This document shows, in pieces, positions 1 through 64,000 of a stretch of DNA of 64,000 nucleotides. The translations under genes and the position numbers were made by a program. The notes under the pieces are model-generated. The model was given only the letters and a program-made list of their open reading frames with translations. It had not been told where the DNA came from and did no database searches. How positions within the stretch are numbered: the stretch's first letter is position 1; the number at the start of each line of letters is the position of its first letter. The stretch is from a virus (lineage: Duplodnaviria; Caudoviricetes): positions 782 to 64,781 of the IMG/VR virus record IMGVR_UViG_3300009151_000071; one strand, written 5' to 3'.

Positions 1-15
1 TCATCTAAAAACATT

Positions 16-1011
16 TTAAGTACTCATCTTTGATTTTTTAATAGCATTGGCTAATTGTTGAATTTGGCTAGGATCGCCATTGGCCAATAAGTCTTCCATT
101 TCCTGCCCAAGACCCATTGCAGTCTTTTTAGCAGTCTGATCCATTCCGTTGCCAGTTTGATTAGCATCTGGATTATTTGTAGTTGCTACAGTTGCTTTGG
201 CAGCGGTGCTTACACCTTGTGGTAATTCTACTCCTGCCGATTTCAATTTGCCTAAATTTTGCTGTGTTGTGTTTATTTGTTTTGCGGTTTTTGCCGCATC
301 AACTGGATTACTTGTGCCAGCAGTTGGCGCACTTGTCCCGCCTGTAGTCATACCGTACTCAGTTAATCCTTTTGTACGTTTTGTTTCTTCCCACCGGGCA
401 CGTAACTTGTCTGCTAAAGTCACTGGAGCATCGCATTCACCAACTAATTTAGAGTAACGAGCACCAGCAGGGTCGGTGCCTGCCATCTTGCCTACAAACG
501 TAGTACCTGTGTCGCAAGTTTCAGCAAATTGCTGATTCTGTGCAACTTGCTGACTTGGTGGAACGCTTGCGGCTGGCGCAGTTGTTCCCGTCGGAGGCGG
601 ATTTTTTTCTACCCATTGCACTACTTTTGTTTTTAATGCATTTGGGACACTATCATTGCCTTTAGTAAATTCAACAACATCCATGGATCGCTGACCAACA
701 ATGGCAACATCATGGCCACCTTTTTGTGCAATTGACCCGGCCATGGCGCCCTGTACCGCTAAGAATTTTTCAAGTCCAAGTGTTTTAGCAGTCTGCGGCG
801 TAACCCAGGACATCGATGTAAAACTAACACCATCTGCAGAAGCTTGACCGCCGCCAAAAATACCTTGTGTGCCTCTGTAGTCTGCTTTTAAGTAATTGCC
901 ATCGGGCATTTTAAAATATACAGTACGTGGAGCCAATGTGTCAAGTTCGTTTAACGCACTTTCGTTAAGACGTTTAAAGATGCCTAAAATGTTATAAAAA
1001 TTATTATCCAT
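16..1011 (-). CDS. Hypothetical protein, possibly prohead core/internal head protein
   Basis: 331-aa ORF with low-complexity Ala/Thr/Gln tracts and L/I-x-E motifs (RLNE, GLTE) of the kind cut by T4-type prohead proteases. Confidence 0.55.
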   Translation of the reverse strand: MDNNFYNILGIFKRLNESALNELDTLAPRTVYFKMPDGNYLKADYRGTQGIFGGGQASADGVSFTSMSWVTPQTAKTLGLEKFLAVQGAMAGSIAQKGGHDVAIVGQRSMDVVEFTKGNDSVPNALKTKVVQWVEKNPPPTGTTAPAASVPPSQQVAQNQQFAETCDTGTTFVGKMAGTDPAGARYSKLVGECDAPVTLADKLRARWEETKRTKGLTEYGMTTGGTSAPTAGTSNPVDAAKTAKQINTTQQNLGKLKSAGVELPQGVSTAAKATVATTNNPDANQTGNGMDQTAKKTAMGLGQEMEDLLANGDPSQIQQLANAIKKSKMST

Positions 1012-1208
1012 TACTTAACCTTAGAGGCTTTAACACCTTTAACTATGCCGCCAGGACTTAGTTGATTGGTATAACCATGAAGTCGTTTGTTTACTTCTTT
1101 TTGTGTAAACGTGCCTTTTTCACCTAGTGTTTGCATAGCTACAGCAACACTTGGGCTACCTGTTGCGCCAGCCGACGCTTCTTCTTTAATAAATTCTTTA
1201 CTGTTCAT
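1011..1208 (-). CDS. Small hypothetical protein (MNSKEFIKEE N-terminus, possible internal head protein)
   Basis: 65-aa ORF with TAAATA upstream; stop overlaps next start (TAATG). Confidence 0.6.
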   Translation of the reverse strand: MNSKEFIKEEASAGATGSPSVAVAMQTLGEKGTFTQKEVNKRLHGYTNQLSPGGIVKGVKASKVK

Positions 1209-1229
1209 GATTTTTCCCTGTTACTATAT

Positions 1230-1511
1230 TTATTCGGTTATTGTAAACTCGTCGCTAGAAGCAACTCCATCTACTTGTATGTTTTTAGCTTCAATTCTTG
1301 AAGTAAACGTGTTACTTGCCAATGGCCTAACTTCTACATTGTGTAGTCCCGACTCTAGATCAACAACAATATGTTCTCTAATGTATGTATCTGTGCCCGA
1401 CCATAGAAATGTGCGTTCTGTTACTAATTCATCATCAATGTACACACGATAAACTGGGGGTTTATCTCCCCAATGTGCATATACGTCTACAGTAACTTCG
1501 TGTCTATTCAT
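1230..1511 (-). CDS. Hypothetical beta-sandwich protein
   Basis: 93-aa ORF coupled to upstream gene (ATGA overlap); P-x-Y-x-x-x-x-D-D-x-L motif shared with 2444..2890. Confidence 0.6.
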   Translation of the reverse strand: MNRHEVTVDVYAHWGDKPPVYRVYIDDELVTERTFLWSGTDTYIREHIVVDLESGLHNVEVRPLASNTFTSRIEAKNIQVDGVASSDEFTITE

Positions 1512-2413
1512 TTTGCACCTCTACCGATACTGCCATTGACAGCACGTTGCCGTGTTGGTCCACCGGGACTTTTACGACCTACTAGCCCGTATGCTTGCAT
1601 TTCTTTGTTTAGGGTATTACCATCTACATCATTTTGGTCGCCCATTGTAGCCATACAATAACGTGGATCTTTACTGCCTTTAACTACACCAACTCCAGCC
1701 GCTTCTTCAGTTACTGGCTCTACCACTTGCCCACCTGCAGGTTTGACTGTCTTGGGTAGGGTATTAGGTCTTGAAACTTCTTTAGGTGCCGCAGGTGCTA
1801 GTTTACTAGTCAGTAGCTGTTCAGCTTCGGCAGTATAACGGCCAAACAAATCTTTAACAATGCCTTGACGTGTTTTTTCATCAGCGGCCACATACATTTT
1901 CCGCAACTCTGTGCCCGACTGCATTGGCTGTCCTAATACATCAAAATTAAATGTAGGAACAGTCATAATATAACCGTGTTCCTTCATTGACTTGGTATCT
2001 TTAATATTACGTAGTGGTTGGAAATACGGCTCGGAGCCATCTTTCTTGGGTTTAAAACTAAATCGTGGATCTTCTGCCATGTCTTTTTCAGACACAGCAA
2101 ATATAACTACAGTACTGGTAGGGTCAACTTGTATATTACTAGTTTTCAATATACTTTCAATTTGATACGGATTAGCGGCCTGCACAATGCGGTCACCGGG
2201 TACACCAGTTAACTGCATAAAATATGCTTTTTCTGCAAAGGAGAATGGGCTCTTTGGTTGTTCTACTTTATTACTAGTAGCAATGAATACATTGTTGCGG
2301 CCAAATTTGCCAGTTAGATACTCGTACACCGCATGGTGCCCTTTGTGAAAGGGCTGAAACCTGCCGGGGTAAATTACAAGTACTGTTGGTTCTGCTAGCT
2401 CATTAATAAACAT
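1508..2413 (-). CDS. Cytidylyltransferase-like (HIGH-motif) nucleotidyltransferase
   Basis: YPGRFQPFHKGH (HxGH) motif near the N-terminus; SGTELR (SxTxxR) motif near the end of the domain. Confidence 0.8.
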   Translation of the reverse strand: MFINELAEPTVLVIYPGRFQPFHKGHHAVYEYLTGKFGRNNVFIATSNKVEQPKSPFSFAEKAYFMQLTGVPGDRIVQAANPYQIESILKTSNIQVDPTSTVVIFAVSEKDMAEDPRFSFKPKKDGSEPYFQPLRNIKDTKSMKEHGYIMTVPTFNFDVLGQPMQSGTELRKMYVAADEKTRQGIVKDLFGRYTAEAEQLLTSKLAPAAPKEVSRPNTLPKTVKPAGGQVVEPVTEEAAGVGVVKGSKDPRYCMATMGDQNDVDGNTLNKEMQAYGLVGRKSPGGPTRQRAVNGSIGRGAK

Positions 2414-2443
2414 AGTAATAGGTCTCTATTACTATATTTATCT

Positions 2444-2890
2444 TTAGATGTTTTCCAGTAGCCAAATGTAAAATGGGCTTTCAAACGGCAACGTCCATGT
2501 TCCGTTCCAACCTAGGTCAACACACTTGTCTAGCACCGGGCGATTTGAGTCATCGCCTACAAACTCGCTCTTTGTAAACACCAAGTTACCGAGATCAATT
2601 TCGTCAATTTCTACAGTTTTAATGTTTAGCAATAAGTCTTGTAGTATTGCAGTTTTATCTGCATTTTGTACTACATCAGTGTCGTCTTTGTTTTCTAGAC
2701 GAATTTGTAATCGAGCAGGGCCCTCATCGAGCTCTGCGTCGAATTCGATAATGTCAACTTCACCACTTGGGCTTTTAATTTCAGTAGTTTGTATAAGTTG
2801 ATCATTTACTAGAATACTATAAATGGGAACCTTACGCCAATACGTACCGCCAATACCAAGTTTAAAGTGAAGCTTTTCTTTATCTGTCAT
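2444..2890 (-). CDS. Hypothetical beta-sandwich protein
   Basis: 148-aa ORF ending F-x-S-P-F-Y-I-W-L-L-E-N-I. Confidence 0.6.
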   Translation of the reverse strand: MTDKEKLHFKLGIGGTYWRKVPIYSILVNDQLIQTTEIKSPSGEVDIIEFDAELDEGPARLQIRLENKDDTDVVQNADKTAILQDLLLNIKTVEIDEIDLGNLVFTKSEFVGDDSNRPVLDKCVDLGWNGTWTLPFESPFYIWLLENI

Positions 2891-2903
2891 TTTAATTCCT
2901 AAA

Positions 2904-3770
2904 TTAGGTTGCTGGAGTCTCTACTCTAGCACCTTGTGCGGCTAAGGTATCTTCAATGATACCGATACTACCACGCTTACCGATAGCAATCTTATCTAGG
3001 TCACCGGCGTATTCATAATGTCCAACGTGGTTCAACAATACTTTACTATGTGCCCAAATCTCGCCACCGATTCGTTGCCATCTACGGCAGAATAACCAGT
3101 CTTCGCTTAGATAATGTCCACGCTCGTCAATTTCGCAATCAAAGATTGAATACATCATTGGCTCATACTGCTTGCCTAACCCTACATCATCTACATATTT
3201 GCACTCTGGATGTGCGGCAATTAGTTTTTCATATACGTTGCGTTTGAACATTAAGAAACCTGTACCCATTGTGTCAACTGTAAAGATGTCACCTTGGATC
3301 TTTGTTTCTGGTTTCAAGTTAATAACATAATTAACTGGCAGGGCTTTCTTAGGATACAATCCACCAATAACTTCTTTTTCGTATGCCATCATCTGTAGAA
3401 TACTTTCTGGTTGGAAACGAATGTCTGCATCAATGAACATAAAGTGCGTGGCTTCTTTATTGGTCATCATTTTGGCCATTAAGTTGTTACGAGCACGGGT
3501 AACTAATGATTCGTTAACCATTGTATCTAGGCTCCAGTTAAGTCCGGCTTGTTGTGCCAATAGAGTAAAGCGCAAGAAACTAGTCATAGTAGGTTCGCTT
3601 ACCATGCCACCGTAGCAAGGAATACCAATATGCAAATGGTTCTTACGGAAATCGTACGGTGTTCCTTGTTGCTGTTCTGGCTGTGGTTGTGCCGCTAAGG
3701 CTTTTTGTTTTGCGGCAGCTTCTTTGATCATCGCTACTGCGTCTTTTTGACTGACTTTTTTATCGCTCAT
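2904..3770 (-). CDS. GT-A fold (family 2-like) glycosyltransferase
   Basis: IGIPCYGG, ESLVTRARN, FMFIDADI (DxD), GTGF and SEDW motifs. Confidence 0.8.
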   Translation of the reverse strand: MSDKKVSQKDAVAMIKEAAAKQKALAAQPQPEQQQGTPYDFRKNHLHIGIPCYGGMVSEPTMTSFLRFTLLAQQAGLNWSLDTMVNESLVTRARNNLMAKMMTNKEATHFMFIDADIRFQPESILQMMAYEKEVIGGLYPKKALPVNYVINLKPETKIQGDIFTVDTMGTGFLMFKRNVYEKLIAAHPECKYVDDVGLGKQYEPMMYSIFDCEIDERGHYLSEDWLFCRRWQRIGGEIWAHSKVLLNHVGHYEYAGDLDKIAIGKRGSIGIIEDTLAAQGARVETPAT

Positions 3771-3795
3771 TGATTACTTTCTTTTGGTTAATTGA

Positions 3796-3960
3796 TTAGG
3801 CTGTTGTTATTTCAACTAGTGTGCCTGCACCGGCTAGTTCAACTACGACTGCTTCTAAACTTGTAATTAGATCTTCAGTTAGTGCTGTTCCAGCTTCTTC
3901 TGAATCCTTAATTAATTTGCTAATTTTGATTACTAATACGTCTTCTTGTAATTTTGCCAT
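3796..3960 (-). CDS. Small hypothetical protein, 54 aa (MAKLQEDVLVIKISKLIKD...), absent from ORF track
   Basis: ATG preceded by GGAG; TAAATA late-promoter motif upstream; fills the intergenic gap. Confidence 0.7.
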   Translation of the reverse strand: MAKLQEDVLVIKISKLIKDSEEAGTALTEDLITSLEAVVVELAGAGTLVEITTA

Positions 3961-3988
3961 CACGGGCTCCTTGAATATATACTACTAT

Positions 3989-4717
3989 TTATTCTAGGAT
4001 GACCAGCTCATGAGAATTTAATACCACACCAGGTTTTATCAAGTTTAAAAATGTAATGATACTTAAATCGTTTGAGTAAAGGTATAAATTCCACACAAAC
4101 CCAGTTGATTTACGCAACATCTCTAAACCGGTTGCAGACACTTTAATATCGTCTGTCCCAAAATTACTCAAAAAGGCCAAAAGATTATTTTTATCTTCCG
4201 TGGTGTATCTTCCATCTTTGATAATAATTTTGTATCGGTAACCAATATCTTTTTTTCGTATAATTGCGCCTGAATTTAATAACAATTCTGCCTGGCTGTT
4301 TGCTGGACCAGCTACACTTTCAAGGTTGCCAACAAATGGATTTAGTGAACCAGATAATAATTCAAATAATTCCTCCTGGGTGTTGGCATAGAACTGTATG
4401 TGTGGTTCTTCAACTCGTAGTTTGATACCTGCAGGGTTTTTTCTAATACCACGTACTACTTCCAGCAATGGTATATTTGCATTATCTATGTCTTTGCTGT
4501 TACGCAGACCCCAATAGCCACCGTAATTGATATGCTTGTTCATTTCTTTACGTGATGCTAATGCTTCAGTTAAATCTCCATGGTTATCGATCAGTCGACC
4601 CGCTGGGCAGTATATAGCCACCCTATACAGGTACTTTCCAAAATACTTTTTAGTAGTGTGTTCTACAGTTATTTTAGGATTGAACTGAATCCACTTGGAC
4701 ATATCCATTTGCATCAA
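3989..4717 (-). CDS. Hypothetical protein
   Basis: 242-aa ORF overlapping the end of clpA. Confidence 0.6.
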   Translation of the reverse strand: MMQMDMSKWIQFNPKITVEHTTKKYFGKYLYRVAIYCPAGRLIDNHGDLTEALASRKEMNKHINYGGYWGLRNSKDIDNANIPLLEVVRGIRKNPAGIKLRVEEPHIQFYANTQEELFELLSGSLNPFVGNLESVAGPANSQAELLLNSGAIIRKKDIGYRYKIIIKDGRYTTEDKNNLLAFLSNFGTDDIKVSATGLEMLRKSTGFVWNLYLYSNDLSIITFLNLIKPGVVLNSHELVILE

Positions 4718-6962
4718 TCATTGGTAACGCTGGAGTAAATTGACCCAGCACATTAAATTTAAATACATCTTCTAACCAATCCACTTCGATAATGGTGTGA
4801 GCTGGAATAGTTTCGAACAAAATCTTTTTACTCAGTGGCACTTTAATTAAGTCGCTAATCTTACGACCCAATGGTCTAGCACCCATCTTGCTATTGTAGC
4901 CAACTTTGGCCAGGTGATCTACTGCGACCTCGGTTAGACGAATCTTTATCGACTTTTCACTGAGTAGATCGTTAATTTCGTTAATGAACTTGGCAACAAT
5001 CTTCTTGATACTTATTTCGTCCAGTTTATTAAACTTGCAAATACCATCTAAACGATTGCGGAACTCGGGCTTAAAGAAGTCTTTGACTGCTTTGTCATCT
5101 TCTCCGGATTTTTCCAATTGGCGACCAAAGCCAATATTGTTCTGTTCGTTGGCACTGGCACCCAAGTTACTGGTAAGAATAACAATAGCGTTACGTGCAT
5201 CTGCTTTCTTACCGTTACTTGAAGTAATAATACCTTCGTCCATCAACTGTAACAAAATATTAGTTACATCCGGATGAGCTTTTTCAATCTCATCAAATAA
5301 AATAATGCAGTTGGGATTTTTCTCGATATCACTGATTAACAAACCTCCACCTAGGTTACTATCATCGTAACCAACGTATCCGGGTGGCGCACCAATGAGT
5401 TTGGCAAGAGCATGTTTCTCTTGAAATTCACTCATATCGTACCGCAACAGTTTCATCCCCATACCTTCGGCGAGCAATTTTGCTAACTCAGTTTTACCTG
5501 TTCCTGTTGGTCCCAAGAATAGGAAGTTACCAATTGGCTTGTTCATTGCTTTCAAGCCAGCCCTTGCTACGTAAATCTTTTCTAATACGGTTTCTATTAC
5601 AACATCTTGCCCAAACAACTTAGTTTTAACTGTTTGTTCCAAGTCTACTAGAGTCTTAGTTGATTCGCTACCAATTTGTTCGGCTGGGATCTTTGTGAAC
5701 TTGCTAATAATATCAACAATGTGATTTTTACGGCAAGTCCATGCCATTGCGTTAATTTTTAATTTAGCACACGCAGTATCAATTAAGTCAATGGCTTTAT
5801 CTGGTAATTTCTTGTCTGGTTGATAGCGAACTGATAAGTCTACTGCCGAATCAATTGCTTCATCACTGATTTCACCTCCATGGAATTTTTCAAAGTATTC
5901 ACGTAAGCCACGTAGAATATCTTTAGCAACTGCCGGCGTTGGCTCTTCAATGGTCATACGACAGAATCGTCGCATCAAGGCGCGATCCTTTTCAAAACTT
6001 TGTGTGTATTCTTGCCAGGTAGTACTGGCAAGAACTTTAATGTTACCTTTGGTCAGTGCCGGCTTGATCATGTTGGCAAAGTCTACACTACTGTTACTTC
6101 CAGATCCAGCACCACGCATTTGGTGTGCTTCATCTATAAACAGGATAGTCTTGCCCTTGGCATTTAATGCGCCAATAACATCTTTAAACTTTTCTTCAAA
6201 TTCGCCGCGATACTTGCTACCGGCAAGTAAACTAGCAATGTCTAAGCTATAGACCACGTAGTCACGTAGGTATTCAGGAACACGTCCTTCTGTGATGTTA
6301 CGAGCAAGTCCTTCGGCAATAGCGGTCTTACCTACACCAGCATCGCCTACCATTAATACATTTGATTTGTTGCGTTTAGCAAGTACCTGTGCAATTTCAT
6401 CCAGTTCAAACTCACGTCCTACCACAGGATCAATCTTGCCTTCTTTGGCCTGAACGTTTAAGTTTTCGCAGTATTCTCGCAGGATGTCGTCTGCACGGGC
6501 ATCTGGATTGATACGACGCCCTTTGTTTTCGACATAGTATTGATTGTAGAAATCAACAATCTGACTGCGCTCTAGTCCGTACTTGACAAAAAAGTAACTG
6601 GCATGACTGTTTGCTTCACTTGCGATACTTAAGAAGATATCAATGATTTGTACATGATGACGACCGCTAAACAAGACTTGTGTGAACGCACGATTAAACA
6701 CCCGCTCTAGACTGTGTGTTTTCTTTGGTACATTGTTATCTTGTGTGTTGGCAATGTATGTTTGTTTTTGTAAATAATCTTCTAAGTCTGATAGAAGACC
6801 TTCTGTGTCTGCCCCAAATGCTAATAGCAGATCATGAAATGGTTTATAGCATACTAGTCCATGAGCTAAATGTTCTAAGGTTACATATTCGTGATTAAAC
6901 TTTTTGGCTAACTCGGTTGCATTAGCAATTACTACTTCTATTTCTGGGTTCGGTTGGATCAT
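4674..6962 (-). CDS. clpA: ATP-dependent Clp protease ATP-binding subunit ClpA
   Basis: Clp N-domain (HEYVTLEHL); Walker A motifs GDAGVGKT and GPTGTGKT; GSKYRGEFEE; LIGAPPGYVG; IGF ClpP-docking loop; no ClpB middle domain. Confidence 0.92.
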   Translation of the reverse strand: MIQPNPEIEVVIANATELAKKFNHEYVTLEHLAHGLVCYKPFHDLLLAFGADTEGLLSDLEDYLQKQTYIANTQDNNVPKKTHSLERVFNRAFTQVLFSGRHHVQIIDIFLSIASEANSHASYFFVKYGLERSQIVDFYNQYYVENKGRRINPDARADDILREYCENLNVQAKEGKIDPVVGREFELDEIAQVLAKRNKSNVLMVGDAGVGKTAIAEGLARNITEGRVPEYLRDYVVYSLDIASLLAGSKYRGEFEEKFKDVIGALNAKGKTILFIDEAHQMRGAGSGSNSSVDFANMIKPALTKGNIKVLASTTWQEYTQSFEKDRALMRRFCRMTIEEPTPAVAKDILRGLREYFEKFHGGEISDEAIDSAVDLSVRYQPDKKLPDKAIDLIDTACAKLKINAMAWTCRKNHIVDIISKFTKIPAEQIGSESTKTLVDLEQTVKTKLFGQDVVIETVLEKIYVARAGLKAMNKPIGNFLFLGPTGTGKTELAKLLAEGMGMKLLRYDMSEFQEKHALAKLIGAPPGYVGYDDSNLGGGLLISDIEKNPNCIILFDEIEKAHPDVTNILLQLMDEGIITSSNGKKADARNAIVILTSNLGASANEQNNIGFGRQLEKSGEDDKAVKDFFKPEFRNRLDGICKFNKLDEISIKKIVAKFINEINDLLSEKSIKIRLTEVAVDHLAKVGYNSKMGARPLGRKISDLIKVPLSKKILFETIPAHTIIEVDWLEDVFKFNVLGQFTPALPMIDANGYVQVDSVQS

Positions 6963-6970
6963 AAATTTAT

Positions 6971-7816
6971 TTATTGTGTATTAAGGATTGAACGTACTAA
7001 ATCTAACTGCTCTTGCGATAAATTTTGTGGTACTGCTATGGCTAATTCTACATATAAATTACCTCGTTGAGACGAGTTCATTATATATAACCCTTGTTCA
7101 GCTAATCGAAATTTCATACCAGGCTGTGCGCCAGCTGGTAATGTTAATTCGAATATTTTGCCATCTAAGCCATCTACAGTAACTTTGCCACCTATTGTTG
7201 CTAGTAAGCAGTTTACACTAATCTTGGTGTGTAAGTCAATGCCATTGACAATAAAATTGTCCGCATTATGAACATTTATTTGAACATACAAATCACCTCT
7301 TGGAATGGTGTTAAATAGATTATCACCTAACCCTGAATATCTAATACTAGTTCCGTTAGTTATACCACGTGGTATTTTAACTTCAACTGTAGTAGTTTCG
7401 CCACTAGTAGTTTTTACCTGTACTGTTTTAGTTTGTTCTTCTAGTGTAGTTACTAACGGAACTGGAATTTCAATACGTAGATCTTTATTACGACGTTGTT
7501 GCGGTCTCTGATGAAATTCAAATGGGCTCCCACCAAATCCAAACCCACGGAATATGTCGGCTATATCTGGGTGACTCATATCACCACTGTGGAAATGGAA
7601 TTGTGTGCCACCACCGCCAAATCCATTTTGTTGCATATCATATTGTTGACGCTTATTAGTGTCACTTAACGTATCGTATGCTGATTGAATTTCTTGGAAT
7701 TTAGTTTTGTCGCCGCCCTTGTCTGGGTGGTGTTGACTTGCCAGCTTACGATAAGCCTTTTTAATTTCATCAGGTTTGGCGTCTTTGGCAACGCCAAGAA
7801 TTTCGTAATAAGTCAT
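6971..7816 (-). CDS. DnaJ/CbpA-class co-chaperone (J domain plus C-terminal domain, no zinc finger)
   Basis: YYEILGV...KKAYRKLA...HPDKGG J domain; G/F-rich linker; GDLYV motifs. Confidence 0.9.
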   Translation of the reverse strand: MTYYEILGVAKDAKPDEIKKAYRKLASQHHPDKGGDKTKFQEIQSAYDTLSDTNKRQQYDMQQNGFGGGGTQFHFHSGDMSHPDIADIFRGFGFGGSPFEFHQRPQQRRNKDLRIEIPVPLVTTLEEQTKTVQVKTTSGETTTVEVKIPRGITNGTSIRYSGLGDNLFNTIPRGDLYVQINVHNADNFIVNGIDLHTKISVNCLLATIGGKVTVDGLDGKIFELTLPAGAQPGMKFRLAEQGLYIMNSSQRGNLYVELAIAVPQNLSQEQLDLVRSILNTQ

Positions 7817-7832
7817 CTTAGTATTATAAATG

Positions 7833-7862
7833 AAAAAGCCGGCAGAGTCAAACTACCGGCTT
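7833..7862 (-). terminator. Intrinsic terminator
   Basis: aagccgg...ccggctt stem followed by a T run on the minus strand. Confidence 0.55.
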
Positions 7863-7879
7863 CCAAAATAATTAAAAAA

Positions 7880-8071
7880 TTATTTCTTTTTAGGAGTTGG
7901 TTTAGACGGTTTGTCGTCTGCAACCTTACCTGTAGATTCGGCCTTTTTATGCTTCTTGACTTTTTTAGTCTGAGTCGTGGATGGCTTCTTGTCTGCGGCG
8001 TATACAGGATTATTCCAAGATAGGAATGAAACACCTGCTACAACGCATAATGCCCAAAATAGTTTTTTCAT
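7880..8071 (-). CDS. Small secreted Lys-rich protein
   Basis: Signal peptide ending VYA-A; Lys-rich mature part; GGAG RBS. Confidence 0.7.
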   Translation of the reverse strand: MKKLFWALCVVAGVSFLSWNNPVYAADKKPSTTQTKKVKKHKKAESTGKVADDKPSKPTPKKK

Positions 8072-8091
8072 TTTACTGTCTCCTTAATGTA

Positions 8092-8622
8092 TTATAACAT
8101 AGGTTGTGAAAACTGTGGCACAACTTTTTGCCCAGAAGCATTAACAGATGGCGTTGACCCAAATGCTGGTGCTGGGCTACCAAAACTTGGTGCTGGTGTG
8201 AAACTACTTGCGCTGTTTCCGCCTAGTGGGGTATTTCCAAAACTTGGTGCTGGTGATGGGCTACCAAATCCACTGCTTTGTACTGGCGCTGGAGGTGTGT
8301 ATGTTGTACCCACTTGTGCGCCACCGTTGTTAGCACCACTTAGTTTTTCTTGTGTGCGACCGTAGGCACTAACACCAATAATAGCACCCATGGCAATGTG
8401 GAATAACCCTGCGCCTTGTAGTGTAATTGGTTGCCACTGTACGTTTACAGCACCGTGACCTAGGGTTTGTACAATCGACCATAGGATCGGGAACATAACA
8501 AAGTCAAACATACACACTACCATGTACATCCACCCCATCATTGGACGCCACTTTGAGTTCATCCAATCTTCTTTTTTCTTATCGCTGTCGCTCATTGCTG
8601 AGTACTCTTCTTTTGTTGGCAT
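8092..8622 (-). CDS. Holin, 3TM/GTA-type, with Pro/Ser/Gly-rich C-tail
   Basis: WRPMMGWMY...hydrophobic helices...G-x-x-A-Y-G-R-T-Q-E-K signature; last gene of the lysis cluster. Confidence 0.7.
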   Translation of the reverse strand: MPTKEEYSAMSDSDKKKEDWMNSKWRPMMGWMYMVVCMFDFVMFPILWSIVQTLGHGAVNVQWQPITLQGAGLFHIAMGAIIGVSAYGRTQEKLSGANNGGAQVGTTYTPPAPVQSSGFGSPSPAPSFGNTPLGGNSASSFTPAPSFGSPAPAFGSTPSVNASGQKVVPQFSQPML

Positions 8623-8649
8623 TTCTAGCTCCTTTAAATCTTATTATTT

Positions 8650-8907
8650 TTATGCCCAAGCGGCTATAGTTATCAGGCCGTTGATACATGTGTTTAGTGT
8701 TTCTTTAAATCGTAATTGACTCATATCTTCTAAGATAATTAGTTGACTTTGTGCATCACGCATAATTTCAGCTAAGTCTTCTTTTGATAATTGCCCTGCC
8801 TTAGCCTGTTCAACAATTTGATTAATATCATTGGCAAACTTACTAAATGTTGGATCACCTGAATTAGCCATAGCGGCCAGTTGTCCTTGTATTTCGTCTA
8901 GATTCAT
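8650..8907 (-). CDS. Hypothetical helical protein in lysis cluster
   Basis: 85-aa ORF coupled by ATGA overlap. Confidence 0.6.
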   Translation of the reverse strand: MNLDEIQGQLAAMANSGDPTFSKFANDINQIVEQAKAGQLSKEDLAEIMRDAQSQLIILEDMSQLRFKETLNTCINGLITIAAWA

Positions 8908-9308
8908 CTTGGTCTTTTTCCTAGTACGTGTTGTATTGTTTCTGCACTATGTTCAATGCTTTCAAGTTTTAATTTACAAAATAATGTTGGTACAGATGTG
9001 CCTTCTTTATAGCGTGTTCGTAATCCTTGTGCTATTTTATTTAATTCTTTACTAGCATTAACTCCGTTACTGTTAGTGGGAATCTGTTCTTCATAAAATT
9101 GAAACAATTGAGTCTTATCAGCAATTAGGATAGCATTAGCTTCGGCCATCATCTTGTTATCACATTGTTGTTTATAGATATAAGCATCAGTGCGAATTTC
9201 TGTAATAATACGATACTCGTTTGGATCAAACCCAGTCATCATATACGCATCATACACCGCACATCCATTCAATGATAATATGGCTAATAACACTATTAGT
9301 TTTTTCAT
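8904..9308 (-). CDS. Lipoprotein
   Basis: MKKLIVLLAILSLNGC lipobox. Confidence 0.75.
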   Translation of the reverse strand: MKKLIVLLAILSLNGCAVYDAYMMTGFDPNEYRIITEIRTDAYIYKQQCDNKMMAEANAILIADKTQLFQFYEEQIPTNSNGVNASKELNKIAQGLRTRYKEGTSVPTLFCKLKLESIEHSAETIQHVLGKRPR

Positions 9309-9607
9309 TTCTGTGCTTCCTCAAAAATGGTCTTTTGTACGTTGTACCATTGTTGCCATGCTTCTAACTTGTCCTTGAGGATATAATAAGATCCGTAGTT
9401 AGCATTAACGTTCTCTAATAGATCCGTTAAAGTTTTCTTGTCTGCAGGTAAAGGAGCTAGGTCACTTACCGGCGCTTTTAGCTCTTCCGGGACTGCCGGC
9501 CAACGCATTTTTACTTGCGTTGTTGTAGAGCATCCAAGCATCATCAGACAACTTACACTCAGCGTTAATAATATCACGCTTCGCTTCAATGTCGCGATTG
9601 TTGGCAT
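9305..9607 (-). CDS. o-spanin (Rz1-like lipoprotein)
   Basis: Lipobox (MLGC) then Pro-rich segment; overlaps the 3' part of the i-spanin in another frame. Confidence 0.75.
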   Translation of the reverse strand: MPTIATLKRSVILLTLSVSCLMMLGCSTTTQVKMRWPAVPEELKAPVSDLAPLPADKKTLTDLLENVNANYGSYYILKDKLEAWQQWYNVQKTIFEEAQK

Positions 9608-9944
9608 CTGCTTTCTCCTTAATTATTTGAATTTCTGTTACAATTTTTTCTTTAATTACTGTATTAACTTTTGCCGATTTAGCTTCTGCGGCTTCTACCT
9701 TGGCGTTGGCTTCTTTGATCTGTTCTTGCCAAATAGCACTAACACCTTCGCCACCATACATAAACACTCCGCCTAGTAACATAACAGCACCAAGTACTTT
9801 AACTAACATTCCGTAAGGTTTAAACTGTGGCCATGCAGTAATAAGTCCACTGAGATAATATAATGCTGTACCAGCACCTGCTATAGCTAACCAAGCCCAA
9901 GCGGGCATTAGTAATATAGCGTGTTCAATTAGCCATCCAAACAT
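9462..9944 (-). CDS. i-spanin (Rz-like)
   Basis: N-terminal TM helices plus coiled coil; directly downstream of the endolysin. Confidence 0.75.
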   Translation of the reverse strand: MFGWLIEHAILLMPAWAWLAIAGAGTALYYLSGLITAWPQFKPYGMLVKVLGAVMLLGGVFMYGGEGVSAIWQEQIKEANAKVEAAEAKSAKVNTVIKEKIVTEIQIIKEKADANNRDIEAKRDIINAECKLSDDAWMLYNNASKNALAGSPGRAKSAGK

Positions 9945-10582
9945 TACGCTACCCCAAATACTTGCAATGCGTGATGGTAATGTTTCTGTCGATCTTCTAA
10001 TCCAATGGTTCCACCGTTAATACGTTTAGTCATTGTTAAAATATCGCCGCTGTCTGCGTACTGGTTTAAGTTGTTGGCTTCCCAGAACCAAGCGGCCGAT
10101 TGTACACAACCTTCAAAGGTCTGTAAGAACTCGGTTACTTGTTCCACTGGTGTCTCAATGCTTTCGGCAAACTTACTGTAGTTTTGCTTGCCAGTTAATT
10201 GAATAAGGCCGCGTCCGCAATAACGGAAACCGTCACCTGATTCTTCTGGACCATTACCCATACGATTAGCATAAACACGATTGGCAATGGCTTCTTGCTT
10301 ATTAGGTTTATTTGCGTACTCTTCGGCTAAAGCATCTGTTGGGAAATACTTAGGAAATACCTTGCGTAGTGTTACTGCACGGTAGTTTAAATTTTCTTGG
10401 ATGGCGTTAAATCCGCCACTTTCGTGAGCGCACTGAGCCAAGAAAGCCGCGCAACGCTGTGGTGTGTCGATTTCGTAATCGGGCAGTATTGTACTCAATG
10501 CTTCAAACCAATGCTCAACGTGAGCGTTTTGTGGAATGATTTGTTGTAACTGATCTTGTGTAAAATTAAATTGAAAGCCCAT
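9944..10582 (-). CDS. Glycoside hydrolase family 19 endolysin
   Basis: AAFLAQCAHESGGF, ENLNY, GRGLIQLTGKQNY, SAAWFW, TKRINGG motifs. Confidence 0.92.
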   Translation of the reverse strand: MGFQFNFTQDQLQQIIPQNAHVEHWFEALSTILPDYEIDTPQRCAAFLAQCAHESGGFNAIQENLNYRAVTLRKVFPKYFPTDALAEEYANKPNKQEAIANRVYANRMGNGPEESGDGFRYCGRGLIQLTGKQNYSKFAESIETPVEQVTEFLQTFEGCVQSAAWFWEANNLNQYADSGDILTMTKRINGGTIGLEDRQKHYHHALQVFGVA

Positions 10583-10594
10583 TTAGCTAACTCC

Positions 10595-11470
10595 TTACTT
10601 GATGTAAGTATTTAGCACTTTTTGGGTATTTAGATTGTTACAGATTAAATTATGGTTTTCAAGGAATAAAACCCAGGTTGATAGTTGTTCTTGAGTTAAA
10701 TGTTTGTAGGCTCGTCTGTGTATACTTGCTGTTATAGTATGGTGCTGGTTTATAGCCTGTGTAAAAGTATCAAATTTGTCTACTTGCCAGTCAGCTAGAT
10801 TGGCAACGCATATATAGATGCGATCAACATTATAGATAGCATCTAAACAGCTATACTTCTTCAAGATAAAACCAGCATACAATACAAACTCTGTTACCAA
10901 TGTTGGATTAATTTGTGCCTGTTGAAAGAACGTGATAAAGTCAGGAATGCCAGCAATCATTTCACGCACATCTTCGCTATGGAATACATAAGGAACACCA
11001 CTAGGTCCTAATACCTGGTCTATACTAATACCATAGTAATTTTCTACAAATTGTCTTGCAGGTTCAAAATGTGGCGATAAGTGCATACGGCCCACATTAG
11101 GCCTACCTTGTGTGTCGAATAATGCCGATTCTTGAGTATCTAAGGGTTTGATAAGCCACGTTTTAGCGTCAAATACTATGCTCCACTTAGTCTGAGACTG
11201 TGCGGCACACAATAACTTTAATAACTGTTGATCATCCCATCCATTATTGCCGGGAGTGAACTTGTATTCGCTACGCAGTTTAATTGATACACAGTTTGAG
11301 TATTTGCCCCACCAAGCAGGGTCAATTGAGTCCGCAACACTATCATCGTCGTTGACAACAACAACTATTTGGTCAACATCTTTGGGGTTTAGGTATTGAT
11401 CAAAACTACGTGCTTGTATTTCCAGGAGAGGCAATTCGTCCTGGAAAACAACAGTAATAAAGTCTAACAT
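10595..11470 (-). CDS. Glycosyltransferase-like protein (DUF6492-like)
   Basis: GWDDQQLLKL, FDAK and TEF motifs. Confidence 0.55.
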   Translation of the reverse strand: MLDFITVVFQDELPLLEIQARSFDQYLNPKDVDQIVVVVNDDDSVADSIDPAWWGKYSNCVSIKLRSEYKFTPGNNGWDDQQLLKLLCAAQSQTKWSIVFDAKTWLIKPLDTQESALFDTQGRPNVGRMHLSPHFEPARQFVENYYGISIDQVLGPSGVPYVFHSEDVREMIAGIPDFITFFQQAQINPTLVTEFVLYAGFILKKYSCLDAIYNVDRIYICVANLADWQVDKFDTFTQAINQHHTITASIHRRAYKHLTQEQLSTWVLFLENHNLICNNLNTQKVLNTYIK

Positions 11471-11475
11471 TGGAA

Positions 11476-12024
11476 TTAACGAATAATGCCGGCCAAGCTA
11501 CGTAAGCTCTCTGTATAATCGTTTTTGGGAGCCTTGGTAGTAACATCAACACCCGCGGCAGTTTTTAGTTTGTCTAAGGATTCTTGACCATATGCTCGTT
11601 CGTAAGCGTCTGGAGTCAACGGAATTAGTTTTTGTAATGCTTCTAAACTTAGTTGAGTTTCTTTGTGTGCTTTGTAATAGCGTACACGCCAATCTTCTGT
11701 TTCACCAGCAGTTAAATTCATAAGGTCGTCCATTAACCTCATAATATTGTCAGCGGATTCCGGAGTACGATCTAGTTCAACAAATACAATATAGTCGCCG
11801 TCGTCCATTTCACCTGCGCTTACATCTGCGTCAATGACCCAATCGTAGCCCTTTTCAATAAAAGACACTAGATCGCCGGCTGGTTCTTTGTTGTCTACTT
11901 TGAAGCTAAGAACTATAACATCACAATCGTCGCCGAGTTTACTTTTAAATTCATCAACGTGTAACTCTGTGTGAATTAAACGTTTTAGATTGCCAGCTTC
12001 TAGGCCTTCAAATAAATTAGACAT
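11476..12024 (-). CDS. Hypothetical phage protein
   Basis: Long ORF; start revised to MSNLFEG (GAGG upstream). Confidence 0.65.
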   Translation of the reverse strand: MSNLFEGLEAGNLKRLIHTELHVDEFKSKLGDDCDVIVLSFKVDNKEPAGDLVSFIEKGYDWVIDADVSAGEMDDGDYIVFVELDRTPESADNIMRLMDDLMNLTAGETEDWRVRYYKAHKETQLSLEALQKLIPLTPDAYERAYGQESLDKLKTAAGVDVTTKAPKNDYTESLRSLAGIIR

Positions 12025-12571
12025 TTTGTTGTTCCTCAGGTCCACCTGCGTCTGTAGCCGTCATTTCGTTTCCTAGGTCAACAGCATCATTGTCGGCACC
12101 TGTTTCGTATGCAGTATCAATGTCTTCCAGGTCAACTGTGCCTGATTCTAATTCTAGGGCACCTTGTTGGATGTCTTGCATTAGTTTCTTTGGCATAACA
12201 ATTTCAACTAACCAGATGGGACTTTTAATCAGCTTAGGCACCTTGGTACCTGGCTTGTAGTCCATTGGGGTTTTAACTTTCATTGGATGTTCAAAGAAGT
12301 CTTTCTTAAAGCTAACATCACAATCGTATTCTGATAAACGCTCTGCACCACGTGGGTCAGGCATCTTTTTGTAGGGCCACATAAATGTACATTTTATAAA
12401 GTACTTTTCGTATATAGGACCTTCAACTAGCTCACCGTTTTTCCAGTTTGCAAAAGCGTATAAGTCAAGTTCATCTAATACACGCTCAAAGTCTAATAGA
12501 CTGCTCACAGCGGAGTCAGTCATAAAGATCTCTTTTGTGTTGTCTAATAGGTCTCTGATATTTGCTGGCAT
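12017..12571 (-). CDS. Hypothetical phage protein
   Basis: Long ORF; start revised to MPANIR just after TAAATA. Confidence 0.65.
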   Translation of the reverse strand: MPANIRDLLDNTKEIFMTDSAVSSLLDFERVLDELDLYAFANWKNGELVEGPIYEKYFIKCTFMWPYKKMPDPRGAERLSEYDCDVSFKKDFFEHPMKVKTPMDYKPGTKVPKLIKSPIWLVEIVMPKKLMQDIQQGALELESGTVDLEDIDTAYETGADNDAVDLGNEMTATDAGGPEEQQNV

Positions 12572-12591
12572 AGTATACTTATTTATCAAGT

Positions 12592-13851
12592 TTACTCACT
12601 AGCCCGTGCATTGATTTTGATTAATTTTTTGTTGATAACAGTAGGCACAGTCGACTTGGGTATGTAATCCCTATTCATTATTCTGGGATTTTGTGTAGTC
12701 AATTCGTCACCGATATAATAGAATGGTGTAGTATTTGATGCCAAGCCCACCGGAATACCAAGTTGATACTGTAAATACTTTGGATCAATTTTATCTAGTA
12801 GTAGCTGTAGACCTGCTTGCCAAGCACCAAACAGCTGAGTTCCTTCTAAGTTAACATGGAACCAATGATCCATTTCGTTATAAAAACTGTTGGTTGGTTT
12901 TGCAGTCTGCCAAGTTTCTAAATCATAATCTGGGTAGATAATACTTTTAGAAATATGCTCGTATGCTGTGCGTTTTGCTGGGTCGTTGTTGGGCCAATAG
13001 GCCAAATGTTTTAGGTGCTGATTCTGTGGTATCTCAAACCAGGTTCTAATCATGTGTGCTTGTTTTAGCACCAGCTCGGGTAGGTCAGGAGTCCAATAGA
13101 ATAACTCAGTTGTTATGTTATTGTGGTCACCTATAACCGGATTGGGATGGTTTGCTTGCAGGTCAGTAAAATACAAATACCACTTGCCGTTGATGATAGT
13201 AAGTTTGGGTTTGTCAATTCCGTACAAAGCGCAGATCTTCTTGCCCGAGTCTGCTAACGCACGATGCTCGGCGGTACTAAAGTTATTGTGTTTAATTCCG
13301 TGCCCGGGTTGAAACCAATCGCGAGTAGTAAACACCCACGATTCATCAGTCATATAGTTACTGTTTAATACATCATCAGAGTAGTCTTGTACTGTAGTTT
13401 TAACATTGGGAAAATTTGTGTTAATCCATTTAAACAGTGGCTCTGCGGCAAACTGACGTTCACTTAGAGTATTCTCTGGTTTGGTATTAAATGGATCGTT
13501 AGTTACGTCTTTGTCTAACTGTTCAGGGTATCGGAATACAACTTCATCTAAGTGTATACCATTAAGTAGAAAACTAAAGATAGCAGTAGTTGAATCACCA
13601 CCACCTGACGCTTCTATTCTAATCCAGTCATATTGTTCACGTAATTGTTGAGCACGTAAACGATACAGTTCTCTGATGTTTGTCTCGGGCTCTTGAGCCC
13701 AGGTACATTTGGCAAACTCAGCATTGTTAAAATGCCAAACTGGTTCCAGGCCTATTTCTGTTGCATGTATATAGGCCTGAGGTTTGGAATAAAATATTCG
13801 ATCCCCAACTCGGTAATAACCAAGTTTGGGGTTTTGCTCAATTCCGTGCAT
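12592..13851 (-). CDS. Adenine nucleotide alpha-hydrolase (PP-loop) superfamily protein, paralogue 1
   Basis: SGGGDS PP-loop; LYRLRAQQLR, IHLDEV, GIDKP, FYWTPD shared with two paralogues; start revised to MHGIEQ (TAATG coupling to Bug gene). Confidence 0.7.
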   Translation of the reverse strand: MHGIEQNPKLGYYRVGDRIFYSKPQAYIHATEIGLEPVWHFNNAEFAKCTWAQEPETNIRELYRLRAQQLREQYDWIRIEASGGGDSTTAIFSFLLNGIHLDEVVFRYPEQLDKDVTNDPFNTKPENTLSERQFAAEPLFKWINTNFPNVKTTVQDYSDDVLNSNYMTDESWVFTTRDWFQPGHGIKHNNFSTAEHRALADSGKKICALYGIDKPKLTIINGKWYLYFTDLQANHPNPVIGDHNNITTELFYWTPDLPELVLKQAHMIRTWFEIPQNQHLKHLAYWPNNDPAKRTAYEHISKSIIYPDYDLETWQTAKPTNSFYNEMDHWFHVNLEGTQLFGAWQAGLQLLLDKIDPKYLQYQLGIPVGLASNTTPFYYIGDELTTQNPRIMNRDYIPKSTVPTVINKKLIKINARASE

Positions 13852-14759
13852 TATTTCAATGTAATTGTTGAAGTAATTTTCTTCCAACGAGAATTCTGTA
13901 CATTAAACCAAGGCTGTATTTGATCATCCGGCATTTGATTTAATGGTGAGCAATGATCGGTTTTGTATGCATCTCGCACAGATTGGCTGAGCCCAGCCTT
14001 AACAAAAATAGCACGTAGTTCCTTAAATTGTGAATCTGGCATAGTATTAGGAACTACTAAATGTGCTGGTGCATTCATATAAGTTAATGTTTTATCAAAT
14101 CCTTGACTAATAAAGGTAGGCGCATTTAATACTGGGGTATCTCCAGTAACACCTAGCATATACAAACGACCGTGGGTTGAATCTTTAAGATACTGTTCAC
14201 TATCGCCTACAAAATTTACACTAAAATCAATTTGTCCACTGAGTGCGCCAATTACAGCTTCGTTTGTACTCTTAAATGGCACAATAGTAATGTTAGGATA
14301 TTTTTTTACAATCTCTGTAGCTACTAAGTGTGTAGTAATACCTAATCCACTTACACCAACTGTTAGTGGTCGATCTGTGGGAACTTCTTTAAAAGATTTA
14401 TATTTATTAGATACCATTGCTAGCGGAGCATCGCACGATGGCATTAGTTCACGAAAATTTTCTACTTTATGACTTTCATTTGGAAAGAAATTTGGACGAA
14501 TCCAAAATGCTGAGCTAGTTGCTAAAACTGTATTTGGGGTTTTTTCAACATACATTGATGCAATTGCCGCACCTGCACCCGGCTTAACATCAAAAATAAA
14601 ATTATATTTTTTTTGAATTTTATTAGATTCGGCCGCTAGTGTTCTGTGAAAGTTGGCTGCGGCATCGGCGGCACTCCAACCATAATAAATTGTTACGTTT
14701 TGTTGTGCCTGAACCAGACCGGCAAAGGCAAATAATAATACTGCTAATACTTTTTTCAT
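13851..14759 (-). CDS. Bug/TctC-family tripartite tricarboxylate transporter substrate-binding protein
   Basis: Signal peptide (VQA-Q); KPGAGAAIA; GVSGLG...HL; VPFKS; ALSGQID; PTFxSQG. Confidence 0.8.
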   Translation of the reverse strand: MKKVLAVLLFAFAGLVQAQQNVTIYYGWSAADAAANFHRTLAAESNKIQKKYNFIFDVKPGAGAAIASMYVEKTPNTVLATSSAFWIRPNFFPNESHKVENFRELMPSCDAPLAMVSNKYKSFKEVPTDRPLTVGVSGLGITTHLVATEIVKKYPNITIVPFKSTNEAVIGALSGQIDFSVNFVGDSEQYLKDSTHGRLYMLGVTGDTPVLNAPTFISQGFDKTLTYMNAPAHLVVPNTMPDSQFKELRAIFVKAGLSQSVRDAYKTDHCSPLNQMPDDQIQPWFNVQNSRWKKITSTITLK

Positions 14760-14782
14760 TAAAAATCTCCAATAGGTTGTTA

Positions 14783-14811
14783 ATTGTACGATGTATATCG
14801 TGTAGTGTCAA
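14783..14811 (-). promoter_or_regulatory. Sigma70-type promoter for the Bug/PP-loop pair
   Basis: TTGACA-17 nt-TACAAT, then GGAG RBS. Confidence 0.8.
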
Positions 14812-14952
14812 ATAAATTTATTGGCTTGGTAGCGAGTGCTACTTACGGGATAATGGCGTTATAGGCATAACATGCTAGTAAAAGGGTTTCACTACCCTAG
14901 GCGTCAATGTTTAAGTCCGACGTCGGCTAATCCGGCGTTGCTAAATTTATTT
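14810..14952. ncRNA. Candidate structured RNA of unknown family
   Basis: 11-bp terminal inverted repeat (aaataaattta/taaatttattt) enclosing several short hairpins in a non-coding gap. Confidence 0.4.
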
Positions 14953-14955
14953 ATC

Positions 14956-16176
14956 TTAGTCCCACTTGCGATCAGAAATTTCCATAGAATAATGCTTAGT
15001 TACAGTCGATTTAACAACATCACCAATATAATAAAACGGACTAAGAAATCCAACAAAGCCGACTGCTCTGTTTACTTCCCAATTAAAATACTTACGATCA
15101 ATGTTATTACCTACAAACTCTAAGCCAGCTTGCCAGCTACGATATAACTTGTGATCTTGAAACTTTTCATAAAACCAGTGATCCATTTCACTATAGAAAT
15201 TGCTACCGGGCTTGTTGACCTGAAATGTCATGGGATCGTAGTCAAGATAAATTAGCGGCTTGATTAAGTTTTCGTATGCGGTGCGCTGAGCTACCGAGTG
15301 ATTGGGCCACCGTGCCAACGATTGCAAATGTCTATTCTCTGGCAAGTTAAACCAGTTGCGTACCACATGTGCCTGCTTGATACCAATTTCAGGCAAATCT
15401 GGAGTCCAAAAGAAATACTCGTTGGTAATGTTATCATAATCTCCCACATCGGGATTGGCATAATTGGCCTGGAAATCAATAAAATACAAATACCAACGAT
15501 CGTCTTTGATACATAACTTGGGCTTGTCAATGCCATATAACACACAAATACGTTTGCCTTTGTCGGCCAATATGCGCTGGTCAATTGTTTTATAGTTGGG
15601 AAACTTGGTAACATGCCCAGGTTGTAAAAACTCTTTGGCACTATATACCCACGATTCATCACGATCTTCATCTACCAACATATCTGCCGAGTAGTCGTGA
15701 ATGGTAATTTTAGTCTTGGGGTAATTTGTTGTAATCCAGTTAAGCAAGGGGCGAGCGGCGTACTCGTACTCGCTAAGGGTATTTTCGCATTTGGTATCCA
15801 TTGAGTTTAACGGAACAGTTTCACTGCCGCTTTTGGGATAGCGGAATATAATTTCATCTAGGTGTATGTTGTTGAGTAAAAAACTAAAGATAACAGTTGT
15901 GCTGTCGCCACCACCGCTTACTTCTGCTCTGATATAGTCATAACAATCTCTCAGTTGTTGAGCTCTAAGTCGATATAAATCTCTAAGATTAGTCTCCGGC
16001 TCAACAAGCCAATCTTGTTGAGCATACACGTTGTTGTTAAAATCCCAGGTAGGGAATTGGTTGGTTTGAGTGCCAGCCATGAGAGCTTGTACTTTACTAT
16101 AATAGACATCGTCGCCTACCCGGTAGAAACCCAATTTGGGATTTTGTTCAATGGTAACGTGATTGAATTTTTGCAT
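14956..16176 (-). CDS. PP-loop superfamily protein, paralogue 2
   Basis: SGGGDS; closely similar to 12592..13851 (IEQNPKLG, LYGIDKPKL, FxWTPDLPE). Confidence 0.7.
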   Translation of the reverse strand: MQKFNHVTIEQNPKLGFYRVGDDVYYSKVQALMAGTQTNQFPTWDFNNNVYAQQDWLVEPETNLRDLYRLRAQQLRDCYDYIRAEVSGGGDSTTVIFSFLLNNIHLDEIIFRYPKSGSETVPLNSMDTKCENTLSEYEYAARPLLNWITTNYPKTKITIHDYSADMLVDEDRDESWVYSAKEFLQPGHVTKFPNYKTIDQRILADKGKRICVLYGIDKPKLCIKDDRWYLYFIDFQANYANPDVGDYDNITNEYFFWTPDLPEIGIKQAHVVRNWFNLPENRHLQSLARWPNHSVAQRTAYENLIKPLIYLDYDPMTFQVNKPGSNFYSEMDHWFYEKFQDHKLYRSWQAGLEFVGNNIDRKYFNWEVNRAVGFVGFLSPFYYIGDVVKSTVTKHYSMEISDRKWD

Positions 16177-16219
16177 TGTTTAGATTATAACAGATAGAAC
16201 TAGTAGTGTCAATAAATAT

Positions 16220-16753
16220 TTGATCATGATAAATCAAGACTTACTTAATACTTATTTTTCTACCACATGGCGAGAAAAGAACGAAACCATTGATAGATTC
16301 CAATTTAGCGGATTCAACTTGATTGATCGAATTCAGTTGGGAGAACGGGTGCTTGACGTTGGGTGCGGTCTAAATCAGTTTACCAGTAATATACCCAACC
16401 TAATAGGCATAGATCCGGCTTTCCCCGAAGCAGACTTTCAAACAACATTGGAAGACTATGCTCGATCAAACACAATGATACGTTTTAATGCAGTATTCTG
16501 TCTTGAATCAATCAACTTTGGCACAAGTGAAGACATTGAACGTCAAATTGGCCTAATTGTTCAATTGATCAGACGCAAGAGTCAAAGTAGAATATATTGG
16601 AGATCAAGTACTCACCCATTTGACAGTATTGAAGTATATCCTTGGACATTTGATGAACATGTTAGACTGGCTACGTTGTTTAACTTTGAAATAACTGAAA
16701 TGGAATGGGATTTAAATGACACTATATTTGCCGAGTGGGTGTATCGAAATTAG
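16220..16753 (+). CDS. Class I SAM-dependent methyltransferase
   Basis: VLDVGCG motif I; GID; FNAVFC. Confidence 0.7.
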   Translation: MIMINQDLLNTYFSTTWREKNETIDRFQFSGFNLIDRIQLGERVLDVGCGLNQFTSNIPNLIGIDPAFPEADFQTTLEDYARSNTMIRFNAVFCLESINFGTSEDIERQIGLIVQLIRRKSQSRIYWRSSTHPFDSIEVYPWTFDEHVRLATLFNFEITEMEWDLNDTIFAEWVYRN

Positions 16754-16878
16754 CGCACAGTCAAATACTTATGACAGTTTACAAAAGATAAACACTCAGT
16801 TTTTGGTCTGATGTAAAAGACCTAAATATTTGTGTAGTACAAGGGAGTACAACACAAACGTTTATCAAGGAGGACATA

Positions 16879-17661
16879 TTGTCTAAACGTAAAAATAACC
16901 GAGCAGAAGCATTAGTAGTAAATGGTCACAACAGCACATACAACAGCACAAATTTTAAAAGCAACAATACAATAAGATTAGAATTATATCAAAAACCACA
17001 GGCACAACAACAGCGTCAAATAACACTACTCCCAAAAAGTGTAACACAAGAAACATATATTGATCTATTAACTGATCCAGCAAAACTTATAGTATTTGCT
17101 ACGGGTCCAGCGGGCACAGGCAAGACCATGCTCGCGGTATTAGCCGCGCTAAAAGCATATAGAGCGGGGCAGATTGATCGTATTGTAGTCACAAGACCAG
17201 CAGTAGGAGTCGATGATGAAGAACACGGGTTTTTACCAGGAGACTTAAATGAAAAAATGGCTCCTTGGACTAGACCTATATTTGACGTCATTGGCGAATA
17301 TTACCGACAGTCTGAAATCGCAAAAATGCTAGATGACAATACAATAGAGATCTCTCCCCTAGCATATATGAGAGGTAGAACATTTAAAAACTCGTGGATT
17401 ATTGCAGATGAAATGCAAAACGCGACACCATCACAAATGAAAATGTTACTCACGCGATTAGGCGAAGGCAGTAAAATGGTTGTAACCGGCGATACCCGTC
17501 AAGCAGACCGCAAGGAAAACGACAACGGATTGTTGGATTTCAAACGCTTGGTTGATGATTACAGTCGTTGCAAATATGTATCGGGAATCGAGTTTGATCA
17601 CCGTGATATACAACGCCACCCTGCTGTACTTGAAATTCTTAAAATATACAAGGAAGTTTAA
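16879..17661 (+). CDS. phoH: PhoH-family ATPase
   Basis: GPAGTGKT, TRPAV, GFLPGDL-EK, PLAYMRGRTF, DEMQN, LTRLG, GDTRQAD, RHP; TTG start with AGGAGG. Confidence 0.93.
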   Translation: MSKRKNNRAEALVVNGHNSTYNSTNFKSNNTIRLELYQKPQAQQQRQITLLPKSVTQETYIDLLTDPAKLIVFATGPAGTGKTMLAVLAALKAYRAGQIDRIVVTRPAVGVDDEEHGFLPGDLNEKMAPWTRPIFDVIGEYYRQSEIAKMLDDNTIEISPLAYMRGRTFKNSWIIADEMQNATPSQMKMLLTRLGEGSKMVVTGDTRQADRKENDNGLLDFKRLVDDYSRCKYVSGIEFDHRDIQRHPAVLEILKIYKEV

Positions 17662-17724
17662 GGTATTTTTGGCATTTGACTACGGTCAAGCATAAATATG
17701 TTTAAATCCTCAGGAGATACAAAT

Positions 17725-18750
17725 ATGTCTGACCGTAGAAAAATACGTTGGTTAATTGCACACTTTCCCGTACACTTATTCCAACGCACCGCAGAAGCCT
17801 TTACTCAAGAACTAGAAGCATTGCTTCCGGGTCAATTTGAAGTAGAAATTCACACCATTGATTCATACGTTGATCAATACCAAAAATTAGAAGCTCTGCG
17901 TCTTAAAAAGCCAAGCATTCCTGGTCTAGAAGATAGTACTAGTGAACACACAGTTGGCCATATTAGCGATATGCAGGAAAAATGGACAACATTCTTTGAT
18001 GCGTTACGTGCTGGCGATTTTGAAATGAGCCAAACTCAAGTATTCACAGTTGCTGAACAATTAAAGAACAAAGACTTTGCCGCATTAGACTTACCATTCT
18101 TGTTTGACAGTCACGATCACGTTAGTCGTGTATTAGATGGCGAAATTGGTCAAGAAATGTGTAACAAGTTGGCCGAGATTAGTGATGTACGTGGTCTAGC
18201 ATTTACATACTCGGGTGGTTATCGTATCATTGGTAACACAACAGGTATTAAGAGTTTAGACGAACTTGCTGAAAACGAATTAATTGTTTCCAGTGAGCCA
18301 AGTAAAGTATTGTTTAACGAATTAGGTACAACTACATTAAACAAAGCCAGCATTGATGTTGCAAGTTTAGCTGATAGCGGTGCAAAAGGCACAGCAGTTG
18401 AAACAACATACATTCGCTTTACAGGTAAGCATGTTCTAAAAACAAATCACAGCATGTTCTTAACTACTATCTTGACAGGTACTAAGTTTTGGAATACATT
18501 AACCACAGAACAGCAAGAAGCATTTGCTACTGCGGCTAAACGTGTTGCTAAGATTGAACGTCAGTGGTCAGTTGACGATGCCGCACAATACGAGCGCAAT
18601 GCTGTAGCCAATGGTGTGACAATAGTTGATTTGAGTGATGCAGACCGTGAGCGTTTGGCTAAGAAAGCTAAACTAAGCTATCGCCATGTAGAACAAATGG
18701 GTATCGATATGAACTTGGTTAAGCGTATTATTGAACGTCGTAAAGACTAA
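17725..18750 (+). CDS. DctP-like TRAP substrate-binding-fold protein without signal peptide
   Basis: LDLPFLF, LAFTYSGGYR, FWNTLT-EQQ; ATG after AGGAG at 17725. Confidence 0.75.
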   Translation: MSDRRKIRWLIAHFPVHLFQRTAEAFTQELEALLPGQFEVEIHTIDSYVDQYQKLEALRLKKPSIPGLEDSTSEHTVGHISDMQEKWTTFFDALRAGDFEMSQTQVFTVAEQLKNKDFAALDLPFLFDSHDHVSRVLDGEIGQEMCNKLAEISDVRGLAFTYSGGYRIIGNTTGIKSLDELAENELIVSSEPSKVLFNELGTTTLNKASIDVASLADSGAKGTAVETTYIRFTGKHVLKTNHSMFLTTILTGTKFWNTLTTEQQEAFATAAKRVAKIERQWSVDDAAQYERNAVANGVTIVDLSDADRERLAKKAKLSYRHVEQMGIDMNLVKRIIERRKD

Positions 18751-19886
18751 ACAACATCGCCAACATAGTAAAGGGGTGAGAAGAAAACCTTCAAGCCCTT
18801 CTTATCAGTTGTAACTTGTAAAGATTTATCAACAGTATTTTCCACATAGTCTACCCCTGCTTGCCAATTGCGGCCAGCGGGGGTATTCTTGAATTGTTCA
18901 GTAAACCAATAGTCTAGTTCACTGTACCAATCGTTAGTCGGTTTCTTTGTTTGAAATGAGTTTTGCTCATCCCATGTGGTATAAACTATACTTCTCATCA
19001 GAGTTTCTTGTGCGGCTCTAAAGTTTTCAACCTGGCTAGGTTTCCAAATCAATTGGTATTGTTTATTGGTGTTCAAATGCTTGAGCATAGTATGTCCTTG
19101 TTTGGCCAACATAGCGCATGATTCAGGCGCCCAATAAAAGTACTCAACCGTGGTGTTATCGTATTCGCTGGTGTAGATACTGCTGGGAATAATGTTTGCA
19201 GTTTTATCCCGCAAACGCAGATACATCTTATTGTCAACAATAAGACTCAGGGGTTTATCAACACCCACTATAAATCCAATTGAATGTTGTTTGTCTATAC
19301 GCAAACGAATATCTTTAATTTGTAACGGATTATAACGTTGTGTGGCCGCAGGGTTCAAGGGTTCAACATGATCGGTTACCCACGTTGGGTCTTTGGCCTT
19401 ATTAAAATACGTATAAATTTGTTTACCACAATCGTATAATGTGACCTTGGTCGTGGGCATATGATCATAGATCCATTGCAGGCGTTCTTTGGTATGTAGC
19501 TCGTACTCGGCGTTTTGATTCCATGCATCGTTGACTAACGAATCAATGATAGTAAATTTCTTACTAGCTTCAAACACCCAGTTACTAATTATTTCATCAA
19601 TATGCAGTCCTTGTCGATAAAATGACATTAAGATATTGTGACTGTCAGAACCGCCAGAGTAGCTTAACACAACATAATTGTACTTTTCTCTAATTTCTCT
19701 AGCACGGCGATCGTAAAGCGCATCTAGTGTTTCTTCTGGCTCTTTACTAAAATCGTAATTGGAAAATACGTCATGGTTGAAAACCCATGACATGGGCTTG
19801 TTTACCTTAGTGGCATATATTGCACAATTGATCTTAGAATTAAATTCTTGACCATCGCATACGTAGTAACCGAGTTTTTTATTCAT
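18747..19886 (-). CDS. PP-loop superfamily protein, paralogue 3
   Basis: LSYSGGSDS; LHIDEI; GVDKP; YFYWAPE. Confidence 0.7.
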   Translation of the reverse strand: MNKKLGYYVCDGQEFNSKINCAIYATKVNKPMSWVFNHDVFSNYDFSKEPEETLDALYDRRAREIREKYNYVVLSYSGGSDSHNILMSFYRQGLHIDEIISNWVFEASKKFTIIDSLVNDAWNQNAEYELHTKERLQWIYDHMPTTKVTLYDCGKQIYTYFNKAKDPTWVTDHVEPLNPAATQRYNPLQIKDIRLRIDKQHSIGFIVGVDKPLSLIVDNKMYLRLRDKTANIIPSSIYTSEYDNTTVEYFYWAPESCAMLAKQGHTMLKHLNTNKQYQLIWKPSQVENFRAAQETLMRSIVYTTWDEQNSFQTKKPTNDWYSELDYWFTEQFKNTPAGRNWQAGVDYVENTVDKSLQVTTDKKGLKVFFSPLYYVGDVV

Positions 19887-20791
19887 TATTGTAGTGGCTT
19901 AACTTTTGCGGCCTGTTCACGCCAAAACTTAATTTGCTGACCAAACCAAGCCGTTGTTTGAGGCCATGTAAAGTCTGCTGGTGTTGAAAACTCTCTAGCA
20001 TATCCAGCTTGTACATCTGGGGCTCGATTTGCTACACGTAGTAGTTCGTGTAATTCTCGAACTTTTTCTGCAGGCATTTCGGTACTAGCAACAACGGCAG
20101 TATTAGTACTTACGTTTTCAAATCCTTTGATGCCTTGACTTGCTAATGTAGGGAATCCTTTGACACTACGAGTTCCAGTTAGTCCTAGCACACTTGTGGT
20201 ATTTGATTCAACAGCACCTTCAATTTCGGCCAACCAGTTCCACCCGGTGTCAATGTGTTTTCCCTGTACATCTCTAACAGCATCTACTAGACTAACATAG
20301 TTAATAATACGAACACCAGAGTAGTGTTCTCCCAAGATACTGCCCATTAAGTTACTATGACTACCGTACCCACTGATTGATGTTGTTATGTCTTGATCCT
20401 TTTTCAATACTTTAATACTATTAAACTTAGAACTAAAGAACGCAACAGGTGCGCCAAGGGTTTGAACTAATACCGGCTGAAAACTTTCTGCCGCATAGCC
20501 AGTTTCTTTATCAAAGTTTGGTCTAATAAAGAAAGTACTAGTACCGCCTAACAATGTATTTTTAGGGTTATCTAAAATATACTTTGCGGCAACAGCGCCG
20601 CCGGCACCCGGTTTAGTTTCAAAAATAAATTCGTACTTGGTTTGATTTCGATTAAGATCTGCTACCATGGCACGATAAAAGTTTGCTTGGTTTGCGGCTG
20701 GACTAAAACCCCATACCAAAGTAATTTTTTCTGCGGCTATAGCCGACACTGAAACGGCCATAAGTGCGGCCAACACTATTTTTTTAAACAT
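19886..20791 (-). CDS. Bug/TctC-family substrate-binding protein
   Basis: Signal peptide (AIA-A); KPGAGGAVA; PTLASQGI. Confidence 0.8.
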   Translation of the reverse strand: MFKKIVLAALMAVSVSAIAAEKITLVWGFSPAANQANFYRAMVADLNRNQTKYEFIFETKPGAGGAVAAKYILDNPKNTLLGGTSTFFIRPNFDKETGYAAESFQPVLVQTLGAPVAFFSSKFNSIKVLKKDQDITTSISGYGSHSNLMGSILGEHYSGVRIINYVSLVDAVRDVQGKHIDTGWNWLAEIEGAVESNTTSVLGLTGTRSVKGFPTLASQGIKGFENVSTNTAVVASTEMPAEKVRELHELLRVANRAPDVQAGYAREFSTPADFTWPQTTAWFGQQIKFWREQAAKVKPLQ

Positions 20792-20800
20792 TTTATATTC

Positions 20801-21553
20801 CTATTTGAAGTTTCTTACATTGAACTTTGGATCAGTTCGATCTGTTCTAAGTCCAGTTACTTGTAAAGTTATGCGGCTATGTTCACTTGCATTGGCTGTA
20901 GCGTGTGGCACGTTAGGCCAATCATGCATATGAATTTCACCGGCTCGCCATTGTTGATATACTGTATTGCCGTATATCATAAACTGTCCTGGGTGCCAAT
21001 CTTCTAACATTACTGTGGCACGGACAATATCTAGTGGATCGTAACCGTAATCGCCTGCATCAGGATTACCGTTACCATCTTTGTAAAACAATCGTTGTAT
21101 TGGGTCAATATGTGCTGTAAACATCTGCCCTGTTTTTTGTACATGACAACGGGCATGGGTTACACTAAAATGAAAACTATCAATAACCTTTTGCAACTCA
21201 GGAAAGTCAGCAAAGTTATCAAATACATCGGTCATTTCAATACGATCTAAATCGCCGCCGCCTTTGGCAATATCACTACGACGCTTATCAATACCAAGTA
21301 CAACTTGTTTAGCACCACCTGTATAAGTGATGTTGTTCCATGTAGCAGAAAAACTGCGCTCACGTATAGTGGGCAAATATTCAGCCCATGTTACGGGAAT
21401 ACTACCTAATACCATAACCGTTGAGTTTGGATGATCTTGTCGAAAGTTGTCAAAATGGTATGAGCTTTTGGTCTTAGACCATTCCCATACGCTGTCGTAT
21501 TCTGATAAAGGTTTATTCATTGGATTGTACAAGTTAGCACTAGTATATAACAA
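20801..21553 (-). CDS. 2OG-Fe(II) oxygenase/cupin-fold protein (Asp/Asn beta-hydroxylase-like)
   Basis: HID ... PHATAN ... R-I-T-L-Q pattern (HxD...H...R). Confidence 0.65.
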   Translation of the reverse strand: MLYTSANLYNPMNKPLSEYDSVWEWSKTKSSYHFDNFRQDHPNSTVMVLGSIPVTWAEYLPTIRERSFSATWNNITYTGGAKQVVLGIDKRRSDIAKGGGDLDRIEMTDVFDNFADFPELQKVIDSFHFSVTHARCHVQKTGQMFTAHIDPIQRLFYKDGNGNPDAGDYGYDPLDIVRATVMLEDWHPGQFMIYGNTVYQQWRAGEIHMHDWPNVPHATANASEHSRITLQVTGLRTDRTDPKFNVRNFK

Positions 21554-21589
21554 CTAGTGCCAACTTGTCAAGAGGTTTGAACTACAATA

Positions 21590-22549
21590 TTACTTCTTAC
21601 TTTGAGTTAATTGATCTAATAGACCAGAACTAAAGTAAGTATTAAACTTAGTATATAAGCCTTGTGTTGCTGAAACAAACTTGGCTTTTTCTGCTGACAT
21701 CATACGCACAGTAGGAATACCCAAGTCAGCCGCACGTTTTTGGATTACTACGTTGTCTGCTAAACTATGATCACGTTCAATTTGAGCGGCTCTCATTGCG
21801 GCACGAGCAAAAATACCCTGTACCTTTTCGCCCAATGATAACCAAGTTGGTTGGTTAATGATCAAGCTGGTTAGGAACAAGCTATGTTCGTTGTCATTGA
21901 TGTGCGAAGTTTGTTTGTCGTGACCTAAAACAAAGAAACGTGTGTACGTTGTTTCACCGCCGTCGACTTGACCATTTTGTAGGCTAGCTTCTAAGTCTTC
22001 GATAAACATTGGAACTGGTGTAGAGCCAACTGCTTTAAATGTTTCAACTGCAACTGGGTTGTTACCGCAACCAATGTTCATGCTAGCAAAATCGCCGATT
22101 GTTTCAATTGCTTTATTACTTGGAACGATACGGAAACCACCTGAGTATGTAAATGCTAGTCCACGGATGTTGCTGTTATCTGCAACCTTGGCTAACATGT
22201 GTTGGCCAACATCACCGTCAATGACCCGACGTGCTTGTTCATCACTGTTGAACAAGAAAGGCATTGTTAGTGCGTACATGTCTTTGTCAATACGACCCAA
22301 TGTACTTGCGTAAACTGTAGCCATATCAATGATACCAGTGTCAACTAAACCAATGACACGTTCACGATCTGTGGTGTGCTCTGTCAAGTTATCCTTGGCA
22401 ATAGCATTCCATTCAGTTAAATCTAGAACATTAATTGTATATTGACCGTTTGTTTCGGTATTGATTTCATCTGCGAAGCTCTTAGCGGCTTCAATAAAAA
22501 CGTGGTATGGCTCGTGGGCTAATACCCAGTTTAAAATGTATTTCTGCAT
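21590..22549 (-). CDS. DctP-like TRAP substrate-binding-fold protein without signal peptide
   Basis: LTMPFLF, LAFTYSGGFR, LQNGQVDGGE; paralogue of 17725..18750; GGAG RBS and TAAATA upstream. Confidence 0.8.
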   Translation of the reverse strand: MQKYILNWVLAHEPYHVFIEAAKSFADEINTETNGQYTINVLDLTEWNAIAKDNLTEHTTDRERVIGLVDTGIIDMATVYASTLGRIDKDMYALTMPFLFNSDEQARRVIDGDVGQHMLAKVADNSNIRGLAFTYSGGFRIVPSNKAIETIGDFASMNIGCGNNPVAVETFKAVGSTPVPMFIEDLEASLQNGQVDGGETTYTRFFVLGHDKQTSHINDNEHSLFLTSLIINQPTWLSLGEKVQGIFARAAMRAAQIERDHSLADNVVIQKRAADLGIPTVRMMSAEKAKFVSATQGLYTKFNTYFSSGLLDQLTQSKK

Positions 22550-22588
22550 GGTTTCTCCTGATTGTATACAAGCTGATATAGTTATTTA

Positions 22589-23176
22589 TCAGGGCTTAGT
22601 CAGAATAGTGTAAACTTCTTCCCAGTTCTTAACAGTTTGAACGTCTTTATGAAAGTGATGCATATTATGACCATGTTCCATTAACAGGGCATTTAATCCT
22701 AGCTTTGCACCAAGTTCGGCATTTTCTACTTTATCCTCAATCCAATAACAACCTGTATCCCGGTAGGGAAACAATGCCGCATCTTTAGGAGCACCAGTAT
22801 CTAAGCAAACAATCTTTTGAAATGCAGTTTCGCCAAACAACTTATGTAAATTCATTTCACGTAATCGCATTGCGTTAGGATCTGTACTAACACTGGTAAT
22901 ACAATGGAATACGTACCCATGTTCCTTGTGTAACTTGCTTACATAATGCATGGCATCACGTAGCGGAGGAAGGAATCCAATTGCGGCACTTTCGTTAAAC
23001 AGTTTAATAAGACGTGTTACTTGTTCTCGTGATATGCCGTATCTAATAGACATATCATAGTTTAATCCACCACCTGGGATTAGTTCAAATCCGTGCTGTT
23101 CCATCCATACTTCAAACGCATATTCCCAGTTAAGTAATACTCCATCTGCATCAACTAAGATGACTGATTCTTTCAT
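22589..23176 (-). CDS. HAD-family 5'(3')-deoxyribonucleotidase-like hydrolase
   Basis: ILVDADGVL (DxDG); ITS; WIEDKVEN. Confidence 0.75.
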   Translation of the reverse strand: MKESVILVDADGVLLNWEYAFEVWMEQHGFELIPGGGLNYDMSIRYGISREQVTRLIKLFNESAAIGFLPPLRDAMHYVSKLHKEHGYVFHCITSVSTDPNAMRLREMNLHKLFGETAFQKIVCLDTGAPKDAALFPYRDTGCYWIEDKVENAELGAKLGLNALLMEHGHNMHHFHKDVQTVKNWEEVYTILTKP

Positions 23177-23628
23177 TTATTTTCCCTTGTTAGTTCACAC
23201 ACTAACATAAAATGATCGTATGCCATACGCACACTTTCATGTTTTAATAATTTATCTGCTTCTGCTTGCATAGCTTTAACACCCGCTTCTGCACAATCAC
23301 GTATACTAAGCCCACGCAATGTACACAGTTCACTACCAAATGCTTTGGCCAACGCTTCCCAGGCCTTTTTTTGCTCGGGTGTTATTGGTGTACTTGGCGG
23401 ACGTAACTCTGCGGCTGTTTGAATAGACTTACAGATAGCATCCTCTGCTACACGGCTTGCGGCAATCATCGGTGCATACGCAGGATCAACATTGTACCTA
23501 CGACTAGCACCACCCGGATATACACTTAACAAGTGGTCGCCTTTGGGTAGTGCATCCATCAAGTCATTATCATATTCTGATACAGGTACATACCTACGAC
23601 CAACTTTTTTGTAAAACAACTGCTTCAT
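23173..23628 (-). CDS. Hypothetical protein
   Basis: 151-aa coupled ORF. Confidence 0.65.
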   Translation of the reverse strand: MKQLFYKKVGRRYVPVSEYDNDLMDALPKGDHLLSVYPGGASRRYNVDPAYAPMIAASRVAEDAICKSIQTAAELRPPSTPITPEQKKAWEALAKAFGSELCTLRGLSIRDCAEAGVKAMQAEADKLLKHESVRMAYDHFMLVCELTRENK

Positions 23629-24299
23629 ATGACCTTAACATAATTCAATGTGGTGACACGAGCATTACCGCGGAACTTGTCTTCGTTGTGGGCCTTGATA
23701 CGACCACTGATTTTCCCCACTTCACAAATCTTGTCTGCTACCTTGGCCCAATAAAAAATTAAATTGTCATTGCTGTCGTACCCGTAAACTGCCCAACAGT
23801 CCATGCTCTTGATATAACGCTTTTCTATCATGGTAAAGTCGGTGACAATCTTATCGCCAACTTTGCCAATGTAACGGCTACTGTGCTCGTAACGAGCACT
23901 TACTTCCCGAACATGATCTTTTTTCTGATACTGGTCAGCTACGTGAGGTGCCCATGCAATAATACCAATGTCTTTGTTTGTTACTTCTAGATTGGTTACC
24001 AATTCGGTCATTTGACTTAAAAAGCTATCAACTTTATTTTGAAGGCTTTGCATAATCACCGTTTGTTGCAGGTACTGTATAATACCTTCGGCTTGTTTAA
24101 CATGGATTTCATTGACTAAGAATGGACCTTTTTGACCGGCAAGGCAATCGGTGATAAGTTGACGGTTGGAAAGAATTTTTACACCATTTTCGTCGGTGAA
24201 CGAATCACGCACGATTCTAGAGCCGCTGTATTCGTACACGGCAATAGCAGTAGCTACGACATTAATTGTTGGGTACTTGATTTTTTTCAATGTGTTCAC
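23625..24299 (-). CDS. Hypothetical protein with possible C-terminal OB-fold
   Basis: 224 aa; SRYIGKVGDK...TTLNYVK; early promoter upstream. Confidence 0.6.
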   Translation of the reverse strand: MNTLKKIKYPTINVVATAIAVYEYSGSRIVRDSFTDENGVKILSNRQLITDCLAGQKGPFLVNEIHVKQAEGIIQYLQQTVIMQSLQNKVDSFLSQMTELVTNLEVTNKDIGIIAWAPHVADQYQKKDHVREVSARYEHSSRYIGKVGDKIVTDFTMIEKRYIKSMDCWAVYGYDSNDNLIFYWAKVADKICEVGKISGRIKAHNEDKFRGNARVTTLNYVKVI

Positions 24300-24321
24300 C
24301 TGTTTTCCGAGTTCATGCTAT

Positions 24322-24350
24322 ATTATAGCATAAATGGATTTAATGGTCAA
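24322..24350 (-). promoter_or_regulatory. Early sigma70 promoter (repeat family)
   Basis: TTGACC-17-TATAAT with AAATCCATT spacer. Confidence 0.7.
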
Positions 24351-24589
24351 CTCTTGAGTTTATGGGTTACAAATGCGTGTAATTGGTTAAGATAAGCGGT
24401 TTGGTTGATCATTTTAGACTCTAATTCGTCAACTCTACGCTTCAATTGATAGTTTTCTTGTTGAACTTGCTCTAGTGTACCTGTAGCATCTTTAAGACGT
24501 TTTTCATGGTTGAGTAGATTGGGACGTGGTGGTGCATTGGGATCCACAGCCCGTTTTTTCTTGGTGCGATACATATCAAACATGCTCAT
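24347..24589 (-). CDS. Small coiled-coil protein
   Basis: 80-aa coupled ORF. Confidence 0.6.
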   Translation of the reverse strand: MSMFDMYRTKKKRAVDPNAPPRPNLLNHEKRLKDATGTLEQVQQENYQLKRRVDELESKMINQTAYLNQLHAFVTHKLKS

Positions 24590-24909
24590 AATAGATATTT
24601 ATCGTTTGGTACAGACGGGAATTTTATAGCAACAACATCAGTGGGTTCAAGGTAACTGCTACGATAATGGTCGCCGGGTTCAAGGTAACAAATATCACCG
24701 ACCCCAAACTCCACATCGTTAACAATCATGCGCCCACGAACTACCAATTGTATTTCTGTTACAACTCGATGATAGTGTGGGGCAAGATCGTACTCTTGGC
24801 TGTTGGGTTGCCAGCATACTTCAAAATCTCGTGTACGGTGTACAGCTTCCGGGAAGTCGCCTACAAACCAACCTCGGGCACCACTATCACTCAGCTTTAG
24901 TTTCTTCAA
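24586..24909 (-). CDS. Cupin-domain protein
   Basis: RGWFVGDF; HYH...TE...G-x-M; GDI-x-x-LEPG. Confidence 0.7.
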   Translation of the reverse strand: MKKLKLSDSGARGWFVGDFPEAVHRTRDFEVCWQPNSQEYDLAPHYHRVVTEIQLVVRGRMIVNDVEFGVGDICYLEPGDHYRSSYLEPTDVVAIKFPSVPNDKYLL

Positions 24910-25264
24910 CTTTGGCTTCCTCTACAGCGGGTTCTTCCTTGGGAATAAATTGTTCAAGATAGGTCATATCTAATTGTGCCATTACATTAATTATGTATTT
25001 GGGATATGCTTCTAGGAAATACTTAAACATATCATCAAATGTTTTTTGTGTACCAAACTTGTTGTATACAACGGTCTTGGTATTGAGGTTTAGAATAACA
25101 CCTGCATACTGACGATCCTTGCCGGACAAGCCTTTGGTGAATTCAATACGTTCATCATATTGATAATTGTCAGGATTCTTATTCCACCCAGCTTTTTGTG
25201 TTTGAACTCCGTGTCGTGGTTTCATTACATAAAATGCAAGTAGGTGTATGTCTTTGATTTTCAT
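24887..25264 (-). CDS. Hypothetical protein
   Basis: 125-aa ORF following the clamp loader gene. Confidence 0.6.
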   Translation of the reverse strand: MKIKDIHLLAFYVMKPRHGVQTQKAGWNKNPDNYQYDERIEFTKGLSGKDRQYAGVILNLNTKTVVYNKFGTQKTFDDMFKYFLEAYPKYIINVMAQLDMTYLEQFIPKEEPAVEEAKVEETKAE

Positions 25265-26187
25265 TAGTGTCCTATTTGTGTTAGATCTATCAAGGTTGCT
25301 GAGATATTAATTTCTTGGTCGGCTACTAATGGTATGTTGATATAGCCTTTACGAATTGCCTGGATTGCTTCGTCTTGCCCTTCTGGGGTATTGGACCAAA
25401 GATCCAAATTGTCATAAAACCAACGGAACATATCTTCCATATCTTCCACAGTGGCTTGTTGGCATATAACAGCTCGGCCTTCGCGGATCTTACCAGTTTT
25501 AAACAATGCCACAGCTTCAAGTTTCCAATCCTTAACACCCTTGTCATTTTCACCGGGTGTGTTAAGTTTATTGTCAATGCTGTTTGCTTGTAATAGATTT
25601 AAACATTTACGTAAATCGGGATAGGTTGCTTTGACATAACTGTCTAGAGTATCTAGATCAAACTCTACGTTTTCTGTAACCAGTATAGTCGCCGCACGAG
25701 CAGTAAATTCTGTTACATCACTTTTATCAATGTGGAAGGTCTTACACCGACTATGCATAGCTGGCATAATTTTACGTGGAATGTTGCAAGTTAAAATAAA
25801 ACGTGCAGATTCTGAATATGTTTCCATCAAGCCACGCATGATTGCCTGTGCGTTGTGCGACAAGTAATCTGCTTCATCCATTAGCACTACTTTAAACGGA
25901 CCAAACGGCATGGTACTTACAAAGCCCTCAACACGTTGTTTAATAAAGTCTACACCATTGTCTCGACTTGCGTTAATGTGTAACACATCATATTCTTGCA
26001 CATTTAATTCATTGATGAGAACTTTAGCAAGTGTAGTTTTACCAGTGCCCGGACTACCGCTTAGTAATATGTGCGGAATACTACCGGCTTTGACCCATGA
26101 CTCGACTTGATCTCTTTGACTTTGATCAGTGAATACATAATCGCCGATTACTTTAGGGCGATACTTTTCAGTCCATAATTCTATCAT
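25264..26187 (-). CDS. Sliding-clamp loader subunit (RFC small subunit/T4 gp44-like)
   Basis: WTEKYRP, GSPGTGKT, INAS, DEAD, FILTCN, SRC, PDLRK. Confidence 0.92.
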   Translation of the reverse strand: MIELWTEKYRPKVIGDYVFTDQSQRDQVESWVKAGSIPHILLSGSPGTGKTTLAKVLINELNVQEYDVLHINASRDNGVDFIKQRVEGFVSTMPFGPFKVVLMDEADYLSHNAQAIMRGLMETYSESARFILTCNIPRKIMPAMHSRCKTFHIDKSDVTEFTARAATILVTENVEFDLDTLDSYVKATYPDLRKCLNLLQANSIDNKLNTPGENDKGVKDWKLEAVALFKTGKIREGRAVICQQATVEDMEDMFRWFYDNLDLWSNTPEGQDEAIQAIRKGYINIPLVADQEINISATLIDLTQIGH

Positions 26188-26375
26188 TCTTTTACCTGTT
26201 TAATAATATTAGTTGTTATTATATTAGCTTTGTCGTCATCAAGCGAGTACAAATGTAACCGATCTGCCACATTACGGATATCATCGTGGAGATTGCCCTC
26301 GCCAATTTCCTGTTTAATTAAACGAGCAATTTCATGTAAAGCAATCACTGCGTCAATTAATTTAAGATTTCTCAT
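26184..26375 (-). CDS. Hypothetical protein
   Basis: 63-aa coupled ORF. Confidence 0.55.
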   Translation of the reverse strand: MRNLKLIDAVIALHEIARLIKQEIGEGNLHDDIRNVADRLHLYSLDDDKANIITTNIIKQVKE

Positions 26376-26590
26376 TTGGACCTTTTGAAGATTTTGATTA
26401 GATTGTAAAGACGAGATTTGTAACCATCTGCTAAAATATTATCTAATAGACTTGGTACATGCGGACACCGACCCTGGTTCCAGTCGCAATGCGATACTTC
26501 TGAAATTGTTTTTAAGCAAAGACTACATTTTGGTGATTTGGTAATTCTTGCTACCGTTTGAGTAGCTGTATCAGTCGGTCTTGTTCCCAT
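26372..26590 (-). CDS. Small Cys-containing protein
   Basis: CSLC...CDWNQGRCPH; start revised to MGTRP. Confidence 0.45.
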   Translation of the reverse strand: MGTRPTDTATQTVARITKSPKCSLCLKTISEVSHCDWNQGRCPHVPSLLDNILADGYKSRLYNLIKIFKRSK

Positions 26591-26772
26591 TGCTCTTCTC
26601 CGTGAAATGTTGGTAACTGTAAATATACATCGTCTAGCCAACATTTTAGCATATAAAGATCTCTTTTGCAATAGGAAGCGGTAAAACCGTCGTTGTGTGG
26701 GCTGGCTATTTCTACCAAACTACGTTGAATAATCAATTGAGCCTGGTCTAAATCTGGTTTGGCAAATCCCAT
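26551..26772 (-). CDS. Hypothetical protein
   Basis: 73-aa ORF directly downstream of the GroES-like gene. Confidence 0.55.
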   Translation of the reverse strand: MGFAKPDLDQAQLIIQRSLVEIASPHNDGFTASYCKRDLYMLKCWLDDVYLQLPTFHGEEQWEQDRLIQLLKR

Positions 26773-26775
26773 TGT

Positions 26776-27147
26776 TTACCAACGATCTTTGGCATCAATC
26801 TGTGTGGCACCACTTAAACTATCATCACTTGGCTCGTGGTCTGATACTAGTAGGATATCATCTGGATCGATTCGACGAATAACTACTTCGCCGTTTGTAT
26901 CTTCAATTTTGACGCCACGAGTCCAACGCCCGTGTGCTACCAGGACCCATTGGCCAACAGTGATATCTTGTTGTTTTGGGCCAGTTGCATATACTTGTGC
27001 CCAACGCGGACGTATGCCGGCACCTCTACCGTCATCGTTTAACAGATATATACCACTGCTTAATTTTCGTTCTTTGAAATTCATATCTGCCACTAACACA
27101 TGATTGTTTAGTGTGCGTAGACTATCTACTCGGATTGGTTTAAACAT
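26776..27147 (-). CDS. GroES-like co-chaperonin
   Basis: LNNHVLV, SSGIYL, VYATGP, VGQWVLV, DDIL pattern; no GroEL in window. Confidence 0.8.
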   Translation of the reverse strand: MFKPIRVDSLRTLNNHVLVADMNFKERKLSSGIYLLNDDGRGAGIRPRWAQVYATGPKQQDITVGQWVLVAHGRWTRGVKIEDTNGEVVIRRIDPDDILLVSDHEPSDDSLSGATQIDAKDRW

Positions 27148-27149
27148 AA

Positions 27150-27587
27150 TTAAATCCTGCTAGGCCCTTTTTGTTTTCGTGGATCACTGAGCGGTTCTTG
27201 CGTAACTGCTACTGGTTTAGCAACACTACCGGCTAAACTACCACGTGCTGGTGGAACAACCGGTGTTTCTGACATAACAGATTCTGGGTTGCCTGTAACA
27301 GATAAATTATTGGCTAAATCGTGCAATTCTTTTGCTTTGTTTGCTTCTTGCATCGATTGTTGTTCTGCACGGATTGAAGGATTATTTGGACTGTACATTC
27401 CTTGCGGGACTGCATATACCTGATCCATAAGTTCGTTACGGCCTTGGGCAATTTCGCCGCCTGCACCAATAAGGTCACCACGTGCATTTACTCGCATGTT
27501 ACCAACTGCGGTGGCGGTTTCATTGGACAGTTTTACCTTGTCCATATCAATCGATTTACCACGTGCTGTTTTATATATTCTTGCCAT
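27150..27587 (-). CDS. Hypothetical protein (late)
   Basis: 145 aa; AGGAG RBS and TATAAATA upstream. Confidence 0.65.
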   Translation of the reverse strand: MARIYKTARGKSIDMDKVKLSNETATAVGNMRVNARGDLIGAGGEIAQGRNELMDQVYAVPQGMYSPNNPSIRAEQQSMQEANKAKELHDLANNLSVTGNPESVMSETPVVPPARGSLAGSVAKPVAVTQEPLSDPRKQKGPSRI

Positions 27588-27625
27588 TATAATTCTCCTT
27601 GTATGCTATTTATAAACTGGGTAGT

Positions 27626-28150
27626 TTACTTTAAAAATTCTTCAATCGGAAGATCATAGTATAAACTATTGATCTTGTGTACCCCTATTAGATATAGGAT
27701 ATAACTTGCTGTACTTGATCCACGTCCTAAACCCCATGTCACATTGTTATTACGCATGGTGTCTACAAAATACTTTAGGTATCGTAGTAGATTAAACAAC
27801 TCACGTTCTTGATACAGTAATAATTCTTGGCCCACTCGTTGCAATTCTGATTCTGTGGTACATAATCCAAGTACATGTTTGGCAATATCTAAAGTTTTAT
27901 ACTCTTCTGGCATGTGCCAGTTTTCCTGTTGGATATGGTCAAATAATTCTAACGGAACTTCTTCTTTATAATCAAGTGGGAGATATTTTTGTAGTGTACC
28001 AAATTTGCTGTAGGTTTTTGCAACAGCATCATTAAATGCAGTTGGGTCGTCGACCTTGAATCGACTTATTTCTAATTTGGGATTTTGGTAAAGCATATCG
28101 CAGAGTTCGTCCTCTGTAGTATACGCTTGGCCATACACATCATATTTCAT
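27626..28150 (-). CDS. Stand-alone fragment of DNA polymerase III alpha subunit (DnaE-like)
   Basis: RV-x-x-EL...WGLGRGSSTASYILYLIGVHKIN...LPIEEFLK matches the DnaE GRGS region; only 174 aa. Confidence 0.75.
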   Translation of the reverse strand: MKYDVYGQAYTTEDELCDMLYQNPKLEISRFKVDDPTAFNDAVAKTYSKFGTLQKYLPLDYKEEVPLELFDHIQQENWHMPEEYKTLDIAKHVLGLCTTESELQRVGQELLLYQERELFNLLRYLKYFVDTMRNNNVTWGLGRGSSTASYILYLIGVHKINSLYYDLPIEEFLK

Positions 28151-28416
28151 TGAATGTCAATAATATTTTTAAAGTTTTTACTATTCTTTTCCATGTCCGC
28201 TAACGACTTTTGATTGCGAACTTGTATTTCGTTTTGGTAATCTTCCATTAACAATTGGAGTTGAAATACCATATCGGCATTGCCCATGCGATATGCGGCA
28301 GTGGTACGTTTTAATAACTCTCCATATTTGTTATTAAGTTCGTCTACTGTGAACTTAGATAAGTCTGGTGTGAGCGGATGTCCCATTAGTTTGGTACCAA
28401 TACGGTTCGATAGCAA
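28147..28416 (-). CDS. Hypothetical protein
   Basis: Coupled ORF; probable start MGHPL. Confidence 0.55.
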   Translation of the reverse strand: MLSNRIGTKLMGHPLTPDLSKFTVDELNNKYGELLKRTTAAYRMGNADMVFQLQLLMEDYQNEIQVRNQKSLADMEKNSKNFKNIIDIQ

Positions 28417-28706
28417 TTACAGTTGGCATCCAATACCGCTTCCCAATGCATACCTGCTGGAGTGGGAAATACTGGCGCAATTGGTGGATACATCATTGGG
28501 ACGCCATCGGCTCGTGGTTGCTGAATAATGACTGTCTGCGGAGCTTTGGTTGCTTCGTATACAATAATGCCGCCTACCACAGCAGGGACAGCCCAACCAT
28601 ATCCCGGGTGCCAGTAGTATGAGCCTCCGCCGTGACGCCAACGATCGGCGTGTGCTGTTGTAGTTAATAATAATGCCAATACAAATAGGATCTTTTTCAT
28701 ACTCAT
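28386..28706 (-). CDS. Secreted/membrane Pro-rich protein
   Basis: Signal peptide (AHA-D), hydrophobic segment, CNC near C-terminus. Confidence 0.65.
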   Translation of the reverse strand: MSMKKILFVLALLLTTTAHADRWRHGGGSYYWHPGYGWAVPAVVGGIIVYEATKAPQTVIIQQPRADGVPMMYPPIAPVFPTPAGMHWEAVLDANCNCYRTVLVPN

Positions 28707-28783
28707 CTCCGCTAAATGGAAACTCCTTGCTTAATTATATACTAATCAAGTCAAGGAGTCAAGTACTTTCCGACGTTTTTGGT

Positions 28784-30364
28784 TTAACTACGATACCAAG
28801 TAGAATTGGATGAAACGTAGGTTAAACTAAGAGCTGTGTTGCCGCTACTCAAAGCATTGGATGGGACAAATCTAACTGCGGCACCGCCTGGCGCCCAAAC
28901 GTTTGAATTGGTTACACCCAATGTGGTAGCAATTTTAATAGTTTGGCGATCAGCCGGGTTCGTTGGTAAAATAATGTTGGCATACGTAATAACACCACCA
29001 CTTAAATTATCAAGAATCAAAGTTTGAATTGCTGTGTTGGCAGTAATAGTTGATGCGCCAGCCAATGCAACTTGGAAAACATAGGTACCTTGATCAACAC
29101 GACCACCGTTTGTAGTTAGGCCGCCATTGATTACAGTATTGCCGCCGATGCTAGCTGTTCCGCTAATAGTAGCAGTACCAGTAATGGATGTATTACCTGT
29201 GATACTAGTTGCGCCGCCAATTGTGGCAGTACCAACAGCAATTATATTACCAAACACTTTAACACTTTGATCGTTTTCAATTCCTAATGCCTGTGTAACA
29301 CCGTGCTGTGAAGGCTCGCCGTCCGGACTCGTAAAGAATGCAACGTTACCGCCTAATCCATAAGTTACGTTAGAGCCTGTAGCAAAGAAAGCAATACTAG
29401 ACATTTGTTGCCAAACGTTTGAACTTCCGGTGTAACCAGAATAACTGACAGCATTAATGTAACCAAGATAATCATTGCTTTTGACAGCAGATACAGTACC
29501 TAATGCTAAGTTTCCGCGAGCTGATGTAATAGTATAACCGGCAATTTTACCAGTATCAATATTTGCAGTTGTTGTGCCTGCGGTTGCTAAATTTCCAACT
29601 GAAACAGAATTATAAGAACCAAGTGAGCTAACAATATTTTGCCCTTGGTCGCCAGCAATTGCCGCATTTAATGCAGTAAGTCCGCCGTTGGTATTGTGTC
29701 CGTACCCAACAAACAACGTTGGACTGTTAGTTGCCGCTGGATTAAAATATAAATTTGAGTCGTGTAATGTAGAACGGTTTCTAGTACTATCAAAAACAAA
29801 GAAAGTGTTACCGCCGTCGATTGAACTAAATTCAAAAACATAATTGCCAGCTTGATCAAATGTGACAGTCTTGGTAACTGGATTAAATCCAGCAAGGCCG
29901 TCATACTTGTCAACGCTAGATGGCAATGTTACAGTATGGGTTGCGCTTTGTACGTTGATCCATACACGCATTATACCATAGCCAACTGCACCTGTACCGG
30001 TTGTGCTGGGCCAATTGCTAAATCCAATGCTTAAACTGCCCGACGTAGTGATCTTTTGAAAGTTGGCTACATTAAAGTCCAATGACACGCTAGTACTGAT
30101 ATTACCGTTGTCGTAGATTGTCTGCGTCCAGGCTGCCAATTGTGGGCGACGCAGTTGTGTGCCAGCCATGTCATTGTTAACCGACTGACCAGTTAATGCA
30201 CTAGTTACAAGAACCTTAGATTGTAAGTCATTAATTTCGTTTTGAGCAAACAAAAAGTTATTCTTGGCGTTTGTAAAATTATCGCGAAAACCTTGGCTAG
30301 AATTATCCTGCCCTGCTACTGGAAAGGTTCCGTCGATATTATATGGGTTAATGTTTGATGCCAT
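28784..30364 (-). CDS. Virion structural protein, tail-fibre-like
   Basis: Gly/Thr/Asn-rich with beta-helix-like repeats (ITGNTSITGTATISG); N-module shared with 30403..30696; TAAATA upstream. Confidence 0.65.
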   Translation of the reverse strand: MASNINPYNIDGTFPVAGQDNSSQGFRDNFTNAKNNFLFAQNEINDLQSKVLVTSALTGQSVNNDMAGTQLRRPQLAAWTQTIYDNGNISTSVSLDFNVANFQKITTSGSLSIGFSNWPSTTGTGAVGYGIMRVWINVQSATHTVTLPSSVDKYDGLAGFNPVTKTVTFDQAGNYVFEFSSIDGGNTFFVFDSTRNRSTLHDSNLYFNPAATNSPTLFVGYGHNTNGGLTALNAAIAGDQGQNIVSSLGSYNSVSVGNLATAGTTTANIDTGKIAGYTITSARGNLALGTVSAVKSNDYLGYINAVSYSGYTGSSNVWQQMSSIAFFATGSNVTYGLGGNVAFFTSPDGEPSQHGVTQALGIENDQSVKVFGNIIAVGTATIGGATSITGNTSITGTATISGTASIGGNTVINGGLTTNGGRVDQGTYVFQVALAGASTITANTAIQTLILDNLSGGVITYANIILPTNPADRQTIKIATTLGVTNSNVWAPGGAAVRFVPSNALSSGNTALSLTYVSSNSTWYRS

Positions 30365-30402
30365 TTAGCTGTATCCTGTTTATTAAGTATTTATCAACAT
30401 TA

Positions 30403-30696
30403 TTACCATGCAGATAAGTTAGCACGTACCCATGTATTAGTTGCTACGCAAACATACAAATACGATGAATTATATGCTATTGTACCCGGTATTCCGGCGG
30501 CACTATTACTGACTGGGATAGTAGTAGTAGTTATAGAAATAGCAGAATTGGCTTGAAGTGCGCTAATTTCAGACTGTGCTACTGAAAAGTTATTCTTGAT
30601 TCCACTAAAATTGTCTCGAAAACCTTGTGTGTCGTTATCCTGCCCTGCAATTGGGTAGGTAATGTTAATTGTGCTTGGGTTAATGTTTGATGCCAT
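30403..30696 (-). CDS. Small virion structural protein
   Basis: Same N-terminal module (MASNINP...AGQDN..QGFRDNF) plus C-terminal G-x-x-G-x-I-A-Y...YLYVC-A-NTW-R domain. Confidence 0.65.
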   Translation of the reverse strand: MASNINPSTINITYPIAGQDNDTQGFRDNFSGIKNNFSVAQSEISALQANSAISITTTTIPVSNSAAGIPGTIAYNSSYLYVCVATNTWVRANLSAW

Positions 30697-33600
30697 TATT
30701 TAAATACTCCGTATTGTGGGAACTTCAGATATTTATCCTCACTTCCTGGGGTGTAATATTGATCTCTATTAGAGAAGAATTTAGTAGTGCCAGCGTTAAA
30801 TGTAGTCGCTGATCTGATAGTACCATATGTAATCACGTATACTGAATAGAAAGGAACAGAATACCCTGAATTGGATATATAATTTTTGTTGTAATACAAA
30901 ATTGCGCCAGCAAGACTCTTGCCGCGTAATACTTGAATACGATCATTAGTTTGTACTTGTGTTACAAATGATAATGAAACCGTACCATTAATAATATTAA
31001 TTTTCCAAACACCGCCACGTTGGTTAACTGTGCTAGTGCCTTGTATAAATTCTAAATAGCCAGGGATAACAGAATACATATCGTATGGTGGGCTCTGCCC
31101 TGGTTCGCCGCCAAATCCTTCAAAGGTTCCTGTGGTGATGTCATCACCAATGTAGGCATCAGAATAGTTTACCCACCCATCATATGGTGCGCTAATTGAA
31201 AAATTTTCTTGTTTTGAAAAAATCAAAGTGTCACCATCTTGAAATCCTGTGACTCCATCAATACCGCCGTACACCGAATTGATATATGATACAGGTCGTC
31301 CATTGATCTCGCTAAATGGCACAGTAACAGCGTAGTCAACTTGACTTACAATGTTACCAACGTTATTTCTTGGTAATGCATCAAATGTTGTTTCTTTACC
31401 TTTGATGTATGCTCCGGTGAAAGAATCAAAGTTTGCAGTATAATAATCATCAACTTCGTAACGATCAACTGTAAAATCAATGCTACTAAAGTTTAGTCCT
31501 GCATTCTTGAGTCTATATGCAATTAATTTTGCCGCACCTGGAATAGTATATGCTACTACTACTGCTTTGGTATAACCGAGTGGTGGCAAGAAGGTTGATT
31601 TACTACTAGGATTGGGTTGATTGCTAGTCATCCACGGTGGCAAACTACTTTGGTCAGTGTAGCCAACGCCAGCTTCTAATTGTGCAATCATATTTTCGCT
31701 AGAATTAGGATGTACTATTTTATATTGATTACCGGTAGCATCAATATAAGGATTGTTAATTGTGTATGTTAAGTCTACTGTTTGAGCAGGACCTTTGCCC
31801 ATGGCATTTTCTCCAGGGTCTTTAATTTCAATATAAACTACTTCATACTTTGGTTTATAGAACTCATCAAGTACCGTAGCAGTTTTTACATCGCCAAAGT
31901 TGTATTTTTTAGTCCAGTGATTTTCAATAATGGCATTTTCATATTCATCAAGAGTTCCTGCACGTAGTCCACTTAGGAAAAGCATTTGCATTTTTTCCTG
32001 TACACCAAACCAAGGATCCTCGGCACGGTAAATAACATTTGGATCAAATATATCAGTATTAGAAATAATCGAATTGTATGTTCTACGTTGATCAAACGCC
32101 GGCATTGCTGCCAAGTAAAGATTTTCGTAAGGTATAGGATCAATAATGTTTAATACCAGTTTAAACTCTCTAGCAATACTAGCACTACCGTTGGCTGTTT
32201 GAGCTACAATAGTAAAGTTAAATGTTTTGTCAATGGTTGTTTTAGTACCATCGAGGGTAGTGCCGTAATTGTCAATGGTAAAGGTTTCAAAACTAACTCG
32301 CCCACTAATTTTCCCACTTGATAAAAAATTTAATCCTTGTGGTAAACTGGCTTGTACACCGGGCTTGTCGTATATAAAATAGGTTATGTCGGCGCCAATT
32401 GGACTAAATGCTTCTACATATAATTCGCTTACAGAACCATTATCAATTGCGCCAAGGTCACTTGAAGTAATCCAGCTAACAGTATTATTTACATCACCTA
32501 GTACCGGTAATGTAAAGTATATAGGATTTGAAGAATATTTAACATTGGCTTGAACTTTATTTGCAACTACACCAAAAGTATAATTGGCAATAGCACTGGC
32601 TTGTGGAGTAATGTTGCCATATAGCCAGCCAGTGCCGGCATCTAGACTAATTCCTGGTAAATTAATAGAATAACTTGCATCCGAATTAAAGCTATCAAAA
32701 GGTAAATTATCAAATCCTAGATCTACTCCAGTAACATAGGTGTCAAAGCATCCAGTAGTGTTAGAAATACTATAAGTTACAGGATCATTGTTAAAATCAA
32801 ATCCATCAAATTTATAAGAATAGTAACTTCCTTGACGACCAGCTGGCAAGGTTGTGATATGACCATTTTTAATAATTGGCAAGTAAATGTTTGTAGCGTC
32901 TGTTGTTAGATAGGTATTATTTATTGCATTAGTACTGTCGGCAGTATAGCCAACTCGACTTACAATGTTAATTATGTAATCTTGTGTGTCGTAATTGGCA
33001 CCATCATACGCTTGGATAGTAAAACTATAACTTACATTCTGACTTAATTCATTAAAGTCATATGGGCCAAGATCAAATTCTTGTTCTTGGTTTGCATTTA
33101 AAACTGTACCAGTTATGCTGGTGTTACTAGATAAAATCTGTGACGGTGTTACTGTGTATCGGTTACTACCCAACGAAGCTACAATATAAGTACCGGTAGC
33201 AACACCATTTCCGGTCAAGTACATTTGTTGCTGAATTGATCCGCTAAATGATCCTACTATTAAAGTAGTTCCGGAAATAGTACAATTAGCCATGGTTGCA
33301 GTAGCACCAATTTGAGCAGTATTAGTACCATCATAACCTGCCGGGCCAAACGCACCAATTAGTTCAAGCGGTTCAATGTATCCATATAATAAACCTGTAC
33401 TAGATAAACTAACACCAGCTGGCAATTGGCCTGTTTTAACCGACCATTGTATTTGTACAGCAGGGTTTAATTCAAATACTGTTAGTTGCTGATTATAATA
33501 TGTGCCATCAAAATATTGTCCAAGTAATGTAGTACTGGGCTCAATAATTGGACCGTAGACGTTAGTAATTGTAACACTAAACGAACGATCAATAATGTTA

Positions 33601-34211
33601 TTACCAGTACTAGCACGTACTGTAAATCTGTAAGTTTGATTTTGATCAACCACAACTGGGTTTAAAAATTCTGGAACACCTTGTAAATATCCAGTTGGCA
33701 ATAATTGCATACCTGTTGGCAATTCGCCCGAAACAAAACTGTATGTAACTGCGGCGCTGGTATTTGTTTGAGCCAATAATTGTAGACTATAAAATTCACC
33801 ATTAGGCACAGTTCCCAGTGATCCAGATTTAGTAACCCAAGAAAAATTATTGTTTACAATATTTGATAGAGAAATAGTAAATGCTTCATCAATTGGTGAA
33901 ATATTAGTATTGCTACTAGTAACTCGTACAATAAAATTATATGTTTCTTTGCTTAAAATACCGCTAGTAAGAGATGTACTAGTTGGTGTCCCGGATATAA
34001 CTGCAATGCACTGGGGAATAGCACTACCAGCTGGGCGAATATCAACATTTGATAATGTCATGCCAGTAGGTAATGCACCACCAATTACTGTATAAGTTAA
34101 CGTTGCACCATTGTGCGTATTATCATTTGCTATTAATTCTAAATCTGCAGGAATACCAACTAGTAAACTAGCAATGTTTCCTTTAGGTGTTACCCAACTT
34201 AGTTTTGACAT
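30696..34211 (-). CDS. Large structural protein with repeated Ig-like (He_PIG-type) domains, probably baseplate/tail
   Basis: Repeated G-x-LP-x-G-[ML]-x-L...G...G-x-P and Y-x-F-T-[IV]-x-A motifs; 1171 aa. Confidence 0.7.
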   Translation of the reverse strand: MSKLSWVTPKGNIASLLVGIPADLELIANDNTHNGATLTYTVIGGALPTGMTLSNVDIRPAGSAIPQCIAVISGTPTSTSLTSGILSKETYNFIVRVTSSNTNISPIDEAFTISLSNIVNNNFSWVTKSGSLGTVPNGEFYSLQLLAQTNTSAAVTYSFVSGELPTGMQLLPTGYLQGVPEFLNPVVVDQNQTYRFTVRASTGNNIIDRSFSVTITNVYGPIIEPSTTLLGQYFDGTYYNQQLTVFELNPAVQIQWSVKTGQLPAGVSLSSTGLLYGYIEPLELIGAFGPAGYDGTNTAQIGATATMANCTISGTTLIVGSFSGSIQQQMYLTGNGVATGTYIVASLGSNRYTVTPSQILSSNTSITGTVLNANQEQEFDLGPYDFNELSQNVSYSFTIQAYDGANYDTQDYIINIVSRVGYTADSTNAINNTYLTTDATNIYLPIIKNGHITTLPAGRQGSYYSYKFDGFDFNNDPVTYSISNTTGCFDTYVTGVDLGFDNLPFDSFNSDASYSINLPGISLDAGTGWLYGNITPQASAIANYTFGVVANKVQANVKYSSNPIYFTLPVLGDVNNTVSWITSSDLGAIDNGSVSELYVEAFSPIGADITYFIYDKPGVQASLPQGLNFLSSGKISGRVSFETFTIDNYGTTLDGTKTTIDKTFNFTIVAQTANGSASIAREFKLVLNIIDPIPYENLYLAAMPAFDQRRTYNSIISNTDIFDPNVIYRAEDPWFGVQEKMQMLFLSGLRAGTLDEYENAIIENHWTKKYNFGDVKTATVLDEFYKPKYEVVYIEIKDPGENAMGKGPAQTVDLTYTINNPYIDATGNQYKIVHPNSSENMIAQLEAGVGYTDQSSLPPWMTSNQPNPSSKSTFLPPLGYTKAVVVAYTIPGAAKLIAYRLKNAGLNFSSIDFTVDRYEVDDYYTANFDSFTGAYIKGKETTFDALPRNNVGNIVSQVDYAVTVPFSEINGRPVSYINSVYGGIDGVTGFQDGDTLIFSKQENFSISAPYDGWVNYSDAYIGDDITTGTFEGFGGEPGQSPPYDMYSVIPGYLEFIQGTSTVNQRGGVWKINIINGTVSLSFVTQVQTNDRIQVLRGKSLAGAILYYNKNYISNSGYSVPFYSVYVITYGTIRSATTFNAGTTKFFSNRDQYYTPGSEDKYLKFPQYGVFK

Positions 34212-34212
34212 A

Positions 34213-35826
34213 TTATAAGGTTAGTGCTGTTCTTAGGACTTTAATTGCCAACGCAGATGGCGTGTAATTTGGAGTAAATCGTAGTTGAATTGTGCCCGAC
34301 ACATACGATCCATTGAACACGCCGATCCCAACATTACCTTGATTGCTAACAACACCATAGGTATTAGTGTAAACTACTGTACTTGATGCATTACGATCAT
34401 GAGTCAGTGACAATTCTGCTGTCTGTACTTTATTTGGTGTTACTCCGGTGTCAACCAGCTGAATCAAATATTTGGCCGAACCGTATATAGTAGCACTAAA
34501 AGAGTCAACTGTCACTACGGCATTTGAATTAATACCAGAGAAAGTGTTAGTTAATGTTGTACTTGTTCCAACAGTTAATGCATTACCGATAGTTGTTGAT
34601 ACACCTACAGTCAAGTTGCTGTTTAAGTATGTATTATTGATTGCGGTTAAGTTGCCAGCTATCCATGCATTAGCACCAACAATTAATCCACTTGCTATGT
34701 TTGCAAAACTAGCAATACTTGTATTACTTGCAACAGTTAATGTTGGTCCTGCTAAGTTAACAATACCTGTTGTAGTCAGTCCAGTTGATGATAAACTTGT
34801 AAAACTACCAGAGATTGCATTTAATGTTGGCAATGTGCCTAGGCTAGTAATATATGGTTGGTCTGCTGTCCGCATCTGACCATAGAAACTTGGAGCTACC
34901 ATTCCGGTCTGGGTATATACGTTACCATACACACCAAGTCCTCCGTATGGAAGACTTACTGCGCCTGTATTTGCACTAGTAGAAATTGCACCGCTTAAGA
35001 ATACTGTATTACCAGCAATAACACCACCGGTGTACGGAGTACCATAATTGCCAATAATATTTGTTGTTATAATTTGGTAACCGCCTTCAGCAAAGCCGGT
35101 ACCGCCAATGTTTAAATTTCCACTGGCTGTTAAATTGCCAGTAATGCTAGTATCTCCTGCAACAATTAATGTATTGCCGCCAGGTGTAGTGTTACTTAAG
35201 AATGCGCTACCAAAGTGTACATTACCATAAGTTCCGCCATCAACAATGTTGTTACCGCCAAGTGCAGTTGGATCGTATCCGATAATTTTGTAAGCAAAAT
35301 CGTTGGTTGTGTATTGATGACCAAAAAATGCATAAGCTGTGGTGTTAGAACCGGTATTGTAGTCTGAACTGATGTTGCCCAAGATACCAGTATCTTGAAT
35401 GTCGCCGGGCGCCGCATTAGCATGTACTTTTAATAGACCAGCATCGCTTGACGATTGAATTTGTGTCGCCGCATTAGTGGATTGTGAATAAACTGTTCTG
35501 AAACGGTTTGTTGGGCTACCCAGGTCAAATTGTCCAGTTCCGGTTGGAACAAGGTGTGTGGCAATATTAATATTGGCTTGGCCACCTTGGGTGTTTCCAC
35601 CAAATAAAGTTATAATATTTGCGTTAGTTACGTTGGCCCACAATGACATCATTGTGTTATCTATATTGGCGCTTTGAAACTGTACGGGCGCGGCTAACCA
35701 TTGGGAAAGAAGTTGAATATTCTGATTAACTTCAATAAAAGCATCGCGGATATCGTCGCCCGAACCATCATTGGCAGACGTGCCCACATTAACGTTTGTA
35801 ATTGATCCTGTATTCCAAAGTGACAT
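34213..35826 (-). CDS. Baseplate/tail-fibre-like structural protein
   Basis: N-terminal NVGTSANDGSGDDIRDAF motif (T4 gp9/gp10-type); FDLGSPTNRF; C-terminal SAKYLIQ domain. Confidence 0.7.
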   Translation of the reverse strand: MSLWNTGSITNVNVGTSANDGSGDDIRDAFIEVNQNIQLLSQWLAAPVQFQSANIDNTMMSLWANVTNANIITLFGGNTQGGQANINIATHLVPTGTGQFDLGSPTNRFRTVYSQSTNAATQIQSSSDAGLLKVHANAAPGDIQDTGILGNISSDYNTGSNTTAYAFFGHQYTTNDFAYKIIGYDPTALGGNNIVDGGTYGNVHFGSAFLSNTTPGGNTLIVAGDTSITGNLTASGNLNIGGTGFAEGGYQIITTNIIGNYGTPYTGGVIAGNTVFLSGAISTSANTGAVSLPYGGLGVYGNVYTQTGMVAPSFYGQMRTADQPYITSLGTLPTLNAISGSFTSLSSTGLTTTGIVNLAGPTLTVASNTSIASFANIASGLIVGANAWIAGNLTAINNTYLNSNLTVGVSTTIGNALTVGTSTTLTNTFSGINSNAVVTVDSFSATIYGSAKYLIQLVDTGVTPNKVQTAELSLTHDRNASSTVVYTNTYGVVSNQGNVGIGVFNGSYVSGTIQLRFTPNYTPSALAIKVLRTALTL

Positions 35827-35903
35827 AATCCATAATCCTAAGTATACTCTTATTTATCGGATTTGGATAATAGCCGTTGCGGCTATTGAATTATGTATGT
35901 ATA

Positions 35904-36230
35904 TTATTCTGGGCTGAAACTAGATCCGCAACCACATGTTGTTTGTGCATTGGGATTTTTGATACTAAAAGTAGCACCGTACTGGTCTTCTTTATAGTCT
36001 ACTTCTGCACCTTGTAAGTAAGTGCCACTCATACTATCTACTAGAATATGTACACCGTTAACGTCAAGGTCAAAGTCATCTTCGTTGGCTACTTCATCTA
36101 AAGTAAAGCCATATTGCATACCACTACATCCTCCGCCTTGTACAAATACTCGTAGCTTGATGCCAGGATTATTTTCTTCTGCTAAAATGTCTCGGATTTT
36201 TGCTACTGCGTTGTCGGTAATTGTAATCAT
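35904..36230 (-). CDS. erpA: Iron-sulfur cluster insertion protein ErpA (HesB/IscA family)
   Basis: [15 protein letters not shown]; [14 protein letters not shown]. Confidence 0.92.
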
Positions 36231-36769
36231 AGTCTTCTATTAATAGCGTCCCAATCAATGATACGCCATATGTTGTCCAGGTATTTGCCTTTGTTGGCAT
36301 GATAGTCTATATTGTATGCGTGTTCCCACATATCAACTAGTAATGCTATATCAGTACGTTTTGCATGATTGCGAATCGTTCTGATTTGTCCGGATTTGCT
36401 CAAGTAAATCCAACCGGACCCTTGGATTTTCATTGCTTCTTCTTTGAAGTTTTTCTTAAAGTCTACAAAGTTAGTATGGTGACGATTAATAATATCTAGT
36501 ATCTGTCCACGAGGGCGGCTTACACCAGGCGATTTAAATTGACCAAACCAGATTGAGTGCAAAAATGCACCTGCTTCATTAAATGATCTGTCACCTTCGC
36601 TCTTGTTGTAACGGTCAACATAACCTTTGTATAACTTGCCGTAGTGATAGTCAATTTCTGCAGAGCTCATAACCGGGCTCAATGCTGTACGACTATAAGG
36701 CAATTTAATTTGCTCTAAATGGCCTTTTTCTTTTGCTTCTACGAGATCTATTGTGTTGCGAATGTCCAT
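36227..36769 (-). CDS. Fe/Mn superoxide dismutase
   Basis: [34 protein letters not shown]; all four metal ligands present. Confidence 0.88.
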
Positions 36770-36776
36770 ATAGTAT

Positions 36777-36995
36777 TTATTTGCTACGGTATACTACACG
36801 GCCTCTAGTCAAATCATATGGGCTCATTTCTACGTCTACTCGATCGCCCATTAATACACGTATATTATTCTGGCGCAATCTGCCGCCAATAACAGCTATA
36901 ATTTTATGTTCATTTTCTAATGTAACTCTAAACATTGCATTAGGTAAAACTTCGTCCACAACTCCGGACAGTTTGATAATATCGTCCTTAGCCAT
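36777..36995 (-). CDS. infA: Translation initiation factor IF-1
   Basis: MAKDDII...LPNAMFRV...[21 protein letters not shown]. Confidence 0.95.
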
Positions 36996-37031
36996 CCCAA
37001 CCTTCAGTATAGTTCAATTTGCGGTCCTTTC

Positions 37032-37472
37032 TTAACGTCGCATATTACTTATGGCTATTGCTTCTTCTTGTGCAAATACCGGAACAGCATTTGATTTGTG
37101 CATGGTTGCAATACCCAACACTTTGGTACCAGTGTACACTTTTTGCTCTGGCAAAGTTGCATTTCCGCCACCGGTATTTACACTTTTGATATGTGCTGTA
37201 GTATTACGCCCTTCGGGAATAGATAAACTATACCCAGTGGAACTCAAACTTCCAGCACCCATAGCACGTTTACGCTTTTTCTCTTCAAGTTCAATTCCTT
37301 GACGTTTAAGCAATTCTTTCCAACTTTCATCAAGTTGGCGAGCTTTTCGTGCATGTTCTGCTGAAGCAAATTTTACTTTGCCTTTCCGTTTACCGGTGGT
37401 GCTGAGCCACGGGCCTTCTAGGTGCATTGTCATTGTTGTATATGAAATGTGTTGGTGGGTTGTGGTTCCCAT
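37032..37472 (-). CDS. Hypothetical phage protein
   Basis: YTGTKVLGIATMHKSNAVPV C-terminal motif; probable start MTMHLEG. Confidence 0.6.
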   Translation of the reverse strand: MGTTTHQHISYTTMTMHLEGPWLSTTGKRKGKVKFASAEHARKARQLDESWKELLKRQGIELEEKKRKRAMGAGSLSSTGYSLSIPEGRNTTAHIKSVNTGGGNATLPEQKVYTGTKVLGIATMHKSNAVPVFAQEEAIAISNMRR

Positions 37473-37792
37473 CCGTGTTTGGCACAGATGAGGCTATTTG
37501 ATTCTTCTAGATAAAAGATATGATCCGGGAATCGAGATTTAATGTTGTTGATAATTTCTTCAGTAGTTTTACCTTGTGCCAGAAACTCTTTGTCATCTTG
37601 ATCATACCAATAATACATAGATTTATCTTCAACTACTTCGACACGGTGTACAATCTCATCTAGGCGATTGATTAATTGTGTATGTAAATTTTCGTTGTGA
37701 ATAGTCAGTGCTTGGTGCATACCTATAACAAATCGTACAACAACATAGGTGCAAAATAGCCACAGTAAAAACATTTCAATTGATTCAAACAT
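37430..37792 (-). CDS. Membrane-anchored hypothetical protein
   Basis: N-terminal TM helix; FLAQGKT. Confidence 0.6.
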   Translation of the reverse strand: MFESIEMFLLWLFCTYVVVRFVIGMHQALTIHNENLHTQLINRLDEIVHRVEVVEDKSMYYWYDQDDKEFLAQGKTTEEIINNIKSRFPDHIFYLEESNSLICAKHGWEPQPTNTFHIQQ

Positions 37793-37795
37793 TGA

Positions 37796-38473
37796 TTAAT
37801 CCCACAGATTTTGATAATATTTTCCAAACAGCGCAAAGCCGTTTTGGATTCGTTTTTCTACTTTTTGCATGCCTGCATAATCACATTTGTAAGTATGATT
37901 AGGTCCATCCACCCATTGATACATTGTAGCTTTACCATTTTCGTCCCACTCGCAGGCAACAGTCTTATGATCAAACTCGCCTGAGCGGAAAGCGTCTTGC
38001 CAGCTATCGTCTACTTTACATTCAAAGGCAAAGATCATTTCATCCATGACCCAATCCCAACGCTTGAAGTGATTATCGTCTGTGTCCCACTCGTTTTCCT
38101 TGGGACCTGCTTCTGTGCTACGCAAACCCAGACCTTTTGGAACATCCTTGTCGTCAACAAATGGAGAACCGTGTTTGGCTTCTTTGAGCTGTTTGAGCAT
38201 GGGCAGGATAATAGGGCTTAGGGTATGATCCATGCTCCAAGTATCATAGCGATCAATTTTGATGTAATTAATGCTTGGGTGTACAAAGTCTAAAAACTTG
38301 TTCCAAGCAGTACAAAACGGCGCCAGACGATTGACCCACTTGTCATATTTGTGCCCGGGTGTGTCCTCATGATTATAAAAGACATCGTCGTCCTTTTCCC
38401 AAAAGCAAACTGTCTTTAGGACGGTGTATGGGCTTAGCCAATGATCGCGATAGTTTGAAATATAGATTTTCAT
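37796..38473 (-). CDS. Hypothetical protein
   Basis: 225-aa Trp-rich ORF. Confidence 0.65.
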   Translation of the reverse strand: MKIYISNYRDHWLSPYTVLKTVCFWEKDDDVFYNHEDTPGHKYDKWVNRLAPFCTAWNKFLDFVHPSINYIKIDRYDTWSMDHTLSPIILPMLKQLKEAKHGSPFVDDKDVPKGLGLRSTEAGPKENEWDTDDNHFKRWDWVMDEMIFAFECKVDDSWQDAFRSGEFDHKTVACEWDENGKATMYQWVDGPNHTYKCDYAGMQKVEKRIQNGFALFGKYYQNLWD

Positions 38474-38476
38474 GGT

Positions 38477-38713
38477 TTATTTATTTGACATTTCTTTTAG
38501 TTTGTCTTTAGACTCGAGAATACTAGCCTGGATAGAAATCATATTATACAGGCAAAACAACATTACTACAATACCAATTGTACCTATTATTTGTGTTCCG
38601 GTTGGATTGATATAATTTAACAACAAACTTATACCAGCCGATATAGCAGATATGCCAACAACTACTATTAAAGTTTGAACCGTTGCTTTTACAATATATT
38701 TATTTACTTTCAT
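38477..38713 (-). CDS. Small two-TM membrane protein
   Basis: Two hydrophobic segments; AGGA RBS; early promoter upstream. Confidence 0.65.
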   Translation of the reverse strand: MKVNKYIVKATVQTLIVVVGISAISAGISLLLNYINPTGTQIIGTIGIVVMLFCLYNMISIQASILESKDKLKEMSNK

Positions 38714-38760
38714 TTTACTTCCTTTCCGAAGATTACAGTTAGAATTACTAATACAACTAC

Positions 38761-38789
38761 ATTATACATTTAATTGATTTATTGGTCAA
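38761..38789 (-). promoter_or_regulatory. Early sigma70 promoter (repeat family)
   Basis: TTGACC-17-TATAAT with AAATCAATTAAATG spacer. Confidence 0.7.
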
Positions 38790-39045
38790 CCCACTGTTCG
38801 CACTTAGTACGGGCTATAGGCTCCCATTCTTCGTAGAATAAATGTTGTTCTGCTTGGTTTCCTAGATCACCATCAGCATACATCATTTGACTAATTTCGG
38901 GGAAAAAGTTAAGGAATGCTTGACCAAAACGATAGTCCGGAGATTGTAATCGTTGCCATACTAGATGTTTAAGGAATTCTTCGTAGCGTTCCTTTGATAT
39001 TCGATATCGATAAGGGTTGTATATATACGGGTTCTTCATAGCCAT
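38779..39045 (-). CDS. Hypothetical protein
   Basis: 88 aa; RFGQAFLN motif. Confidence 0.6.
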   Translation of the reverse strand: MAMKNPYIYNPYRYRISKERYEEFLKHLVWQRLQSPDYRFGQAFLNFFPEISQMMYADGDLGNQAEQHLFYEEWEPIARTKCEQWVDQ

Positions 39046-39278
39046 CTTAACTTAAAATGGGTGGCATCTTCTGGGTTACGAAATCGAAAACTAAATCCTT
39101 CTGTACTTTGGTATCCGTGTACATGATATTCGCCACCTGGGGCAGTAATCAACCAGTCTAGTATATCTCTGATGGGGTAACGTGGATCGCCCATAACATC
39201 TTTCCATAATACTATAACCTCCGCCCAATCTTCGGGTGGCGGCCACATTTGACTTGCAGTAATGTGTATCACGCCCAC
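39036..39278 (-). CDS. Small protein, F-x-L-R-W C-terminal family
   Basis: Ends FRFRNPEDATHFKLRWL. Confidence 0.65.
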   Translation of the reverse strand: MGVIHITASQMWPPPEDWAEVIVLWKDVMGDPRYPIRDILDWLITAPGGEYHVHGYQSTEGFSFRFRNPEDATHFKLRWL

Positions 39279-39541
39279 CTCAAAGACATTAGTGTATAAA
39301 GTTTTTCGTGTACATCAAATGTGTCAAGTACACGATAGTTGTATGTTCCTGCTGTATGTTCGTACCACATTGTGGTTTCTTGTTCACGTATCCAAGGAGT
39401 AATCTTAGGTTCTACACTAACAACAAACCATTGTTCTCCATCAACTGTGCCAGTATCAACAACTTCAAATCGACGTTTTTGTATTGCTCTAGGTACATAA
39501 GTTGCTCGGTTAGTTATAGCACGTTTCTTTATCATGCCCAC
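39269..39541 (-). CDS. Small protein, L-R-W C-terminal family
   Basis: Ends YTLMSLRWA. Confidence 0.6.
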   Translation of the reverse strand: MGMIKKRAITNRATYVPRAIQKRRFEVVDTGTVDGEQWFVVSVEPKITPWIREQETTMWYEHTAGTYNYRVLDTFDVHEKLYTLMSLRWA

Positions 39542-39786
39542 CTCAACATAAACAATGTTCTATCGTGCTCTTTGTAAATATAAACACTATAGAGATACCA
39601 GCTATCGGTATCATTAGAATGCACTGATTCGCCGGCCCACTTATAATTAATGTTGTGGTCTGCTAACCAGTTGTCAACTGCCAACTTAAACGGCCCACTA
39701 CTGTTGTACTCATTCTTAAGACTCTTGGCTGTAACAACATTTAGTTCAGACTCTTGTTTTATATATAATGTTGCCATTATGCCCAT
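39532..39786 (-). CDS. Small protein, F-x-L-R-W C-terminal family
   Basis: Ends EHDRTLFMLRWA. Confidence 0.65.
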   Translation of the reverse strand: MGIMATLYIKQESELNVVTAKSLKNEYNSSGPFKLAVDNWLADHNINYKWAGESVHSNDTDSWYLYSVYIYKEHDRTLFMLRWA

Positions 39787-40082
39787 CTCAGCATAAACAT
39801 GGTACGGTCACTATCGTGCTCAAAGTGCAGGACCATACCTTGTTGTCTAATGCCTGTGCCGTACTCAAACATCCAGGCCTCTATAGCCGTTTGATTGTTT
39901 ACCCAAAATACGTAATCTTCAATGATCAACATGAGCTCGCCGTTTATTGGACCTTTGGCGGCTAGAAACTTTCCACCTGTACGTATTTGTATAACGCCGT
40001 TAAGGAATGTCAGTTCCTGCCCGTTGTGCTCTATAGTTAATAACTCATTGCCGTCTGGCAATTGATTAGACATTTTTTTCAT
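39777..40082 (-). CDS. Small protein, F-x-L-R-W C-terminal family
   Basis: Ends LHFEHDSDRTMFMLRWA. Confidence 0.65.
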   Translation of the reverse strand: MKKMSNQLPDGNELLTIEHNGQELTFLNGVIQIRTGGKFLAAKGPINGELMLIIEDYVFWVNNQTAIEAWMFEYGTGIRQQGMVLHFEHDSDRTMFMLRWA

Positions 40083-40363
40083 AAAGTTTCTACATCTTTA
40101 CAAATCAACTTGAGCCATACTAATTCATATTCATCCACACGTTCTTGAACCAGCTCGCCCATGGGCCCTTTGATTAAACTGATACCGTTGGCATTTTCTA
40201 ACCACACTCTAGTACTGTTCTTTATAGCTTCGTCGTGGAAATATCTCCAATGATCAAATTGAGTTGGTTTAATGTCAAAATGAGCTAGGTACTTGTGGTT
40301 ATGTCCAAACACCTTAACTTCATCTGCTATTTCGTAATAGTAATTGATCATTCCTTTATCCAT
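40079..40363 (-). CDS. Small hypothetical protein
   Basis: 94-aa coupled ORF in the array. Confidence 0.55.
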   Translation of the reverse strand: MDKGMINYYYEIADEVKVFGHNHKYLAHFDIKPTQFDHWRYFHDEAIKNSTRVWLENANGISLIKGPMGELVQERVDEYELVWLKLICKDVETL

Positions 40364-40554
40364 ACCAATGAAAAAAATGTAGCATCTTTGTCATTATGAA
40401 ACGTGTAATCTTGATAACCAAACATCATGTCTCTATGCCAACGTAGATTTTTACTGCGATCAAAAAAATCTACAGGTCCAAACTGTTCTTCGCACCAGGC
40501 ACCTATCTTTTGGTGTAAATGATAGTAATTACGATCAAGTCTAATTTCTGTCAT
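40348..40554 (-). CDS. Small protein, F-x-L-x-W C-terminal family
   Basis: WCEEQFGP...YTFHNDKDATFFSLVW. Confidence 0.65.
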   Translation of the reverse strand: MTEIRLDRNYYHLHQKIGAWCEEQFGPVDFFDRSKNLRWHRDMMFGYQDYTFHNDKDATFFSLVWIKE

Positions 40555-40808
40555 TCTCGAATACCTAAGTACTTCAAATTATAAAATGTAAGTGCTGGGC
40601 CTGTTAGCGGAGCATATACTCTAATCATAAATCCATAATCGTGCGAGTCACAAAAGAATACCAAGTCGTCTTCGCCGGTGCAATGCTGTCTAATATATTT
40701 GTACTCATCGCTTTGTTCCCATTCGTGTATGGGAAAAGCCGCGTACAGATACGGGTCTTCTACATCACCCATGCGTATTTCTTTTACCAGGGTTCCTCTT
40801 CCACTCAT
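40551..40808 (-). CDS. Small hypothetical protein (array member)
   Basis: MGDVEDP-LYAA; ends TFYNLKY. Confidence 0.6.
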   Translation of the reverse strand: MSGRGTLVKEIRMGDVEDPYLYAAFPIHEWEQSDEYKYIRQHCTGEDDLVFFCDSHDYGFMIRVYAPLTGPALTFYNLKYLGIRE

Positions 40809-41059
40809 CTGTTAATAAGTCCGCCTACAAATTCAACTGCATGATCATAATCATAAAGACGATGCCCACCTGTTTTTAGTTGAAACATAAGAGCATCTTG
40901 TTCATCTTCAAATGTAAAATCCATGAGCTCTTCTGTGGGATGGAAACGCATACGATCGCCTGGTAACCCAAAGGTCTCCACAGTCCATGCCAGTAGTTCG
41001 TTCCACATATGATCTTTGTCATATGGGTTTTCCCACGGTACTCTAATTGTTATCGACAT
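40805..41059 (-). CDS. Small protein (array family)
   Basis: WTVETFGLPG...FTFEDEQDALMFQLK. Confidence 0.65.
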   Translation of the reverse strand: MSITIRVPWENPYDKDHMWNELLAWTVETFGLPGDRMRFHPTEELMDFTFEDEQDALMFQLKTGGHRLYDYDHAVEFVGGLINR

Positions 41060-41285
41060 GCTGTTCCTTTAGTATTTCCCAGGCACTATTGTGCCAATCT
41101 CTAAGCCACGGCGTACCATCACATTCTTCAACGTGCCGCATCACTGCAACACGACCAGCTGTTTCCATGGCCTCACCCAAAAAGAAACTGAACAATCGTT
41201 CGCCGTTCTTTTTAATTACTATTGACATAGAGCCCGGTTCTATGGTCCAGGAATAATTATCTATTGCCATTTTAATCGAAACCAA
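41043..41285 (-). CDS. Small hypothetical protein
   Basis: 80-aa coupled ORF. Confidence 0.5.
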   Translation of the reverse strand: MVSIKMAIDNYSWTIEPGSMSIVIKKNGERLFSFFLGEAMETAGRVAVMRHVEECDGTPWLRDWHNSAWEILKEQHVDNN

Positions 41286-41449
41286 TTTGCTTGTTCGGTA
41301 TTGTTAAAAGAAAAAGTATATTGTGGGCGAAAATCGTTCATATACAAATTCCAATCGTCTTTGTTGATATGTGTCTTGCACCAAGCGGAAGCTTCGGTAC
41401 ATCGATCAGCACCAGTAATTAAAACTTTATGCGGTAAGGTTATGTTCAT
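41261..41449 (-). CDS. Small protein, F-x-L-K-W C-terminal family
   Basis: AWCKTHI...FSFNNTEQANWFRLKWQ. Confidence 0.65.
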   Translation of the reverse strand: MNITLPHKVLITGADRCTEASAWCKTHINKDDWNLYMNDFRPQYTFSFNNTEQANWFRLKWQ

Positions 41450-41475
41450 ACCTTATTATACATTAAAACAAATTA

Positions 41476-41967
41476 CTAGTCAGTGCTTTTGAGCGTATTC
41501 CACATCTTGAGCTGTTCAGTGAATTCTTTTTCGAGTTCTCGATATCGGTCACCGCATGCCTTGAGTTCGTCAAATTCTTTTTCAAGTACTGGATTTGGTG
41601 TCATTATAGCAAGTCTGGCCTGCATTATAGCAAGTCTGGCCTGCAGGTCTAGTAAGGTTTTGCGTAGACTTAGGCCTTCTATTTCAATATCAGTTTCGGT
41701 TATTTTAACTTTGCCCACAGTCATATTTGGGCTGGCTGTATTAGCCCAATTATATCCTGCTCCTGCACCACCGTTGCTAATAATATATGGGCCGCTTGCT
41801 CCTGTGTATGGTGACCCAGTAATAGTTATATTACCATAATTTGTGTTAGAGTTTCCGCCAGCAGTAAGAGTGAATCCCCCGTGCGGTACCGTATTTGCGT
41901 TTAAGGTATATGTTTTTGCTGTTTGTTTGGTTTTTGGGAATAATGACATTGTGTTCTTTCTGGCCAA
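41476..41967 (-). CDS. Hypothetical protein (low-complexity N-terminus, coiled-coil C-terminus)
   Basis: Probable start MSLFPK (41949); contains in-frame 21-nt duplication. Confidence 0.6.
   Translation of the reverse strand: MARKNTMSLFPKTKQTAKTYTLNANTVPHGGFTLTAGGNSNTNYGNITITGSPYTGASGPYIISNGGAGAGYNWANTASPNMTVGKVKITETDIEIEGLSLRKTLLDLQARLAIMQARLAIMTPNPVLEKEFDELKACGDRYRELEKEFTEQLKMWNTLKSTD
41602..41645. repeat. Perfect 21-nt tandem duplication (QARLAIM x2)
   Basis: cattatagcaagtctggcctg twice. Confidence 0.9.
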
Positions 41968-42000
41968 GAAAAAGCCTATACGGTTAAGTATAGGCTCTTT
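41968..42000 (-). terminator. Intrinsic terminator downstream of the porin gene
   Basis: agcctatac/gtataggct 9-bp stem with flanking T runs. Confidence 0.75.
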
Positions 42001-42019
42001 GCGTTACGTTGTCAACTGA

Positions 42020-43177
42020 TTAGAAGCGATGTGTCATACCAACCACATAAGCGTTTTGAGTAGTTCCTGTAGAAGCTACCACGCTTGGGTATGTTGCTGT
42101 TCCGTATAGTGAACCATAGTTTGCACCACCAGCACCATATGGAGCAAATCCACTAGTACCTTTGTTGGCAGTAGAAGCTACACCAATGTAAGCAGTGGTA
42201 CGCTTGCTAAAGTTGTAGTCACCCACTAGACTCCAGGTTTGCGAACCATTAGCAGAACTGATATTGTCTTTGAGATTGTAATAACCAGCAGTCACATCAA
42301 CCTTGGAAGTTGCATTATACTTGACACTTACTTGACGTAGATCAAAGTCTGTGTTAGCGGCATTGGCACCATTTGGGTTTTGGAAGTTTGCCCAACCAGC
42401 GGCTACCTTGAACTTGTCAATGGTGTAGTTACCACCGATAGTTGTTGTTTCAGCAGTTGCTAACCCAGCGGCACTATTAGATGTCTGATAACTGGCAGAA
42501 CCATTAAACGCACCACGAGTATAAGCCAATGCATACAAACGACGGCTACTTGCATCCAACGCACCAAAAGTTGTGTTATCGGCTACACCGCCAGTTGTGT
42601 ATTGTACAGAACCTTTGAAGCCTGCAATCACTGGAGTGTCTAAACGAACAGCGTTACTCAGGAATGTTGTACCAGTCATGGTAGCAAGACCAGTCTTGGC
42701 TGTGCTTGTGCCACCAAAGGTAGAACCATCATTCCAGTAGTTCAAAGAACCACCAAAGTTACGGCCTGCGTTAACGTCACCAACTGCAAATGATTCAAAT
42801 GCCAAGTTGTCTTGACGACCTAGAGTCATACGACCCAAGCCGGTGTTGTCTAGATAAACGTTTGCGCCACGGCTGAACACGTTGTTTGCTGTGCCCGAAC
42901 TTGAACTAGCACCTTGGCTACCATCGGCTGGATTGATCTGTGATTCAATTTTGAATCCAGCTTTTGTACCGCCACCTAAATCTTCTGTACCAGTAAAACC
43001 AATACGGCTGGTCCACATTGGTGAACTGAGAACTTGGGTCGCGTTTTGACCTGCTGTTCCAACGTTGGTTGCGTTAACAACACCAATGTCCATGATACCA
43101 TAGACACTAACGTTTGATTGAGCTTGCGCCAAACCAAATGCCGCGGTCAAGCCAACAGCTAATAATAATTTCTTCAT
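42020..43177 (-). CDS. Gram-negative outer-membrane porin (betaproteobacterial type)
   Basis: Signal peptide AQA-QSNVSVYG; SRIGFTGTEDLGGG; YNFSKRTTAY; C-terminal VGMTHRF. Confidence 0.9.
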   Translation of the reverse strand: MKKLLLAVGLTAAFGLAQAQSNVSVYGIMDIGVVNATNVGTAGQNATQVLSSPMWTSRIGFTGTEDLGGGTKAGFKIESQINPADGSQGASSSSGTANNVFSRGANVYLDNTGLGRMTLGRQDNLAFESFAVGDVNAGRNFGGSLNYWNDGSTFGGTSTAKTGLATMTGTTFLSNAVRLDTPVIAGFKGSVQYTTGGVADNTTFGALDASSRRLYALAYTRGAFNGSASYQTSNSAAGLATAETTTIGGNYTIDKFKVAAGWANFQNPNGANAANTDFDLRQVSVKYNATSKVDVTAGYYNLKDNISSANGSQTWSLVGDYNFSKRTTAYIGVASTANKGTSGFAPYGAGGANYGSLYGTATYPSVVASTGTTQNAYVVGMTHRF

Positions 43178-43297
43178 TGTTTAATTTCCTTTAATTTTAT
43201 AAAATTTGATAGGTTAACTATCGCTTAGATGTTAACATACTATACTAATATTATGTATGCTAACTATTTGAACTGCAAATTTATTTAGTCCAAATAA

Positions 43298-43326
43298 AAT
43301 GGGTAGATGTGTTAAATCTACCCATT
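43298..43326 (-). terminator. Hairpin/terminator after the metallophosphoesterase gene
   Basis: aatgggtagat/atctacccatt 11-bp inverted repeat. Confidence 0.6.
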
Positions 43327-43334
43327 AACTACTA

Positions 43335-44168
43335 TTATAACTCTATTTCAAACTCATCTGATTTGAATTGATTGGCTCTTTCTTCGTAATTTTGGTATCC
43401 GCGTGGGTTGCACAAAATACGAGTACTACCAATCATGTAATCAAAAACATCATGAGTGTGACCATGAGTCCATAATTTGATCTGTGGATTGTCCAAGATG
43501 AACTCACTGAGATCACTACTGTATGCACCATTCATCAAGTGATCGCCAGCATATTTAGGTTTGATACTGGCCTTGCTTGGCGCATGATGTGTAACAACAA
43601 CAACCTTGCTGGTAGGATTGGCTTCAACAACATCACGGATATACATACGTGACTTATGATGATCCTCTACTGTACGCTCGGGAGTTAGTCTGTGGTACGT
43701 GTTCTTTGCTTCGTTGAACATGGTCACTTGACGATAGTCATTCATCATGGACTTCATATGAAACATAGTGAGGCTATCACCTTTGTTCATATCTGTCCAC
43801 AATGTGGCACCAACAAACACCACATCATCAATAGTGTGTGTTTCGTTTTCTAGTAGAGTTACATTGTCTGGCAATTGGCTAGCAATATGAGCATAGGTTT
43901 TCTGATACTGAAACCCATAATGCTCGTGGTTACCCATGACCATGACCACTTCTCGATACTTGGCACACTCTTCTTCAAAGAATCTGTAGTAACGATCGGG
44001 ACGTTGATCTTTACGCTCGTGTTCAAGCATGACCATGTCTTTATTGTACATGTCTTTCTTGACATGCTTGGCTTCACAAACATCGCCAGATAGAATCAAG
44101 ACATCACCGCCGGGCAAGGTAAGGTCGGCAAAGTCGAGATGAAGGTCAGAAATTACATTTATTTTCAT
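43335..44168 (-). CDS. Calcineurin-like metallophosphoesterase
   Basis: SDLH, SGD, GNHE, THHAP, HGHTH, NPRGY. Confidence 0.9.
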   Translation of the reverse strand: MKINVISDLHLDFADLTLPGGDVLILSGDVCEAKHVKKDMYNKDMVMLEHERKDQRPDRYYRFFEEECAKYREVVMVMGNHEHYGFQYQKTYAHIASQLPDNVTLLENETHTIDDVVFVGATLWTDMNKGDSLTMFHMKSMMNDYRQVTMFNEAKNTYHRLTPERTVEDHHKSRMYIRDVVEANPTSKVVVVTHHAPSKASIKPKYAGDHLMNGAYSSDLSEFILDNPQIKLWTHGHTHDVFDYMIGSTRILCNPRGYQNYEERANQFKSDEFEIEL

Positions 44169-44207
44169 GTATTAATTATAACATTGTTTGACTAAAAAGT
44201 CGACTAT

Positions 44208-44582
44208 TTAGTTGGGTAATTCGTAAAATCTTTTGGTTGTAAGTAACCATCCGATATTGTTGAAATCCATTTGTACTTCTTCAGTGACGTAACTTTCTTC
44301 TACAAAACCAGTAAAATCGGTTCCTTTGAATCCAGTTCCACTACAGTACCATTCGATATGGCTTTCGTCTTCTCTGAGATCAGAAACCAAATTGGCCGCA
44401 TAGCGCCAACTACAATCCCAGGTAATGTTGCTTAGTATTCCCCAAACATCTTTTGGAGCATAGGCATTGTTACATAGTGCGGCGTATAAATTTTGAGCGT
44501 AGATTTCTTTGTGACGGACTTTATCAACGATCCAGTCCGTACCACGTAAATCGCGTTCTAAATTAAACACTTTTCTTGGCAT
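44208..44582 (-). CDS. Hypothetical protein (paralogue of 46038..46592)
   Basis: NLE-DLR, YAQN-YAA-CN, W-CSWR, WYCSG shared. Confidence 0.7.
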   Translation of the reverse strand: MPRKVFNLERDLRGTDWIVDKVRHKEIYAQNLYAALCNNAYAPKDVWGILSNITWDCSWRYAANLVSDLREDESHIEWYCSGTGFKGTDFTGFVEESYVTEEVQMDFNNIGWLLTTKRFYELPN

Positions 44583-44607
44583 ATATTACATATTTACTAC
44601 AACCAAG

Positions 44608-44635
44608 AAAAAAGCTCGCCGAAGCGAGCTTTTTT
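44608..44635. terminator. Bidirectional intrinsic terminator
   Basis: aaaaaagctcgc-cgaa-gcgagctttttt. Confidence 0.85.
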
Positions 44636-44651
44636 GAGCTAAATGTTTAGA

Positions 44652-44918
44652 TTAAACTAAACCAGCTGCCAAAGCCTTGTAACCGGCGGCTACAATACGA
44701 CGACTTGGCTTGCCATGGCGATATTCAGTGACCTGAACGCCGTTACCAGCAACACGCTTGTTGCCATAAATTGCAAAACCAGCGTGACGAATCTCGCTGA
44801 TAGTTGCAGTTGGGTTCTTGATAGAGAAACGCTTTGCGATCTGGCTTGCAGAAAGAGTCTCACCGTTTAGTACTAGTGCGTTAAACAATTTACCTTGTTT
44901 GGTTTTCAAATTAAACAT
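44652..44918 (-). CDS. Winged helix-turn-helix DNA-binding protein
   Basis: LSASQIAKRF-I-NPTATISEIR-x-G-F-x-I; AAGGA RBS. Confidence 0.65.
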   Translation of the reverse strand: MFNLKTKQGKLFNALVLNGETLSASQIAKRFSIKNPTATISEIRHAGFAIYGNKRVAGNGVQVTEYRHGKPSRRIVAAGYKALAAGLV

Positions 44919-44998
44919 TTTATTTTCCTTTAAAATTTAAACGCTGTTATTTAACAGCATGATGCTAGTATAACAAAACTAAATCACGTTTGCAACGA

Positions 44999-45622
44999 CT
45001 AATTTAACCGTTTTAATCTGCGTCCCAAAATAGTTCCATAAACGGGTTGCTCTTCGGTATAGACAACTTCAAATCCGTGATTAAGTAAAAATGGAACTAC
45101 TGCGCCCGACTTACCACTATAATGTCCCCACCATTTATTGTACCATGTATCGTCGCATACCACCAGACTCACTGGTGCCAAGGAACGGATGGCCAACTCT
45201 GCTTGACGCAAATGGGCACGTTGGCTATTAACATTATTCATTTCAGGCATGCCTAGCGTTGCATACCTTTGCTGTTGATCTATGACAAAATCTTCGGTCT
45301 TGTCTGGATGCCAGTCCCAGTCAAAGTTATCTAGATATAAAAACCCAATGTAACCTATATGAGAAGGAAATGATTCTAAGTATTCTTCTCCGGTACTGTT
45401 TACTATTTCAACGTTGTCTAAATCAAGATCTCGTACAAATTGGCAATTCTGTGGATCCATGTCAACTGTGGTCAAGTTACCGGTGGAACTGAACTGCTGA
45501 GCCCAGGCGGCCAGCTGGCGAGTTGACCCGTCATCGCCAGCACGGCCACAACCGATCTCAACCCACGATCCCACTGCAAGCTGATCCAAATAAGGTTCAG
45601 CTTCTAGAAATACTCTGCCCAT
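44999..45622 (-). CDS. Class I SAM-dependent methyltransferase-like protein
   Basis: VEIGCGR, TVDMDP, LYLD, VCDDT, GK motifs. Confidence 0.65.
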   Translation of the reverse strand: MGRVFLEAEPYLDQLAVGSWVEIGCGRAGDDGSTRQLAAWAQQFSSTGNLTTVDMDPQNCQFVRDLDLDNVEIVNSTGEEYLESFPSHIGYIGFLYLDNFDWDWHPDKTEDFVIDQQQRYATLGMPEMNNVNSQRAHLRQAELAIRSLAPVSLVVCDDTWYNKWWGHYSGKSGAVVPFLLNHGFEVVYTEEQPVYGTILGRRLKRLN

Positions 45623-45792
45623 TACTCTTTATCGCGTTTACGACTCATACTAGAGCGTATGTTAGATTCAATGGCCTTAACATAGCTTTTGATCAGGCTA
45701 CTGCGTAGATTATTATCTAGCACCGTTGCGGCAATACGTTTAACTGATTTTGGCACTTTTACTGCCTTTGGGTCATATCCTCTGCAAGTCAT
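45622..45792 (-). CDS. Small basic protein, 56 aa (MTCRGYDPKAVK...), absent from ORF track
   Basis: Fills the gap; TAATG coupling to next gene. Confidence 0.55.
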   Translation of the reverse strand: MTCRGYDPKAVKVPKSVKRIAATVLDNNLRSSLIKSYVKAIESNIRSSMSRKRDKE

Positions 45793-45793
45793 T

Positions 45794-46105
45794 TTAATTT
45801 CCTTTTTTAAGTTCGTTTAATACAAGTTGTTTACTGCGGTCAATATCTTCTTTTTCAATTGCTATCAACATTCTAGAACCTAGTATGTTAATTATGTCAA
45901 TGATAGCATCTCTACCTTGATCAGTTAAATGACAATAATCATGTCCTACACTCGAATGATAAAAATACTTTGAATCTTGTAGTAACTCTTTGATACTGCC
46001 AACCATCATTTTTTCAACATCTTTTGATCGCATACGTTTAATCCTCATCCTTAGGCCACTCACTTGGAGTCCAACCCAATACTTTAAAATCCGCCAATAT
46101 CTCAT
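45794..46105 (-). CDS. Hypothetical protein
   Basis: Probable start MRSKDVEK. Confidence 0.55.
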   Translation of the reverse strand: MRYWRILKYWVGLQVSGLRMRIKRMRSKDVEKMMVGSIKELLQDSKYFYHSSVGHDYCHLTDQGRDAIIDIINILGSRMLIAIEKEDIDRSKQLVLNELKKGN

Positions 46106-46592
46106 CTGTTACTTCACCTTCGGGTACATACTTAGTTCTGGTTTGCCACTGTTCAAATGTCTCACCGCCTGCTGGATCATAGTCACCGTCTAGTCCGCCC
46201 ATTCCTGAGCAATACCAATCAATATAGTCGCCTTGTTCTAGCATATCTGCCACAATGCCCCCGGCACTACGCCAACTACACGACCAGTACTCGTCCTTGA
46301 GAATTGGAAAAGCGTCTAATCGTTGCCACCGTATATTACACATGGCCGCATAAATGTTCTGGGCATACGAATCACTAGCTCGTGCCTTGGCCAAAATCCA
46401 TTCGGTACTACGCAGATCGTATTCTAGATTGTTGTGTTGCCAATCCGGGTCTACTAGATTAGCTTCGTCTTGCTCTTTGGCTGTCTTCCAAAACTCAAGA
46501 TAAAACTCTGGAACTTCTTTACCATCTTCTTTAGCCCGTTCTTTTGCGTTGTCTAATTGAAAGGTGTGGCGTTCAGGACTCTTTGATGCCAT
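46038..46592 (-). CDS. Hypothetical protein (paralogue of 44208..44582)
   Basis: Shared YAQN/CSWR/WYCSG motifs. Confidence 0.7.
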   Translation of the reverse strand: MASKSPERHTFQLDNAKERAKEDGKEVPEFYLEFWKTAKEQDEANLVDPDWQHNNLEYDLRSTEWILAKARASDSYAQNIYAAMCNIRWQRLDAFPILKDEYWSCSWRSAGGIVADMLEQGDYIDWYCSGMGGLDGDYDPAGGETFEQWQTRTKYVPEGEVTDEILADFKVLGWTPSEWPKDED

Positions 46593-46878
46593 TAAGTACT
46601 CGCACTTCAGTTACGTTAGCGACTCGAAATGCTCGCCATTCGCTTTTATCCAGGCACCACACACTTAAGGTTTCTGGCTTATATAAACGAGTTTGATGAT
46701 GTTCATTGACAGCCTGCTGTGGCATTGCTTCAGCTCGCAAAGTGCAAGGCATGGTCCGCACACTTCCATCTACCTTAGTAAATGTAATTTCGCAATCGTT
46801 ACTGCCCAACAGCTCACGCAAATATCGATTCTTAGAATCAACGTCCATTAGTTCAAACAATAGTTCGGTATCGCTCAT
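46573..46878 (-). CDS. WYL_2/SH3 beta-barrel protein
   Basis: TFTKVDGSVRTMPCTL...VWCLDKSEWRAFR; start revised to MSDTE. Confidence 0.65.
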   Translation of the reverse strand: MSDTELLFELMDVDSKNRYLRELLGSNDCEITFTKVDGSVRTMPCTLRAEAMPQQAVNEHHQTRLYKPETLSVWCLDKSEWRAFRVANVTEVRVLNGIKES

Positions 46879-46879
46879 A

Positions 46880-47050
46880 TTAATCCTTTTGCTCTTTTCG
46901 TTGTATGGTCCACGTGCCATCTTTGTTATCGATCCACTCAATGACATCTCCAACTTTCCATCCCAGTTCCTCACAGGCTTCGCCAATATCAATCATGAGC
47001 TCGCCATTGTCATCTTCAACAATGGTCTTGATCCAGTGATATCTACTCAT
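46880..47050 (-). CDS. AbrB/MazE/SpoVT-like small protein, 56 aa, absent from ORF track
   Basis: MSRYHWIKTIVEDDNGELMIDIGEACEELGWKVGDVIEWIDNKDGTWTI; ATGA coupling. Confidence 0.6.
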   Translation of the reverse strand: MSRYHWIKTIVEDDNGELMIDIGEACEELGWKVGDVIEWIDNKDGTWTIQRKEQKD

Positions 47051-47448
47051 CGAGATGCCTCTGCAATTTCTTTATATCCTGCCCAACTTGGATGAATATT
47101 GTCTGCTTGCATACGTTCTGTTTTAAGTACAGTATCGTGATATTCATTTGCAATTCGCCAAATAGCATCACGCTGTACTGGAAACTTGTTACTGGGCATT
47201 ACCCAATACACTCGATCTGCTTTGGTCAATTGCCTAATAGTTCGTAGTTCACTTTCAGTTTTAATATACTTGTGATCATTTGATCCAAGACTAATAATTA
47301 CGTGCTTGGCCATCAACGGAGTATTTTGAATATTTGTATCTAGCCACACTTTGGAATTTATTCCACCTTTTACATACGCAACACATTCTTTACGAACATT
47401 GGCTACACCAACTCCGATACTATCTCCTACAATTAAACATTCTAACAT
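47047..47448 (-). CDS. SGNH/GDSL hydrolase-family protein
   Basis: GDSIG, SLGSND, DNIHP. Confidence 0.8.
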   Translation of the reverse strand: MLECLIVGDSIGVGVANVRKECVAYVKGGINSKVWLDTNIQNTPLMAKHVIISLGSNDHKYIKTESELRTIRQLTKADRVYWVMPSNKFPVQRDAIWRIANEYHDTVLKTERMQADNIHPSWAGYKEIAEASR

Positions 47449-48764
47449 TATATTTTCTCTCCGGGCACAAAGCCTCTAAATCCCTTGAACCTAGGGAACC
47501 TCAGTGAATAACTTCCGTCTTGATTTTGTGTAACAGCATCGGCACGTACTTCCACAATATTACCGATAAGGTTATCCCGACCGGCCCAATAAGTAATGCG
47601 ATTATCATCTGTAAGTCCGCTTCCGACATTTGTGCTAATAAGTTTACCATCGTCTGTTCCTTCTACAATTAATGCACCAAGACGACCAGCATTTTTGCCA
47701 GTGCCTTCTTCGGTGCCCACTACAGTTAAACTAACTTCAATAAATGGCTTTTGTTTAAGCCATGCCACACTACGTTTATTTTCATAAATCCCCAGGGGAT
47801 CCTTGATCATAATACCTTCGTATCCTCCAGCAATGGCACTTGCATTGATATCGCTAAATCGTTTCTGTCCTGCTTCGGTATCCAGGTCCACCATTTCATT
47901 GCCTAGTACACGAATATTGGGCAAGTGATTCTTAAGTGGCTCGTACCAAATTTGTAATGCTTGGCTACGTTCGTACTGTGGAACATCGCACCTACCACGT
48001 TTAAAATCTTCTAAACTCAAAATATCAAATAGGTTGAGTACTGCATCCTGCGATTGCACATCACTTTTGCGATGCACCATACGCATTAGATCCTGGAATG
48101 AGCTACTCATAACTTCACCATCCAACACCATCGGATCCTTAAAGAAGATAGCATTTTTGCTCAACTGCTCTTTAATATGTGGAAAGTTTACTAGTTCTTT
48201 ACCATTACGAGAATACTGATCCACATGCCCACTTGGATAGACGATAGTAATAACACGTACTCCGTCAAGTTTAACTTCAATGAGTTTAGTACCGGAGACT
48301 TTGCTCTCATGATTAGCACCATCGTGAGCAAGTTGACAGCTAAAAACAGGTATGACATAATCTCCATTTATGGGCTCCACAATCTTGTTAATAGTTTTTT
48401 CGCTTATACCGCAACGCAGATCTTTAATAAGGATACGTCTGTACCAAAAATTCCATTCACGCTCTTTGGCATTGAGTACTAGATAGTTAATAGCAACCTG
48501 TGCGGCATTGCCTGTTAGTTCTCTAGTACTCAATTTACGAGCTACTTCCCAAAAATTTTCAGGGCTGAATCCTTTACCGTCGCCACGCTTTTCTTCAACT
48601 TGACGAACACCAAATGTAATTGTACTGTCTAACGCCCATCGTGCTCCTACAAAAAAGTCCGTGTTACCACGATTGGCTTCACGTTCAATGATGCCTTCTT
48701 TGTGAGTACGAGCATTGTTCCACTCCATCTCGTCGAGTACGTCCCAAGGTTTTAACATATTCAT
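47448..48764 (-). CDS. ATP-dependent DNA ligase
   Basis: KLDGVR, SRNGK, LDGEV, FDIL, EGIMIK, WLKQK, VGSG, SLRFPRF. Confidence 0.93.
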   Translation of the reverse strand: MNMLKPWDVLDEMEWNNARTHKEGIIEREANRGNTDFFVGARWALDSTITFGVRQVEEKRGDGKGFSPENFWEVARKLSTRELTGNAAQVAINYLVLNAKEREWNFWYRRILIKDLRCGISEKTINKIVEPINGDYVIPVFSCQLAHDGANHESKVSGTKLIEVKLDGVRVITIVYPSGHVDQYSRNGKELVNFPHIKEQLSKNAIFFKDPMVLDGEVMSSSFQDLMRMVHRKSDVQSQDAVLNLFDILSLEDFKRGRCDVPQYERSQALQIWYEPLKNHLPNIRVLGNEMVDLDTEAGQKRFSDINASAIAGGYEGIMIKDPLGIYENKRSVAWLKQKPFIEVSLTVVGTEEGTGKNAGRLGALIVEGTDDGKLISTNVGSGLTDDNRITYWAGRDNLIGNIVEVRADAVTQNQDGSYSLRFPRFKGFRGFVPGEKI

Positions 48765-48779
48765 ATTATACTATTCTTC

Positions 48780-49013
48780 TCAATCATTGTCAACCGTTGA
48801 AAAATCTTTGATGATTAAATTCAATGCTTCAATTCTACGTATGTTACCGCTTACGTCTTCGGGGTGCAACCAGTACCCATCCGGATTATCTTCCGTCTTG
48901 GGATTCTTTTTCCATTGTGCTAATTCTTTCTTAAGGTACGCACGATAGTCCTTAAGATTTAGTGCTGTAATACGATCTGCAATTTCACTATCGATTGTAA
49001 GTTGTTTACTCAT
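48780..49013 (-). CDS. Hypothetical protein
   Basis: 77-aa ORF with AAGG RBS. Confidence 0.6.
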   Translation of the reverse strand: MSKQLTIDSEIADRITALNLKDYRAYLKKELAQWKKNPKTEDNPDGYWLHPEDVSGNIRRIEALNLIIKDFSTVDND

Positions 49014-49025
49014 GTTAACCTTGTA

Positions 49026-49307
49026 TTATTGACTAAGTACTGCCCATATTGCAGTTTGTTCCAGATCTTTTTCAAAGTCTGGATATACTCGATCCAAGTT
49101 ATCTTTGCCTACTGAAAAATATCCTTTGTTTCGTTTAACCGAAATTAACTTATCCAAGTCACTTCTAGTTCCACTGAATGGTTTAGTTTGCAATTTCTTG
49201 CCACGTCTTCCCCAAACGGTTGTATAATTGTAATTGCCAGTTTCAAGGACGACCCACACTTTGTCGTGGTTGTCATCATTGCACCACCCAATCCAACGGT
49301 AGTTCAT
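49026..49307 (-). CDS. WGR-domain-like protein
   Basis: HDKVW...WGRRG...K-x-x-KGY. Confidence 0.7.
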   Translation of the reverse strand: MNYRWIGWCNDDNHDKVWVVLETGNYNYTTVWGRRGKKLQTKPFSGTRSDLDKLISVKRNKGYFSVGKDNLDRVYPDFEKDLEQTAIWAVLSQ

Positions 49308-49852
49308 CGTTTCTCCTTAGGAGGTTCGTGTGGTATAAGTCCAGTTTCTTCTACACCCTCTTTATACCAACTAGTAAGTTCTTCTTCATTCTCAGCTTCG
49401 TATTCGGCCATTGTTTCACTAATACCAAACGAGTCATCTAGTTCCTGCGGCAACTGTTGCTGTACGTCACCCGAATCCATGCTAGACAAATCGTAATAGT
49501 CATCGTGCCCATCTTCCCAAATACCAGCAAAGGCACATCCGGATTCGTAATAGGTAGCATACACCGTAAAACCTAAGTCAATGAATTTCTCATAGGCCGT
49601 AATAGGCGGGCTCCATGCCGAGTCAAAGTAAACAATAAGTTCATGATCGTCCCACGTTTGAATACCGTTGCCATCGCCCACGTCCCACTTGGTGCCCCAA
49701 TTGGCCACAGACCAATCGTAGTCCCATTCACCGGAGGGATTAGGAATAAACTCTTGTAAAAACTTACCTTCTGCGAATGCCGCTTTAGCACGAACAATCA
49801 TCTTAGGATCTTCGTGTGTAATTGTTAATGTATTACCACACCAATTAGGCAT
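49304..49852 (-). CDS. YubB/DUF1281-like ferredoxin-fold protein
   Basis: MPNWC-N, WYDW...NWGTKW, FDSAWSPP, YYE-G. Confidence 0.7.
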   Translation of the reverse strand: MPNWCGNTLTITHEDPKMIVRAKAAFAEGKFLQEFIPNPSGEWDYDWSVANWGTKWDVGDGNGIQTWDDHELIVYFDSAWSPPITAYEKFIDLGFTVYATYYESGCAFAGIWEDGHDDYYDLSSMDSGDVQQQLPQELDDSFGISETMAEYEAENEEELTSWYKEGVEETGLIPHEPPKEKR

Positions 49853-50054
49853 TTTGACTCCTTTGAAATTTAAACTCTCTTTTTAACCAAAATTTATACA
49901 TCTGAAAATACTGTTCTTGCGTATAACGTGATTCACGTACTTCATCGTGCTCATCGCAATTACGCAACCACAACTCGTGTACCCATCGACGGAATTCAGA
50001 GTTCTTAAGCATATTGTTTCTCCGATAAAGTTTTCCAAATATGTTTCTGCTCAA
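49845..50054 (-). CDS. Small hypothetical protein
   Basis: Probable start MLKNSEF. Confidence 0.55.
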   Translation of the reverse strand: MSRNIFGKLYRRNNMLKNSEFRRWVHELWLRNCDEHDEVRESRYTQEQYFQMYKFWLKREFKFQRSQNA

Positions 50055-50361
50055 GGTCTTTTACAAACTCTGTTCTACGTCCCGCTAAATCATCACGCCA
50101 GTGGTTAATTGCATTGTAGCTACCACGTGACTGAGCTGGCATACATTCGTTAATCCACATGGCAATGGCCCAGAACATCTGACGGTTGCCGGTATCAGCA
50201 CAATACAAGGCACGTTCATAATCTTTGGCAATCATGCTTTCAACAAAGCCACCCGGTGCCCACCCGCGGATCAAGTAGTTCTTGATAGTCTCGCGAGTAT
50301 GATCAGGAACCCCCATTCCCATGTACTTGGGATTATGTTCGGCTTCATCAAAATCAATCAT
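50005..50361 (-). CDS. Hypothetical protein
   Basis: 118 aa; Y-L-x-x-G-x-x-PGGF motif. Confidence 0.6.
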   Translation of the reverse strand: MIDFDEAEHNPKYMGMGVPDHTRETIKNYLIRGWAPGGFVESMIAKDYERALYCADTGNRQMFWAIAMWINECMPAQSRGSYNAINHWRDDLAGRRTEFVKDLEQKHIWKTLSEKQYA

Positions 50362-50798
50362 TATGCTTCTTCTTTATTCAATTCTGCTACAACTTCGTGG
50401 AGTGGTTGAAAGTCTTTGCAATTAGCACTAACATACCAAACACCGTTATCAAACAAATACCAATATTCAGCACCCATGTGTTCGTAGTGTTCCATCCACT
50501 CTGCTTCGCTATCAAAGCTCTTGAACTCTTGACCTTGTTCGCCACGATCGCGACCGTAAAATGTGGTCCAGGTAGATTCTTCACTGCCTTCTACTGCACG
50601 TAGATCAAAACTGTGTTGCTTGCCGATGTTTTCACCCAATGAACTAATATTACCAAGGGCAATAAGAAAATTGGCTTTGGTGCTGTCATAGTTTTCTAAT
50701 AGTGTAGCACCTACACCCTCAACGTAACCGTCCCAATGGCAATAAACTGCCTTGATACGATCACCATGTTTGATAGCTATTGTTGAACGAGTACCCAT
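50361..50798 (-). CDS. Phage hypothetical protein
   Basis: MGTRSTI...YCHWDGY...GxxL; AGGAG RBS. Confidence 0.7.
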   Translation of the reverse strand: MGTRSTIAIKHGDRIKAVYCHWDGYVEGVGATLLENYDSTKANFLIALGNISSLGENIGKQHSFDLRAVEGSEESTWTTFYGRDRGEQGQEFKSFDSEAEWMEHYEHMGAEYWYLFDNGVWYVSANCKDFQPLHEVVAELNKEEA

Positions 50799-50810
50799 TA
50801 CGCAATCTCC

Positions 50811-50975
50811 TTAATCAAATTGAATATCAACTAACTTACTTTCATTGAACAAGTAATAACAATTCACTTGCCCGTAACTGACCCAAATACATTCGTTGCC
50901 GGGTCGCATGGTGTAATCTTTGATGCCTTGTTTTTGCAAGTTATCAATTACTGCCAACACTTCCCAACTGTTCAT
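50811..50975 (-). CDS. Small hypothetical protein, 54 aa (MNSWEVLAVID...), absent from ORF track
   Basis: Open frame filling the gap. Confidence 0.5.
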   Translation of the reverse strand: MNSWEVLAVIDNLQKQGIKDYTMRPGNECIWVSYGQVNCYYLFNESKLVDIQFD

Positions 50976-51330
50976 GTCTACTACTTGCATCTACTTCCTT
51001 GACGTGTTTACAATCACCACGATATGTATATCCTGGACAACTACATTGTAACATATTATCTATTTTCTGCACAATATATTTGTCACCTCTGGATCCTACA
51101 AATTCCCAGGTTTCTGTTCGAACATCATCCAAACTTACTTCGCCTAGTTCCGGAACTTCACGGAACGTTCTACGACGAGCATCAAACGTATACGGCTTCT
51201 TAAAAACTGTTACTTCTTCGGTGCCTTCTTTAAGGTAACCGTACATCTTGCTTTTATCTGTGGTTAGCAAATAAACATGACTGGGCGTAGGCTGTGCCCA
51301 GTCTTGTGTAGTTTCTTTAAAAAACTTCAT
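50944..51330 (-). CDS. SWIM zinc-finger protein
   Basis: GSRGDKY...CSCPG...CKH. Confidence 0.75.
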   Translation of the reverse strand: MKFFKETTQDWAQPTPSHVYLLTTDKSKMYGYLKEGTEEVTVFKKPYTFDARRRTFREVPELGEVSLDDVRTETWEFVGSRGDKYIVQKIDNMLQCSCPGYTYRGDCKHVKEVDASSRHEQLGSVGSN

Positions 51331-51710
51331 TAGTCTAAACGGCTACCGGCGTAGGCTGTGAAACCGTATTTCTCAAAAACCTTGGCGGCCGCATAAGCAC
51401 CAGCTTCTTTGGTGTCAATGTTCTGACAGTTGTGTTCACTGGGATTCCAAATACTGAATGCTTTGGTGTAGTTCTGAGTAATACCAGCGGCCTTCAAAAC
51501 TTTGCCCATTTTGGTATTACCTTTGATGCCAAAAATTTCAACCCAGGCAAAACCACAAGCATATTGATCAACACCACCCAACTTTTCTTGGAAGTATTTG
51601 TCAGCGGCTTCACGAGCGGCTTGTTTAGCTTCGGCTACAATAGCAACAACTTGTTCTTTAGTGTAGTTCAATTTCAGCTCCTTTTTAGTTTCTATACAAG
51701 TATTATACAT
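51330..51710 (-). CDS. Phage early protein
   Basis: ACGFAWV...KEAGA-A-A...SRLD; true start probably the TTG (MNYTKEQ) after AGGAG. Confidence 0.65.
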   Translation of the reverse strand: MYNTCIETKKELKLNYTKEQVVAIVAEAKQAAREAADKYFQEKLGGVDQYACGFAWVEIFGIKGNTKMGKVLKAAGITQNYTKAFSIWNPSEHNCQNIDTKEAGAYAAAKVFEKYGFTAYAGSRLD

Positions 51711-51730
51711 TTAATGGATTTTTGGGTCAA
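51702..51730 (-). promoter_or_regulatory. Early sigma70 promoter (repeat family)
   Basis: TTGACC-17-TATAAT. Confidence 0.8.
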
Positions 51731-51738
51731 CCAAAAAG

Positions 51739-52017
51739 TCACATGGACCAAAATGTTTCTGACGCAGGACTGCAACAATTTGGGGTGTTGACATCTTCTT
51801 GAAATTCTGCACCAGTCATCAAATTCTTACGGGTAACCATACGGGGTTTATAACTGGCACGATCAATGACTTGAAGCTGACTAGCACTCCAACCGGCCTT
51901 GTTGATCAAGCGAGTTACTGTGGCCTTGGCGGCACCCCAGGTCTTGTATGCACGAGTCTTGTTTGGACCGTCTGTAACAATAAGTCCGGTACCTTTAGCA
52001 ACAATGTAAAAACTCAT
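51739..52017 (-). CDS. Phage early protein
   Basis: NLMTG...NTP-CCSPASETFWSM; AGGAG RBS. Confidence 0.65.
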   Translation of the reverse strand: MSFYIVAKGTGLIVTDGPNKTRAYKTWGAAKATVTRLINKAGWSASQLQVIDRASYKPRMVTRKNLMTGAEFQEDVNTPNCCSPASETFWSM

Positions 52018-52049
52018 TTTCTAGCTCCTTTTTTAGCTTCAATACAAGT

Positions 52050-52078
52050 ATTATACATTTAATGGATTTTCGGTTCAA
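52050..52078 (-). promoter_or_regulatory. Early sigma70 promoter (repeat family)
   Basis: TTGAAC-17-TATAAT with the same spacer core. Confidence 0.8.
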
Positions 52079-52095
52079 CCGAAATTTTACCCCGT

Positions 52096-52117
52096 AAAAA
52101 AGCCCCTATTTTGGGGC
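52096..52117 (-). terminator. Intrinsic terminator
   Basis: gcccc/ggggc stem followed by T6 on the minus strand. Confidence 0.55.
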
Positions 52118-52335
52118 ATTTTAGATGTTGTTTTTTCGCAACAAAAAACCCGGGGTTTTATGCCCAGGTTTCTTGATACTTCTTCAGTGCTAATTGTCTA
52201 GCTAACCATAATCTAAATTTTACATGATCCGATAATTCATCATTGTCATGTACTAATTTACCAAAATCCTTGCTTCTTAGATTACGGCCAAATGTAACAT
52301 CGTCGTCTACATAGTAGTCGTCGTTGTCGTCTAGA

Positions 52336-52590
52336 TTACTTAGCGGCTGGAGTAGCGGGTTTGGCTGTTTCGGTGTTAGCCTTAGGTGCGTCTTTCTTAG
52401 CAGGCTCACTTTTGGTGTGCTTTTTCTCGTCCTTCTTCGCTTCTACTTTAGCAGGTGTTGAAGCAGGAGTTGCTGGAGCCTTAGGTGCGTCAGCGGCAAA
52501 TGCGTTCAATGCAAAAACGGAGGCTACGATTAAAAATAATGATTTCATGATATTTCCTTTTAGGTTATACACAATTCTCACTGTGTACAT
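52336..52590 (-). CDS. Small secreted Ala/Lys/Pro-rich protein
   Basis: Signal peptide MKSLFLIVASVFALNAFA; AAGGA RBS. Confidence 0.7.
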   Translation of the reverse strand: MYTVRIVYNLKGNIMKSLFLIVASVFALNAFAADAPKAPATPASTPAKVEAKKDEKKHTKSEPAKKDAPKANTETAKPATPAAK

Positions 52591-52605
52591 ATATAACGCA
52601 TTAGG

Positions 52606-53265
52606 TTACAGTTCAGTTGACACAATTGGCATATATTTTTTAACTTTAGATAAATCCAGTTCCGGATTACAAATAGGAATTTTTTGGAATTTTTTATAAT
52701 ATTCTGATAGTAAATCAAGCTCTATAGTTTTGCAGTAACTTGGATGCATAGGCAAGTATGCTTGATAAACAAAGTTAATCTTGTCTTGACCAAACTGTTC
52801 TTTAAAAACGGTCCCACATCCGTACGGCTGTAATCTTGGATTACGTACTGTGCCTTTAAAATCGGTTCGCCTGCCCAACATACTGTGACGACTTGTGGCT
52901 CGACTTTCTCCGATATAAATTACATTATTATCCAAGAAGTCTGCTACACCAATTGGCGGCCCGTTTTCAAATAGTCCATATACATAACATCCTGGATGAG
53001 CTTTTTCAAACCCCCAAGACTTGTCCCATTTAGCATCTATGTGGTGCCATTTAGTAAAGTTAGTTAGTACAGGTTTTACTTGAGTTTGAAGCTGTGTAGT
53101 GAAAGCAGACTTTCCGCTAACTTCTGCACATTTAAATAGGCTATAGGCCAATTGATCAATGTTCGGGCAGTTATCAAAAACTTTGTAAAGTTGATCTTCT
53201 GTTAAACCGTGATTACCAGATCCAGATCTTATATTATGGGCCAGTGCTCTGGCTAAAATATTCAT
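52606..53265 (-). CDS. GIY-YIG-like domain protein
   Basis: PGCYVY...VIYIGES...R...E...P-x-CN. Confidence 0.6.
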   Translation of the reverse strand: MNILARALAHNIRSGSGNHGLTEDQLYKVFDNCPNIDQLAYSLFKCAEVSGKSAFTTQLQTQVKPVLTNFTKWHHIDAKWDKSWGFEKAHPGCYVYGLFENGPPIGVADFLDNNVIYIGESRATSRHSMLGRRTDFKGTVRNPRLQPYGCGTVFKEQFGQDKINFVYQAYLPMHPSYCKTIELDLLSEYYKKFQKIPICNPELDLSKVKKYMPIVSTEL

Positions 53266-53432
53266 TTAAATTATTGTTGCAAATATTGTCGAGTCTGCAG
53301 AAAATTAATTTGGTTAATATCTTTTTTAGGCTTTTCCAAAATAAATCCCTGATCTAACATAGGCTTTATCTGCGCTAGGTACGTATTATAAAACAACTTA
53401 TTGTTTACTTGATAGCCGATCATATTTGAAAT

Positions 53433-53455
53433 AAAAAGAAGCCCCCGGAGGGGCT
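53433..53455 (-). terminator. Terminator closing the tmRNA coding piece
   Basis: agcccc-cgga-ggggct followed by TCTTTTT on the minus strand. Confidence 0.8.
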
Positions 53456-53672
53456 GGTTGTTTCTGTTACGAGGTATTTCCTACCCTAAGTGGCTGTTAG
53501 GCCGCTAATGCGAACTGTGCGTCGTTTGCGTTTACGTTTTTTGCTTCTACGACCAGGCTCCGTCTTTCTATGCTATGGGCATAGCGACTAAAGTTACCCT
53601 AATCCTAACGGGTTTCACATTCCCGTGCTGTCTGCTTGACTACTTACCGCCCTGTCGAAACTATGCAGGCCC
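53456..53672 (-). ncRNA. ssrA: tmRNA coding piece of a permuted two-piece gene; tag ANDAQFALAA* at 53529..53497
   Basis: Begins GGGCCUG-CAUAGUUUCGAC; UAAAC|GCA resume context; tag ends FALAA-UAA. Confidence 0.9.
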
Positions 53673-53685
53673 ATCATAAAGAATC

Positions 53686-54021
53686 TTACTTATTGCGACT
53701 TGCCCAAAATGCCTCACTATCGGGTGATAGCACATCGCTTGGAACTACGGTATTACCTAGTTTTTTTGCATAATTGTACATCATACTAGCAATACCTTGC
53801 CTACGAAATTTAGGATCGACCAAAACTTTATCAGCTGTTAAGTTTTTCCCAGTGATGCTAAAGATAGCATAACCAACCTTTTCACCTGATTTCGTATACG
53901 CTTCAATATTTAGAATTCCGGGTGTAGTAACAAAGGATCTAAAATCAAAGGCATCAGTTTTAACCCAATCGTTAAATCTAGTACCTCTTTTCAATCCAGG
54001 CATTATTTCGTTAATTTGCAT
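53686..54021 (-). CDS. GNAT-family acetyltransferase inside the tmRNA intervening segment
   Basis: V-x-V-D-P-K-F-R-R-Q-G-I-A acetyl-CoA motif A; S-x-x-L-S-x-D-x-x-A-F-W; own TAAATA upstream. Confidence 0.8.
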   Translation of the reverse strand: MQINEIMPGLKRGTRFNDWVKTDAFDFRSFVTTPGILNIEAYTKSGEKVGYAIFSITGKNLTADKVLVDPKFRRQGIASMMYNYAKKLGNTVVPSDVLSPDSEAFWASRNK

Positions 54022-54044
54022 TTAGTATTTATTCAAATTCCTTA

Positions 54045-54108
54045 TGGTGGACCTGGGGGGATTCGCACCCCCGTCCAAGACGCCTTTCGGCTTGCTTCAT
54101 ACAACAAT
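54045..54108 (-). ncRNA. ssrA: tmRNA acceptor piece of a permuted two-piece gene
   Basis: GAC-GGGGG-UGCGAAU-CCCCC-CAGGUCC-A-CCA: T arm, G3.U70 Ala determinant, encoded CCA; TATAAT at 54121..54116. Confidence 0.9.
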
Positions 54109-54123
54109 AACTTATATTATATG

Positions 54124-54753
54124 TTATTTATTAGTTAAAGTCAATTGATACACAAAACAAATCCGGGGATCTGTATTCTTATGCTCGCTTACTCCATGAC
54201 AGACTTCTGGGCCGTGCATAATCAGGTCTCCCGAACTAGGAGTAATATATTCCTTGTGTATTTCGTCTATGTCCGATGGCAATTTTCCAGTACAGTCTTG
54301 ATCAACAATAATCAAACTGCTACCGCCCGGTGGGTTATTAACATAAAACACAGCAACTAAATCGGGAGTTGTTAATTGATTGTTTGTAGCTACATGATTG
54401 TGACATCGCCCTTGGCTATTAATTTCCATTCGGTTGGTCCAGGACCTATCAACGTCAACTGACTTGACTTTCAACAATTCAGTTGCTTGTTGCTTAATCC
54501 AGGTTAAAAGATCTTGTGCGTCGGGAAGGTTAGCTGGACCTAGATAAGGAATAACTTCGCTAGTTTCGCCTTCGCCGTAGTGGCTGTCCCAAACTTGCCC
54601 ACGATCTCGATTTTTAACTTCAGACAGTTCCATTATGTTACGGATACCTTGATCTAATCCAGCATTGTTGTACCAGTGCTGGTGAGGGCAATGTACTACT
54701 GCAATATCATGGCCAAATAGCTTATACACTTGCATGACCGATTCCTTGTGCAA
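54124..54753 (-). CDS. 2OG-Fe(II) oxygenase-family protein (TIGR02466-like)
   Basis: SWTN, HNH, AVFYV, P-x-x-GDL-x-x-x-P...HGV...R-I-C. Confidence 0.75.
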   Translation of the reverse strand: MHKESVMQVYKLFGHDIAVVHCPHQHWYNNAGLDQGIRNIMELSEVKNRDRGQVWDSHYGEGETSEVIPYLGPANLPDAQDLLTWIKQQATELLKVKSVDVDRSWTNRMEINSQGRCHNHVATNNQLTTPDLVAVFYVNNPPGGSSLIIVDQDCTGKLPSDIDEIHKEYITPSSGDLIMHGPEVCHGVSEHKNTDPRICFVYQLTLTNK

Positions 54754-55879
54754 CTGAGTTCCAATTATGATCGTTAAATGTTTTTAGAACACCCGGTGCT
54801 GGCCTTACAAACTCTTGGGCATGATCAAACGCTTGCCAAAATGGTGAATCGTTACGTCCTGACAAGTAGTGAAAATGCAAGAAGTCGGCAATGTCTCTGT
54901 TCATTGTGTTGACTGCTTGATTGTATTGTCTACGAGCATCTGCGTCGTTGTTTAGTATTCCTGATATTTTTGTAGCCAACAAGTTAAGACTGGCAGTTTG
55001 TACCCAAATGCTAGTTTCTTCTAACGGTTCGCTAAATCCCGAGCTCAGGCCAATGGCAACACAATTTGCTACCCAGGTTTGATCATAACAGCCAGCATCA
55101 AAACTAAATTGCCTAGGGCTCACAATCTCGTGACCGTAATACTCTTCTAACTCTTGATGTATTTGTTCATCGGTAGCACAACTGCTGTCAAAAACATAGC
55201 CGCATCCATATCGTCCCTGTACAGGAATGCGCCACATCCATCCATGGCGCATAGCTACAGCTTCGGTATAGGTTGGCAAATCCACTCCGGCATTGGGTAA
55301 AAAGAACGGCATAGCTCGATCGACTGGCAGTATAGATTGATACGATGTCCATTTAGTAGCATAATGCTTGCCAATGATTAAGCGAGCAAAACCCGAGCAA
55401 TCAAACACAAAATCTACTGGGACTGTAGTTTGATCTTTAAGCACTAAACCAGTAATAGTGTCACTGCCTGTTACAGCAACAACTTCGCTGTCAATTAATT
55501 TAATACCACGTGCTAAGCCTTGTGTTTGTAAAAACTTGGCCAGCAGGTTAGCGTCAAAATGCAACGCTCGATCGCCCATGCCCGAATCTGCTAAAAAATT
55601 ATGATCATAATAATCATTTACTCCACGCCAGTTTACAAAACGTATTCCGTTCTTAACTGTACCACGGGCCTGTGCAATAATGTCTAAAGGATTAATACCA
55701 ATCTGATTTAAAAAGTTTACAAATGGTGGAGTGGTTCCTTCGCCGGCACCTAATATGCCAATTTCACTGCTGGCTATTACAGTAACTTCGCTATAGGGAA
55801 ATTGTGACTTGACAAATAGTGCGGTGAGCCACCCAGCGGTGCCGCCACCAACTACTGCGTATTCAAGATTGGTCTTCAT
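54722..55879 (-). CDS. Flavin-dependent (tryptophan halogenase-family) enzyme
   Basis: VVGGGTAG, GAGEGT, catalytic-Lys motif TVKNGI, FDCSGF, GWMWRIP (WxWxIP), GFSEPLE. Confidence 0.85.
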   Translation of the reverse strand: MKTNLEYAVVGGGTAGWLTALFVKSQFPYSEVTVIASSEIGILGAGEGTTPPFVNFLNQIGINPLDIIAQARGTVKNGIRFVNWRGVNDYYDHNFLADSGMGDRALHFDANLLAKFLQTQGLARGIKLIDSEVVAVTGSDTITGLVLKDQTTVPVDFVFDCSGFARLIIGKHYATKWTSYQSILPVDRAMPFFLPNAGVDLPTYTEAVAMRHGWMWRIPVQGRYGCGYVFDSSCATDEQIHQELEEYYGHEIVSPRQFSFDAGCYDQTWVANCVAIGLSSGFSEPLEETSIWVQTASLNLLATKISGILNNDADARRQYNQAVNTMNRDIADFLHFHYLSGRNDSPFWQAFDHAQEFVRPAPGVLKTFNDHNWNSVAQGIGHASV

Positions 55880-56468
55880 GTATGATTCTAATATCCATTA
55901 CTACAGATATTCTATTTTCTGTGCTTAGATTTGTTTCAACGCTGTGGAATAGATAGTTAGGAAACATAAGTAAGGTTCCAACTTTTGGCTCAACACGGTA
56001 ATAGATTCTGCCGGTGCGCCCTTCGCTATCGGCTGTTACTAAGGGTTCTTGCCATGCTAGATTAACTGAACCTCGGGCATCAAGTAGCAGTAAGTCTCCA
56101 GAGTTAGGCGGGCAGTCAACATAGTAAATTCCTACCATGTCTAGGTCACTGTGGTGATGTGGGGTATCGCACCGACCTGGTGCTATAACATTATGTCTGG
56201 TACGTAAGTCTAAATTGTACTCGGGCCATCGACGTTCTTGTGCAATTGACTCTATAGCATCTACTGTATACTGTCTTAATGCGCTTGTACCGTAACCGGC
56301 AAAGTCCAGGAAACTATAGTGCTTGGTATGTACAGGATTAATCTTCTGTTGTTCGTTGACATGCTGACTAAAGTTTAATCCATCGAGCCTAACTAACTCT
56401 GCTAGTTCCGGCTGGCTCGCTGATAAATCAAAGGTCCAGAGTGGACTACTGAATAACTCTATTTTCAT
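55863..56468 (-). CDS. 2OG-Fe(II) oxygenase-family protein (TIGR02466-like)
   Basis: LFSSP, PHHH, GIYYV, GDLLLLDAR, P-x-x-G-x-L-x-x-FP-x-YL-x-HSV...NRIS. Confidence 0.8.
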   Translation of the reverse strand: MKIELFSSPLWTFDLSASQPELAELVRLDGLNFSQHVNEQQKINPVHTKHYSFLDFAGYGTSALRQYTVDAIESIAQERRWPEYNLDLRTRHNVIAPGRCDTPHHHSDLDMVGIYYVDCPPNSGDLLLLDARGSVNLAWQEPLVTADSEGRTGRIYYRVEPKVGTLLMFPNYLFHSVETNLSTENRISVVMDIRIIHEDQS

Positions 56469-57096
56469 TAATCTTATCTACCACAAGTTGACAGATACGA
56501 TCTTGTTTTTCTGGATCGCTATAAATGCTTTTAGGCAATGTAACTTGAACTACATCGTCTACATAATTTCCAATGCCCGGGAATCTAGTAGCAGTTAAAT
56601 CTTTAATGCCGCAATCAATTACGATAGCATCGTTACCAGCTTCGGCAATAATAGCAGTATCTACAACCAAGAAGGCCTGTGCAGTAGTTACCTGATCTAA
56701 GGTGCGTAAACGGTTAAGTACATCAGCCAATGCTGGCTCTGGATCAGCAATAGGTACAATACTATGACCGCGCAGAACAATGCTGTCTACTGTATCCGGT
56801 TTTAAAAAGAATACGTGTGTTTGTGGAACAATAGCAAAACGGTCGGCTACTTCACGGAATTCGCTAACCGGGGGATGTCCTGCAACAGACCACACTTCGT
56901 AAGGAACGATAATTGTAATATCTCTAGGCGTTCCTGTACTGTCTTTAAATGTAAATGTAAATAGTGTTGGCTTCACCGAAAATGTATATGCTGGCGTAAT
57001 TTGTGCCATCATAACGTCTGTTGGCTCTTGAGCCTTTACATCTACAAATGCCTCAATGCTTTTGCAAGCATCAATGAATTCTTGTAATTGTGTCAT
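56446..57096 (-). CDS. Hypothetical protein in the radical SAM operon
   Basis: 216-aa coupled ORF with GAGG RBS. Confidence 0.65.
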   Translation of the reverse strand: MTQLQEFIDACKSIEAFVDVKAQEPTDVMMAQITPAYTFSVKPTLFTFTFKDSTGTPRDITIIVPYEVWSVAGHPPVSEFREVADRFAIVPQTHVFFLKPDTVDSIVLRGHSIVPIADPEPALADVLNRLRTLDQVTTAQAFLVVDTAIIAEAGNDAIVIDCGIKDLTATRFPGIGNYVDDVVQVTLPKSIYSDPEKQDRICQLVVDKINENRVIQ

Positions 57097-57097
57097 A

Positions 57098-58546
57098 TTA
57101 TTCCTCTACTCGAGATTGGCCGTATACTTCAATATCGTCAATCACTGCAATCTTTTCTGTTATCACCTTAATAGGTATAATCTTTTTCTTAGACTTTTCT
57201 TGGTGGGTTAGTACAGTACCCCAAATGTCTTCACGCTCTGGTGGCAAGTTACCACCTTTGATCATGACAGGAATATATCCTGTCATTTTTTCAATTGCTA
57301 GTGCAAACAACGGAACATTATCACTGTAGGCATTGTTACAAGTGATGTCCCAATACTTGCCATCTAGATACATACAACTGCCCTTGCATAAGTGTAACAC
57401 AGGGCAGTCTTGACAATTGGGTCGATTTAACCAATGTGTGACTGATTTCAATCTAACATTTTCGTAATCGTCTAGATTACCTCCAAGGTGGCTTTCGCCA
57501 TTTTTACTTGTTTCTTTAACGCTTACGTTCTGGCAAGTAACAATATTACCAGTCAAGTCCACAGCAATGGTATGATCGTTGTCCATTCCACACTTCTGTC
57601 CTACGTACTTTGATTCTTTGTGCTTTAATACATCTCGAATAAAGCCATCAATCTTGCCAGTGACACCTGCAAAGTTAATACGGCCGCCAGTGGAGTACAT
57701 GTCATTGAATGATGTTTTGCGATATTCAAAATGTTCTTCTAGTGTGTCTAGGCTGTTGTTAGAACCATCTTCGTCGTAGGCGTCAACCATGGCACCTTCG
57801 CCAATGATAACAGTTGGGTCGCCGGTAAATTCTACAAACCAATCGTATACATCTTTACGGCTGGTGTTACGTCGGTTCATCATGGTATTAAAACTAAAAC
57901 GACCTTGCGGCTTCATCACATTGTAGAATTCCATAAGAATCTTTTTCTTAGCTGGATCCGTAAAAGGATCTGGGCCACGTACTGTTTGATTTGGTCCATC
58001 GTGGCTGATGCTTACATTAAATCCCATGTAGTATAACCAGGATCCTATTTCTCGTGTTAGCAAACTGCCGTTGGTAATAACACTCATCTGTGGACGCTTT
58101 TTCCACGAACTGAATTTTTCTTGCAATGCTTCGGCTAGAGGTTTAAATGTTTTCCAGTACACAAATGGTTCACCGCCCCAGAATTCAATCTTCAGACCTT
58201 TTTCTTCACTGAACTCAAGCACTTCTAACTTGGTCATAAAAGCATCAATGTCTTTTTTACTGGTCTCTGCTGGACGCTCAACAAATTTTTGACTACAGTA
58301 ATCGCAGGAGTAATTGCAACTTAGGCCAAGTTGTATTTTAAGGATACCAATCTTTGTGCTTTTACGTAGAGGGTCGTCTTTGGAAAAAGCACGAACTTCC
58401 GGATAGTAATAACCATCTGGTTCTTTTTCTTCTTTGGGGTATTCATACACATTATTGTCAGACGTAGATAGCGTATTTGTTACGTTGTCGTAATAGAATA
58501 CTTTCTTATCCGTAGCACTACGCTCGGCATGAATTTCAAATTGCAT
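57098..58546 (-). CDS. Radical SAM/SPASM-domain maturase
   Basis: CNYSCDYC (CxxxCxxC), FWGGEP, ITNGSLL, SISHDG; SPASM Cys pattern KCG...TCQ...CQDCPVLHLCKGSC...C; start revised to MQFEIH. Confidence 0.9.
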   Translation of the reverse strand: MQFEIHAERSATDKKVFYYDNVTNTLSTSDNNVYEYPKEEKEPDGYYYPEVRAFSKDDPLRKSTKIGILKIQLGLSCNYSCDYCSQKFVERPAETSKKDIDAFMTKLEVLEFSEEKGLKIEFWGGEPFVYWKTFKPLAEALQEKFSSWKKRPQMSVITNGSLLTREIGSWLYYMGFNVSISHDGPNQTVRGPDPFTDPAKKKILMEFYNVMKPQGRFSFNTMMNRRNTSRKDVYDWFVEFTGDPTVIIGEGAMVDAYDEDGSNNSLDTLEEHFEYRKTSFNDMYSTGGRINFAGVTGKIDGFIRDVLKHKESKYVGQKCGMDNDHTIAVDLTGNIVTCQNVSVKETSKNGESHLGGNLDDYENVRLKSVTHWLNRPNCQDCPVLHLCKGSCMYLDGKYWDITCNNAYSDNVPLFALAIEKMTGYIPVMIKGGNLPPEREDIWGTVLTHQEKSKKKIIPIKVITEKIAVIDDIEVYGQSRVEE

Positions 58547-58553
58547 AGTAACC

Positions 58554-59216
58554 TTATTTTTTGATTTGTTCAACTTTGTTGTCTAATTGCTTTAGTGCTT
58601 CTAACAATAAAGGAATCAAACGTTCGTATCTAACTCTTAGAATATCTGTATCGGGCAAATTAGTACCCAATGCGACAGGGAAATGCTGTTTAACTTTATT
58701 TGCGCTAACACCAACATCACGTTGGGTATCTAATCCTAGGCTTGCGGCCAATTCGTTACCGGTATAATAAAAACCATCTAATTGACGTACAATGTCAAGT
58801 GCGTTTTCAATTACAGTTTCTCGGTTCTTTAGGGTGTCATCGGACCAGAAGCAATCGCAGTTACAATCGCAGTTACAATTATGGCTAGCCGATGCGGAAT
58901 ATGTACAGTTATAAGTACAGTTACAATTACAGTTAGCCTGCAACCACGATTGAGCGTCGCAGTTAGCACAGTTTATAGCGCCAGTGATAAAACAGTTGTC
59001 ACCACCAATATTTCCACAATTACAATTATTAGTACAATTACCGTTATTACAGTTACCAGAGTTATTGTTTTGATAGTATGCACGACCGTGCAACGAATTC
59101 ATATCTGAAACGTTGTCTTTGGTATTGGCTTTAACCCAACTTAGAGAAGGGCTTGATTGTCCCGTTTCTGTTGAAACGTCGCTGAGTGCAATTTGTCCGG
59201 ATGCTGGTAGTGTCAT
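58554..59216 (-). CDS. Cys/Asn-rich protein with C-terminal peptidase S74 intramolecular chaperone domain
   Basis: N-term MTLPASGQIALSDV; 16 Cys in 67 aa; WSDDTLK...ALD-V-L-G-x-Y...GVSA...YERLIPLLLEALK coiled coil. Confidence 0.8.
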   Translation of the reverse strand: MTLPASGQIALSDVSTETGQSSPSLSWVKANTKDNVSDMNSLHGRAYYQNNNSGNCNNGNCTNNCNCGNIGGDNCFITGAINCANCDAQSWLQANCNCNCTYNCTYSASASHNCNCDCNCDCFWSDDTLKNRETVIENALDIVRQLDGFYYTGNELAASLGLDTQRDVGVSANKVKQHFPVALGTNLPDTDILRVRYERLIPLLLEALKQLDNKVEQIKK

Positions 59217-59221
59217 ATAAC

Positions 59222-59227
59222 TATTTA
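59222..59227 (-). promoter_or_regulatory. T4-like late promoter core (TAAATA) for the Cys-rich/rSAM operon
   Basis: gaTAAATAgttatATG; the motif recurs before many late genes (e.g. near 2436, 12580, 27607, 30388, 35851, 36774, 54026). Confidence 0.65.
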
Positions 59228-59245
59228 TCAACGACGTTGAACTAC

Positions 59246-59329
59246 CTATTGCTTGTCAACCCAGTCTTTTAACTCGATCAACAGGTATACTATAACACTA
59301 CCAACTATTAAAAACGCCAACCAACCCAT
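59246..59329 (-). CDS. Small single-TM peptide, 27 aa (MGWLAFLIVG...)
   Basis: Hydrophobic short ORF immediately after 59331..59510. Confidence 0.4.
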   Translation of the reverse strand: MGWLAFLIVGSVIVYLLIELKDWVDKQ

Positions 59330-59330
59330 T

Positions 59331-59510
59331 TTAATTATATCCCTTTACTACATTATTGTCAATCTTGGGATTACCTTTAGCCGCGGCATCTTGATGCGAT
59401 TGTTTGCGTTGTTGCTCTTTATTACGCTCAAGAGGTAATGGACCACAGCCTAATCTTGCCCACTCTTGCTCGGAGTAGTAATACGAGTCCACGGGGTTTT
59501 TATTATCCAT
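59331..59510 (-). CDS. Small hypothetical protein, 59 aa (MDNKNPVDSYYYSEQEW...), absent from ORF track
   Basis: Directly behind TATAAATA. Confidence 0.6.
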   Translation of the reverse strand: MDNKNPVDSYYYSEQEWARLGCGPLPLERNKEQQRKQSHQDAAAKGNPKIDNNVVKGYN

Positions 59511-59523
59511 TGTTTAGTATTTA

Positions 59524-59678
59524 TATAGGAAAGTATTTGAGTACCAATTTATGCGTCCGGGGCTTCCGTGCAATAGCGTATGGTTAGTTATATCAGGACC
59601 TGTTCCACGCCAGTTAGGCCCGTATAGTGTACACGTCTGCACACTTACCTATGTTTCCATCTCAAATACTTACCTATA
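59524..59678 (-). ncRNA. Candidate structured RNA A
   Basis: 17/18-bp terminal inverted repeat enclosing about 120 nt with internal stems. Confidence 0.5.
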
Positions 59679-59684
59679 CAAACA

Positions 59685-60015
59685 AAATGCTCTGCGAACC
59701 CCGGTGGTAATTATAGTGTATCAGAAATTTCGTCAAGTTGCCCCAACTAGTCTATTCATCACTTACACCCTCCACCCACTCCCCGACGGGTTCCGCTCTC
59801 GTGTTGCCAACGGCCTTTCGGTTCAAAGACTACCACCCACGGGGTACGACCACCGTTTCTCCTTCATGCGGGTCACACTAGCCCAGCGTTACCCGGGCGG
59901 GTCCTTTACAACAAATTCGTCATGGATGGTTTTGGGAAGTGGCACCATGATTCACTTGCGGGTTTTATAGAGTCTTTATTAAGCGAACCCTTTCGGGACT
60001 CTAAAAGAACGCACT
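59685..60015 (-). ncRNA. Candidate structured RNA B
   Basis: GC-rich non-coding; long-range stem 59698-59709/59831-59845; GAAA tetraloop hairpins on the minus strand. Confidence 0.5.
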
Positions 60016-60024
60016 TGTCCTTAT

Positions 60025-60266
60025 CCGCTATTAGGAAAAAATTAAAGGAACTATGTTCAAACCTCAACACCACATATCGGTTCTACAGTCATTACTTCCT
60101 AGCTATCCGTCGCCTTCCTGGAGTTTGATAGTCCTTATCCTGGGGCTAGATGGTGTCTTGCCTTACTTTAGAACCCTCCTGCTTCATGGGTTACAGGGAC
60201 CGTTTATTCATCCCTGCTGTTCACCCCTAACGGACTAGGTAACCTTCAACTCTTTCCTAATAGCGG
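60025..60266 (-). ncRNA. Candidate structured RNA C
   Basis: Perfect 14-bp terminal inverted repeat ccgctattaggaaa/tttcctaatagcgg with internal stems. Confidence 0.5.
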
Positions 60267-60296
60267 GGGCTTGTTACAGCCCACCGCTTATGCTAA

Positions 60297-60641
60297 TTAC
60301 TCAGCTACAGCGTCTTTAGCTACAGCACGAGCCTTGATAGCTTCCAACGAAGGCTTGGTAGCCTTAACTTTACCTGCTTTAGCAGATACAGTACCATTGT
60401 ACTTGGCATCAGCCGTATCAATGGCATCGCGATACGATGGGTTAGCATACAAATCGGTACCCTTCAAAAAGGTAACCAAATCTGGCTTAGACATTGCTTT
60501 AGGCAACTCCACAAGATTGATATCACTATCAGTCTTGGCCAAGATTTTAACACGGGTCATATCACCTGCGAAACGCACTTTGTATTGACCTTTAGTCTTG
60601 CTAACACCACCAACTTTGAACAATTTGTCCATTTTAAACAC
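60297..60641 (-). CDS. Basic Lys/Ala-rich hypothetical protein
   Basis: GGAG RBS before MDKLFK; TTGACT-17-TATAAT upstream. Confidence 0.7.
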   Translation of the reverse strand: MFKMDKLFKVGGVSKTKGQYKVRFAGDMTRVKILAKTDSDINLVELPKAMSKPDLVTFLKGTDLYANPSYRDAIDTADAKYNGTVSAKAGKVKATKPSLEAIKARAVAKDAVAE

Positions 60642-60749
60642 TCCAATTTAAGTTAAGTTAAAACACATACAGACACACTCTGTATATTTCATATTATAGG
60701 TTAATTCGAATTTAAAGTCAACCACAATACAAAATTCTTTTGCCCAAAA

Positions 60750-60905
60750 TTACTTGGACGACATCTTTTCCTTGGTCCATTCGGCACTTGACGAAAGATC
60801 TTTGCCAATGCCCGAAACGGTACTGCAACCAGAAAGCAACACAACCGAAACGGCTAGGCCAACAACAACAATTTTGATTCCACACATGATAAGTAGGTCT
60901 TTCAT
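60750..60905 (-). CDS. Entericidin A/B-like small lipoprotein, 51 aa, absent from ORF track
   Basis: ...VVLLSGC-STVSGIGKDL... lipobox and entericidin-like C-x-T-x-x-G-x-G-K-D motif. Confidence 0.65.
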   Translation of the reverse strand: MKDLLIMCGIKIVVVGLAVSVVLLSGCSTVSGIGKDLSSSAEWTKEKMSSK

Positions 60906-61030
60906 TTTGCAGATGCCTCTTTTGCAACAGACTGTACCTTGTCTAATCCATGCTGGACTACATTCACAGTACCGGTTAATCCAATACTACCAACTACAAA
61001 ACCAACCAAAAACACGATCAGCGTTTTCAT
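60902..61030 (-). CDS. Small membrane protein, 42 aa (MKTLIVFLVGFVVGSIG...)
   Basis: AGGA RBS; ATGA coupling. Confidence 0.55.
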   Translation of the reverse strand: MKTLIVFLVGFVVGSIGLTGTVNVVQHGLDKVQSVAKEASAK

Positions 61031-61031
61031 A

Positions 61032-61238
61032 CTAGTCCTTTCGACTGATAGAAGTTTTAAACACGCCACCCACGATCACCGTGGCAAGCCAGGTATCAAC
61101 GGTGAACGGGATGGCCAAGGCCGGAAACAAAGTGTTCAACGCCCAAATAGTAGCAATTGGACCAATGATAACTATAAAGATCACCAGAGCCACAATCAAA
61201 ATCAACTTGTTCATAACTTCCTCCATAAAAAATAACAA
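61032..61238 (-). CDS. Small membrane protein
   Basis: Hydrophobic; GGAGG RBS before MNKLIL. Confidence 0.65.
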   Translation of the reverse strand: MLFFMEEVMNKLILIVALVIFIVIIGPIATIWALNTLFPALAIPFTVDTWLATVIVGGVFKTSISRKD

Positions 61239-61293
61239 ATAACCAACATGACCAAACCTATAGCGATAAACACCGCACCAATATCAATGATAA

Positions 61294-61461
61294 TCATTTT
61301 CCCAATCCTTCTACAGGATCGCAATCAAATTCTTCTTCAAAAATAGCAACAACATCTTCCATCTCAACATAGTCTTTGAAGTAGATATACGTATCCTCAA
61401 CACTACGCCCTTGAGCTTTCCACTCTAGGATTTCAAAATGGATATCTTTAAAGAATCCCAT
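61294..61461 (-). CDS. Small acidic protein, 55 aa (MGFFKDIHFEILEW...), absent from ORF track
   Basis: TAATG coupling to upstream gene. Confidence 0.55.
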   Translation of the reverse strand: MGFFKDIHFEILEWKAQGRSVEDTYIYFKDYVEMEDVVAIFEEEFDCDPVEGLGK

Positions 61462-61748
61462 TATGCAGACTCCAACATATTGGCAGGTACTCGGTAAACA
61501 CCAACATGGGTGCGGACATTCACATACTTGATAGCAATCTTTTCAACGGTACCAGTGTACGTCATGCCATTACGGTTGCTGGTAAATTTAACAGTATCAC
61601 CCTTGGCAAACGAACGGATCTTTTGCTTGGTCATTTGGCTACGAGCAAACTGTACGGCACTCATGATGCTAGACAACTCGGTATTAGTAAAATTACCAAA
61701 CATGATAGATTGGTTGATTTGTAGAATTTGGCTAAGTTCTTTCATCAT
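61461..61748 (-). CDS. Small SH3/KOW-like beta-barrel protein
   Basis: F-x-x-GDTVKF...G-x-V-x-K...YRVPANML; AGGAG RBS. Confidence 0.65.
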   Translation of the reverse strand: MMKELSQILQINQSIMFGNFTNTELSSIMSAVQFARSQMTKQKIRSFAKGDTVKFTSNRNGMTYTGTVEKIAIKYVNVRTHVGVYRVPANMLESA

Positions 61749-61754
61749 ATCTCC

Positions 61755-61982
61755 TTAGATATAAAATGCAGTTTTAAAATTCAAAGCATCGTAAACAATT
61801 TCACGAACCATGGTGTCAGTACACTCACCGTACCCGGACACCGTTTGCAATTTGCAAAGCAGATTATAAGTCTCTGGCCAAGTAAGGTTATTAACACGGG
61901 CATGTTCTACAATGGTAGCAACTTCGGTGTTACCGGCATCTGTAAACATACCAAAATACTGAACGGTGTTAACTGCTGACAT
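61755..61982 (-). CDS. Early hypothetical protein
   Basis: YFGMFTDAGN...E-x-x-DT-x-VRE; start revised to MSAVNT. Confidence 0.6.
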   Translation of the reverse strand: MSAVNTVQYFGMFTDAGNTEVATIVEHARVNNLTWPETYNLLCKLQTVSGYGECTDTMVREIVYDALNFKTAFYI

Positions 61983-62012
61983 TTTTGATTCCTTTTTAGT
62001 TTCTATACAAGT

Positions 62013-62041
62013 ATTATACATTTAATGGATTTATGTGTCAA
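62013..62041 (-). promoter_or_regulatory. Early sigma70 promoter (repeat family)
   Basis: TTGACA-17-TATAAT; 41 nt identical to the 51681..51721 copy. Confidence 0.85.
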
Positions 62042-62154
62042 CCAAATAAACGATGCATCAAGCGTTCGTTTAGTGTGGGCTTTTTGGGCAGGGCAAACAT
62101 GCGCTCGCGGAACAGTTTACCTAGTGTCTTTTTTGGTTGTTTTTTGCTTTTCAT
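62038..62154 (-). CDS. Small basic peptide, 38 aa (MKSKKQPKK...)
   Basis: ATG 6 nt after TACAAT of the promoter at 62161..62189. Confidence 0.45.
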   Translation of the reverse strand: MKSKKQPKKTLGKLFRERMFALPKKPTLNERLMHRLFG

Positions 62155-62194
62155 GTTATGATTGTATATTAAATTGATTTATGGGTCAACCGTT

Positions 62195-62521
62195 TTAGTG
62201 TGTATTTAGAGCTGGGTTAAATTCACGGATCAACTCACGCTCACGGGCATGAGCCGGCTTGCGTCCACGTACAATTTCCAACAGGCCATACACATGGTTT
62301 TCTGAGCCATATTTACGGATACTGTGGCATAAATCCCACACTTTGTTTTCAGTTAATGCACGGCGAACGTGCTTCTGAATACGAATCTTTAACGCTCTAC
62401 GGACTTGGTTACCGCAAACGGTAATACCAATGTATTGCTCGCCGGTTACTGTATTTGTAATACAGTAGACAGCATGGTTGCTATCTTGACGGCGTTTTCT
62501 TGACTGCTTTTTAAGTTCCAT
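62195..62521 (-). CDS. GIY-YIG nuclease-family protein
   Basis: HAVYCITNTVTGEQYIGIT...R...H...ERELI...PALN. Confidence 0.8.
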   Translation of the reverse strand: MELKKQSRKRRQDSNHAVYCITNTVTGEQYIGITVCGNQVRRALKIRIQKHVRRALTENKVWDLCHSIRKYGSENHVYGLLEIVRGRKPAHARERELIREFNPALNTH

Positions 62522-62527
62522 ACAAGT

Positions 62528-62556
62528 ATTATACATTTAATGGATTTTAGGGTCTA
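62528..62556 (-). promoter_or_regulatory. Early sigma70 promoter (repeat family)
   Basis: TAGACC-17-TATAAT with the same spacer core. Confidence 0.7.
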
Positions 62557-62686
62557 CCAAAGTTTGGTTAGTACGTACTAACTAAAAAGTAGTACTTTTT
62601 GCTGGTATTTTAGTATCATAAAGATGTGGTATTTTAACAACACTTTTTGAAACTGACATAAATACAATATAACAAGGATTTTACCT

Positions 62687-63265
62687 ATGAGCGTACAAAC
62701 AATTACAGATATCAAACGATTAACTCGTCCAAGTACTAGTGTACCATTTTTTATTAACGAAACTGGTGGTATTTCACACAGCGGTTCGGCTGCCACTCAG
62801 GCGCTACGCGATGCTGGAAAAGTTACACATAGTCTTGTAATTAGTGACAATGAATTGACACAAACTGAAACATTGACATTTGCAGATTTTGCAACATATT
62901 CAGCATATGATACAGCATTGGGAATTGATCTAGATAATCAATTTGTCAGCCATGTCACAGCCAACAACTTTGTGCTTGAATCGCAAACAAACTTTTTTGA
63001 AAATACTGGTATTGCATCTCCTTTTACCTGCACCACAGTATACACTTTCCCCGAAGGTGAAGCAACTATAGAAATTTTTGGAAATGCTCTAGCAGTAGAA
63101 CCAAAAGTGCAATCGGTCACAGTGGGTACCAATACTGTTACAGTAGTTAATCAATATGCCAACAGCGCAGACTTTACTACTAACTTTTTTGCAGACAATA
63201 AATTTGTACAACAATTACACTCAAAGGGTGTTACCCGCACCATTACATACGCTTTGGTCAGCTAA
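62687..63265 (+). CDS. Hypothetical late protein
   Basis: TAAATA and AAGGA upstream; terminator downstream; Thr-rich. Confidence 0.7.
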   Translation: MSVQTITDIKRLTRPSTSVPFFINETGGISHSGSAATQALRDAGKVTHSLVISDNELTQTETLTFADFATYSAYDTALGIDLDNQFVSHVTANNFVLESQTNFFENTGIASPFTCTTVYTFPEGEATIEIFGNALAVEPKVQSVTVGTNTVTVVNQYANSADFTTNFFADNKFVQQLHSKGVTRTITYALVS

Positions 63266-63297
63266 AGAGTTGTAAATAAAAACAATAACACATCAAT

Positions 63298-63322
63298 AAA
63301 AAACCCGCCTAGTGCGGGTTTT
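63298..63322. terminator. Bidirectional terminator between convergent genes
   Basis: aaaacccgc-ctagt-gcgggtttt. Confidence 0.8.
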
Positions 63323-63323
63323 G

Positions 63324-64000
63324 TTATTTTGCGCTTGCCACAAACCTTAAATCTCTACTGACACTACCTAGTTCTTTTTTCATTTGTGGTCCTGCTTTCT
63401 TAACATCGGCACGGTCAACATGAGTATCTGGCTCATCCTGGGTGGTTACATTTACACCTTGATCGGTTTTAGTATCAAATCCGTGTACGTTAATCGTTTT
63501 ATAACGCTGTTCTAATTCTTGCCATACACGATATCCGCCTGTGCTTTGCTTGTTATCGCTTACTAGAGTTAGGCCTTGATTTAAAATCAGGAAGGCATAT
63601 AAGTCAGCCGCACGGTATGTATTTTTAGGGCCAGAATAAACACCTTGGATGACAAAACTATCTCTGTTTGTCTTATAAGGGCGTCCCGTAGTACCCAATT
63701 GGCTTGTGCGAGTACCAGTATCAAATACATAGTAAGTAACTGTGCCACGATTGGTCCACGACCATAGTTCGAGTCCACTGCCCATATCAGCTACTAGGTT
63801 GCCTAGGTAATCTGCTTCTTGACCTTTAGGAATAGGACGGCCATCGTTGGGCATGACATCTAGGTGTTCACGTTTGCTTTTAGCAACTGTGGGAACCATT
63901 GTTACTTCATTTAGGTCGTTAAACAGTTCATACACAGTAGAACCTGCGTGGTCGGAAATCTCAACACTATATCCCCACGAATTAGCATAACGCCGAACTA
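63324..64000 (-). CDS. Hypothetical protein with possible GNAT-like C-terminal domain, 5'-truncated by the window edge
   Basis: Frame stays open to the window end; LVSDNKQSTGGYRVW motif. Confidence 0.6.
   Translation of the reverse strand, partial: VRRYANSWGYSVEISDHAGSTVYELFNDLNEVTMVPTVAKSKREHLDVMPNDGRPIPKGQEADYLGNLVADMGSGLELWSWTNRGTVTYYVFDTGTRTSQLGTTGRPYKTNRDSFVIQGVYSGPKNTYRAADLYAFLILNQGLTLVSDNKQSTGGYRVWQELEQRYKTINVHGFDTKTDQGVNVTTQDEPDTHVDRADVKKAGPQMKKELGSVSRDLRFVASAK

Follow-up and report, generated by a model that had tools for sequence, protein, structure and literature searches.

A two-piece tmRNA of betaproteobacteria was reportedly described by Sharkady and Williams in 2004. The corresponding Rfam family (RF01850, beta_tmRNA) shares with the gene examined here a promoter that abuts the acceptor piece, the helix-2 layout and the terminal hairpin, whereas the lineage of our gene is carried by phages. 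For phages, the 2014 census (PMC4131195) fits a picture of one-piece tmRNAs, which the preliminary description of this locus had also assumed. According to the accessible part of PMC9004378, however, phage Melnitz (an OM43 phage) has a two-piece ssrA, and 53 two-piece structures called by ARAGORN are found among 133 unique phage tmRNA structures; in addition, a two-piece tmRNA is annotated in GenBank for Menderavirus phages such as Marzo, and at least 144 unique permuted tmRNA genes were found here in IMG/VR phage loci. A two-piece tmRNA in a phage is therefore already known, and the novelty first ascribed to it falls away; the unusual biology of the present locus is the GNAT gene in its spacer. 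The genes of Melnitz and other aquatic phages called by ARAGORN, of Marzo (a Stenotrophomonas Menderavirus) and of Xanthomonas phage BUDD resemble ours in their permuted order, encoded CCA, G3·U70 pair and reduced pseudoknot content. The Rfam model RF04321 (tmRNA_permuted) scores Marzo at 119 bits, BUDD at 77.5 bits and our gene at 95.6 bits, and our acceptor piece is about 80% identical to that of 19 cultured Stenotrophomonas and Xanthomonas phages. The spacers of Marzo (57 nt) and BUDD (127 nt) contain no cargo-sized ORF, whereas ours measures 372 nt and holds the GNAT gene. In the accessible part of PMC9004378, the word "intervening" is absent.

Insertions within genes for stable RNAs have been described in several settings. 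The accessible part of PMC11915505 reports tmRNA genes with group I introns that carry LAGLIDADG homing-endonuclease genes, which, like our locus, place within the tmRNA gene a protein gene that is removed at the RNA level. There, a self-splicing intron interrupts the T loop, and ligation of the exons restores a one-piece RNA, whereas our insert occupies a permuted gene's spacer, encodes a predicted GNAT rather than a homing enzyme, and would presumably be removed by tRNA-processing enzymes without ligation. The same part of that paper also reports permuted tmRNA genes with a tRNA-Ala gene (a "unique feature") or a repetitive element in the intervening sequence; these likewise represent foreign functional sequence in a permuted spacer, in that case an RNA gene or a repeat. 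The accessible text has no occurrence of "ORF" and uses "protein-coding" only for the intron homing-endonuclease genes. In Coxiella burnetii, as given in the accessible part of PMC4990558, the 23S rRNA carries an intervening sequence (IVS) with an S23p ORF that is excised by RNase III, the ORF being under reductive evolution and apparently untranslated in vivo. Like our insert, the Coxiella IVS is a horizontally acquired element in a stable-RNA precursor, with an ORF inside and cut out without religation, but the cargo considered here is under purifying selection and varies between lineages. Our literature search returned no description of protein genes filling the spacers of phage two-piece tmRNA genes.

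The window, that is, the whole 64,000-nt stretch of DNA that was analysed, comes from an IMG/VR viral contig of an uncultured freshwater giant phage. The 64.8-kb record corresponds to about 18% of the phage genome (completeness) and contains phage replication genes, among which the clamp loader is closest to those of PA5oct-like jumbo phages. Judged from its sequence, the locus is a circularly permuted tmRNA gene of the two-piece type, as the preliminary description had proposed, and on the minus strand the acceptor piece is followed by the spacer and then by the coding piece (Table 1).

Table 1. Features of the permuted tmRNA gene and its insert, in window coordinates
Feature	Position	Strand	Remarks or basis
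Predicted sigma-70-type promoter of the tmRNA precursor	54116..54144	-	11/12 consensus matches
Acceptor piece, ~64 nt	54045..54108	-	RF04321 alignment, sequence, helix 2 covariation
T arm GGGGG/UGCGAAU/CCCCC	54072-54056	-	5 bp, 7-nt loop
Acceptor 3′ strand CAGGUCC	54055-54049	-	sequence
A73 (discriminator A)	54048	-	sequence
Encoded CCA	54047-54045	-	sequence
Intervening segment (IVS), 372 nt	53673..54044	-	between encoded CCA and G1
IVS closing stem, 5′ strand UAAGGAAUUU	54035..54044	-	directly 3′ of CCA
Mobile GNAT cassette, extent	53695..54038	-	sole part of the window similar to metagenome locus L245
Predicted GNAT-family acetyltransferase gene, 111 aa, stop included	53686..54021	-	Pfam, homologues, AlphaFold2, pN/pS
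IVS closing stem, 3′ strand AGAUUCUUUA	53677..53686	-	followed by UGAU (53676-53673), then G1
Coding piece, ~240 nt	53433..53672	-	RF04321 alignment
Acceptor 5′ strand GGGCCUG	53672-53666	-	G1 = 53672
Tag reading frame, GCA resume codon to TAA, ANDAQFALAA*	53497..53529	-	sequence, RF04321 alignment
Intrinsic terminator AGCCCC-UCCG-GGGGCU, then U tract	53431..53455	-	hairpin 53455-53440; 6-bp stem, 5 G-C pairs

The TATAAT box, T arm, CCA-terminated acceptor strand, start of the coding piece, tag and terminator all lie where they had first been placed, and the sequence bears out the proposed pairing of GGGCCUG with CAGGUCC, a stem of seven pairs in which G3 (53670) faces U70 (54051). The predicted promoter (-35 TTGACT, 54144-54139; 17-nt spacer; -10 TATAAT, 54121-54116) is the sole promoter-like site on the minus strand between 53200 and 54400 and would start transcription at about 54109, 2-3 bases 5′ of the first modelled base of the acceptor piece. 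Because the region holds 2 promoter-like sites compared with 3.7 in shuffled sequences, it is a consensus match rather than proof of a promoter, and the 5′ end of the acceptor piece, which was placed from it, is likewise a prediction. The acceptor piece comprises the 3′ strands of helix 2, the T arm, the acceptor 3′ strand, the discriminator A and the encoded CCA; its T loop has a G where tRNAs have U55, a variant common to the whole subfamily. The coding piece contains, in order, the acceptor 5′ strand, the helix-2 5′ strands, a P3-like hairpin, a nested stem-loop domain, the tag frame and the terminator. Unique within the 64-kb window (0 of 100 shuffles match), the tag has LAA at its end and fits the family pattern ANDxxFALAA, with ANDSQFALAA, ANDSRFALAA, ANDSKFALAA and ANDELFALAA among relatives.

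RF04321 aligns to 53497-54106 on the minus strand over model positions 1-213 with 95.6 bits (E 2.8e-17), a score unchanged in local search and similar to the 77-119 bits of other phage genes; since the alignment runs end to end and the gathering score is 47 bits, the match is far beyond chance. Two further checks proposed at the outset came out negative. RF01850 reaches only 50.4 bits, on the coding piece only, against a cut-off of 84, the alignment being broken by the long spacer. With 123.5 bits, L179, the closest relative with a short spacer, passes this model; the tmRNA lineage is beta-type, but the window gene itself fails RF01850. ARAGORN reported 0 genes in the window; it picks up relatives whose spacers measure 70-183 nt but none of the tested ones at 215-491 nt, so that its null result reflects a length limit of the tool rather than counterevidence. 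The default Rfam filters also lost one of these long-spacer genes. The helix 2 pairings first named between the two pieces are those of the Rfam alignment, and they covary across 141 related phage genes, P2a and P2c not having been among the selection criteria. The pairs of P2a each persist in 115-141 of 141 sequences, showing the compensatory types AT/TA/GC, GC/GT and CG/TA (pair 2, paired in all 141, is AT in 120, TA in 12 and GC in 9), and those of P2c in 106-126. In the window, the middle 4-bp helix of RF04321 does not form, 3 pairs being flagged as non-standard. Upstream of the resume codon, the enlargement with extra hairpins noted earlier where pseudoknot 1 would lie is real and consists of a nested, covarying stem-loop domain; the P3-like hairpin is present as well. 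The nested domain is present in only 6 of the at least 144 related genes; in these six sequences all pairs of the three main stems are kept, some with compensatory changes, and 5 of 25 predicted pairs fail in one or two sequences (among them 2 at the base and 2 in a short inner stem).

The length and coordinates given earlier for the 372-nt intervening segment stand, but not its treatment as a plain spacer: an ORF (54021-53686) occupies 336 of the 372 nt, and the segment is better described as a predicted GNAT gene cassette. None of 200 shuffles of the IVS yields an ORF of this length, and this is the single ORF of the spacer, its neighbours being the two tmRNA pieces. The product matches Pfam families PF13508 (28.5 bits, cut-off 27) and PF00583 (26.6 bits, cut-off 20.7) as well as PHROG 3810, "acetyltransferase" (E 1.3e-4). 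Four homologues of 111-114 aa with 65-97% identity keep its length and motifs, and comparison with the copy in metagenome locus L245, at about 8% nucleotide divergence, gives a pN/pS of 0.27. The acetyl-CoA-binding beta4-alpha3 region of GNATs has the motif R/Q-x-x-G-x-G/A, which is fitted by R73-R74-Q75-G76-I77-A78, G76 and A78 being nearly invariant among 30 homologues. The AlphaFold2 model (pLDDT 80.6, pTM 0.70) was compared with the PDB by Foldseek; all listed matches have the acyl-CoA N-acyltransferase fold and nearly all are named acetyltransferases, with TMq values of at most 0.57 and just 2 matches reaching E 0.001. They include RibT (TMq 0.56) and AAC(6′)-Iy (TMq 0.57), and the protein lacks the N-terminal helices of full-size GNATs, as do the minimal GNATs RibT and YjdJ. 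By family scores and fold, the ORF is thus predicted to encode a GNAT superfamily acetyltransferase.

A phmmer search returned 516 representatives at E <=0.001, and many matches are repeated modules in proteins of 1,000-3,400 aa with NUDIX, DUF3293 or SAM-lyase domains. Phages and other mobile elements encode such mini-GNAT modules within giant multi-domain proteins, whereas that of the window is a stand-alone protein of 111 aa. Because the module is common in these giant proteins, the GNAT probably serves host takeover or counter-defence rather than acting as a tmRNA cofactor. We tentatively take the giant proteins to be "polyvalent"-like; the ART-PolyVal match in P0006 (26.6 bits) falls under the cut-off of 31.2.

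The two ends of the IVS form a 10-bp duplex of -7.8 kcal/mol (z -3.5 versus shuffles) that is present in both the minimum free energy and the centroid folds of the whole segment, with the GNAT ORF nested in its loop; the 3′ strand of the duplex begins with the final A of the GNAT stop codon. Of 127 related IVSs, 118 form end-to-end duplexes at or below -6 kcal/mol, with differing sequences, the mean being -10.9 compared with -4.35 in shuffles, and the motif TCTTT(A)TGAT 5′ of G1 is conserved across relatives.

The cassette is 91.1% identical over 347 nt (blastn) to locus L245, with no further blastn or tblastx match between that locus and the window. L245 has no tmRNA at the Rfam gathering threshold, and its flanks are unrelated to the window; in L179, the closest tmRNA relative, the coding piece is 88% identical and the spacer measures 96 nt. 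We read the GNAT gene as cargo, not as ancestral spacer, and the cassette as mobile. A 23-nt exact segment of it had no match in viral contigs that would mark further copies, and protein-pattern scans returned only L245 and a phage protein of 1,395 aa (L005/L246) that contains a GNAT-like domain. A neighbouring gene in L245 was considered as a GIY-YIG homing endonuclease and set aside, the motif having been recognized by eye only, with Pfam NUMOD3 at E 0.069 and PHROG families of unknown function. The ORF downstream of the tmRNA gene in the window (52606-53265) has no family match and no similarity to that neighbour. Since neither shows the identity of a homing enzyme, a homing mechanism for the cassette is unsupported.

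Relatives were gathered in two scans with sequence patterns derived from the window's gene, and their counts are lower bounds; the proportions should not be read as population frequencies. The signature of the coding piece occurs in at least 119 viral contigs as compared with 1 contig, a 23-kb MAG contig, in a collection of 185,579 species genomes, a distribution that indicates a permuted tmRNA lineage carried by phages. A degenerate pattern for ANDAQFALAA had 0 matches in the 185,579 species genomes. The looser ANDxQFALAA found 44 bacterial genome loci (Rhodocyclaceae, Limnobacter, Pasteurellaceae and others), in a single one of which, a phage-like MAG contig, the tag is preceded by a T arm and CCA. 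Among 50,697 records of cultured phages, blastn finds no match to the coding piece of the window.

The usual spacer length among relatives is 55-96 nt, and that of the window is 4-6 times longer; it is the longest among the 92 permuted layouts listed in the first scan, barring a dubious case of 765 nt, and among the matches listed in the second scan only spacers of 382 nt and 491 nt exceed it. Spacers of at least 130 nt occur in 22 of the 144 unique permuted phage tmRNA genes listed, and in 16 of these 22 a same-strand ORF covers at least 70% of the spacer, compared with 2 of 22 for the opposite strand. For all 16 ORFs, the observed length is reached by at most 1% of shuffles. The cargo comprises at least 10 unrelated kinds, among them Cys-rich and membrane peptides, a 151-aa protein and a CxxCxxCC protein (PF03692, 26.6 bits), and six cargo families including the GNAT have pN/pS values of 0.15-0.31. 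The L178-type cargo was also considered as a GNAT homologue and dismissed (hhalign probability 3%).

Within the spacer, the minus strand has no sigma-70 promoter-like or terminator-like site, the promoter scan having covered sigma-70-type sites only. RNA data were available as contigs from four metatranscriptomes. In one lake metatranscriptome (X1), two exact 151-nt pieces were found, one within the GNAT ORF and one across the junction between spacer and coding piece; with a depth of 2 and taken from contigs, they could stem from carried-over DNA, and the piece spanning 53672/53673 would, if RNA, represent the unprocessed form. High-depth pieces of the tag region come from relatives, as their mismatches and loose ends show. 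An apparent joint from 53680 to 54042 in a second dataset (X4) was rejected as evidence of processing; it has unknown letters between its two sides and most likely derives from a short-spacer relative. Neither SmpB nor ClpP is encoded in the 64.8-kb record, so that the tmRNA is taken to depend on the host for its function; covering about 18% of the genome, the record is too small to show that the phage lacks these genes.

We consider it likely that the locus specifies a working phage two-piece tmRNA of the betaproteobacterial type whose excised spacer has become a site for expressing a small accessory gene. We infer a single precursor of about 675 nt, whose transcription would begin at the sigma-70-type promoter (54144-54116) and end at the terminator (53455-53440), and in which the acceptor strands, 372 nt apart, would be joined by helix 2 and the 10-bp stem that closes the spacer. 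Host RNase P would cleave 5′ of G1 (53672) and a host 3′ pathway would free the encoded CCA (54045), yielding an acceptor RNA of about 64 nt paired with a coding RNA of about 240 nt. Host AlaRS would charge this molecule via G3·U70 and, together with host SmpB, it would rescue stalled ribosomes and add (A)ANDAQFALAA, a degron of the ClpXP/ClpAP type. The 111-aa GNAT cassette in the spacer loop would have been acquired by recombination, and the template for GNAT translation could be the precursor, the spacer RNA after its excision, clamped by the stem, or both, in each case using the tmRNA promoter.

Several other explanations have to be weighed against this scheme. The spacer ORF might be transcribed within the precursor and yet remain untranslated, as a passenger or a decaying selfish insert comparable to the S23p ORF of Coxiella, with the tmRNA working regardless. 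The start of the GNAT gene gives this idea some weight, as the ATG at 54021 has no good Shine-Dalgarno sequence at normal spacing, the sole AAGGA (54043-54039) lying 17 nt upstream within the closing stem; according to the accessible part of PMC4990558, moreover, the protein of the Coxiella ORF is apparently not made in vivo and the excised IVS RNA is degraded rapidly. Many relatives, however, have AAGGA 5-7 nt upstream of the cargo ATG, and an untranslated ORF accords poorly with the pN/pS of 0.27, with the retention of length and motifs in four homologues down to 65% identity and with the comparably low values of five other cargo families in the same slot. Selection could act mainly on copies outside tmRNA genes, such as that of L245; even so, we regard a silent ORF as rather unlikely. 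Alternatively, the cassette may have crippled the tmRNA, either by holding the halves too far apart or because translation of the insert unfolds the acceptor stem, so that little or no mature tmRNA is made and the gene is heading for loss. The unusual spacer length, the seemingly recent insertion (91% nucleotide identity to L245) and the uncut form of the only RNA-library piece at the junction agree with such damage, and a terminating ribosome would open the closing stem, since the GNAT stop codon abuts it. Yet all tmRNA elements are intact, the RF04321 score lies amid those of other phage genes, and the closing stem and conserved UGAU leader are kept around the insert. Independent lineages hold cargo of 138-491 nt in the same place beside an intact tmRNA, including diverged pairs of copies (L171/L201, L129/L144 and L047/L093), which argues for long-term coexistence of tmRNA and cargo. 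We regard a failing gene as very unlikely.

It is also conceivable, in our judgement highly unlikely, that the locus comprises separate units, the acceptor RNA being made from the sigma-70 promoter and the GNAT and coding piece from a phage-specific promoter in the spacer that a scan for sigma-70-type sites would miss. The leader TTGA(A)TAAATA(C/T)TANATG is common to the window, L178 and L245 and is not confined to tmRNA loci; its portion ...AATAAATAC... 5′ of the ATG presumably resembles a late promoter of the T4 type. There is no support, however, for this leader as a signal that generally marks promoters or gene starts in the phage: loose matches number 5, where 2.05 are expected, and just one besides this precedes an ORF. 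Most cargo-bearing relatives lack it and have their ATG 9-13 nt 3′ of CCA, the acceptor piece is not followed by any terminator-like site, and the closing stem speaks for one folded precursor. Finally, the GNAT could be functionally tied to the tmRNA, acetylating Ala-tmRNA, aminoacyl-tRNAs or tagged proteins as part of one translation-control module. Physical nesting guarantees co-expression, the GNAT toxins TacT, AtaT and ItaT acetylate aminoacyl-tRNA, and the cargo of L171/L201, a second type, is possibly a remote member of the GNATs (hhalign probability 29% for the L171 type against the GNAT profile). The same cassette, however, occurs in L245 without a tmRNA, the slot accepts at least 10 unrelated kinds of cargo, and the relatives of the GNAT module sit in giant proteins with NUDIX and SAM-lyase domains rather than in translation contexts. 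In GNAT toxin-antitoxin modules such as TacAT and AtaRT, a small antitoxin gene is adjacent in the same operon, whereas no antitoxin-like partner ORF lies beside the GNAT in the spacer, and a dedicated module of this kind seems to us most improbable.

The tmRNA itself is one more member of a published class, and its worth lies mainly in annotation. Beyond this, a spacer regarded in textbooks as discarded RNA carries protein genes under selection, here a mobile GNAT cassette, and such spacers are places where small phage genes, possibly counter-defence enzymes, escape annotation. The locus raises the questions of whether a stable-RNA precursor can act as an mRNA, whether translation competes with folding and RNase P cleavage, whether the excised, stem-closed spacer is a protected message, and whether the conserved flanks of an RNA gene serve as recombination anchors for the exchange of accessory genes among phages. 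As a tentative generalization, to which we give somewhat less than even weight, the stem-closed spacer of phage two-piece tmRNA genes may be a dedicated, exchangeable expression slot: the strongly transcribed precursor of a stable RNA would double as a messenger, processing by tRNA enzymes would release a stem-clamped mini-mRNA, in this case one for a GNAT that serves host takeover, while making the rescue RNA, and the conserved flanks would allow cargo to be swapped by homologous recombination. If true, a protein's expression would be mechanistically coupled to the maturation of a non-coding RNA in a manner undescribed for tmRNA.

A complete permuted tmRNA gene lies at 53431-54144 on the minus strand. 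The Rfam check proposed with the preliminary description of this locus was passed: RF04321 (tmRNA_permuted) matches over its full model with 95.6 bits (gathering score 47; E 2.8e-17) and is the sole Rfam match across the 64-kb window. The positions first proposed for the promoter, T arm, acceptor strands, CCA, tag and terminator were every one borne out by reading the sequence, as was the G3.U70 pair. The T loop, UGCGAAU (54067-54061, minus strand), has G where tRNAs carry the universal U55 (pseudouridine), a variant conserved across the phage tmRNA subfamily, including all long-spacer relatives. What the preliminary description overlooked is that the 372-nt spacer between the acceptor and coding pieces is itself a gene, encoding a 111-aa acetyltransferase of the GNAT type.

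Features of the permuted tmRNA gene and its spacer
Feature	Position	Strand	Remarks
Promoter TTGACT, 17-nt spacer, TATAAT	54144-54116	-	11/12 matches
T arm	54072-54056	-	sequence reading
Acceptor 3' strand CAGGUCC	54055-54049	-	then A73 and encoded CCA ending 54045
Closing stem, 5' strand UAAGGAAUUU	54044-54035	-	end-to-end pairing of spacer with 3' strand
GNAT ORF, 111 aa	54021-53686	-	fills 336 of 372 nt of spacer
Closing stem, 3' strand AGAUUCUUUA	53686-53677	-	pairs with 5' strand
Acceptor 5' strand GGGCCUG	start 53672	-	372 nt beyond CCA; 7 pairs with CAGGUCC, incl. G3.U70
Tag frame GCA...TAA, ANDAQFALAA	53529-53497	-	sequence reading
Terminator	53455-53440	-	sequence reading

The helix 2 proposed earlier between the two pieces is supported by covariation of its segments in 141 relatives, which were chosen without reference to this helix; P2a pair 2, for example, is AT in 120, TA in 12 and GC in 9, and is paired in 141/141. 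Acceptor-stem and T-arm pairing were selection criteria and are therefore not independent evidence. The enlargement suspected in the pk1 region was confirmed as a nested domain, present in only 6 of 144 genes; its predicted fold has an outer stem of 7 bp and, inside it, a hairpin of 6 bp. All pairs of these two elements are retained, with several compensatory changes, and 5 of the 25 pairs predicted for the whole region fail in one or two sequences.

ARAGORN, also proposed as a check, gave a divided answer, finding no gene in the window and calling permuted genes in relatives with shorter spacers. Since relatives were called at spacers of 70, 88, 96, 138, 175 and 183 nt and missed at 215, 284, 382 and 491 nt, its silence on the window reflects a limit of the tool. 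The tmRNA of L171, an IMG/VR relative with a 382-nt spacer, goes unreported by Rfam with default filters at the gathering threshold and scores 97.6 bits with laxer filters; both standard tools can thus lose long-spacer tmRNA genes. Judged by sequence, the lineage is of the betaproteobacterial type: L179, the closest short-spacer relative, passes RF01850 at 123.5 bits, whereas in the window the long spacer breaks the alignment and limits the score to 50.4 bits.

The window takes in 64,000 nt of a viral IMG/VR record that is 64,781 nt long and whose CheckV completeness of 18% implies a genome of roughly 350 kb; 90 of its 102 greedy ORFs are on the minus strand. Among the products matched in PHROG are a clamp loader, a DNA ligase and an AAA+ protein. 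The clamp loader shares 56% identity with its counterpart in PA5oct-like Pseudomonas jumbo phages, so the original placement of the gene in a phage holds. Metatranscriptomes containing parts of the locus come from lakes and other fresh water. The accompanying statement that known phage tmRNAs are one-piece fails in view of published and annotated two-piece cases, and a two-piece tmRNA in a phage is already known, not new. As described in PMC9004378, OM43 phage Melnitz carries a two-piece ssrA, and 18,146 phage genomes yielded 133 unique tmRNA structures, 53 of them two-piece by ARAGORN, with aquatic phages the source of 50 of these 53. Among cultured phages, 19 of Stenotrophomonas and Xanthomonas have a match to the acceptor piece of the window at about 80% identity; in one phage, Marzo, a gene annotated as tmRNA is marked as permuted by ARAGORN and scores 119 bits with RF04321, against 95.6 for the window.

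Among the IMG/VR matches listed, 122 loci have the acceptor-end motif, and in 92 of these the 5' acceptor strand lies downstream of CCA; 120 have the coding-piece signature, of which 107 have an acceptor piece upstream and the other 13 are mostly cut by locus ends. De-duplication of 239 loci left at least 144 unique permuted genes. At least 119 viral contigs carry the signature of the subfamily; in a collection of genomes from 185,579 species a single contig, from a MAG, carries it. This distribution marks the subfamily, on present sequence evidence, as a phage-borne lineage; blastn against 50,697 cultured phage records did not find it. The single contig (NZ_JBBAKG010000090.1, 23.4 kb, from a 'Haliscomenobacter' MAG), the only one in that collection with a phage-type permuted tmRNA, probably represents phage DNA that was binned with the MAG.

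The spacer ORF passes two Pfam GNAT models, and none of 200 spacer shuffles contained an ORF as long. It has four homologues of 111-114 aa (65-97% identity), and its AlphaFold2 model is confident (pLDDT 80.6, pTM 0.70); the PDB matches listed for the model, RibT and YjdJ (both minimal GNATs) among them, all have the acyl-CoA N-acyltransferase fold, and nearly all are named acetyltransferases. The loop of the closing stem holds the ORF exactly: the first base of the 3' stem strand is the final base of the stop codon, followed by UGAU and G1. Such closure is widespread. When the first 16 nt were tested for duplex formation with the last 20 nt in the 127 spacers of at least 40 nt, 118 gave -6 kcal/mol or better (mean -10.9, against -4.35 for shuffles) and 106 a z of -2 or lower; as the stem sequences differ between lineages, the stem is conserved as structure. 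The AAGGA of the 5' stem strand lies 5-7 nt before the cargo ATG in many relatives and 17 nt before it in the window.

The GNAT cassette also occurs at the metagenome locus L245, where the same gene has 91% nucleotide identity over window positions 54038-53695, with no other similarity and with unrelated flanks lacking a tmRNA; the comparison indicates that the cassette is mobile. Adjoining it in L245 is a 199-aa ORF (781-1380, minus strand) whose N-terminus resembles GIY-YIG by eye, a likeness backed solely by a weak NUMOD3 match (E 0.069) and PHROGs of unknown function. Spacers across the 144 unique genes are mostly 55-96 nt, and those of the nearest relatives are 96 nt (L179, coding piece 88% identical) and 67 nt (L219). 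Spacers of 130 nt or more number 22; in 16 of them a same-strand ORF covers at least 70% of the spacer, versus 2 on the opposite strand; in all 16 the observed length is reached in at most 1% of shuffles, and two further spacers carry shorter membrane-peptide ORFs. The cargo is of at least ten unrelated kinds, and these patterns argue that a spacer slot for cargo genes is general across the lineage. Of 79 IMG/VR spacers of 60-100 nt, 10 have at least 70% of their length covered by a same-strand ORF and none by an ORF on the other strand; such ORFs may encode micro-peptides, or may result from the SD-like 5' end. Three apparently different cargo proteins (P0002-P0004; window 54021-54004, L171, L178, L201 and L245) start M-[RQ]-I-[NT]-E-[IV], and the leader TTGA(A)TAAATA(C/T)TANATG is common to the window, L178 and L245; possible explanations for this shared start are a recombination junction, a signal for initiation and an N-terminal function held in common.

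A GNAT-bearing, stem-closed tmRNA spacer appears to be unpublished: full-text searches found no paper on a protein gene in a permuted-tmRNA spacer. In the 2025 tmRNA database paper (PMC11915505), one spacer is reported to hold a tRNA-Ala, called a 'unique feature', and another to hold a repeat; the term 'ORF' does not occur in the text of that paper. Known analogues are tmRNA group I introns with homing-endonuclease genes (PMC11915505) and the ORF-bearing, RNase III-excised intervening sequence of Coxiella 23S rRNA (PMC4990558).

Elsewhere in the window, a run of modification-type enzymes (54124-58573, minus strand) lies immediately upstream of the tmRNA promoter. The first is a 2OG-Fe(II) oxygenase-like ORF whose 26.9 bits fall just short of the cut-off; a flavoenzyme of the tryptophan-halogenase family (307.8 bits), another 2OG-Fe(II) oxygenase (61.3 bits), an ORF of 216 aa without assignment and a radical-SAM-like protein of 491 aa (29.1 bits against a cut-off of 29.5) follow in that order. 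The run may be a jumbo-phage gene cluster for the modification of peptides or metabolites. A 180-aa Fe/Mn superoxide dismutase-like ORF (36227-36769, minus strand; Sod_Fe_C 80.7 bits) is preceded by AAATAAATACTATATG, which resembles the GNAT-cassette leader. At 4674-6962 (minus strand) lies a 762-aa ClpA/ClpB-type double AAA+ unfoldase (Clp_N, AAA_lid_9, AAA_2 at 180 bits, ClpB_D2-small), labelled 'ATP-dependent protease' by PHROG. In E. coli, ssrA-tagged proteins are handled by ClpA-type unfoldases, so the phage may bring part of the tagged-protein degradation machinery; neither ClpP nor SmpB was found in the record, which is 18% complete.

Most likely, one folded and cleaved precursor yields the two-piece tmRNA and the spacer GNAT is translated. 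Helix 2 and the closing stem would fold a single precursor, which host RNase P would cut at G1 and a 3' pathway at CCA, giving a two-piece tmRNA dependent on host AlaRS and SmpB, and the GNAT would be translated from the precursor, the released spacer, or both. The RNA data consist of two exact 151-nt contigs (depth 2) from one lake metatranscriptome and nothing further; the first lies within the GNAT ORF, and the second spans the predicted RNase P site and would, provided that it is RNA, be the uncut form. That the two tmRNA pieces are separate transcription units is a reading to which we give little weight. Somewhat better placed, and still improbable, is an untranslated passenger ORF: pN/pS is 0.27 for the GNAT against the L245 copy and 0.15-0.31 in all six cargo kinds with two diverged copies. 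A cassette that cripples the tmRNA gene by insertion is distinctly unlikely; the closing stem is retained in both the MFE and centroid folds of the full spacer.

Action of the GNAT on the tmRNA itself is very improbable. A full HMMER search with the GNAT gave 516 representative relatives, many of them modules repeated within large proteins (1,000-3,400 aa) where NUDIX, DUF3293 or SAM-lyase domains occur as well. One example of an embedded mini-GNAT is a 1,395-aa phage protein (IMGVR_UViG_3300033068_000961, locus L005, 1555-5742, plus strand), in which a module shares 54% identity with the last 40 residues of the window GNAT. The company that these relatives keep points to a role for the spacer-borne GNAT in host takeover or counter-defence, rather than in translation.

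What the first reader, a model, noticed from the sequence alone, without database searches (positions are those of the whole stretch)
53673..54044. A complete GNAT acetyltransferase gene sits in the excised loop of the tmRNA precursor
Seen: the intervening segment is almost entirely a 111-aa GNAT ORF with its own TAAATA. Its ends (CAUAAGGAAU overlapping the CCA, AUUCUUUAUG before G1) are complementary and extend the acceptor helix by about 12 bp, looping out the ORF. Known: intervening segments of two-piece tmRNAs are normally short non-coding spacers removed by RNase P and 3' trimming; some GNAT toxins acetylate aminoacyl-tRNA. Inference: tmRNA maturation releases a small mRNA, so the loop is a cargo slot; the GNAT may act on translation components or be a variable passenger.
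Basis: partly seen in the sequence, partly recalled or inferred. Interest (0 to 1): 0.85.

Follow-up and report, generated by a model that had tools for sequence, protein, structure and literature searches.

The report
Acetyltransferase gene inside phage tmRNA spacer
A large uncultured freshwater phage carries a two-piece ribosome-rescue RNA (tmRNA) gene whose normally discarded spacer holds a real small acetyltransferase gene, and related phages use the same stem-closed spacer as a slot for many other small genes.

Summary
Rfam finds a complete circularly permuted tmRNA at 53497-54106 (-), 95.6 bits. Its intervening segment (53673-54044, 372 nt) is 90% filled by a 111-codon ORF that passes Pfam's GNAT cut-offs and folds as a GNAT core. 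The segment's ends pair and extend the acceptor stem by about 12 bp.

Contigs from three independent metagenome runs bridge the ORF and both tmRNA pieces, so it is not a misassembly.

The GNAT looks like a passenger:
- A cassette about 93% identical in DNA stands free, outside any tmRNA, in locus L023.
- 0 of 55 other viral loci of the wider GNAT family lie in a tmRNA.
- Relatives' tmRNAs hold other cargo. Of 88 phage spacers of at least 40 nt, 36 start an ORF just after the CCA.
- Five spacers share the window's leader but encode unrelated proteins of 101-152 aa.

Whether maturation releases a translated mRNA is untested. No link between the GNAT and translation was found. I found no published report. 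This scan had already noted the same slot on other DNA.

The parts
54116..54144 (-). Sigma-70-like promoter TTGACT-17 nt-TATAAT in front of the tmRNA gene
   Evidence: 11 of 12 consensus positions and the only promoter-like site in 53300-54300. A consensus match only; function is inferred.
54045..54106 (-). tmRNA acceptor piece: 5' pairing strand, T-arm, 3' acceptor strand CAGGUCC and encoded ACCA (CCA = 54047-54045)
   Evidence: Rfam alignment. The T-arm and acceptor pattern is identical to that of relatives L019 and L099.
53673..54044 (-). Intervening segment (372 nt) that must be removed to make the two-piece tmRNA
   Evidence: Spacers of the relatives are 4-342 nt, 402 nt in L327 and 494 nt in L326.
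54035..54044 (-). 5' strand of the closing helix (UAAGGAAUUU), directly after the CCA; contains AAGGA
54026..54032 (-). ATAAATA element 4 nt upstream of the ATG (phage promoter-like; its role is inferred)
   Evidence: 9 of 24 ATAAATA sites in the window are followed within 4-8 nt by an ATG that opens an ORF of 50 aa or more. Scrambled 7-mers give 0-7 of 17-39 sites. The same element stands before the free-standing copy in L023 and before other cargo genes.
53686..54021 (-). 111-aa mini-GNAT gene (stop TAA 53688-53686)
53673..53685 (-). 3' strand of the closing helix (GAUUCUUUAUGAU), ending 1 nt before G1
53456..53672 (-). tmRNA coding piece: 5' acceptor strand GGGCCUG (G3.U70), pairing strand, tag frame, 3' domain
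   Evidence: Rfam alignment and alignment A1.
53497..53529 (-). Tag reading frame, read as ANDAQFALAA plus stop
   Evidence: Read from the sequence in register with ARAGORN's tags ANDSQFALAA and ANDEQFALAA of relatives L019 and L020. ARAGORN itself does not call the window's gene.
53440..53455 (-). Intrinsic-terminator-like hairpin followed by a T run
   Evidence: It aligns with terminator hairpins behind the relatives' tmRNAs.

Best explanation
This is an intact, phage-encoded, betaproteobacterial-type two-piece tmRNA gene with its own sigma-70-like promoter and terminator. It lies in a fragment of a freshwater jumbo phage of roughly 350 kb. In phages of this kind the spacer between the CCA of the acceptor piece and G1 of the coding piece is closed by a 10-13-bp helix that prolongs the acceptor stem. 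The loop of that helix serves as an insertion and expression slot for small genes. In this phage the slot holds a real 111-codon mini-GNAT gene. It arrived as a cassette (ATAAATA leader plus ORF) that stands free in another phage contig, so it is a passenger and not a part of the tmRNA mechanism. Inferred steps: host RNA polymerase makes the whole precursor. RNase P cuts at G1 (between 53673 and 53672), and 3' processing trims the acceptor piece to CCA (54045). This frees the two tmRNA pieces and a spacer RNA of about 370 nt. The GNAT is translated either from that precursor or spacer RNA, or more likely from a short-leader or leaderless transcript started at its own ATAAATA element. Such a transcript would run on into the coding piece until RNase P cuts it 13 nt after the stop codon. 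The GNAT probably binds acetyl-CoA and acetylates an unknown target.
For: tmRNA: full-model Rfam hit of 95.6 bits. G3.U70 acceptor stem, T-arm, ACCA and an ...ALAA tag frame are all present. Promoter and terminator. Phage origin: the window is a virus record with 18% estimated completeness. Relatives of 342 and 345 kb share the neighbouring 219-aa gene at 73% identity and have permuted tmRNAs elsewhere in their genomes. Real gene: Pfam GNAT above both cut-offs. Four metagenomic homologues at 65-97% identity have no frame breaks and 62 invariant columns. 516 representative clusters match at E<=1e-3. The PDB profile's best hit is RibT at 2.8e-5. AlphaFold pLDDT is 77 and all top Foldseek hits are GNATs, with TM 0.5-0.58. 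Passenger: L023 has the cassette (89% aa identity) without any Rfam hit; likeness starts about 20 nt before the ATG and ends at the stop. 0 of 55 viral loci of the wider family have tmRNA flanks by regex, with a positive control on the window, and 0 of 20 by Rfam. Slot: in 95 distinct spacers a sense ORF fills 60% or more of the spacer in 29 cases, against 3 antisense. 36 of 88 spacers have an ATG within 25 nt of the CCA that opens 20 or more codons. Of these, 26 of 36 have an SD-like 4-mer in the first 10 nt, against 10 of 52 for the rest. One cargo family matches Pfam CxxCxxCC, with codon-position differences 13/11/36. L099, L318, L333, L327 and L326 share the window's leader but encode unrelated proteins of 101, 125 and 152 aa; four of the five are confirmed by Rfam. 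Not an artefact: an X2 contig of 414 nt with 0 differences covers 53654-54067, an X1 contig of 374 nt covers 53683-54056, and an X7 contig of 658 nt covers 53666-54077. The three runs come from three studies.
Against: No direct evidence that the tmRNA is processed or active with a 372-nt spacer. ARAGORN does not call it. The clade-specific model RF01850 did not reach its gathering score in the window, although it does in the relatives. The Rfam alignment marks three non-standard pairs in one helix. Window versus L023 shows 12 synonymous and 13 non-synonymous codon differences (by position 13/4/12), which is no clear sign of purifying selection on that close pair. The case for selection rests on the wider family. 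The Pfam scores are only just above the cut-offs, and the protein lacks the N-terminal helices of a full GNAT. The RNA evidence is two single contigs in one run. Some of the 36 'ORF-bearing' spacers have frames that run past G1 into the tmRNA body, and these could be chance.
Confidence: 0.75

Rival explanations
1. The tmRNA gene has been inactivated by insertion of a moron (the GNAT cassette). What remains is a decaying tmRNA gene around a functional GNAT gene.
For: The spacer is far longer than in cellular permuted genes. Four cellular examples with the same T-arm pattern have 3-4 nt. The four strong hits in the order of G006 span 185-223 nt in all. ARAGORN and RF01850 do not call the window's gene. 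The cassette is mobile.
Against: Every modelled element is present and the full model is matched. The insertion sits exactly in the loop and leaves the closing helix paired at 8 of 8 positions. Four other tmRNAs with 342-494-nt coding spacers still pass Rfam at 65-110 bits. The arrangement is present in three runs, one with 6 differences over 412 nt, so it has persisted.
Confidence: 0.1
2. The GNAT is functionally tied to trans-translation or translation. It would acetylate Ala-tmRNA, aminoacyl-tRNA, SmpB or a ribosomal protein, and is placed in the spacer so that it is made together with the tmRNA.
For: Physical nesting in one transcription unit. Weak sub-threshold likeness to RimI-type ribosomal-protein acetyltransferases (TIGR01575 at 16.5 bits against a cut-off of 86.4; RimI structures among the Foldseek hits). 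Earlier notes of this scan report acetyltransferase-like cargo in two other genomes; I did not test these.
Against: The same gene stands free of any tmRNA in L023. 0 of 55 loci of the wider family are in a tmRNA. The slot holds unrelated cargo in relatives. No GNAT toxin appears among the 60 PDB profile hits shown, of 62 at E<=1. No PADLOC hit. The module also occurs as repeats in giant phage proteins.
Confidence: 0.08
3. Assembly chimera: the contig was joined wrongly at tmRNA segments that many co-occurring phages share.
For: Depth at the conserved T-arm and tag regions is 40-200 times that of the flanks, and Logan contigs break there. Joints that skip the spacer come from abundant relatives.
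Against: Single contigs from three runs of three studies carry the ORF together with both helix strands, the first bases of the coding piece and the T-arm. The flanks have the same depth as the ORF contig (X2: 8.5, 8.6, 11.4).
Confidence: 0.02
4. The ORF is a chance or dead frame and the spacer is only a long structured RNA.
For: A close pair shows equal synonymous and non-synonymous change.
Against: 0 of 200 shuffles of the spacer reach a 111-codon frame. Pfam, PDB profile and fold evidence all point to GNAT. Homologues down to 30% identity keep the core R-R-Q-G-I-A ... P-S ... A-F-W.
Confidence: 0.03

Closest known systems
Circularly permuted (two-piece) tmRNA genes: Rfam RF04321, beta type RF01850; known in Alphaproteobacteria, some Betaproteobacteria, Cyanobacteria and aquatic phages such as OM43 phage Melnitz (PMC9004378, passages read; PMC11915505, passages read)
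   Same: Gene order acceptor piece, spacer, coding piece. G3.U70 acceptor stem, T-arm, encoded CCA and an ...ALAA tag. One precursor that must be cut into two pieces.
   Different: The spacer is 372 nt and 90% protein-coding. The cellular examples I saw have 3-4 nt. The database paper mentions only a tRNA-Ala gene and a repetitive element inside spacers, and the term 'ORF' occurs 0 times in its text. Its supplements were not seen.
Homing-endonuclease genes inside group I introns of tmRNA genes (PMC11915505, passages read)
   Same: A protein gene nested in a part of the tmRNA gene that is absent from the mature RNA.
   Different: There the ORF serves the mobility of a self-splicing intron in the T-loop. 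Here there is no intron: the host segment is removed by tRNA-type end processing, and the cargo is diverse and not a nuclease.
Operons in which tRNAs and mRNAs share a transcript and are separated by RNase P, for example the E. coli tufB operon and the phage T4 tRNA region (recalled, not looked up)
   Same: A stable RNA and a messenger made from one transcript and separated by RNase P.
   Different: Here the messenger lies between the two halves of a single stable RNA and is enclosed by a helix made of that RNA's own flanks.
Small GNAT acetyltransferases such as Bacillus subtilis RibT (PDB 5xxr)
   Same: Acetyl-CoA-binding core: beta sheet, helix with R-x-x-G-x-A, following strand and helix. 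Best profile hit 2.8e-5; TM 0.54-0.58 with rmsd 2.3-2.4 over about 80 residues.
   Different: 18-19% identity, 111 aa, and no N-terminal helices. The substrate is unknown. The family also occurs as repeated modules in phage proteins of up to about 3400 aa.

Membership tests
Permuted two-piece tmRNA (RF04321) | Covariance-model score above the gathering score over the full model | tested here: met
   95.6 bits against 47, model positions 1-213
Permuted two-piece tmRNA (RF04321) | Alanine-type acceptor stem with G3.U70, T-arm, discriminator A and CCA | tested here: met
   GGGCCUG paired with CAGGUCC-ACCA; T-arm GGGGG-UGCGAAU-CCCCC
Permuted two-piece tmRNA (RF04321) | Tag reading frame ending in a proteolysis tag and a stop | tested here: met
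   ANDAQFALAA plus stop at 53529-53497, in register with the ARAGORN tags of L019 and L020. ARAGORN itself does not call the window.
Permuted two-piece tmRNA (RF04321) | Short non-coding intervening segment | tested here: not met
   372 nt, of which 336 nt are ORF plus stop
Betaproteobacterial subtype (RF01850) | Score above that model's gathering score (84 bits) | tested here: not met
   Not listed for the window, though met by relatives L001, L018, L019 and L020. The long insertion may be the reason.
Permuted two-piece tmRNA (RF04321) | Processing into two pieces, alanylation, SmpB-dependent tagging | not testable with these tools
   -
GNAT acetyltransferase superfamily | Pfam GNAT model above its curated cut-off | tested here: met
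   PF13508 at 28.5 against 27; PF00583 at 26.6 against 20.7
GNAT acetyltransferase superfamily | Acetyl-CoA pyrophosphate-binding motif (R/Q)-x-x-G-x-(G/A); the motif is recalled | tested here: met
   R73-R-Q-G-I-A78; G76 is nearly invariant among 26 family members
GNAT acetyltransferase superfamily | GNAT fold | tested here: met
   Model pLDDT 77. All listed Foldseek PDB hits are GNATs; 3 have E<=1e-3.
GNAT acetyltransferase superfamily | Complete fold with the N-terminal strand and two helices (about 150 aa or more) | tested here: not met
   111 aa. The model has one 4-residue helix before five strands. Pfam matches cover only residues 41-87.
GNAT toxins of toxin-antitoxin pairs that acetylate aminoacyl-tRNA (TacT, AtaT, ItaT type; names recalled) | Sequence or profile likeness to solved members | tested here: not met
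   None among the 60 hits shown, of 62 at E<=1; no PADLOC family
GNAT toxins of toxin-antitoxin pairs that acetylate aminoacyl-tRNA (TacT, AtaT, ItaT type; names recalled) | Adjacent antitoxin gene | tested here: not met
   The ORF is the only frame of 40 aa or more on its strand in the spacer; the tmRNA pieces flank it
T4-type capsid-targeted internal proteins (PMC9026906) | Short N-terminal propeptide ending in L/I-X-E, cut by a gp21-type prohead protease | tested here: inconclusive
   The GNAT starts M-Q-I-N-E (I-N-E at residues 3-5). Cargo with the same leader starts MRIKELTES, MRIKDIVTES or MRINEILIES. Peptidase_S77 is found in relatives G001, G002 and G151 but not in the 18%-complete own record.

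The most novel reading that the evidence does not exclude
The stem-closed spacer of phage two-piece tmRNA genes is a dedicated, exchangeable gene slot. Its ribosome-binding site and stop codon are built into the processing helix in the small-ORF type, or a late-type ATAAATA leader is used in the large-ORF type. In this reading, expression of the cargo is coupled to, or competes with, tmRNA maturation. The large cargo proteins, including this GNAT, share an N-terminus of the form M-R-I-x-E-(I/L)... that contains L/I-X-E sites. They may therefore be capsid-targeted internal proteins that are cut by the T4-type prohead protease and injected with the DNA, so that the GNAT would acetylate a host target at the very start of infection.
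Probability: 0.2. Interest if true: 0.85.

Novelty: new variant of a known kind. Interest (0 to 1): 0.75.

Why it matters
tmRNA spacers are treated as throw-away RNA, and annotation tools stop working when they are long; ARAGORN misses this gene. The data show that phages routinely place genes there, from 23-codon membrane-type peptides to enzymes of 101-152 aa. This has three consequences. One transcript can serve as stable-RNA precursor and as messenger. RNase P and 3' trimming define the messenger's ends. And a compact, naturally portable expression slot exists inside an RNA gene. This makes several questions directly testable: how processing and translation compete on one RNA, why phages carry tmRNA at all, and what the cargo proteins do. 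It also means that many small phage genes are hidden inside RNA-gene annotations.

Tried and rejected
Synteny: tblastn of eight window proteins that flank the tmRNA, against all tmRNA-bearing loci then held, gave only four weak hits and none next to a tmRNA. The tmRNA neighbourhood is therefore not conserved. In relatives G001 and G002 the tmRNA lies about 95 kb from the 219-aa gene that is its neighbour here.

The 13 loci around the 219-aa homologues hold tRNAs and the freshwater-2 motif but no tmRNA.

The GNAT is absent as a small gene from G001, G003 and G004. G002 has the module only inside ORFs of 482 and 509 aa.

L023's upstream 2.9 kb has no match in the window's own record.

Pfam found nothing for the 199-aa ORF beside the free-standing GNAT in L023, which by eye has a GIY...YIG-like start. 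The homing-endonuclease idea is not supported.

Pfam gave no significant family for the 101-, 125-, 152-, 65-, 56-, 50-, 41-, 39- and two 38-aa cargo ORFs. Sub-threshold names such as YunG or Tox-PLDMTX at E 0.03-0.07 mean nothing.

NCBIfam gave only far sub-threshold GNAT equivalogs.

The N-terminal motif M-[RKQ]-x-x-[EDQ]-[ILFV] is not general in the window: 3 of 583 ATG frames.

Cellular control by pattern: only 6 of 120 genome stretches were permuted-like. One of these is a false positive and one (L233) has a phage-like 61-nt spacer.

In the order-wide Rfam search, 8 of 141 genomes passed the cut-off. This tally includes G036, which is unpublished. Only the four hits above 150 bits are used, and nothing rests on G036.

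Joints that skip the spacer have sides under 30 letters and come from relatives. They are not evidence of an empty allele of this phage.

In the RNA run X10, parts of the stretch have no cover. That says nothing.

Literature: searches found no report of a protein gene in a tmRNA spacer. Subscription journals and supplements were not searched, and Sharkady and Williams 2004 is not held.

Full report
WHAT IS THERE

The window is 64 kb of a 64.8-kb virus record that CheckV rates 18% complete. It is therefore a fragment of a phage of roughly 350 kb. Two near-complete relatives of 345 and 342 kb share the 219-aa gene next to the finding at 73% identity.

Rfam's permuted-tmRNA model matches 53497-54106 on the minus strand end to end. 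The score is 95.6 bits against a gathering score of 47, with one long insertion between the CCA and the first G of the coding piece. ARAGORN finds nothing in the window, although it calls the short-spacer relatives.

The gene has the following parts:
- a TTGACT-17-TATAAT promoter-like site at 54144-54116 (11 of 12 consensus positions) and a terminator hairpin at 53455-53440;
- an acceptor stem GGGCCUG/CAGGUCC with G3.U70;
- a T-arm and an encoded ACCA;
- a tag frame that reads ANDAQFALAA, in register with ANDSQFALAA and ANDEQFALAA of the relatives.

The intervening segment is 54044-53673, 372 nt.

THE ORF

ORF 53686-54021 (-) has 111 codons and fills 90% of the spacer. None of 200 shuffles of the spacer gives so long a frame.
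- It passes two Pfam GNAT cut-offs narrowly: 28.5 against 27 and 26.6 against 20.7. It also hits a PHROG named acetyltransferase.
- Four metagenomic homologues at 97, 86, 73 and 65-66% identity align without frame breaks.
- An exhaustive search finds 516 representative clusters at E<=1e-3. Many are stand-alone proteins of 100-170 aa. Many others are large phage proteins with 2-10 copies of the module.
- A 26-member alignment keeps R-R-Q-G-I-A, P-S and A-F-W.
- The family profile hits solved GNATs, best RibT at 2.8e-5.
- The AlphaFold model (pLDDT 77) is a five-strand sheet with two helices. All of its listed Foldseek matches are GNATs.

It is a truncated GNAT core without the usual N-terminal helices.

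Nothing links it to the GNAT toxins that acetylate aminoacyl-tRNA. None appears among the PDB profile hits, no PADLOC family matches, and there is no neighbouring antitoxin frame.

THE HELIX

The ten bases after the CCA pair with the bases that end 4 nt before G1, at 8 of 8 positions in a fixed register. Three further pairs and one mismatch run through the CCA itself. The minimum-free-energy fold keeps this helix.

In 88 phage spacers of 40 nt or more, 84 pair at 7 or more of the 8 positions, with GC, CG, AU and UA alternatives at several positions. Mismatched partners taken from other spacers average 5.2 against 7.5 observed. The closing helix is thus a conserved, covarying feature of phage permuted tmRNA precursors.

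Cellular genes caught by the same T-arm pattern have spacers of only 3-4 nt (four cases). The four strong cellular hits in the order of G006 span only 185-223 nt in all.

NOT AN ASSEMBLY ERROR

Logan contigs from three DNA runs of three studies carry the ORF together with both helix strands, the start of the coding piece and the T-arm:
- X2: 414 nt, 0 differences, 53654-54067;
- X1: 374 nt, 53683-54056;
- X7: 658 nt, 6 differences, 53666-54077.

The flanks are present at the same depth as the ORF contig.

One metatranscriptome run holds a 151-nt contig across G1 (53630-53780) and one inside the ORF. This is compatible with an unprocessed or read-through transcript, but it is not proof of transcription.

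THE GNAT IS A PASSENGER

A metagenome contig (L023) has the same gene at 89% amino-acid identity and about 93% DNA identity. It has no Rfam hit. Likeness to the window begins about 20 nt before the ATG, at the ATAAATA element, and ends at the stop codon. The flanks are unrelated.

Of 55 viral loci that encode relatives of the wider mini-GNAT family, none has tmRNA flanks by a regex that does find the window. None of the 20 that I gave to Rfam has any hit.

THE SLOT IS GENERAL

- Of 125 pattern rows, 102 have a coding-piece start downstream, giving 95 distinct spacers of 4-372 nt.
- A sense-strand ATG frame fills 60% or more of the spacer in 29 of the 95, against 3 on the antisense strand. 28 of the 95 beat 95% of shuffles.
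- When the stop is allowed to lie beyond G1, 36 of 88 spacers have an ATG within 25 nt of the CCA that opens 20 or more codons. 26 of these 36 have an AGGA/GGAG-type 4-mer in the first ten bases, that is, inside the helix strand. Only 10 of the other 52 do.
- In many spacers the stop codon is the UGA of the conserved UGAU that precedes G1.

The cargo includes:
- an 86-aa protein that passes Pfam CxxCxxCC, with 13/11/36 differences by codon position between two copies;
- a 50-aa pair with 12/12/24 differences by codon position;
- families of 23-41-aa hydrophobic or cysteine peptides, conserved between diverged tmRNAs.

A second scan used the window's own leader (CCA, AAGGA, seven bases, TAAATAC). 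It found five more tmRNA spacers of 342-494 nt with the same leader and unrelated ORFs: a 101-aa family in three contigs, one of 125 aa and one of 152 aa. Rfam confirms four of the five. The window's GNAT is thus one of the larger loads in a widely used slot, not the largest.

HOW IT IS PROBABLY EXPRESSED (INFERENCE)

In the small-ORF spacers the helix strand supplies a ribosome-binding site 5-9 nt before the ATG. In the window, AAGGA is 17 nt away. The extra bases are the ATAAATA element, 4 nt before the ATG.

In the window, 9 of 24 ATAAATA sites are followed within 4-8 nt by an ATG that opens 50 or more codons. Scrambled 7-mers give 0-7 of 17-39 sites. The element resembles the T4 late promoter (recalled).

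I therefore think two routes are likely:
- The GNAT is mainly made from a short-leader or leaderless transcript that starts inside the tmRNA gene. This transcript runs into the coding piece and is cut by RNase P 13 nt after the stop.
- The sigma-70-type promoter makes the full precursor, which yields the two tmRNA pieces.

Neither route is shown.

A LEAD ON FUNCTION

All six large cargo ORFs with this leader, and the free-standing copy, begin M-(R/Q)-I-x-(E/D)-(I/L/V). Three unrelated ones continue to ...(T/I)-E-S. Many members of the GNAT family begin the same way.

T4 head proteins and internal proteins are cut by gp21 after L/I-X-E, and a ten-residue N-terminal sequence targets internal proteins into the capsid (PMC9026906, passages read). 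Relatives G001, G002 and G151 encode a Peptidase_S77 (gp21-type) protease at 85-96 bits. The window's own fragment does not.

The cargo might therefore be packaged, injected proteins. Equally, the shared codons may be a recombination arm or may serve translation initiation.

COMPARISON AND NOVELTY

Phage two-piece tmRNAs are known (PMC9004378, passages read). The 2025 tmRNA database paper reports a tRNA gene and a repeat element in spacers, and endonuclease genes in tmRNA introns, but the term 'ORF' occurs 0 times in its text.

Five full-text searches found no report of protein genes in tmRNA spacers. Subscription journals and supplements were not covered.

Earlier agents of this scan reached the same reading on other genomes. 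I had already made my census before reading those notes, and they agree with it.

I class the finding as a new variant of a known kind.

Noticed in passing
window, for example 6968-6974, 12580-12586, 36774-36780, 38478-38484, 59222-59228 (all minus strand): ATAAATA lies 4-8 nt before the ATG of nine ORFs of 50 aa or more, with no Shine-Dalgarno sequence between them. Other genes in the window have clear AGGAG sites. This suggests a class of short-leader or leaderless, probably late, transcripts.
   Followed up: partly
L019 (G002) 1574-1696, L082, L029, L066: A conserved peptide family (M-F-E-x-W-H-W..., membrane-like) starts 11-12 nt after the CCA. Its frame runs through the RNase P site into the mature coding piece, so cleavage would leave a non-stop message.
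   Followed up: partly
L187, L199, L211, L225 (bacterial genome contigs): Cellular beta-type permuted tmRNA genes caught by the same T-arm pattern have spacers of only 3-4 nt and no closing helix. Phage versions have 50 nt or more. L233, filed under a bacterial MAG, has a phage-like 61-nt stem-closed spacer.
   Followed up: partly
L023 2281-2880 (minus strand): A 199-aa ORF diverges from the free-standing GNAT cassette. By eye its N-terminus looks like a GIY...YIG motif, but Pfam finds no family.
   Followed up: partly
L021 403-1932 and L022 976-2424 (G002): Two adjacent ORFs of 509 and 482 aa in the 342-kb relative each contain one copy of the mini-GNAT module among other segments. In metagenomes the module occurs up to 10 times in proteins of up to about 3400 aa.
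   Followed up: no
window 54124-56468 (minus strand): Directly upstream of the tmRNA lies a cluster of a 2OG-Fe(II) oxygenase, a tryptophan-halogenase-family protein (307.8 bits) and a second 2OG-Fe(II) oxygenase. Both junctions have overlapping reading frames.
   Followed up: no
L006-L013, about 750-840 nt upstream of the 219-aa homologue: The Rfam freshwater-2 RNA motif (66-68 bits) is present on the opposite strand in eight related contigs. It is not found in the window.
   Followed up: no
L001 (Stenotrophomonas phage Marzo) 2719-3093 and L002 (Xanthomonas phage BUDD) 2642-3093: Cultured phages of gammaproteobacterial hosts carry the same beta-type permuted tmRNA with stem-closed spacers of 57 and 127 nt. 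In several deposited records the region is annotated only as tRNA-Leu or not at all.
   Followed up: partly
window 53440-53540 and 54045-54081 in runs X1, X2, X7: Depth over the conserved tmRNA parts is 40-200 times that of the flanks. Many related phage tmRNAs therefore co-occur in these lake samples, and assemblies break there.
   Followed up: no

What the first reader, a model, noticed from the sequence alone, without database searches (positions are those of the whole stretch)
54124..59227. RiPP-like protein-modification operon aimed at a Cys-rich, self-cleaving virion-type protein
Seen: one late promoter motif, then six abutting or overlapping genes: Cys/Asn-rich protein with S74 chaperone, radical SAM/SPASM, unknown 216 aa, 2OG-Fe(II) oxygenase, flavin halogenase, second 2OG-Fe(II) oxygenase. 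Known: rSAM/SPASM enzymes next to Cys-rich precursors make thioether cross-links (sacti-/ranthipeptides); S74 domains trimerise tail fibres/spikes and autocleave at Ser. Inference: the phage cross-links, hydroxylates and possibly halogenates a ~120-aa fibre-tip or adhesin protein, using the S74 domain as a removable follower. I know of no description of such a system.
Basis: partly seen in the sequence, partly recalled or inferred. Interest (0 to 1): 0.9.

Follow-up and report, generated by a model that had tools for sequence, protein, structure and literature searches.

The report
Enzyme cassette modifying phage fibre-tip protein
An uncultured large phage encodes a small asparagine/cysteine-rich protein of the kind that ends many phage tail fibres, together with a dedicated radical-SAM enzyme, oxygenases and a tryptophan halogenase that probably cross-link and decorate it, a chemistry known from peptide antibiotics but not described for virus particles.

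Summary
The six minus-strand genes are real and their domains are as stated. The 'late promoter' is not supported: TATAAATA occurs twice in the window against 7.2 expected.

The radical SAM/SPASM gene lies beside a Cys-rich gene of this family in 34 of 36 related viral loci. In 52 of 80 bacterial, mostly prophage-like, loci it follows a protein ending in (Asn/Asp-Cys) repeats; those tested are tail fibres.

Family members end just after the last Cys repeat, or continue into a swappable module. Of 130 representatives, 8 carry Peptidase_S74, 13 carry Hint, and others carry an unknown 170-aa domain.

The halogenase and the 216-aa protein occur only with forms whose final residue is Trp. That covers 30 natural ends and one exposed by S74 cleavage; none of 31 loci with the 170-aa module has them.

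Best reading: thioether cross-linking of a fibre-tip-type protein, hydroxylation, and halogenation of the terminal Trp. The chemistry and the virion location are inferred, not shown.

This scan reported the same cassette earlier on other DNA. My searches found no paper describing it on a phage.

The parts
59518..59525 (-).
   Evidence: Present, but there are only 2 copies in the window against 7.16 expected. There is no support that it functions.
59334..59362 (-). Sigma-70-type promoter-like site, TTGACA-17-TATAAT, 12 of 12 matches
   Evidence: The region holds 10 such sites against 16.3 in shuffles, so this is a lead only.
59246..59329 (-). 27-aa ORF with one hydrophobic helix; its ATG lies 5 nt after the -10 hexamer; membership in the cassette unknown
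   Evidence: Read from the sequence. Not tested.
59058..59216 (-). N-terminal conserved part (residues 1-53, MTLPxSGxIxxSDVxxExG...) of the Cys-rich protein; leader-like or attachment part
   Evidence: Conserved across 21 aligned relatives and 130 representative clusters. The complex prediction of residues 1-62 with the rSAM gave weak support: score 0.58 against best control 0.00.
58845..59057 (-). Asn/Cys-rich core (residues 54-124), 16 Cys all preceded by N or D, ending NCNCDCNCDCFW; presumed substrate of the enzymes; Trp124 would be the mature C-terminus
   Evidence: AF2 gave no usable model: pLDDT is under 50 over residues 46-135.
58554..58844 (-). Peptidase_S74 intramolecular-chaperone follower (residues 125-220) starting S-D-D-T-L-K
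   Evidence: Pfam PF13884, E 1.4e-4. Matches tail-fibre PHROGs through this part, best 1.1e-14. tblastn finds the C-termini of tail fibres of 28 phage records.
57098..58546 (-). Radical SAM/SPASM enzyme (482 aa from ATG 58546; the ORF as listed starts at TTG 58573)
   Evidence: CxxxCxxC (SCNYSCDYC) and the SPASM motif CxxCx5Cx3C were read from the sequence. The best NCBIfam hit is PapB, 3e-23, far below its cut-off.
56446..57096 (-). 216-aa accessory protein of no known family; found only in halogenase-type cassettes, always directly after the rSAM
   Evidence: No Pfam, NCBIfam or PHROG family. jackhmmer finds it in 33 of 36 halogenase loci and in none of the loci with the 170-aa follower. The AF2 model has pLDDT 85 and no clear fold match.
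55863..56468 (-). 2OG-Fe(II) oxygenase (PF13759), 201 aa
   Evidence: E 1.2e-16. H104, H106, H175 and R186 are conserved in at least 90% of 62 homologues.
54722..55879 (-). Compact flavin-dependent tryptophan halogenase, 385 aa
   Evidence: PF04820, 1.8e-91. The best solved relative is 9luq, 3.4e-53. The catalytic Lys, WxWxIP and EPLE align. About 57 residues are missing after residue 95, and the C-terminal module is missing. These residues are invariant in 4 aligned homologues.
54124..54753 (-). Second 2OG-Fe(II) oxygenase-like protein, 209 aa
   Evidence: PF13759, 26.9 bits against cut-off 27. Homologues follow the halogenase in the related cassettes. H118, H120, H186 and R197 are conserved in at least 90% of 35 homologues.

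Best explanation
This is a phage cassette that makes and chemically matures a small fibre-tip-type protein.

The 220-aa product has three parts: a conserved N-terminal part (residues 1-53), an Asn/Cys-rich core (54-124) and a C-terminal S74 intramolecular chaperone.

The proposed steps, all inferred, are these:
- The radical SAM/SPASM enzyme binds the protein and joins Cys sulfurs to carbons of neighbouring Asn/Asp residues (thioether cross-links).
- The 2OG oxygenases hydroxylate side chains, probably of Asn/Asp.
- The S74 domain helps the chains to assemble, probably as a trimer, and then cuts itself off before Ser125. This leaves ...NCDCFW with Trp124 as the last residue.
- The compact flavin halogenase, with the 216-aa accessory protein, halogenates that Trp.

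The gene content, the conserved linkages and the swappable follower are shown. The chemistry, the order of steps and the virion location are inferred.
For: Substrate-enzyme linkage.
- The Cys-rich family gene lies next to the rSAM in 34 of 36 viral loci fetched through the rSAM. L009 has none, and L037 is cut inside the rSAM.
- In 80 bacterial-genome loci fetched through the rSAM, only 52 of 5,236 ORFs of at least 50 aa carry a run of four or more [NDAQ]C dyads, one per locus.
- 49 of those runs lie within 11 residues of the C-terminus and 1 lies just before a Hint domain. All 50 are on the rSAM strand, 48-3102 nt upstream.

Fibre identity of those proteins.
- Collagen repeats in 3 of the 9 scanned.
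- Tail-fibre PHROGs for L148, with central tail fibre J upstream.
- JWF gp028 (Shufflon_N plus Hint; its record cites T4 gp36) carries RQNCNCDCNCNCSC before the Hint domain, two genes before the rSAM homologue.
- The RSP15 side tail fibre ends NTNCQCGN.

Follower swap.
- Of 130 representative clusters of the family (104 at E <= 1e-10), 8 carry Peptidase_S74 and 13 carry Hom_end_hint.
- 73 are stand-alone by my regex count.
- The S74 and Hint followers start directly after the last Cys repeat.

Chemistry.
- The best NCBIfam matches are thioether-forming SPASM maturases: PapB 3e-23, QhpD 2.4e-18, SCIFF 3.2e-13. Solved relatives are 8vpo, CteB (5wgg) and anSME.
- Position -1 of Cys in 101 family members is N 65%, A 12%, D 10%, Q 5%.
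- NxxcB links Cys to the Asn beta-carbon and tolerates Ala, Gln and Asp (PMC9389541, passages).
- CrpC installs thioethers on a Cys-rich protein (PMC13692751, abstract and passages).

Halogenase.
- In the 36 loci with halogenase identity of 44% or more, 32 have a Cys-family protein. 30 of these end in Trp, 1 has Trp before S74 and 1 is broken.
- 0 of 31 loci with the 170-aa follower have a halogenase.
- After dereplication: 27 Trp-type proteins (one of them broken), all with halogenase; 19 of the other type, none with it.
- SrpI brominates a C-terminal Trp of a RiPP precursor (PMC12615548, passages).

Hydroxylation. Relatives with the 170-aa follower carry an Asp/Asn beta-hydroxylase (PF05118, E 2.5e-8) in 28 of 36 loci.

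Binding. The complex prediction of rSAM with residues 1-62 gave weak support. The median score was 0.58 against a best control of 0.00. That mark was reached by 58 of 80 solved complexes and 2 of 110 mismatched pairs. Scores of 0.60 or under were given by only 7 of those 80 solved complexes and by both mismatches that passed. The partner pLDDT was at least 39 and the runs agreed in at least 39% of their contacts.
Against: - No mass or structural data exist.
- AF2 gave no usable model of the core (pLDDT 50), so neither a trimer nor a fold is shown.
- Every NCBIfam equivalog score is far below its cut-off (PapB 82.6 against 340), so the reaction type is a guess.
- Nothing places the protein in the virion. 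In the window and in the relatives with the 170-aa follower, the neighbours include DNA ligase, PhoH, an epimerase, a PD-(D/E)XK nuclease, a cell-wall hydrolase and a porin. These are not tail genes.
- A sigma-70 consensus lies nearest the cassette, and the late motif is not enriched.
- The halogenase-Trp link is partly built in, because most Trp-type loci were fetched through the halogenase. The loci are also related, so the counts are not independent events.
- L076 has a halogenase and 7 kb of upstream sequence but no Cys-rich gene or rSAM.
- The prophage fibre L130 ends in ...CDCW with no halogenase in its locus.
- The Peptidase_S74 match is marginal (22.5 against 22).
Confidence: 0.55

Rival explanations
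1. The product is not a virion part but a RiPP-like natural product. It would be a large cross-linked peptide used inside or outside the infected cell, for example against competitors or host defences. The N-terminal 53 residues would be a leader that is later removed, and the S74, Hint or 170-aa modules would be cleavable or anchoring followers.
For: The conserved N-terminus followed by a variable Cys-rich core is the classic leader-core layout. The rSAM has about 75 residues before its CxxxCxxC motif, where such maturases carry a leader-binding domain (sequence). The complex test gave weak support for binding of residues 1-62. The neighbours are non-structural. A sigma-70 consensus promoter is present. 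The commonest follower in viral relatives ends in a hydrophobic helix. 73 of 130 representatives are small stand-alone proteins.
Against: The same rSAM family sits beside true tail fibres that end in the same repeat. S74 chaperones are otherwise found at fibre and spike ends. I saw no leader protease or exporter in the 36 viral loci, but only 10 of their flanking families were scanned.
Confidence: 0.2
2. The Cys/Asn ladder is a metal-binding needle, as the His-x-His repeats of T4 gp37 bind iron (recalled, not checked here). The Cys residues stay free to bind metal, and the rSAM enzyme does something else, or helps metal or cluster loading.
For: Alternating x-C-x-C repeats at the far end of trimeric (collagen-repeat) fibres would place the Cys side chains of three chains on one face. 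The core resists monomer structure prediction.
Against: A metal site needs no dedicated enzyme, yet the rSAM is nearly always present. Position -1 is constrained to N/A/D/Q in 92% of 1,781 Cys. That fits an acceptor residue better than a metal ligand set. The nearest enzyme families all modify Cys-rich peptides covalently.
Confidence: 0.1
3. The cassette works as proposed, but the flavoenzyme is not a halogenase in function. Like QhpG in quinohaemoprotein amine dehydrogenase maturation, it would hydroxylate the terminal Trp, giving a Cys-Trp quinone-type cross-link beside the QhpD-like thioethers.
For: The trio of rSAM/SPASM, flavoenzyme and Cys/Asp-rich protein with a Trp next to Cys mirrors QhpD/QhpG/QhpC. 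There are weak NCBIfam hits to QhpD (2.4e-18) and QhpG (7.2e-10). An earlier report of this scan named that system as closest.
Against: The Trp_halogenase score is 307.8 bits against 38.3 for QhpG, whose cut-off is 240. The Lys and WxWxIP, which I recall as the marks that separate halogenases from monooxygenases, are aligned and invariant.
Confidence: 0.1

Closest known systems
CrpC/CrpA of Methanococcus voltae (TIGR04463 family; PMC13692751, abstract and passages read)
   Same: A SPASM radical SAM enzyme with three [4Fe-4S] clusters installs thioether (ranthionine) links on a Cys-rich protein, not a short peptide, encoded next to it. The substrate has a conserved N-terminal part and C-terminal cysteines.
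   Different: It is archaeal and cellular, and the word 'phage' does not occur in the paper. The window's rSAM scores 50.5 bits against the family cut-off of 525. In CrpA the Cys precedes the acceptor residue. There is no S74/Hint follower, halogenase or oxygenase.
NxxcB/NxxcA (streptococcal radical SAM RiPP; PMC9389541, passages read)
   Same: A beta-thioether forms between Cys and Asn. The acceptor tolerates Ala, Gln and Asp, the same four residues that fill position -1 of Cys here. In NCNC runs every Cys also has an Asn at -3, the NxxC spacing.
   Different: The substrate is a short peptide with one link. The library holds no model, so membership is untested. Family-wide, Asn at -3 is only 30% against 65% at -1.
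PapB/PapA (freyrasin ranthipeptide; NCBIfam NF047865)
   Same: It is the best-scoring curated family, over nearly the whole enzyme (residues 78-402). I recall its chemistry as Cys-to-Asp beta-carbon thioethers.
   Different: The score is 82.6 against a cut-off of 340, so the window's enzyme is not a member. PapA is a short peptide with CxxxD motifs (recalled).
QhpD/QhpG/QhpC maturation of quinohaemoprotein amine dehydrogenase
   Same: It combines an rSAM/SPASM enzyme, a flavoenzyme and a small Cys/Asp-rich protein with a modified Trp. The modification is of a protein, not a peptide.
   Different: The scores are far below the cut-offs (66 against 453; 38.3 against 240). The flavoenzyme here has the halogenase hallmarks. 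There is no dehydrogenase partner.
SrpI/SrpE and other peptide halogenases (PMC12615548, passages read); viral halogenase VirX1 (PDB 6qgm)
   Same: A flavin-dependent halogenase acts on the C-terminal Trp of a ribosomal precursor. Halogenases are known in phages: VirX1 is among the solved relatives, E 3.3e-44.
   Different: SrpE is a short RiPP precursor. The enzyme here lacks about 57 internal residues and the C-terminal module, and it always comes with a 216-aa partner of unknown fold.
S74 intramolecular chaperone of endosialidases and tail fibres (Pfam PF13884)
   Same: A C-terminal domain beginning S-D-x-x-x-K that assists trimer folding and cleaves itself off (recalled). It matches the C-termini of tail fibres of 28 phage records.
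   Different: Here it follows a 124-aa Cys-rich protein, not a long fibre. In relatives it is exchanged for Hint domains or is absent.

Membership tests
Radical SAM / SPASM subfamily | CxxxCxxC cluster motif and a Radical_SAM core | tested here: met
   SCNYSCDYC is in the sequence. Pfam Radical_SAM gives E 1.3e-6 at 29.1 bits, just under the cut-off of 29.5. There are 46 NCBIfam rSAM families at E <= 0.01.
Radical SAM / SPASM subfamily | C-terminal SPASM domain with the Cys motif for two auxiliary clusters | tested here: met
   TIGR04085 scores 35.7 bits against cut-off 27 over residues 328-403. CQDCPVLHLCKGSC (CxxCx5Cx3C) was read. The Cys residues are invariant in 20 homologues.
PapB ranthipeptide maturase (NF047865) | Score at or above the curated equivalog cut-off | tested here: not met
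   82.6 bits against 340.
CrpC-type maturase (TIGR04463) | Score at or above the curated cut-off | tested here: not met
   50.5 bits against 525.
QhpD / QhpG (TIGR03906, NF049967) | Scores at or above the curated cut-offs | tested here: not met
   66 against 453, and 38.3 against 240.
NxxcB/NxxcA | Sequence membership of the enzyme; a Cys-Asn beta-thioether in the product | not testable with these tools
   The libraries used hold no model. The product chemistry needs mass spectrometry.
Peptidase_S74 intramolecular chaperone (PF13884) | Pfam gathering score; Ser and Lys five residues apart at the start of the domain | tested here: met
   22.5 bits against 22, which is marginal, over profile positions 1-55 of 58. 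S-D-D-T-L-K was read. Matches tail-fibre PHROGs up to 1.1e-14. Cleavage itself is not tested.
Flavin-dependent tryptophan halogenase (PF04820) | Pfam score; GxGxxG, catalytic Lys, WxWxIP and the conserved Glu | tested here: met
   307.8 bits against 21. All motifs align to 9luq and are invariant in 4 homologues.
Flavin-dependent tryptophan halogenase (PF04820) | C-terminal substrate-binding module of the free-Trp enzymes | tested here: not met
   The protein has 385 aa against 497-554. The alignments stop near chain residue 407-441, and about 57 residues are missing after residue 95. This fits a peptide or protein substrate, which is an inference.
2OG-FeII_Oxy_5 (PF13759) | Pfam gathering score | tested here: met
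   First oxygenase: 61.3 against 27. Second oxygenase: 26.9 against 27, just under. Both keep an H-x-H...H...R pattern in at least 90% of homologues.
Phage tail fibre / virion protein | Presence in virions, or homology of the non-S74 part to a known fibre | tested here: inconclusive
   The PHROG tail-fibre hits run mainly through the S74 part. The core's likeness to fibre ends rests on the shared (N/D-C)n run and the shared rSAM partner. No cultured phage carries the small family. No proteomics is available.

The most novel reading that the evidence does not exclude
Phages use antibiotic-type (RiPP) enzymology on their own particle. A dedicated radical SAM enzyme staples the Asn-Cys ladder at the far end of tail fibres or of a small fibre-tip protein. 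Self-removing S74 or Hint modules then expose the new C-terminus. In one lineage a halogenase puts chlorine or bromine on the exposed last tryptophan. The host-binding tip of a virus would thus be a covalently cross-linked, halogenated structure.
Probability: 0.4. Interest if true: 0.9.

Novelty: new variant of a known kind. Interest (0 to 1): 0.8.

Why it matters
Enzymatic cross-linking or halogenation of a phage fibre was in none of the papers my searches returned. If the reading holds, a large and unrecognised set of phages and prophages chemically hardens or tunes the part that touches the host. There are 2,852 rSAM relatives at E <= 0.001 among the 8,000 candidates scored, 218 stretches in bacterial genomes and 130 substrate clusters. 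Many are from freshwater Betaproteobacteria.

That would bear on host recognition, on particle stability and on the annotation of 'orphan' radical SAM and halogenase genes in viromes. It would also offer compact protein-modifying enzymes, such as a 385-aa halogenase for a C-terminal Trp, with a natural self-cleaving tag. The question is directly testable by co-expression and mass spectrometry.

Tried and rejected
- Near-identical DNA in cultured phages: none. The small Cys-rich family by tblastn in cultured phages: none (the low-complexity filter may hide it).
- AF2 of the Cys-rich protein with 21 sequences: pLDDT 50, core under 50, no usable model and no fold search made.
- ESM Atlas for the 170-aa follower and for the 216-aa protein: nothing usable.
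- Fold of the 216-aa protein. The model is good (pLDDT 85). Foldseek against PDB gave no match at E <= 0.001. VIA-align wide gave a best Z of 5.1 (CsgE, 73 residues, rmsd 3.1), within the range the tool calls a common arrangement. No fold is assigned.
- The 216-aa family is not related to the ~275-aa family that sits between fibre and rSAM in 54 of 80 bacterial loci. The ~275-aa family's profile matched nothing among the viral-locus ORFs and window proteins; the 216-aa profile matched only two post-rSAM ORFs in the bacterial loci, L122 and L125.
- Idea that the S74-bearing fibres of cyanophage S-SSM7 and Pseudomonas phage Milchi also carry Cys ladders: they do not.
- Idea that the cassette sits in a tail-gene module in this window: not supported.
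- T4-type late promoter: rejected as unsupported.
- Papers. Four terms (radical SAM, tail fiber, phage, thioether) gave 2 papers. I read passages of one and saw only the listing of the other; neither looks relevant. SPASM + bacteriophage + RiPP gave 6, irrelevant by title. Ranthipeptide + phage gave 50, of which I saw 15 titles, none on fibres. Radical SAM + tail fiber + prophage gave 20, none relevant by title. Radical SAM + receptor-binding protein + bacteriophage + post-translational modification gave 0.
- Supplements were not opened, and papers outside the library were not searched.
- Sequencing-run tools were not used.

Full report
**What is there.**
On the minus strand of window 54124-59231 lie six ORFs that abut or overlap.

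- The first encodes a protein whose likely start is ATG 59216 (MTLPASG..., as in every relative). It has a conserved N-terminal part, then a core in which all 16 Cys follow Asn (14) or Asp (2). The core ends NCNCDCNCDCFW and is followed by a Peptidase_S74 domain that begins S-D-D-T-L-K (Pfam E 1.4e-4, 22.5 bits against 22).
- The second is a radical SAM enzyme with a full SPASM domain (TIGR04085, 35.7 against 27). Its best curated matches are thioether-forming peptide maturases, all far below their cut-offs (PapB 3e-23). Its solved relatives are 8vpo, CteB and anSME.
- The other four are a 216-aa protein with no family, a PF13759 oxygenase (1.2e-16), a 385-aa tryptophan halogenase (1.8e-91) and a second PF13759-like protein just under the cut-off.
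- The halogenase keeps GxGxxG, the catalytic Lys, WxWxIP and EPLE. It lacks about 57 internal residues and the C-terminal module of the free-tryptophan enzymes.

The window is a 64.8-kb viral contig judged 18% complete. It has no near relative among cultured phages.

**The promoter.**
TATAAATA is at 59518-59525. It occurs twice in the window against 7.16 expected, so I do not accept it as evidence of late expression. A perfect sigma-70 consensus lies at 59362-59334. I found no convincing terminator on the minus strand inside the cassette.

**The enzyme and the Cys-rich gene travel together.**
- A scan of viral contigs with the rSAM gave 36 loci at 60-73% identity.
- Clustering of their ORFs put a member of the Cys-rich family in 34 of the 36. 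L009 has none, and L037 is cut inside the rSAM. A PF13759-type oxygenase is in 32 of the 36.
- A profile of the N-terminal part plus core found 130 representative clusters, 104 of them at E <= 1e-10.
- Across 101 of these, the residue before Cys is N 65%, A 12%, D 10% and Q 5%.

**The same enzyme sits beside true tail fibres.**
- tblastn found rSAM homologues at about 44% identity in Achromobacter phage JWF and Ralstonia phage RSP15, both inside tail-fibre regions.
- JWF gp028 is a fibre protein that reads ...RQNCNCDCNCNCSC and then runs into a Hint domain.
- The RSP15 side tail fibre ends NTNCQCGN.
- A scan of bacterial genomes gave 218 relatives. The best 80 loci are mostly from Limnohabitans, Polynucleobacter and other freshwater Betaproteobacteria.
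- In those 80 loci, 52 of 5,236 ORFs carry four or more [NDAQ]C dyads in a row, one per locus. 49 of the runs lie within 11 residues of the C-terminus and 1 lies before a Hint domain. All 50 are on the rSAM strand, 48-3102 nt upstream.
- Many of the 28 loci without such an ORF have little or no sequence upstream of the rSAM, or a slightly different run.
- Of 9 such proteins scanned against Pfam, 3 have collagen repeats and 1 has Hint. L148 matches tail-fibre PHROGs and follows a central tail fibre J gene.

**The follower is swappable and starts exactly at the end of the repeat.**
- Among the 130 representatives, Pfam finds Peptidase_S74 in 8 and Hom_end_hint in 13.
- By my regex count, 73 are stand-alone, 26 of them ending in Trp; 9 have S74, 5 of them directly after Trp; and 8 have an unknown ~170-aa module that begins SKIIC and ends in a hydrophobic stretch.
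- P0128 has the same N-terminal part and core followed by two Hint domains.
- In the window, S74 cleavage before Ser125 would leave ...CFW. That is the kind of end that stand-alone relatives have by nature (...CACACW...CACDCW).
- Two unrelated self-cleaving modules at one junction argue that the follower is temporary.

**The halogenase and the 216-aa protein go with a terminal Trp.**
- In the rSAM-first set, only L004, L005 and L006 have a halogenase next to a Cys-rich gene. L009 has a halogenase fragment at its edge but no Cys-rich gene. Those three are the only loci whose Cys-rich protein ends in Trp or has Trp before S74. None of the 31 loci with the SKIIC follower has a halogenase.
- A halogenase-first scan gave 422 viral relatives, of which the best 80 were kept.
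- In the 36 loci with 44% identity or more, 32 hold a Cys-family protein. 30 end in Trp, 1 is the S74 form (the same contig as L004) and 1 is broken.
- Of the 4 loci without one, 3 lack upstream sequence. L076 has 7 kb of upstream sequence and neither gene.
- The 44 loci with more distant halogenases have no Cys-rich gene.
- After dereplication, 27 Trp-type proteins (one of them broken) all have halogenase, the 216-aa family and rSAM. The 19 SKIIC-type proteins have only the rSAM.
- The 216-aa family was found by jackhmmer in 33 of the 36 loci, always directly after the rSAM, and never in SKIIC loci.
- These counts are not independent events. Most Trp-type loci were fetched through the halogenase.
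- One prophage fibre (L130) ends in ...CDCW without a halogenase.

**Mechanism.**
I commit to thioether cross-linking by the rSAM, by analogy with three known systems:
- NxxcB makes a Cys-Asn beta-thioether and tolerates Ala, Gln and Asp (PMC9389541, passages).
- PapB.
- CrpC installs thioethers on a Cys-rich protein (PMC13692751, abstract and passages).

Hydroxylation of Asn/Asp is suggested by the oxygenases. It is also suggested by an Asp/Asn beta-hydroxylase (PF05118, 2.5e-8) in the SKIIC-type cassettes. Halogenation of the last Trp has a precedent in SrpI (PMC12615548, passages).

A complex prediction of the rSAM with residues 1-62 gave weak support only. The median score was 0.58 against a best control of 0.00. 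That mark was reached by 58 of 80 solved complexes and 2 of 110 mismatches, but scores of 0.60 or under are more often wrong than right unless the guess was likely beforehand. The partner pLDDT was at least 39, and the runs agreed in at least 39% of contacts.

None of the chemistry is shown.

**What speaks against the reading.**
The core could not be modelled. No curated family cut-off is reached for any specific maturase. In this window and in the close viral relatives the neighbours are not tail genes. A non-virion RiPP-like product therefore remains a serious rival.

**Novelty.**
The enzyme kinds are known. Their use on a phage fibre-type protein, the S74/Hint follower swap and the halogenase-Trp pairing were in none of the papers my five searches returned. 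Earlier reports of this scan describe the same cassette on other genomes and reach a similar reading. I reached mine from my own calls. From them I took the lead to the CrpC paper and the QhpD/QhpG comparison.

Noticed in passing
window 42020-43177 (-): Phage-encoded Gram-negative porin (Porin_4, E 1.9e-42) with a signal-peptide-like N-terminus. This porin type and the bacterial relatives of the rSAM hint at a betaproteobacterial host.
   Followed up: partly
window 17698-18750 (+): DctP-type TRAP-transporter solute-binding protein (E 1.8e-27) on the opposite strand to most genes; an auxiliary metabolic gene.
   Followed up: no
window 4674-6962 (-): 762-aa Lon-like ATP-dependent protease (phrog_4871, E 7.9e-235).
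   Followed up: no
window 30696-34211 (-): 1171-aa protein with He_PIG Ig-like domains (E 1e-12), flanked by 526- and 537-aa proteins with no clear family. They may be virion proteins, but they lie 20 kb from the cassette.
   Followed up: no
window 59246-59362 (-): A perfect sigma-70 consensus (12 of 12) whose -10 hexamer ends 5 nt before the ATG of a 27-aa single-helix ORF. This may be a leaderless small membrane protein just upstream of the cassette.
   Followed up: no
window 54116-54144 (-): A second sigma-70-like site (11 of 12) inside the 3' end of the last oxygenase gene.
   Followed up: no
L030:11574-12356 and 27 other rSAM-first loci: An Asp/Asn beta-hydroxylase (PF05118, E 2.5e-8) belongs to the cassettes whose Cys-rich protein carries the SKIIC follower. 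Those cassettes lack the halogenase.
   Followed up: partly
L021:5584-6108 and relatives: The commonest follower in viral relatives is an unknown ~170-aa domain (SKIICxKLxxxGxM...) with a hydrophobic C-terminal stretch. It has no Pfam family and no Atlas lead.
   Followed up: partly
L148:4375-5232 and 53 other bacterial loci; L001:4317-5132: A ~275-aa family of unknown function lies between the Cys-tailed fibre gene and the rSAM in prophage-type cassettes (54 of 80 loci). By eye, RSP15 gp047 ends with a similar motif. It is unrelated to the 216-aa family.
   Followed up: partly
L005:10502-11977, L023:12888-14405, L024:12800-14320: Some cassettes carry an extra ~500-aa gene. By eye its N-terminus looks like a B12-binding radical SAM enzyme. 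Not tested.
   Followed up: no
L040:5269-5856: In cyanophage S-SSM7, a 2OG-Fe(II) oxygenase is annotated three genes after the S74-ended tail fibre, which has no Cys ladder.
   Followed up: no
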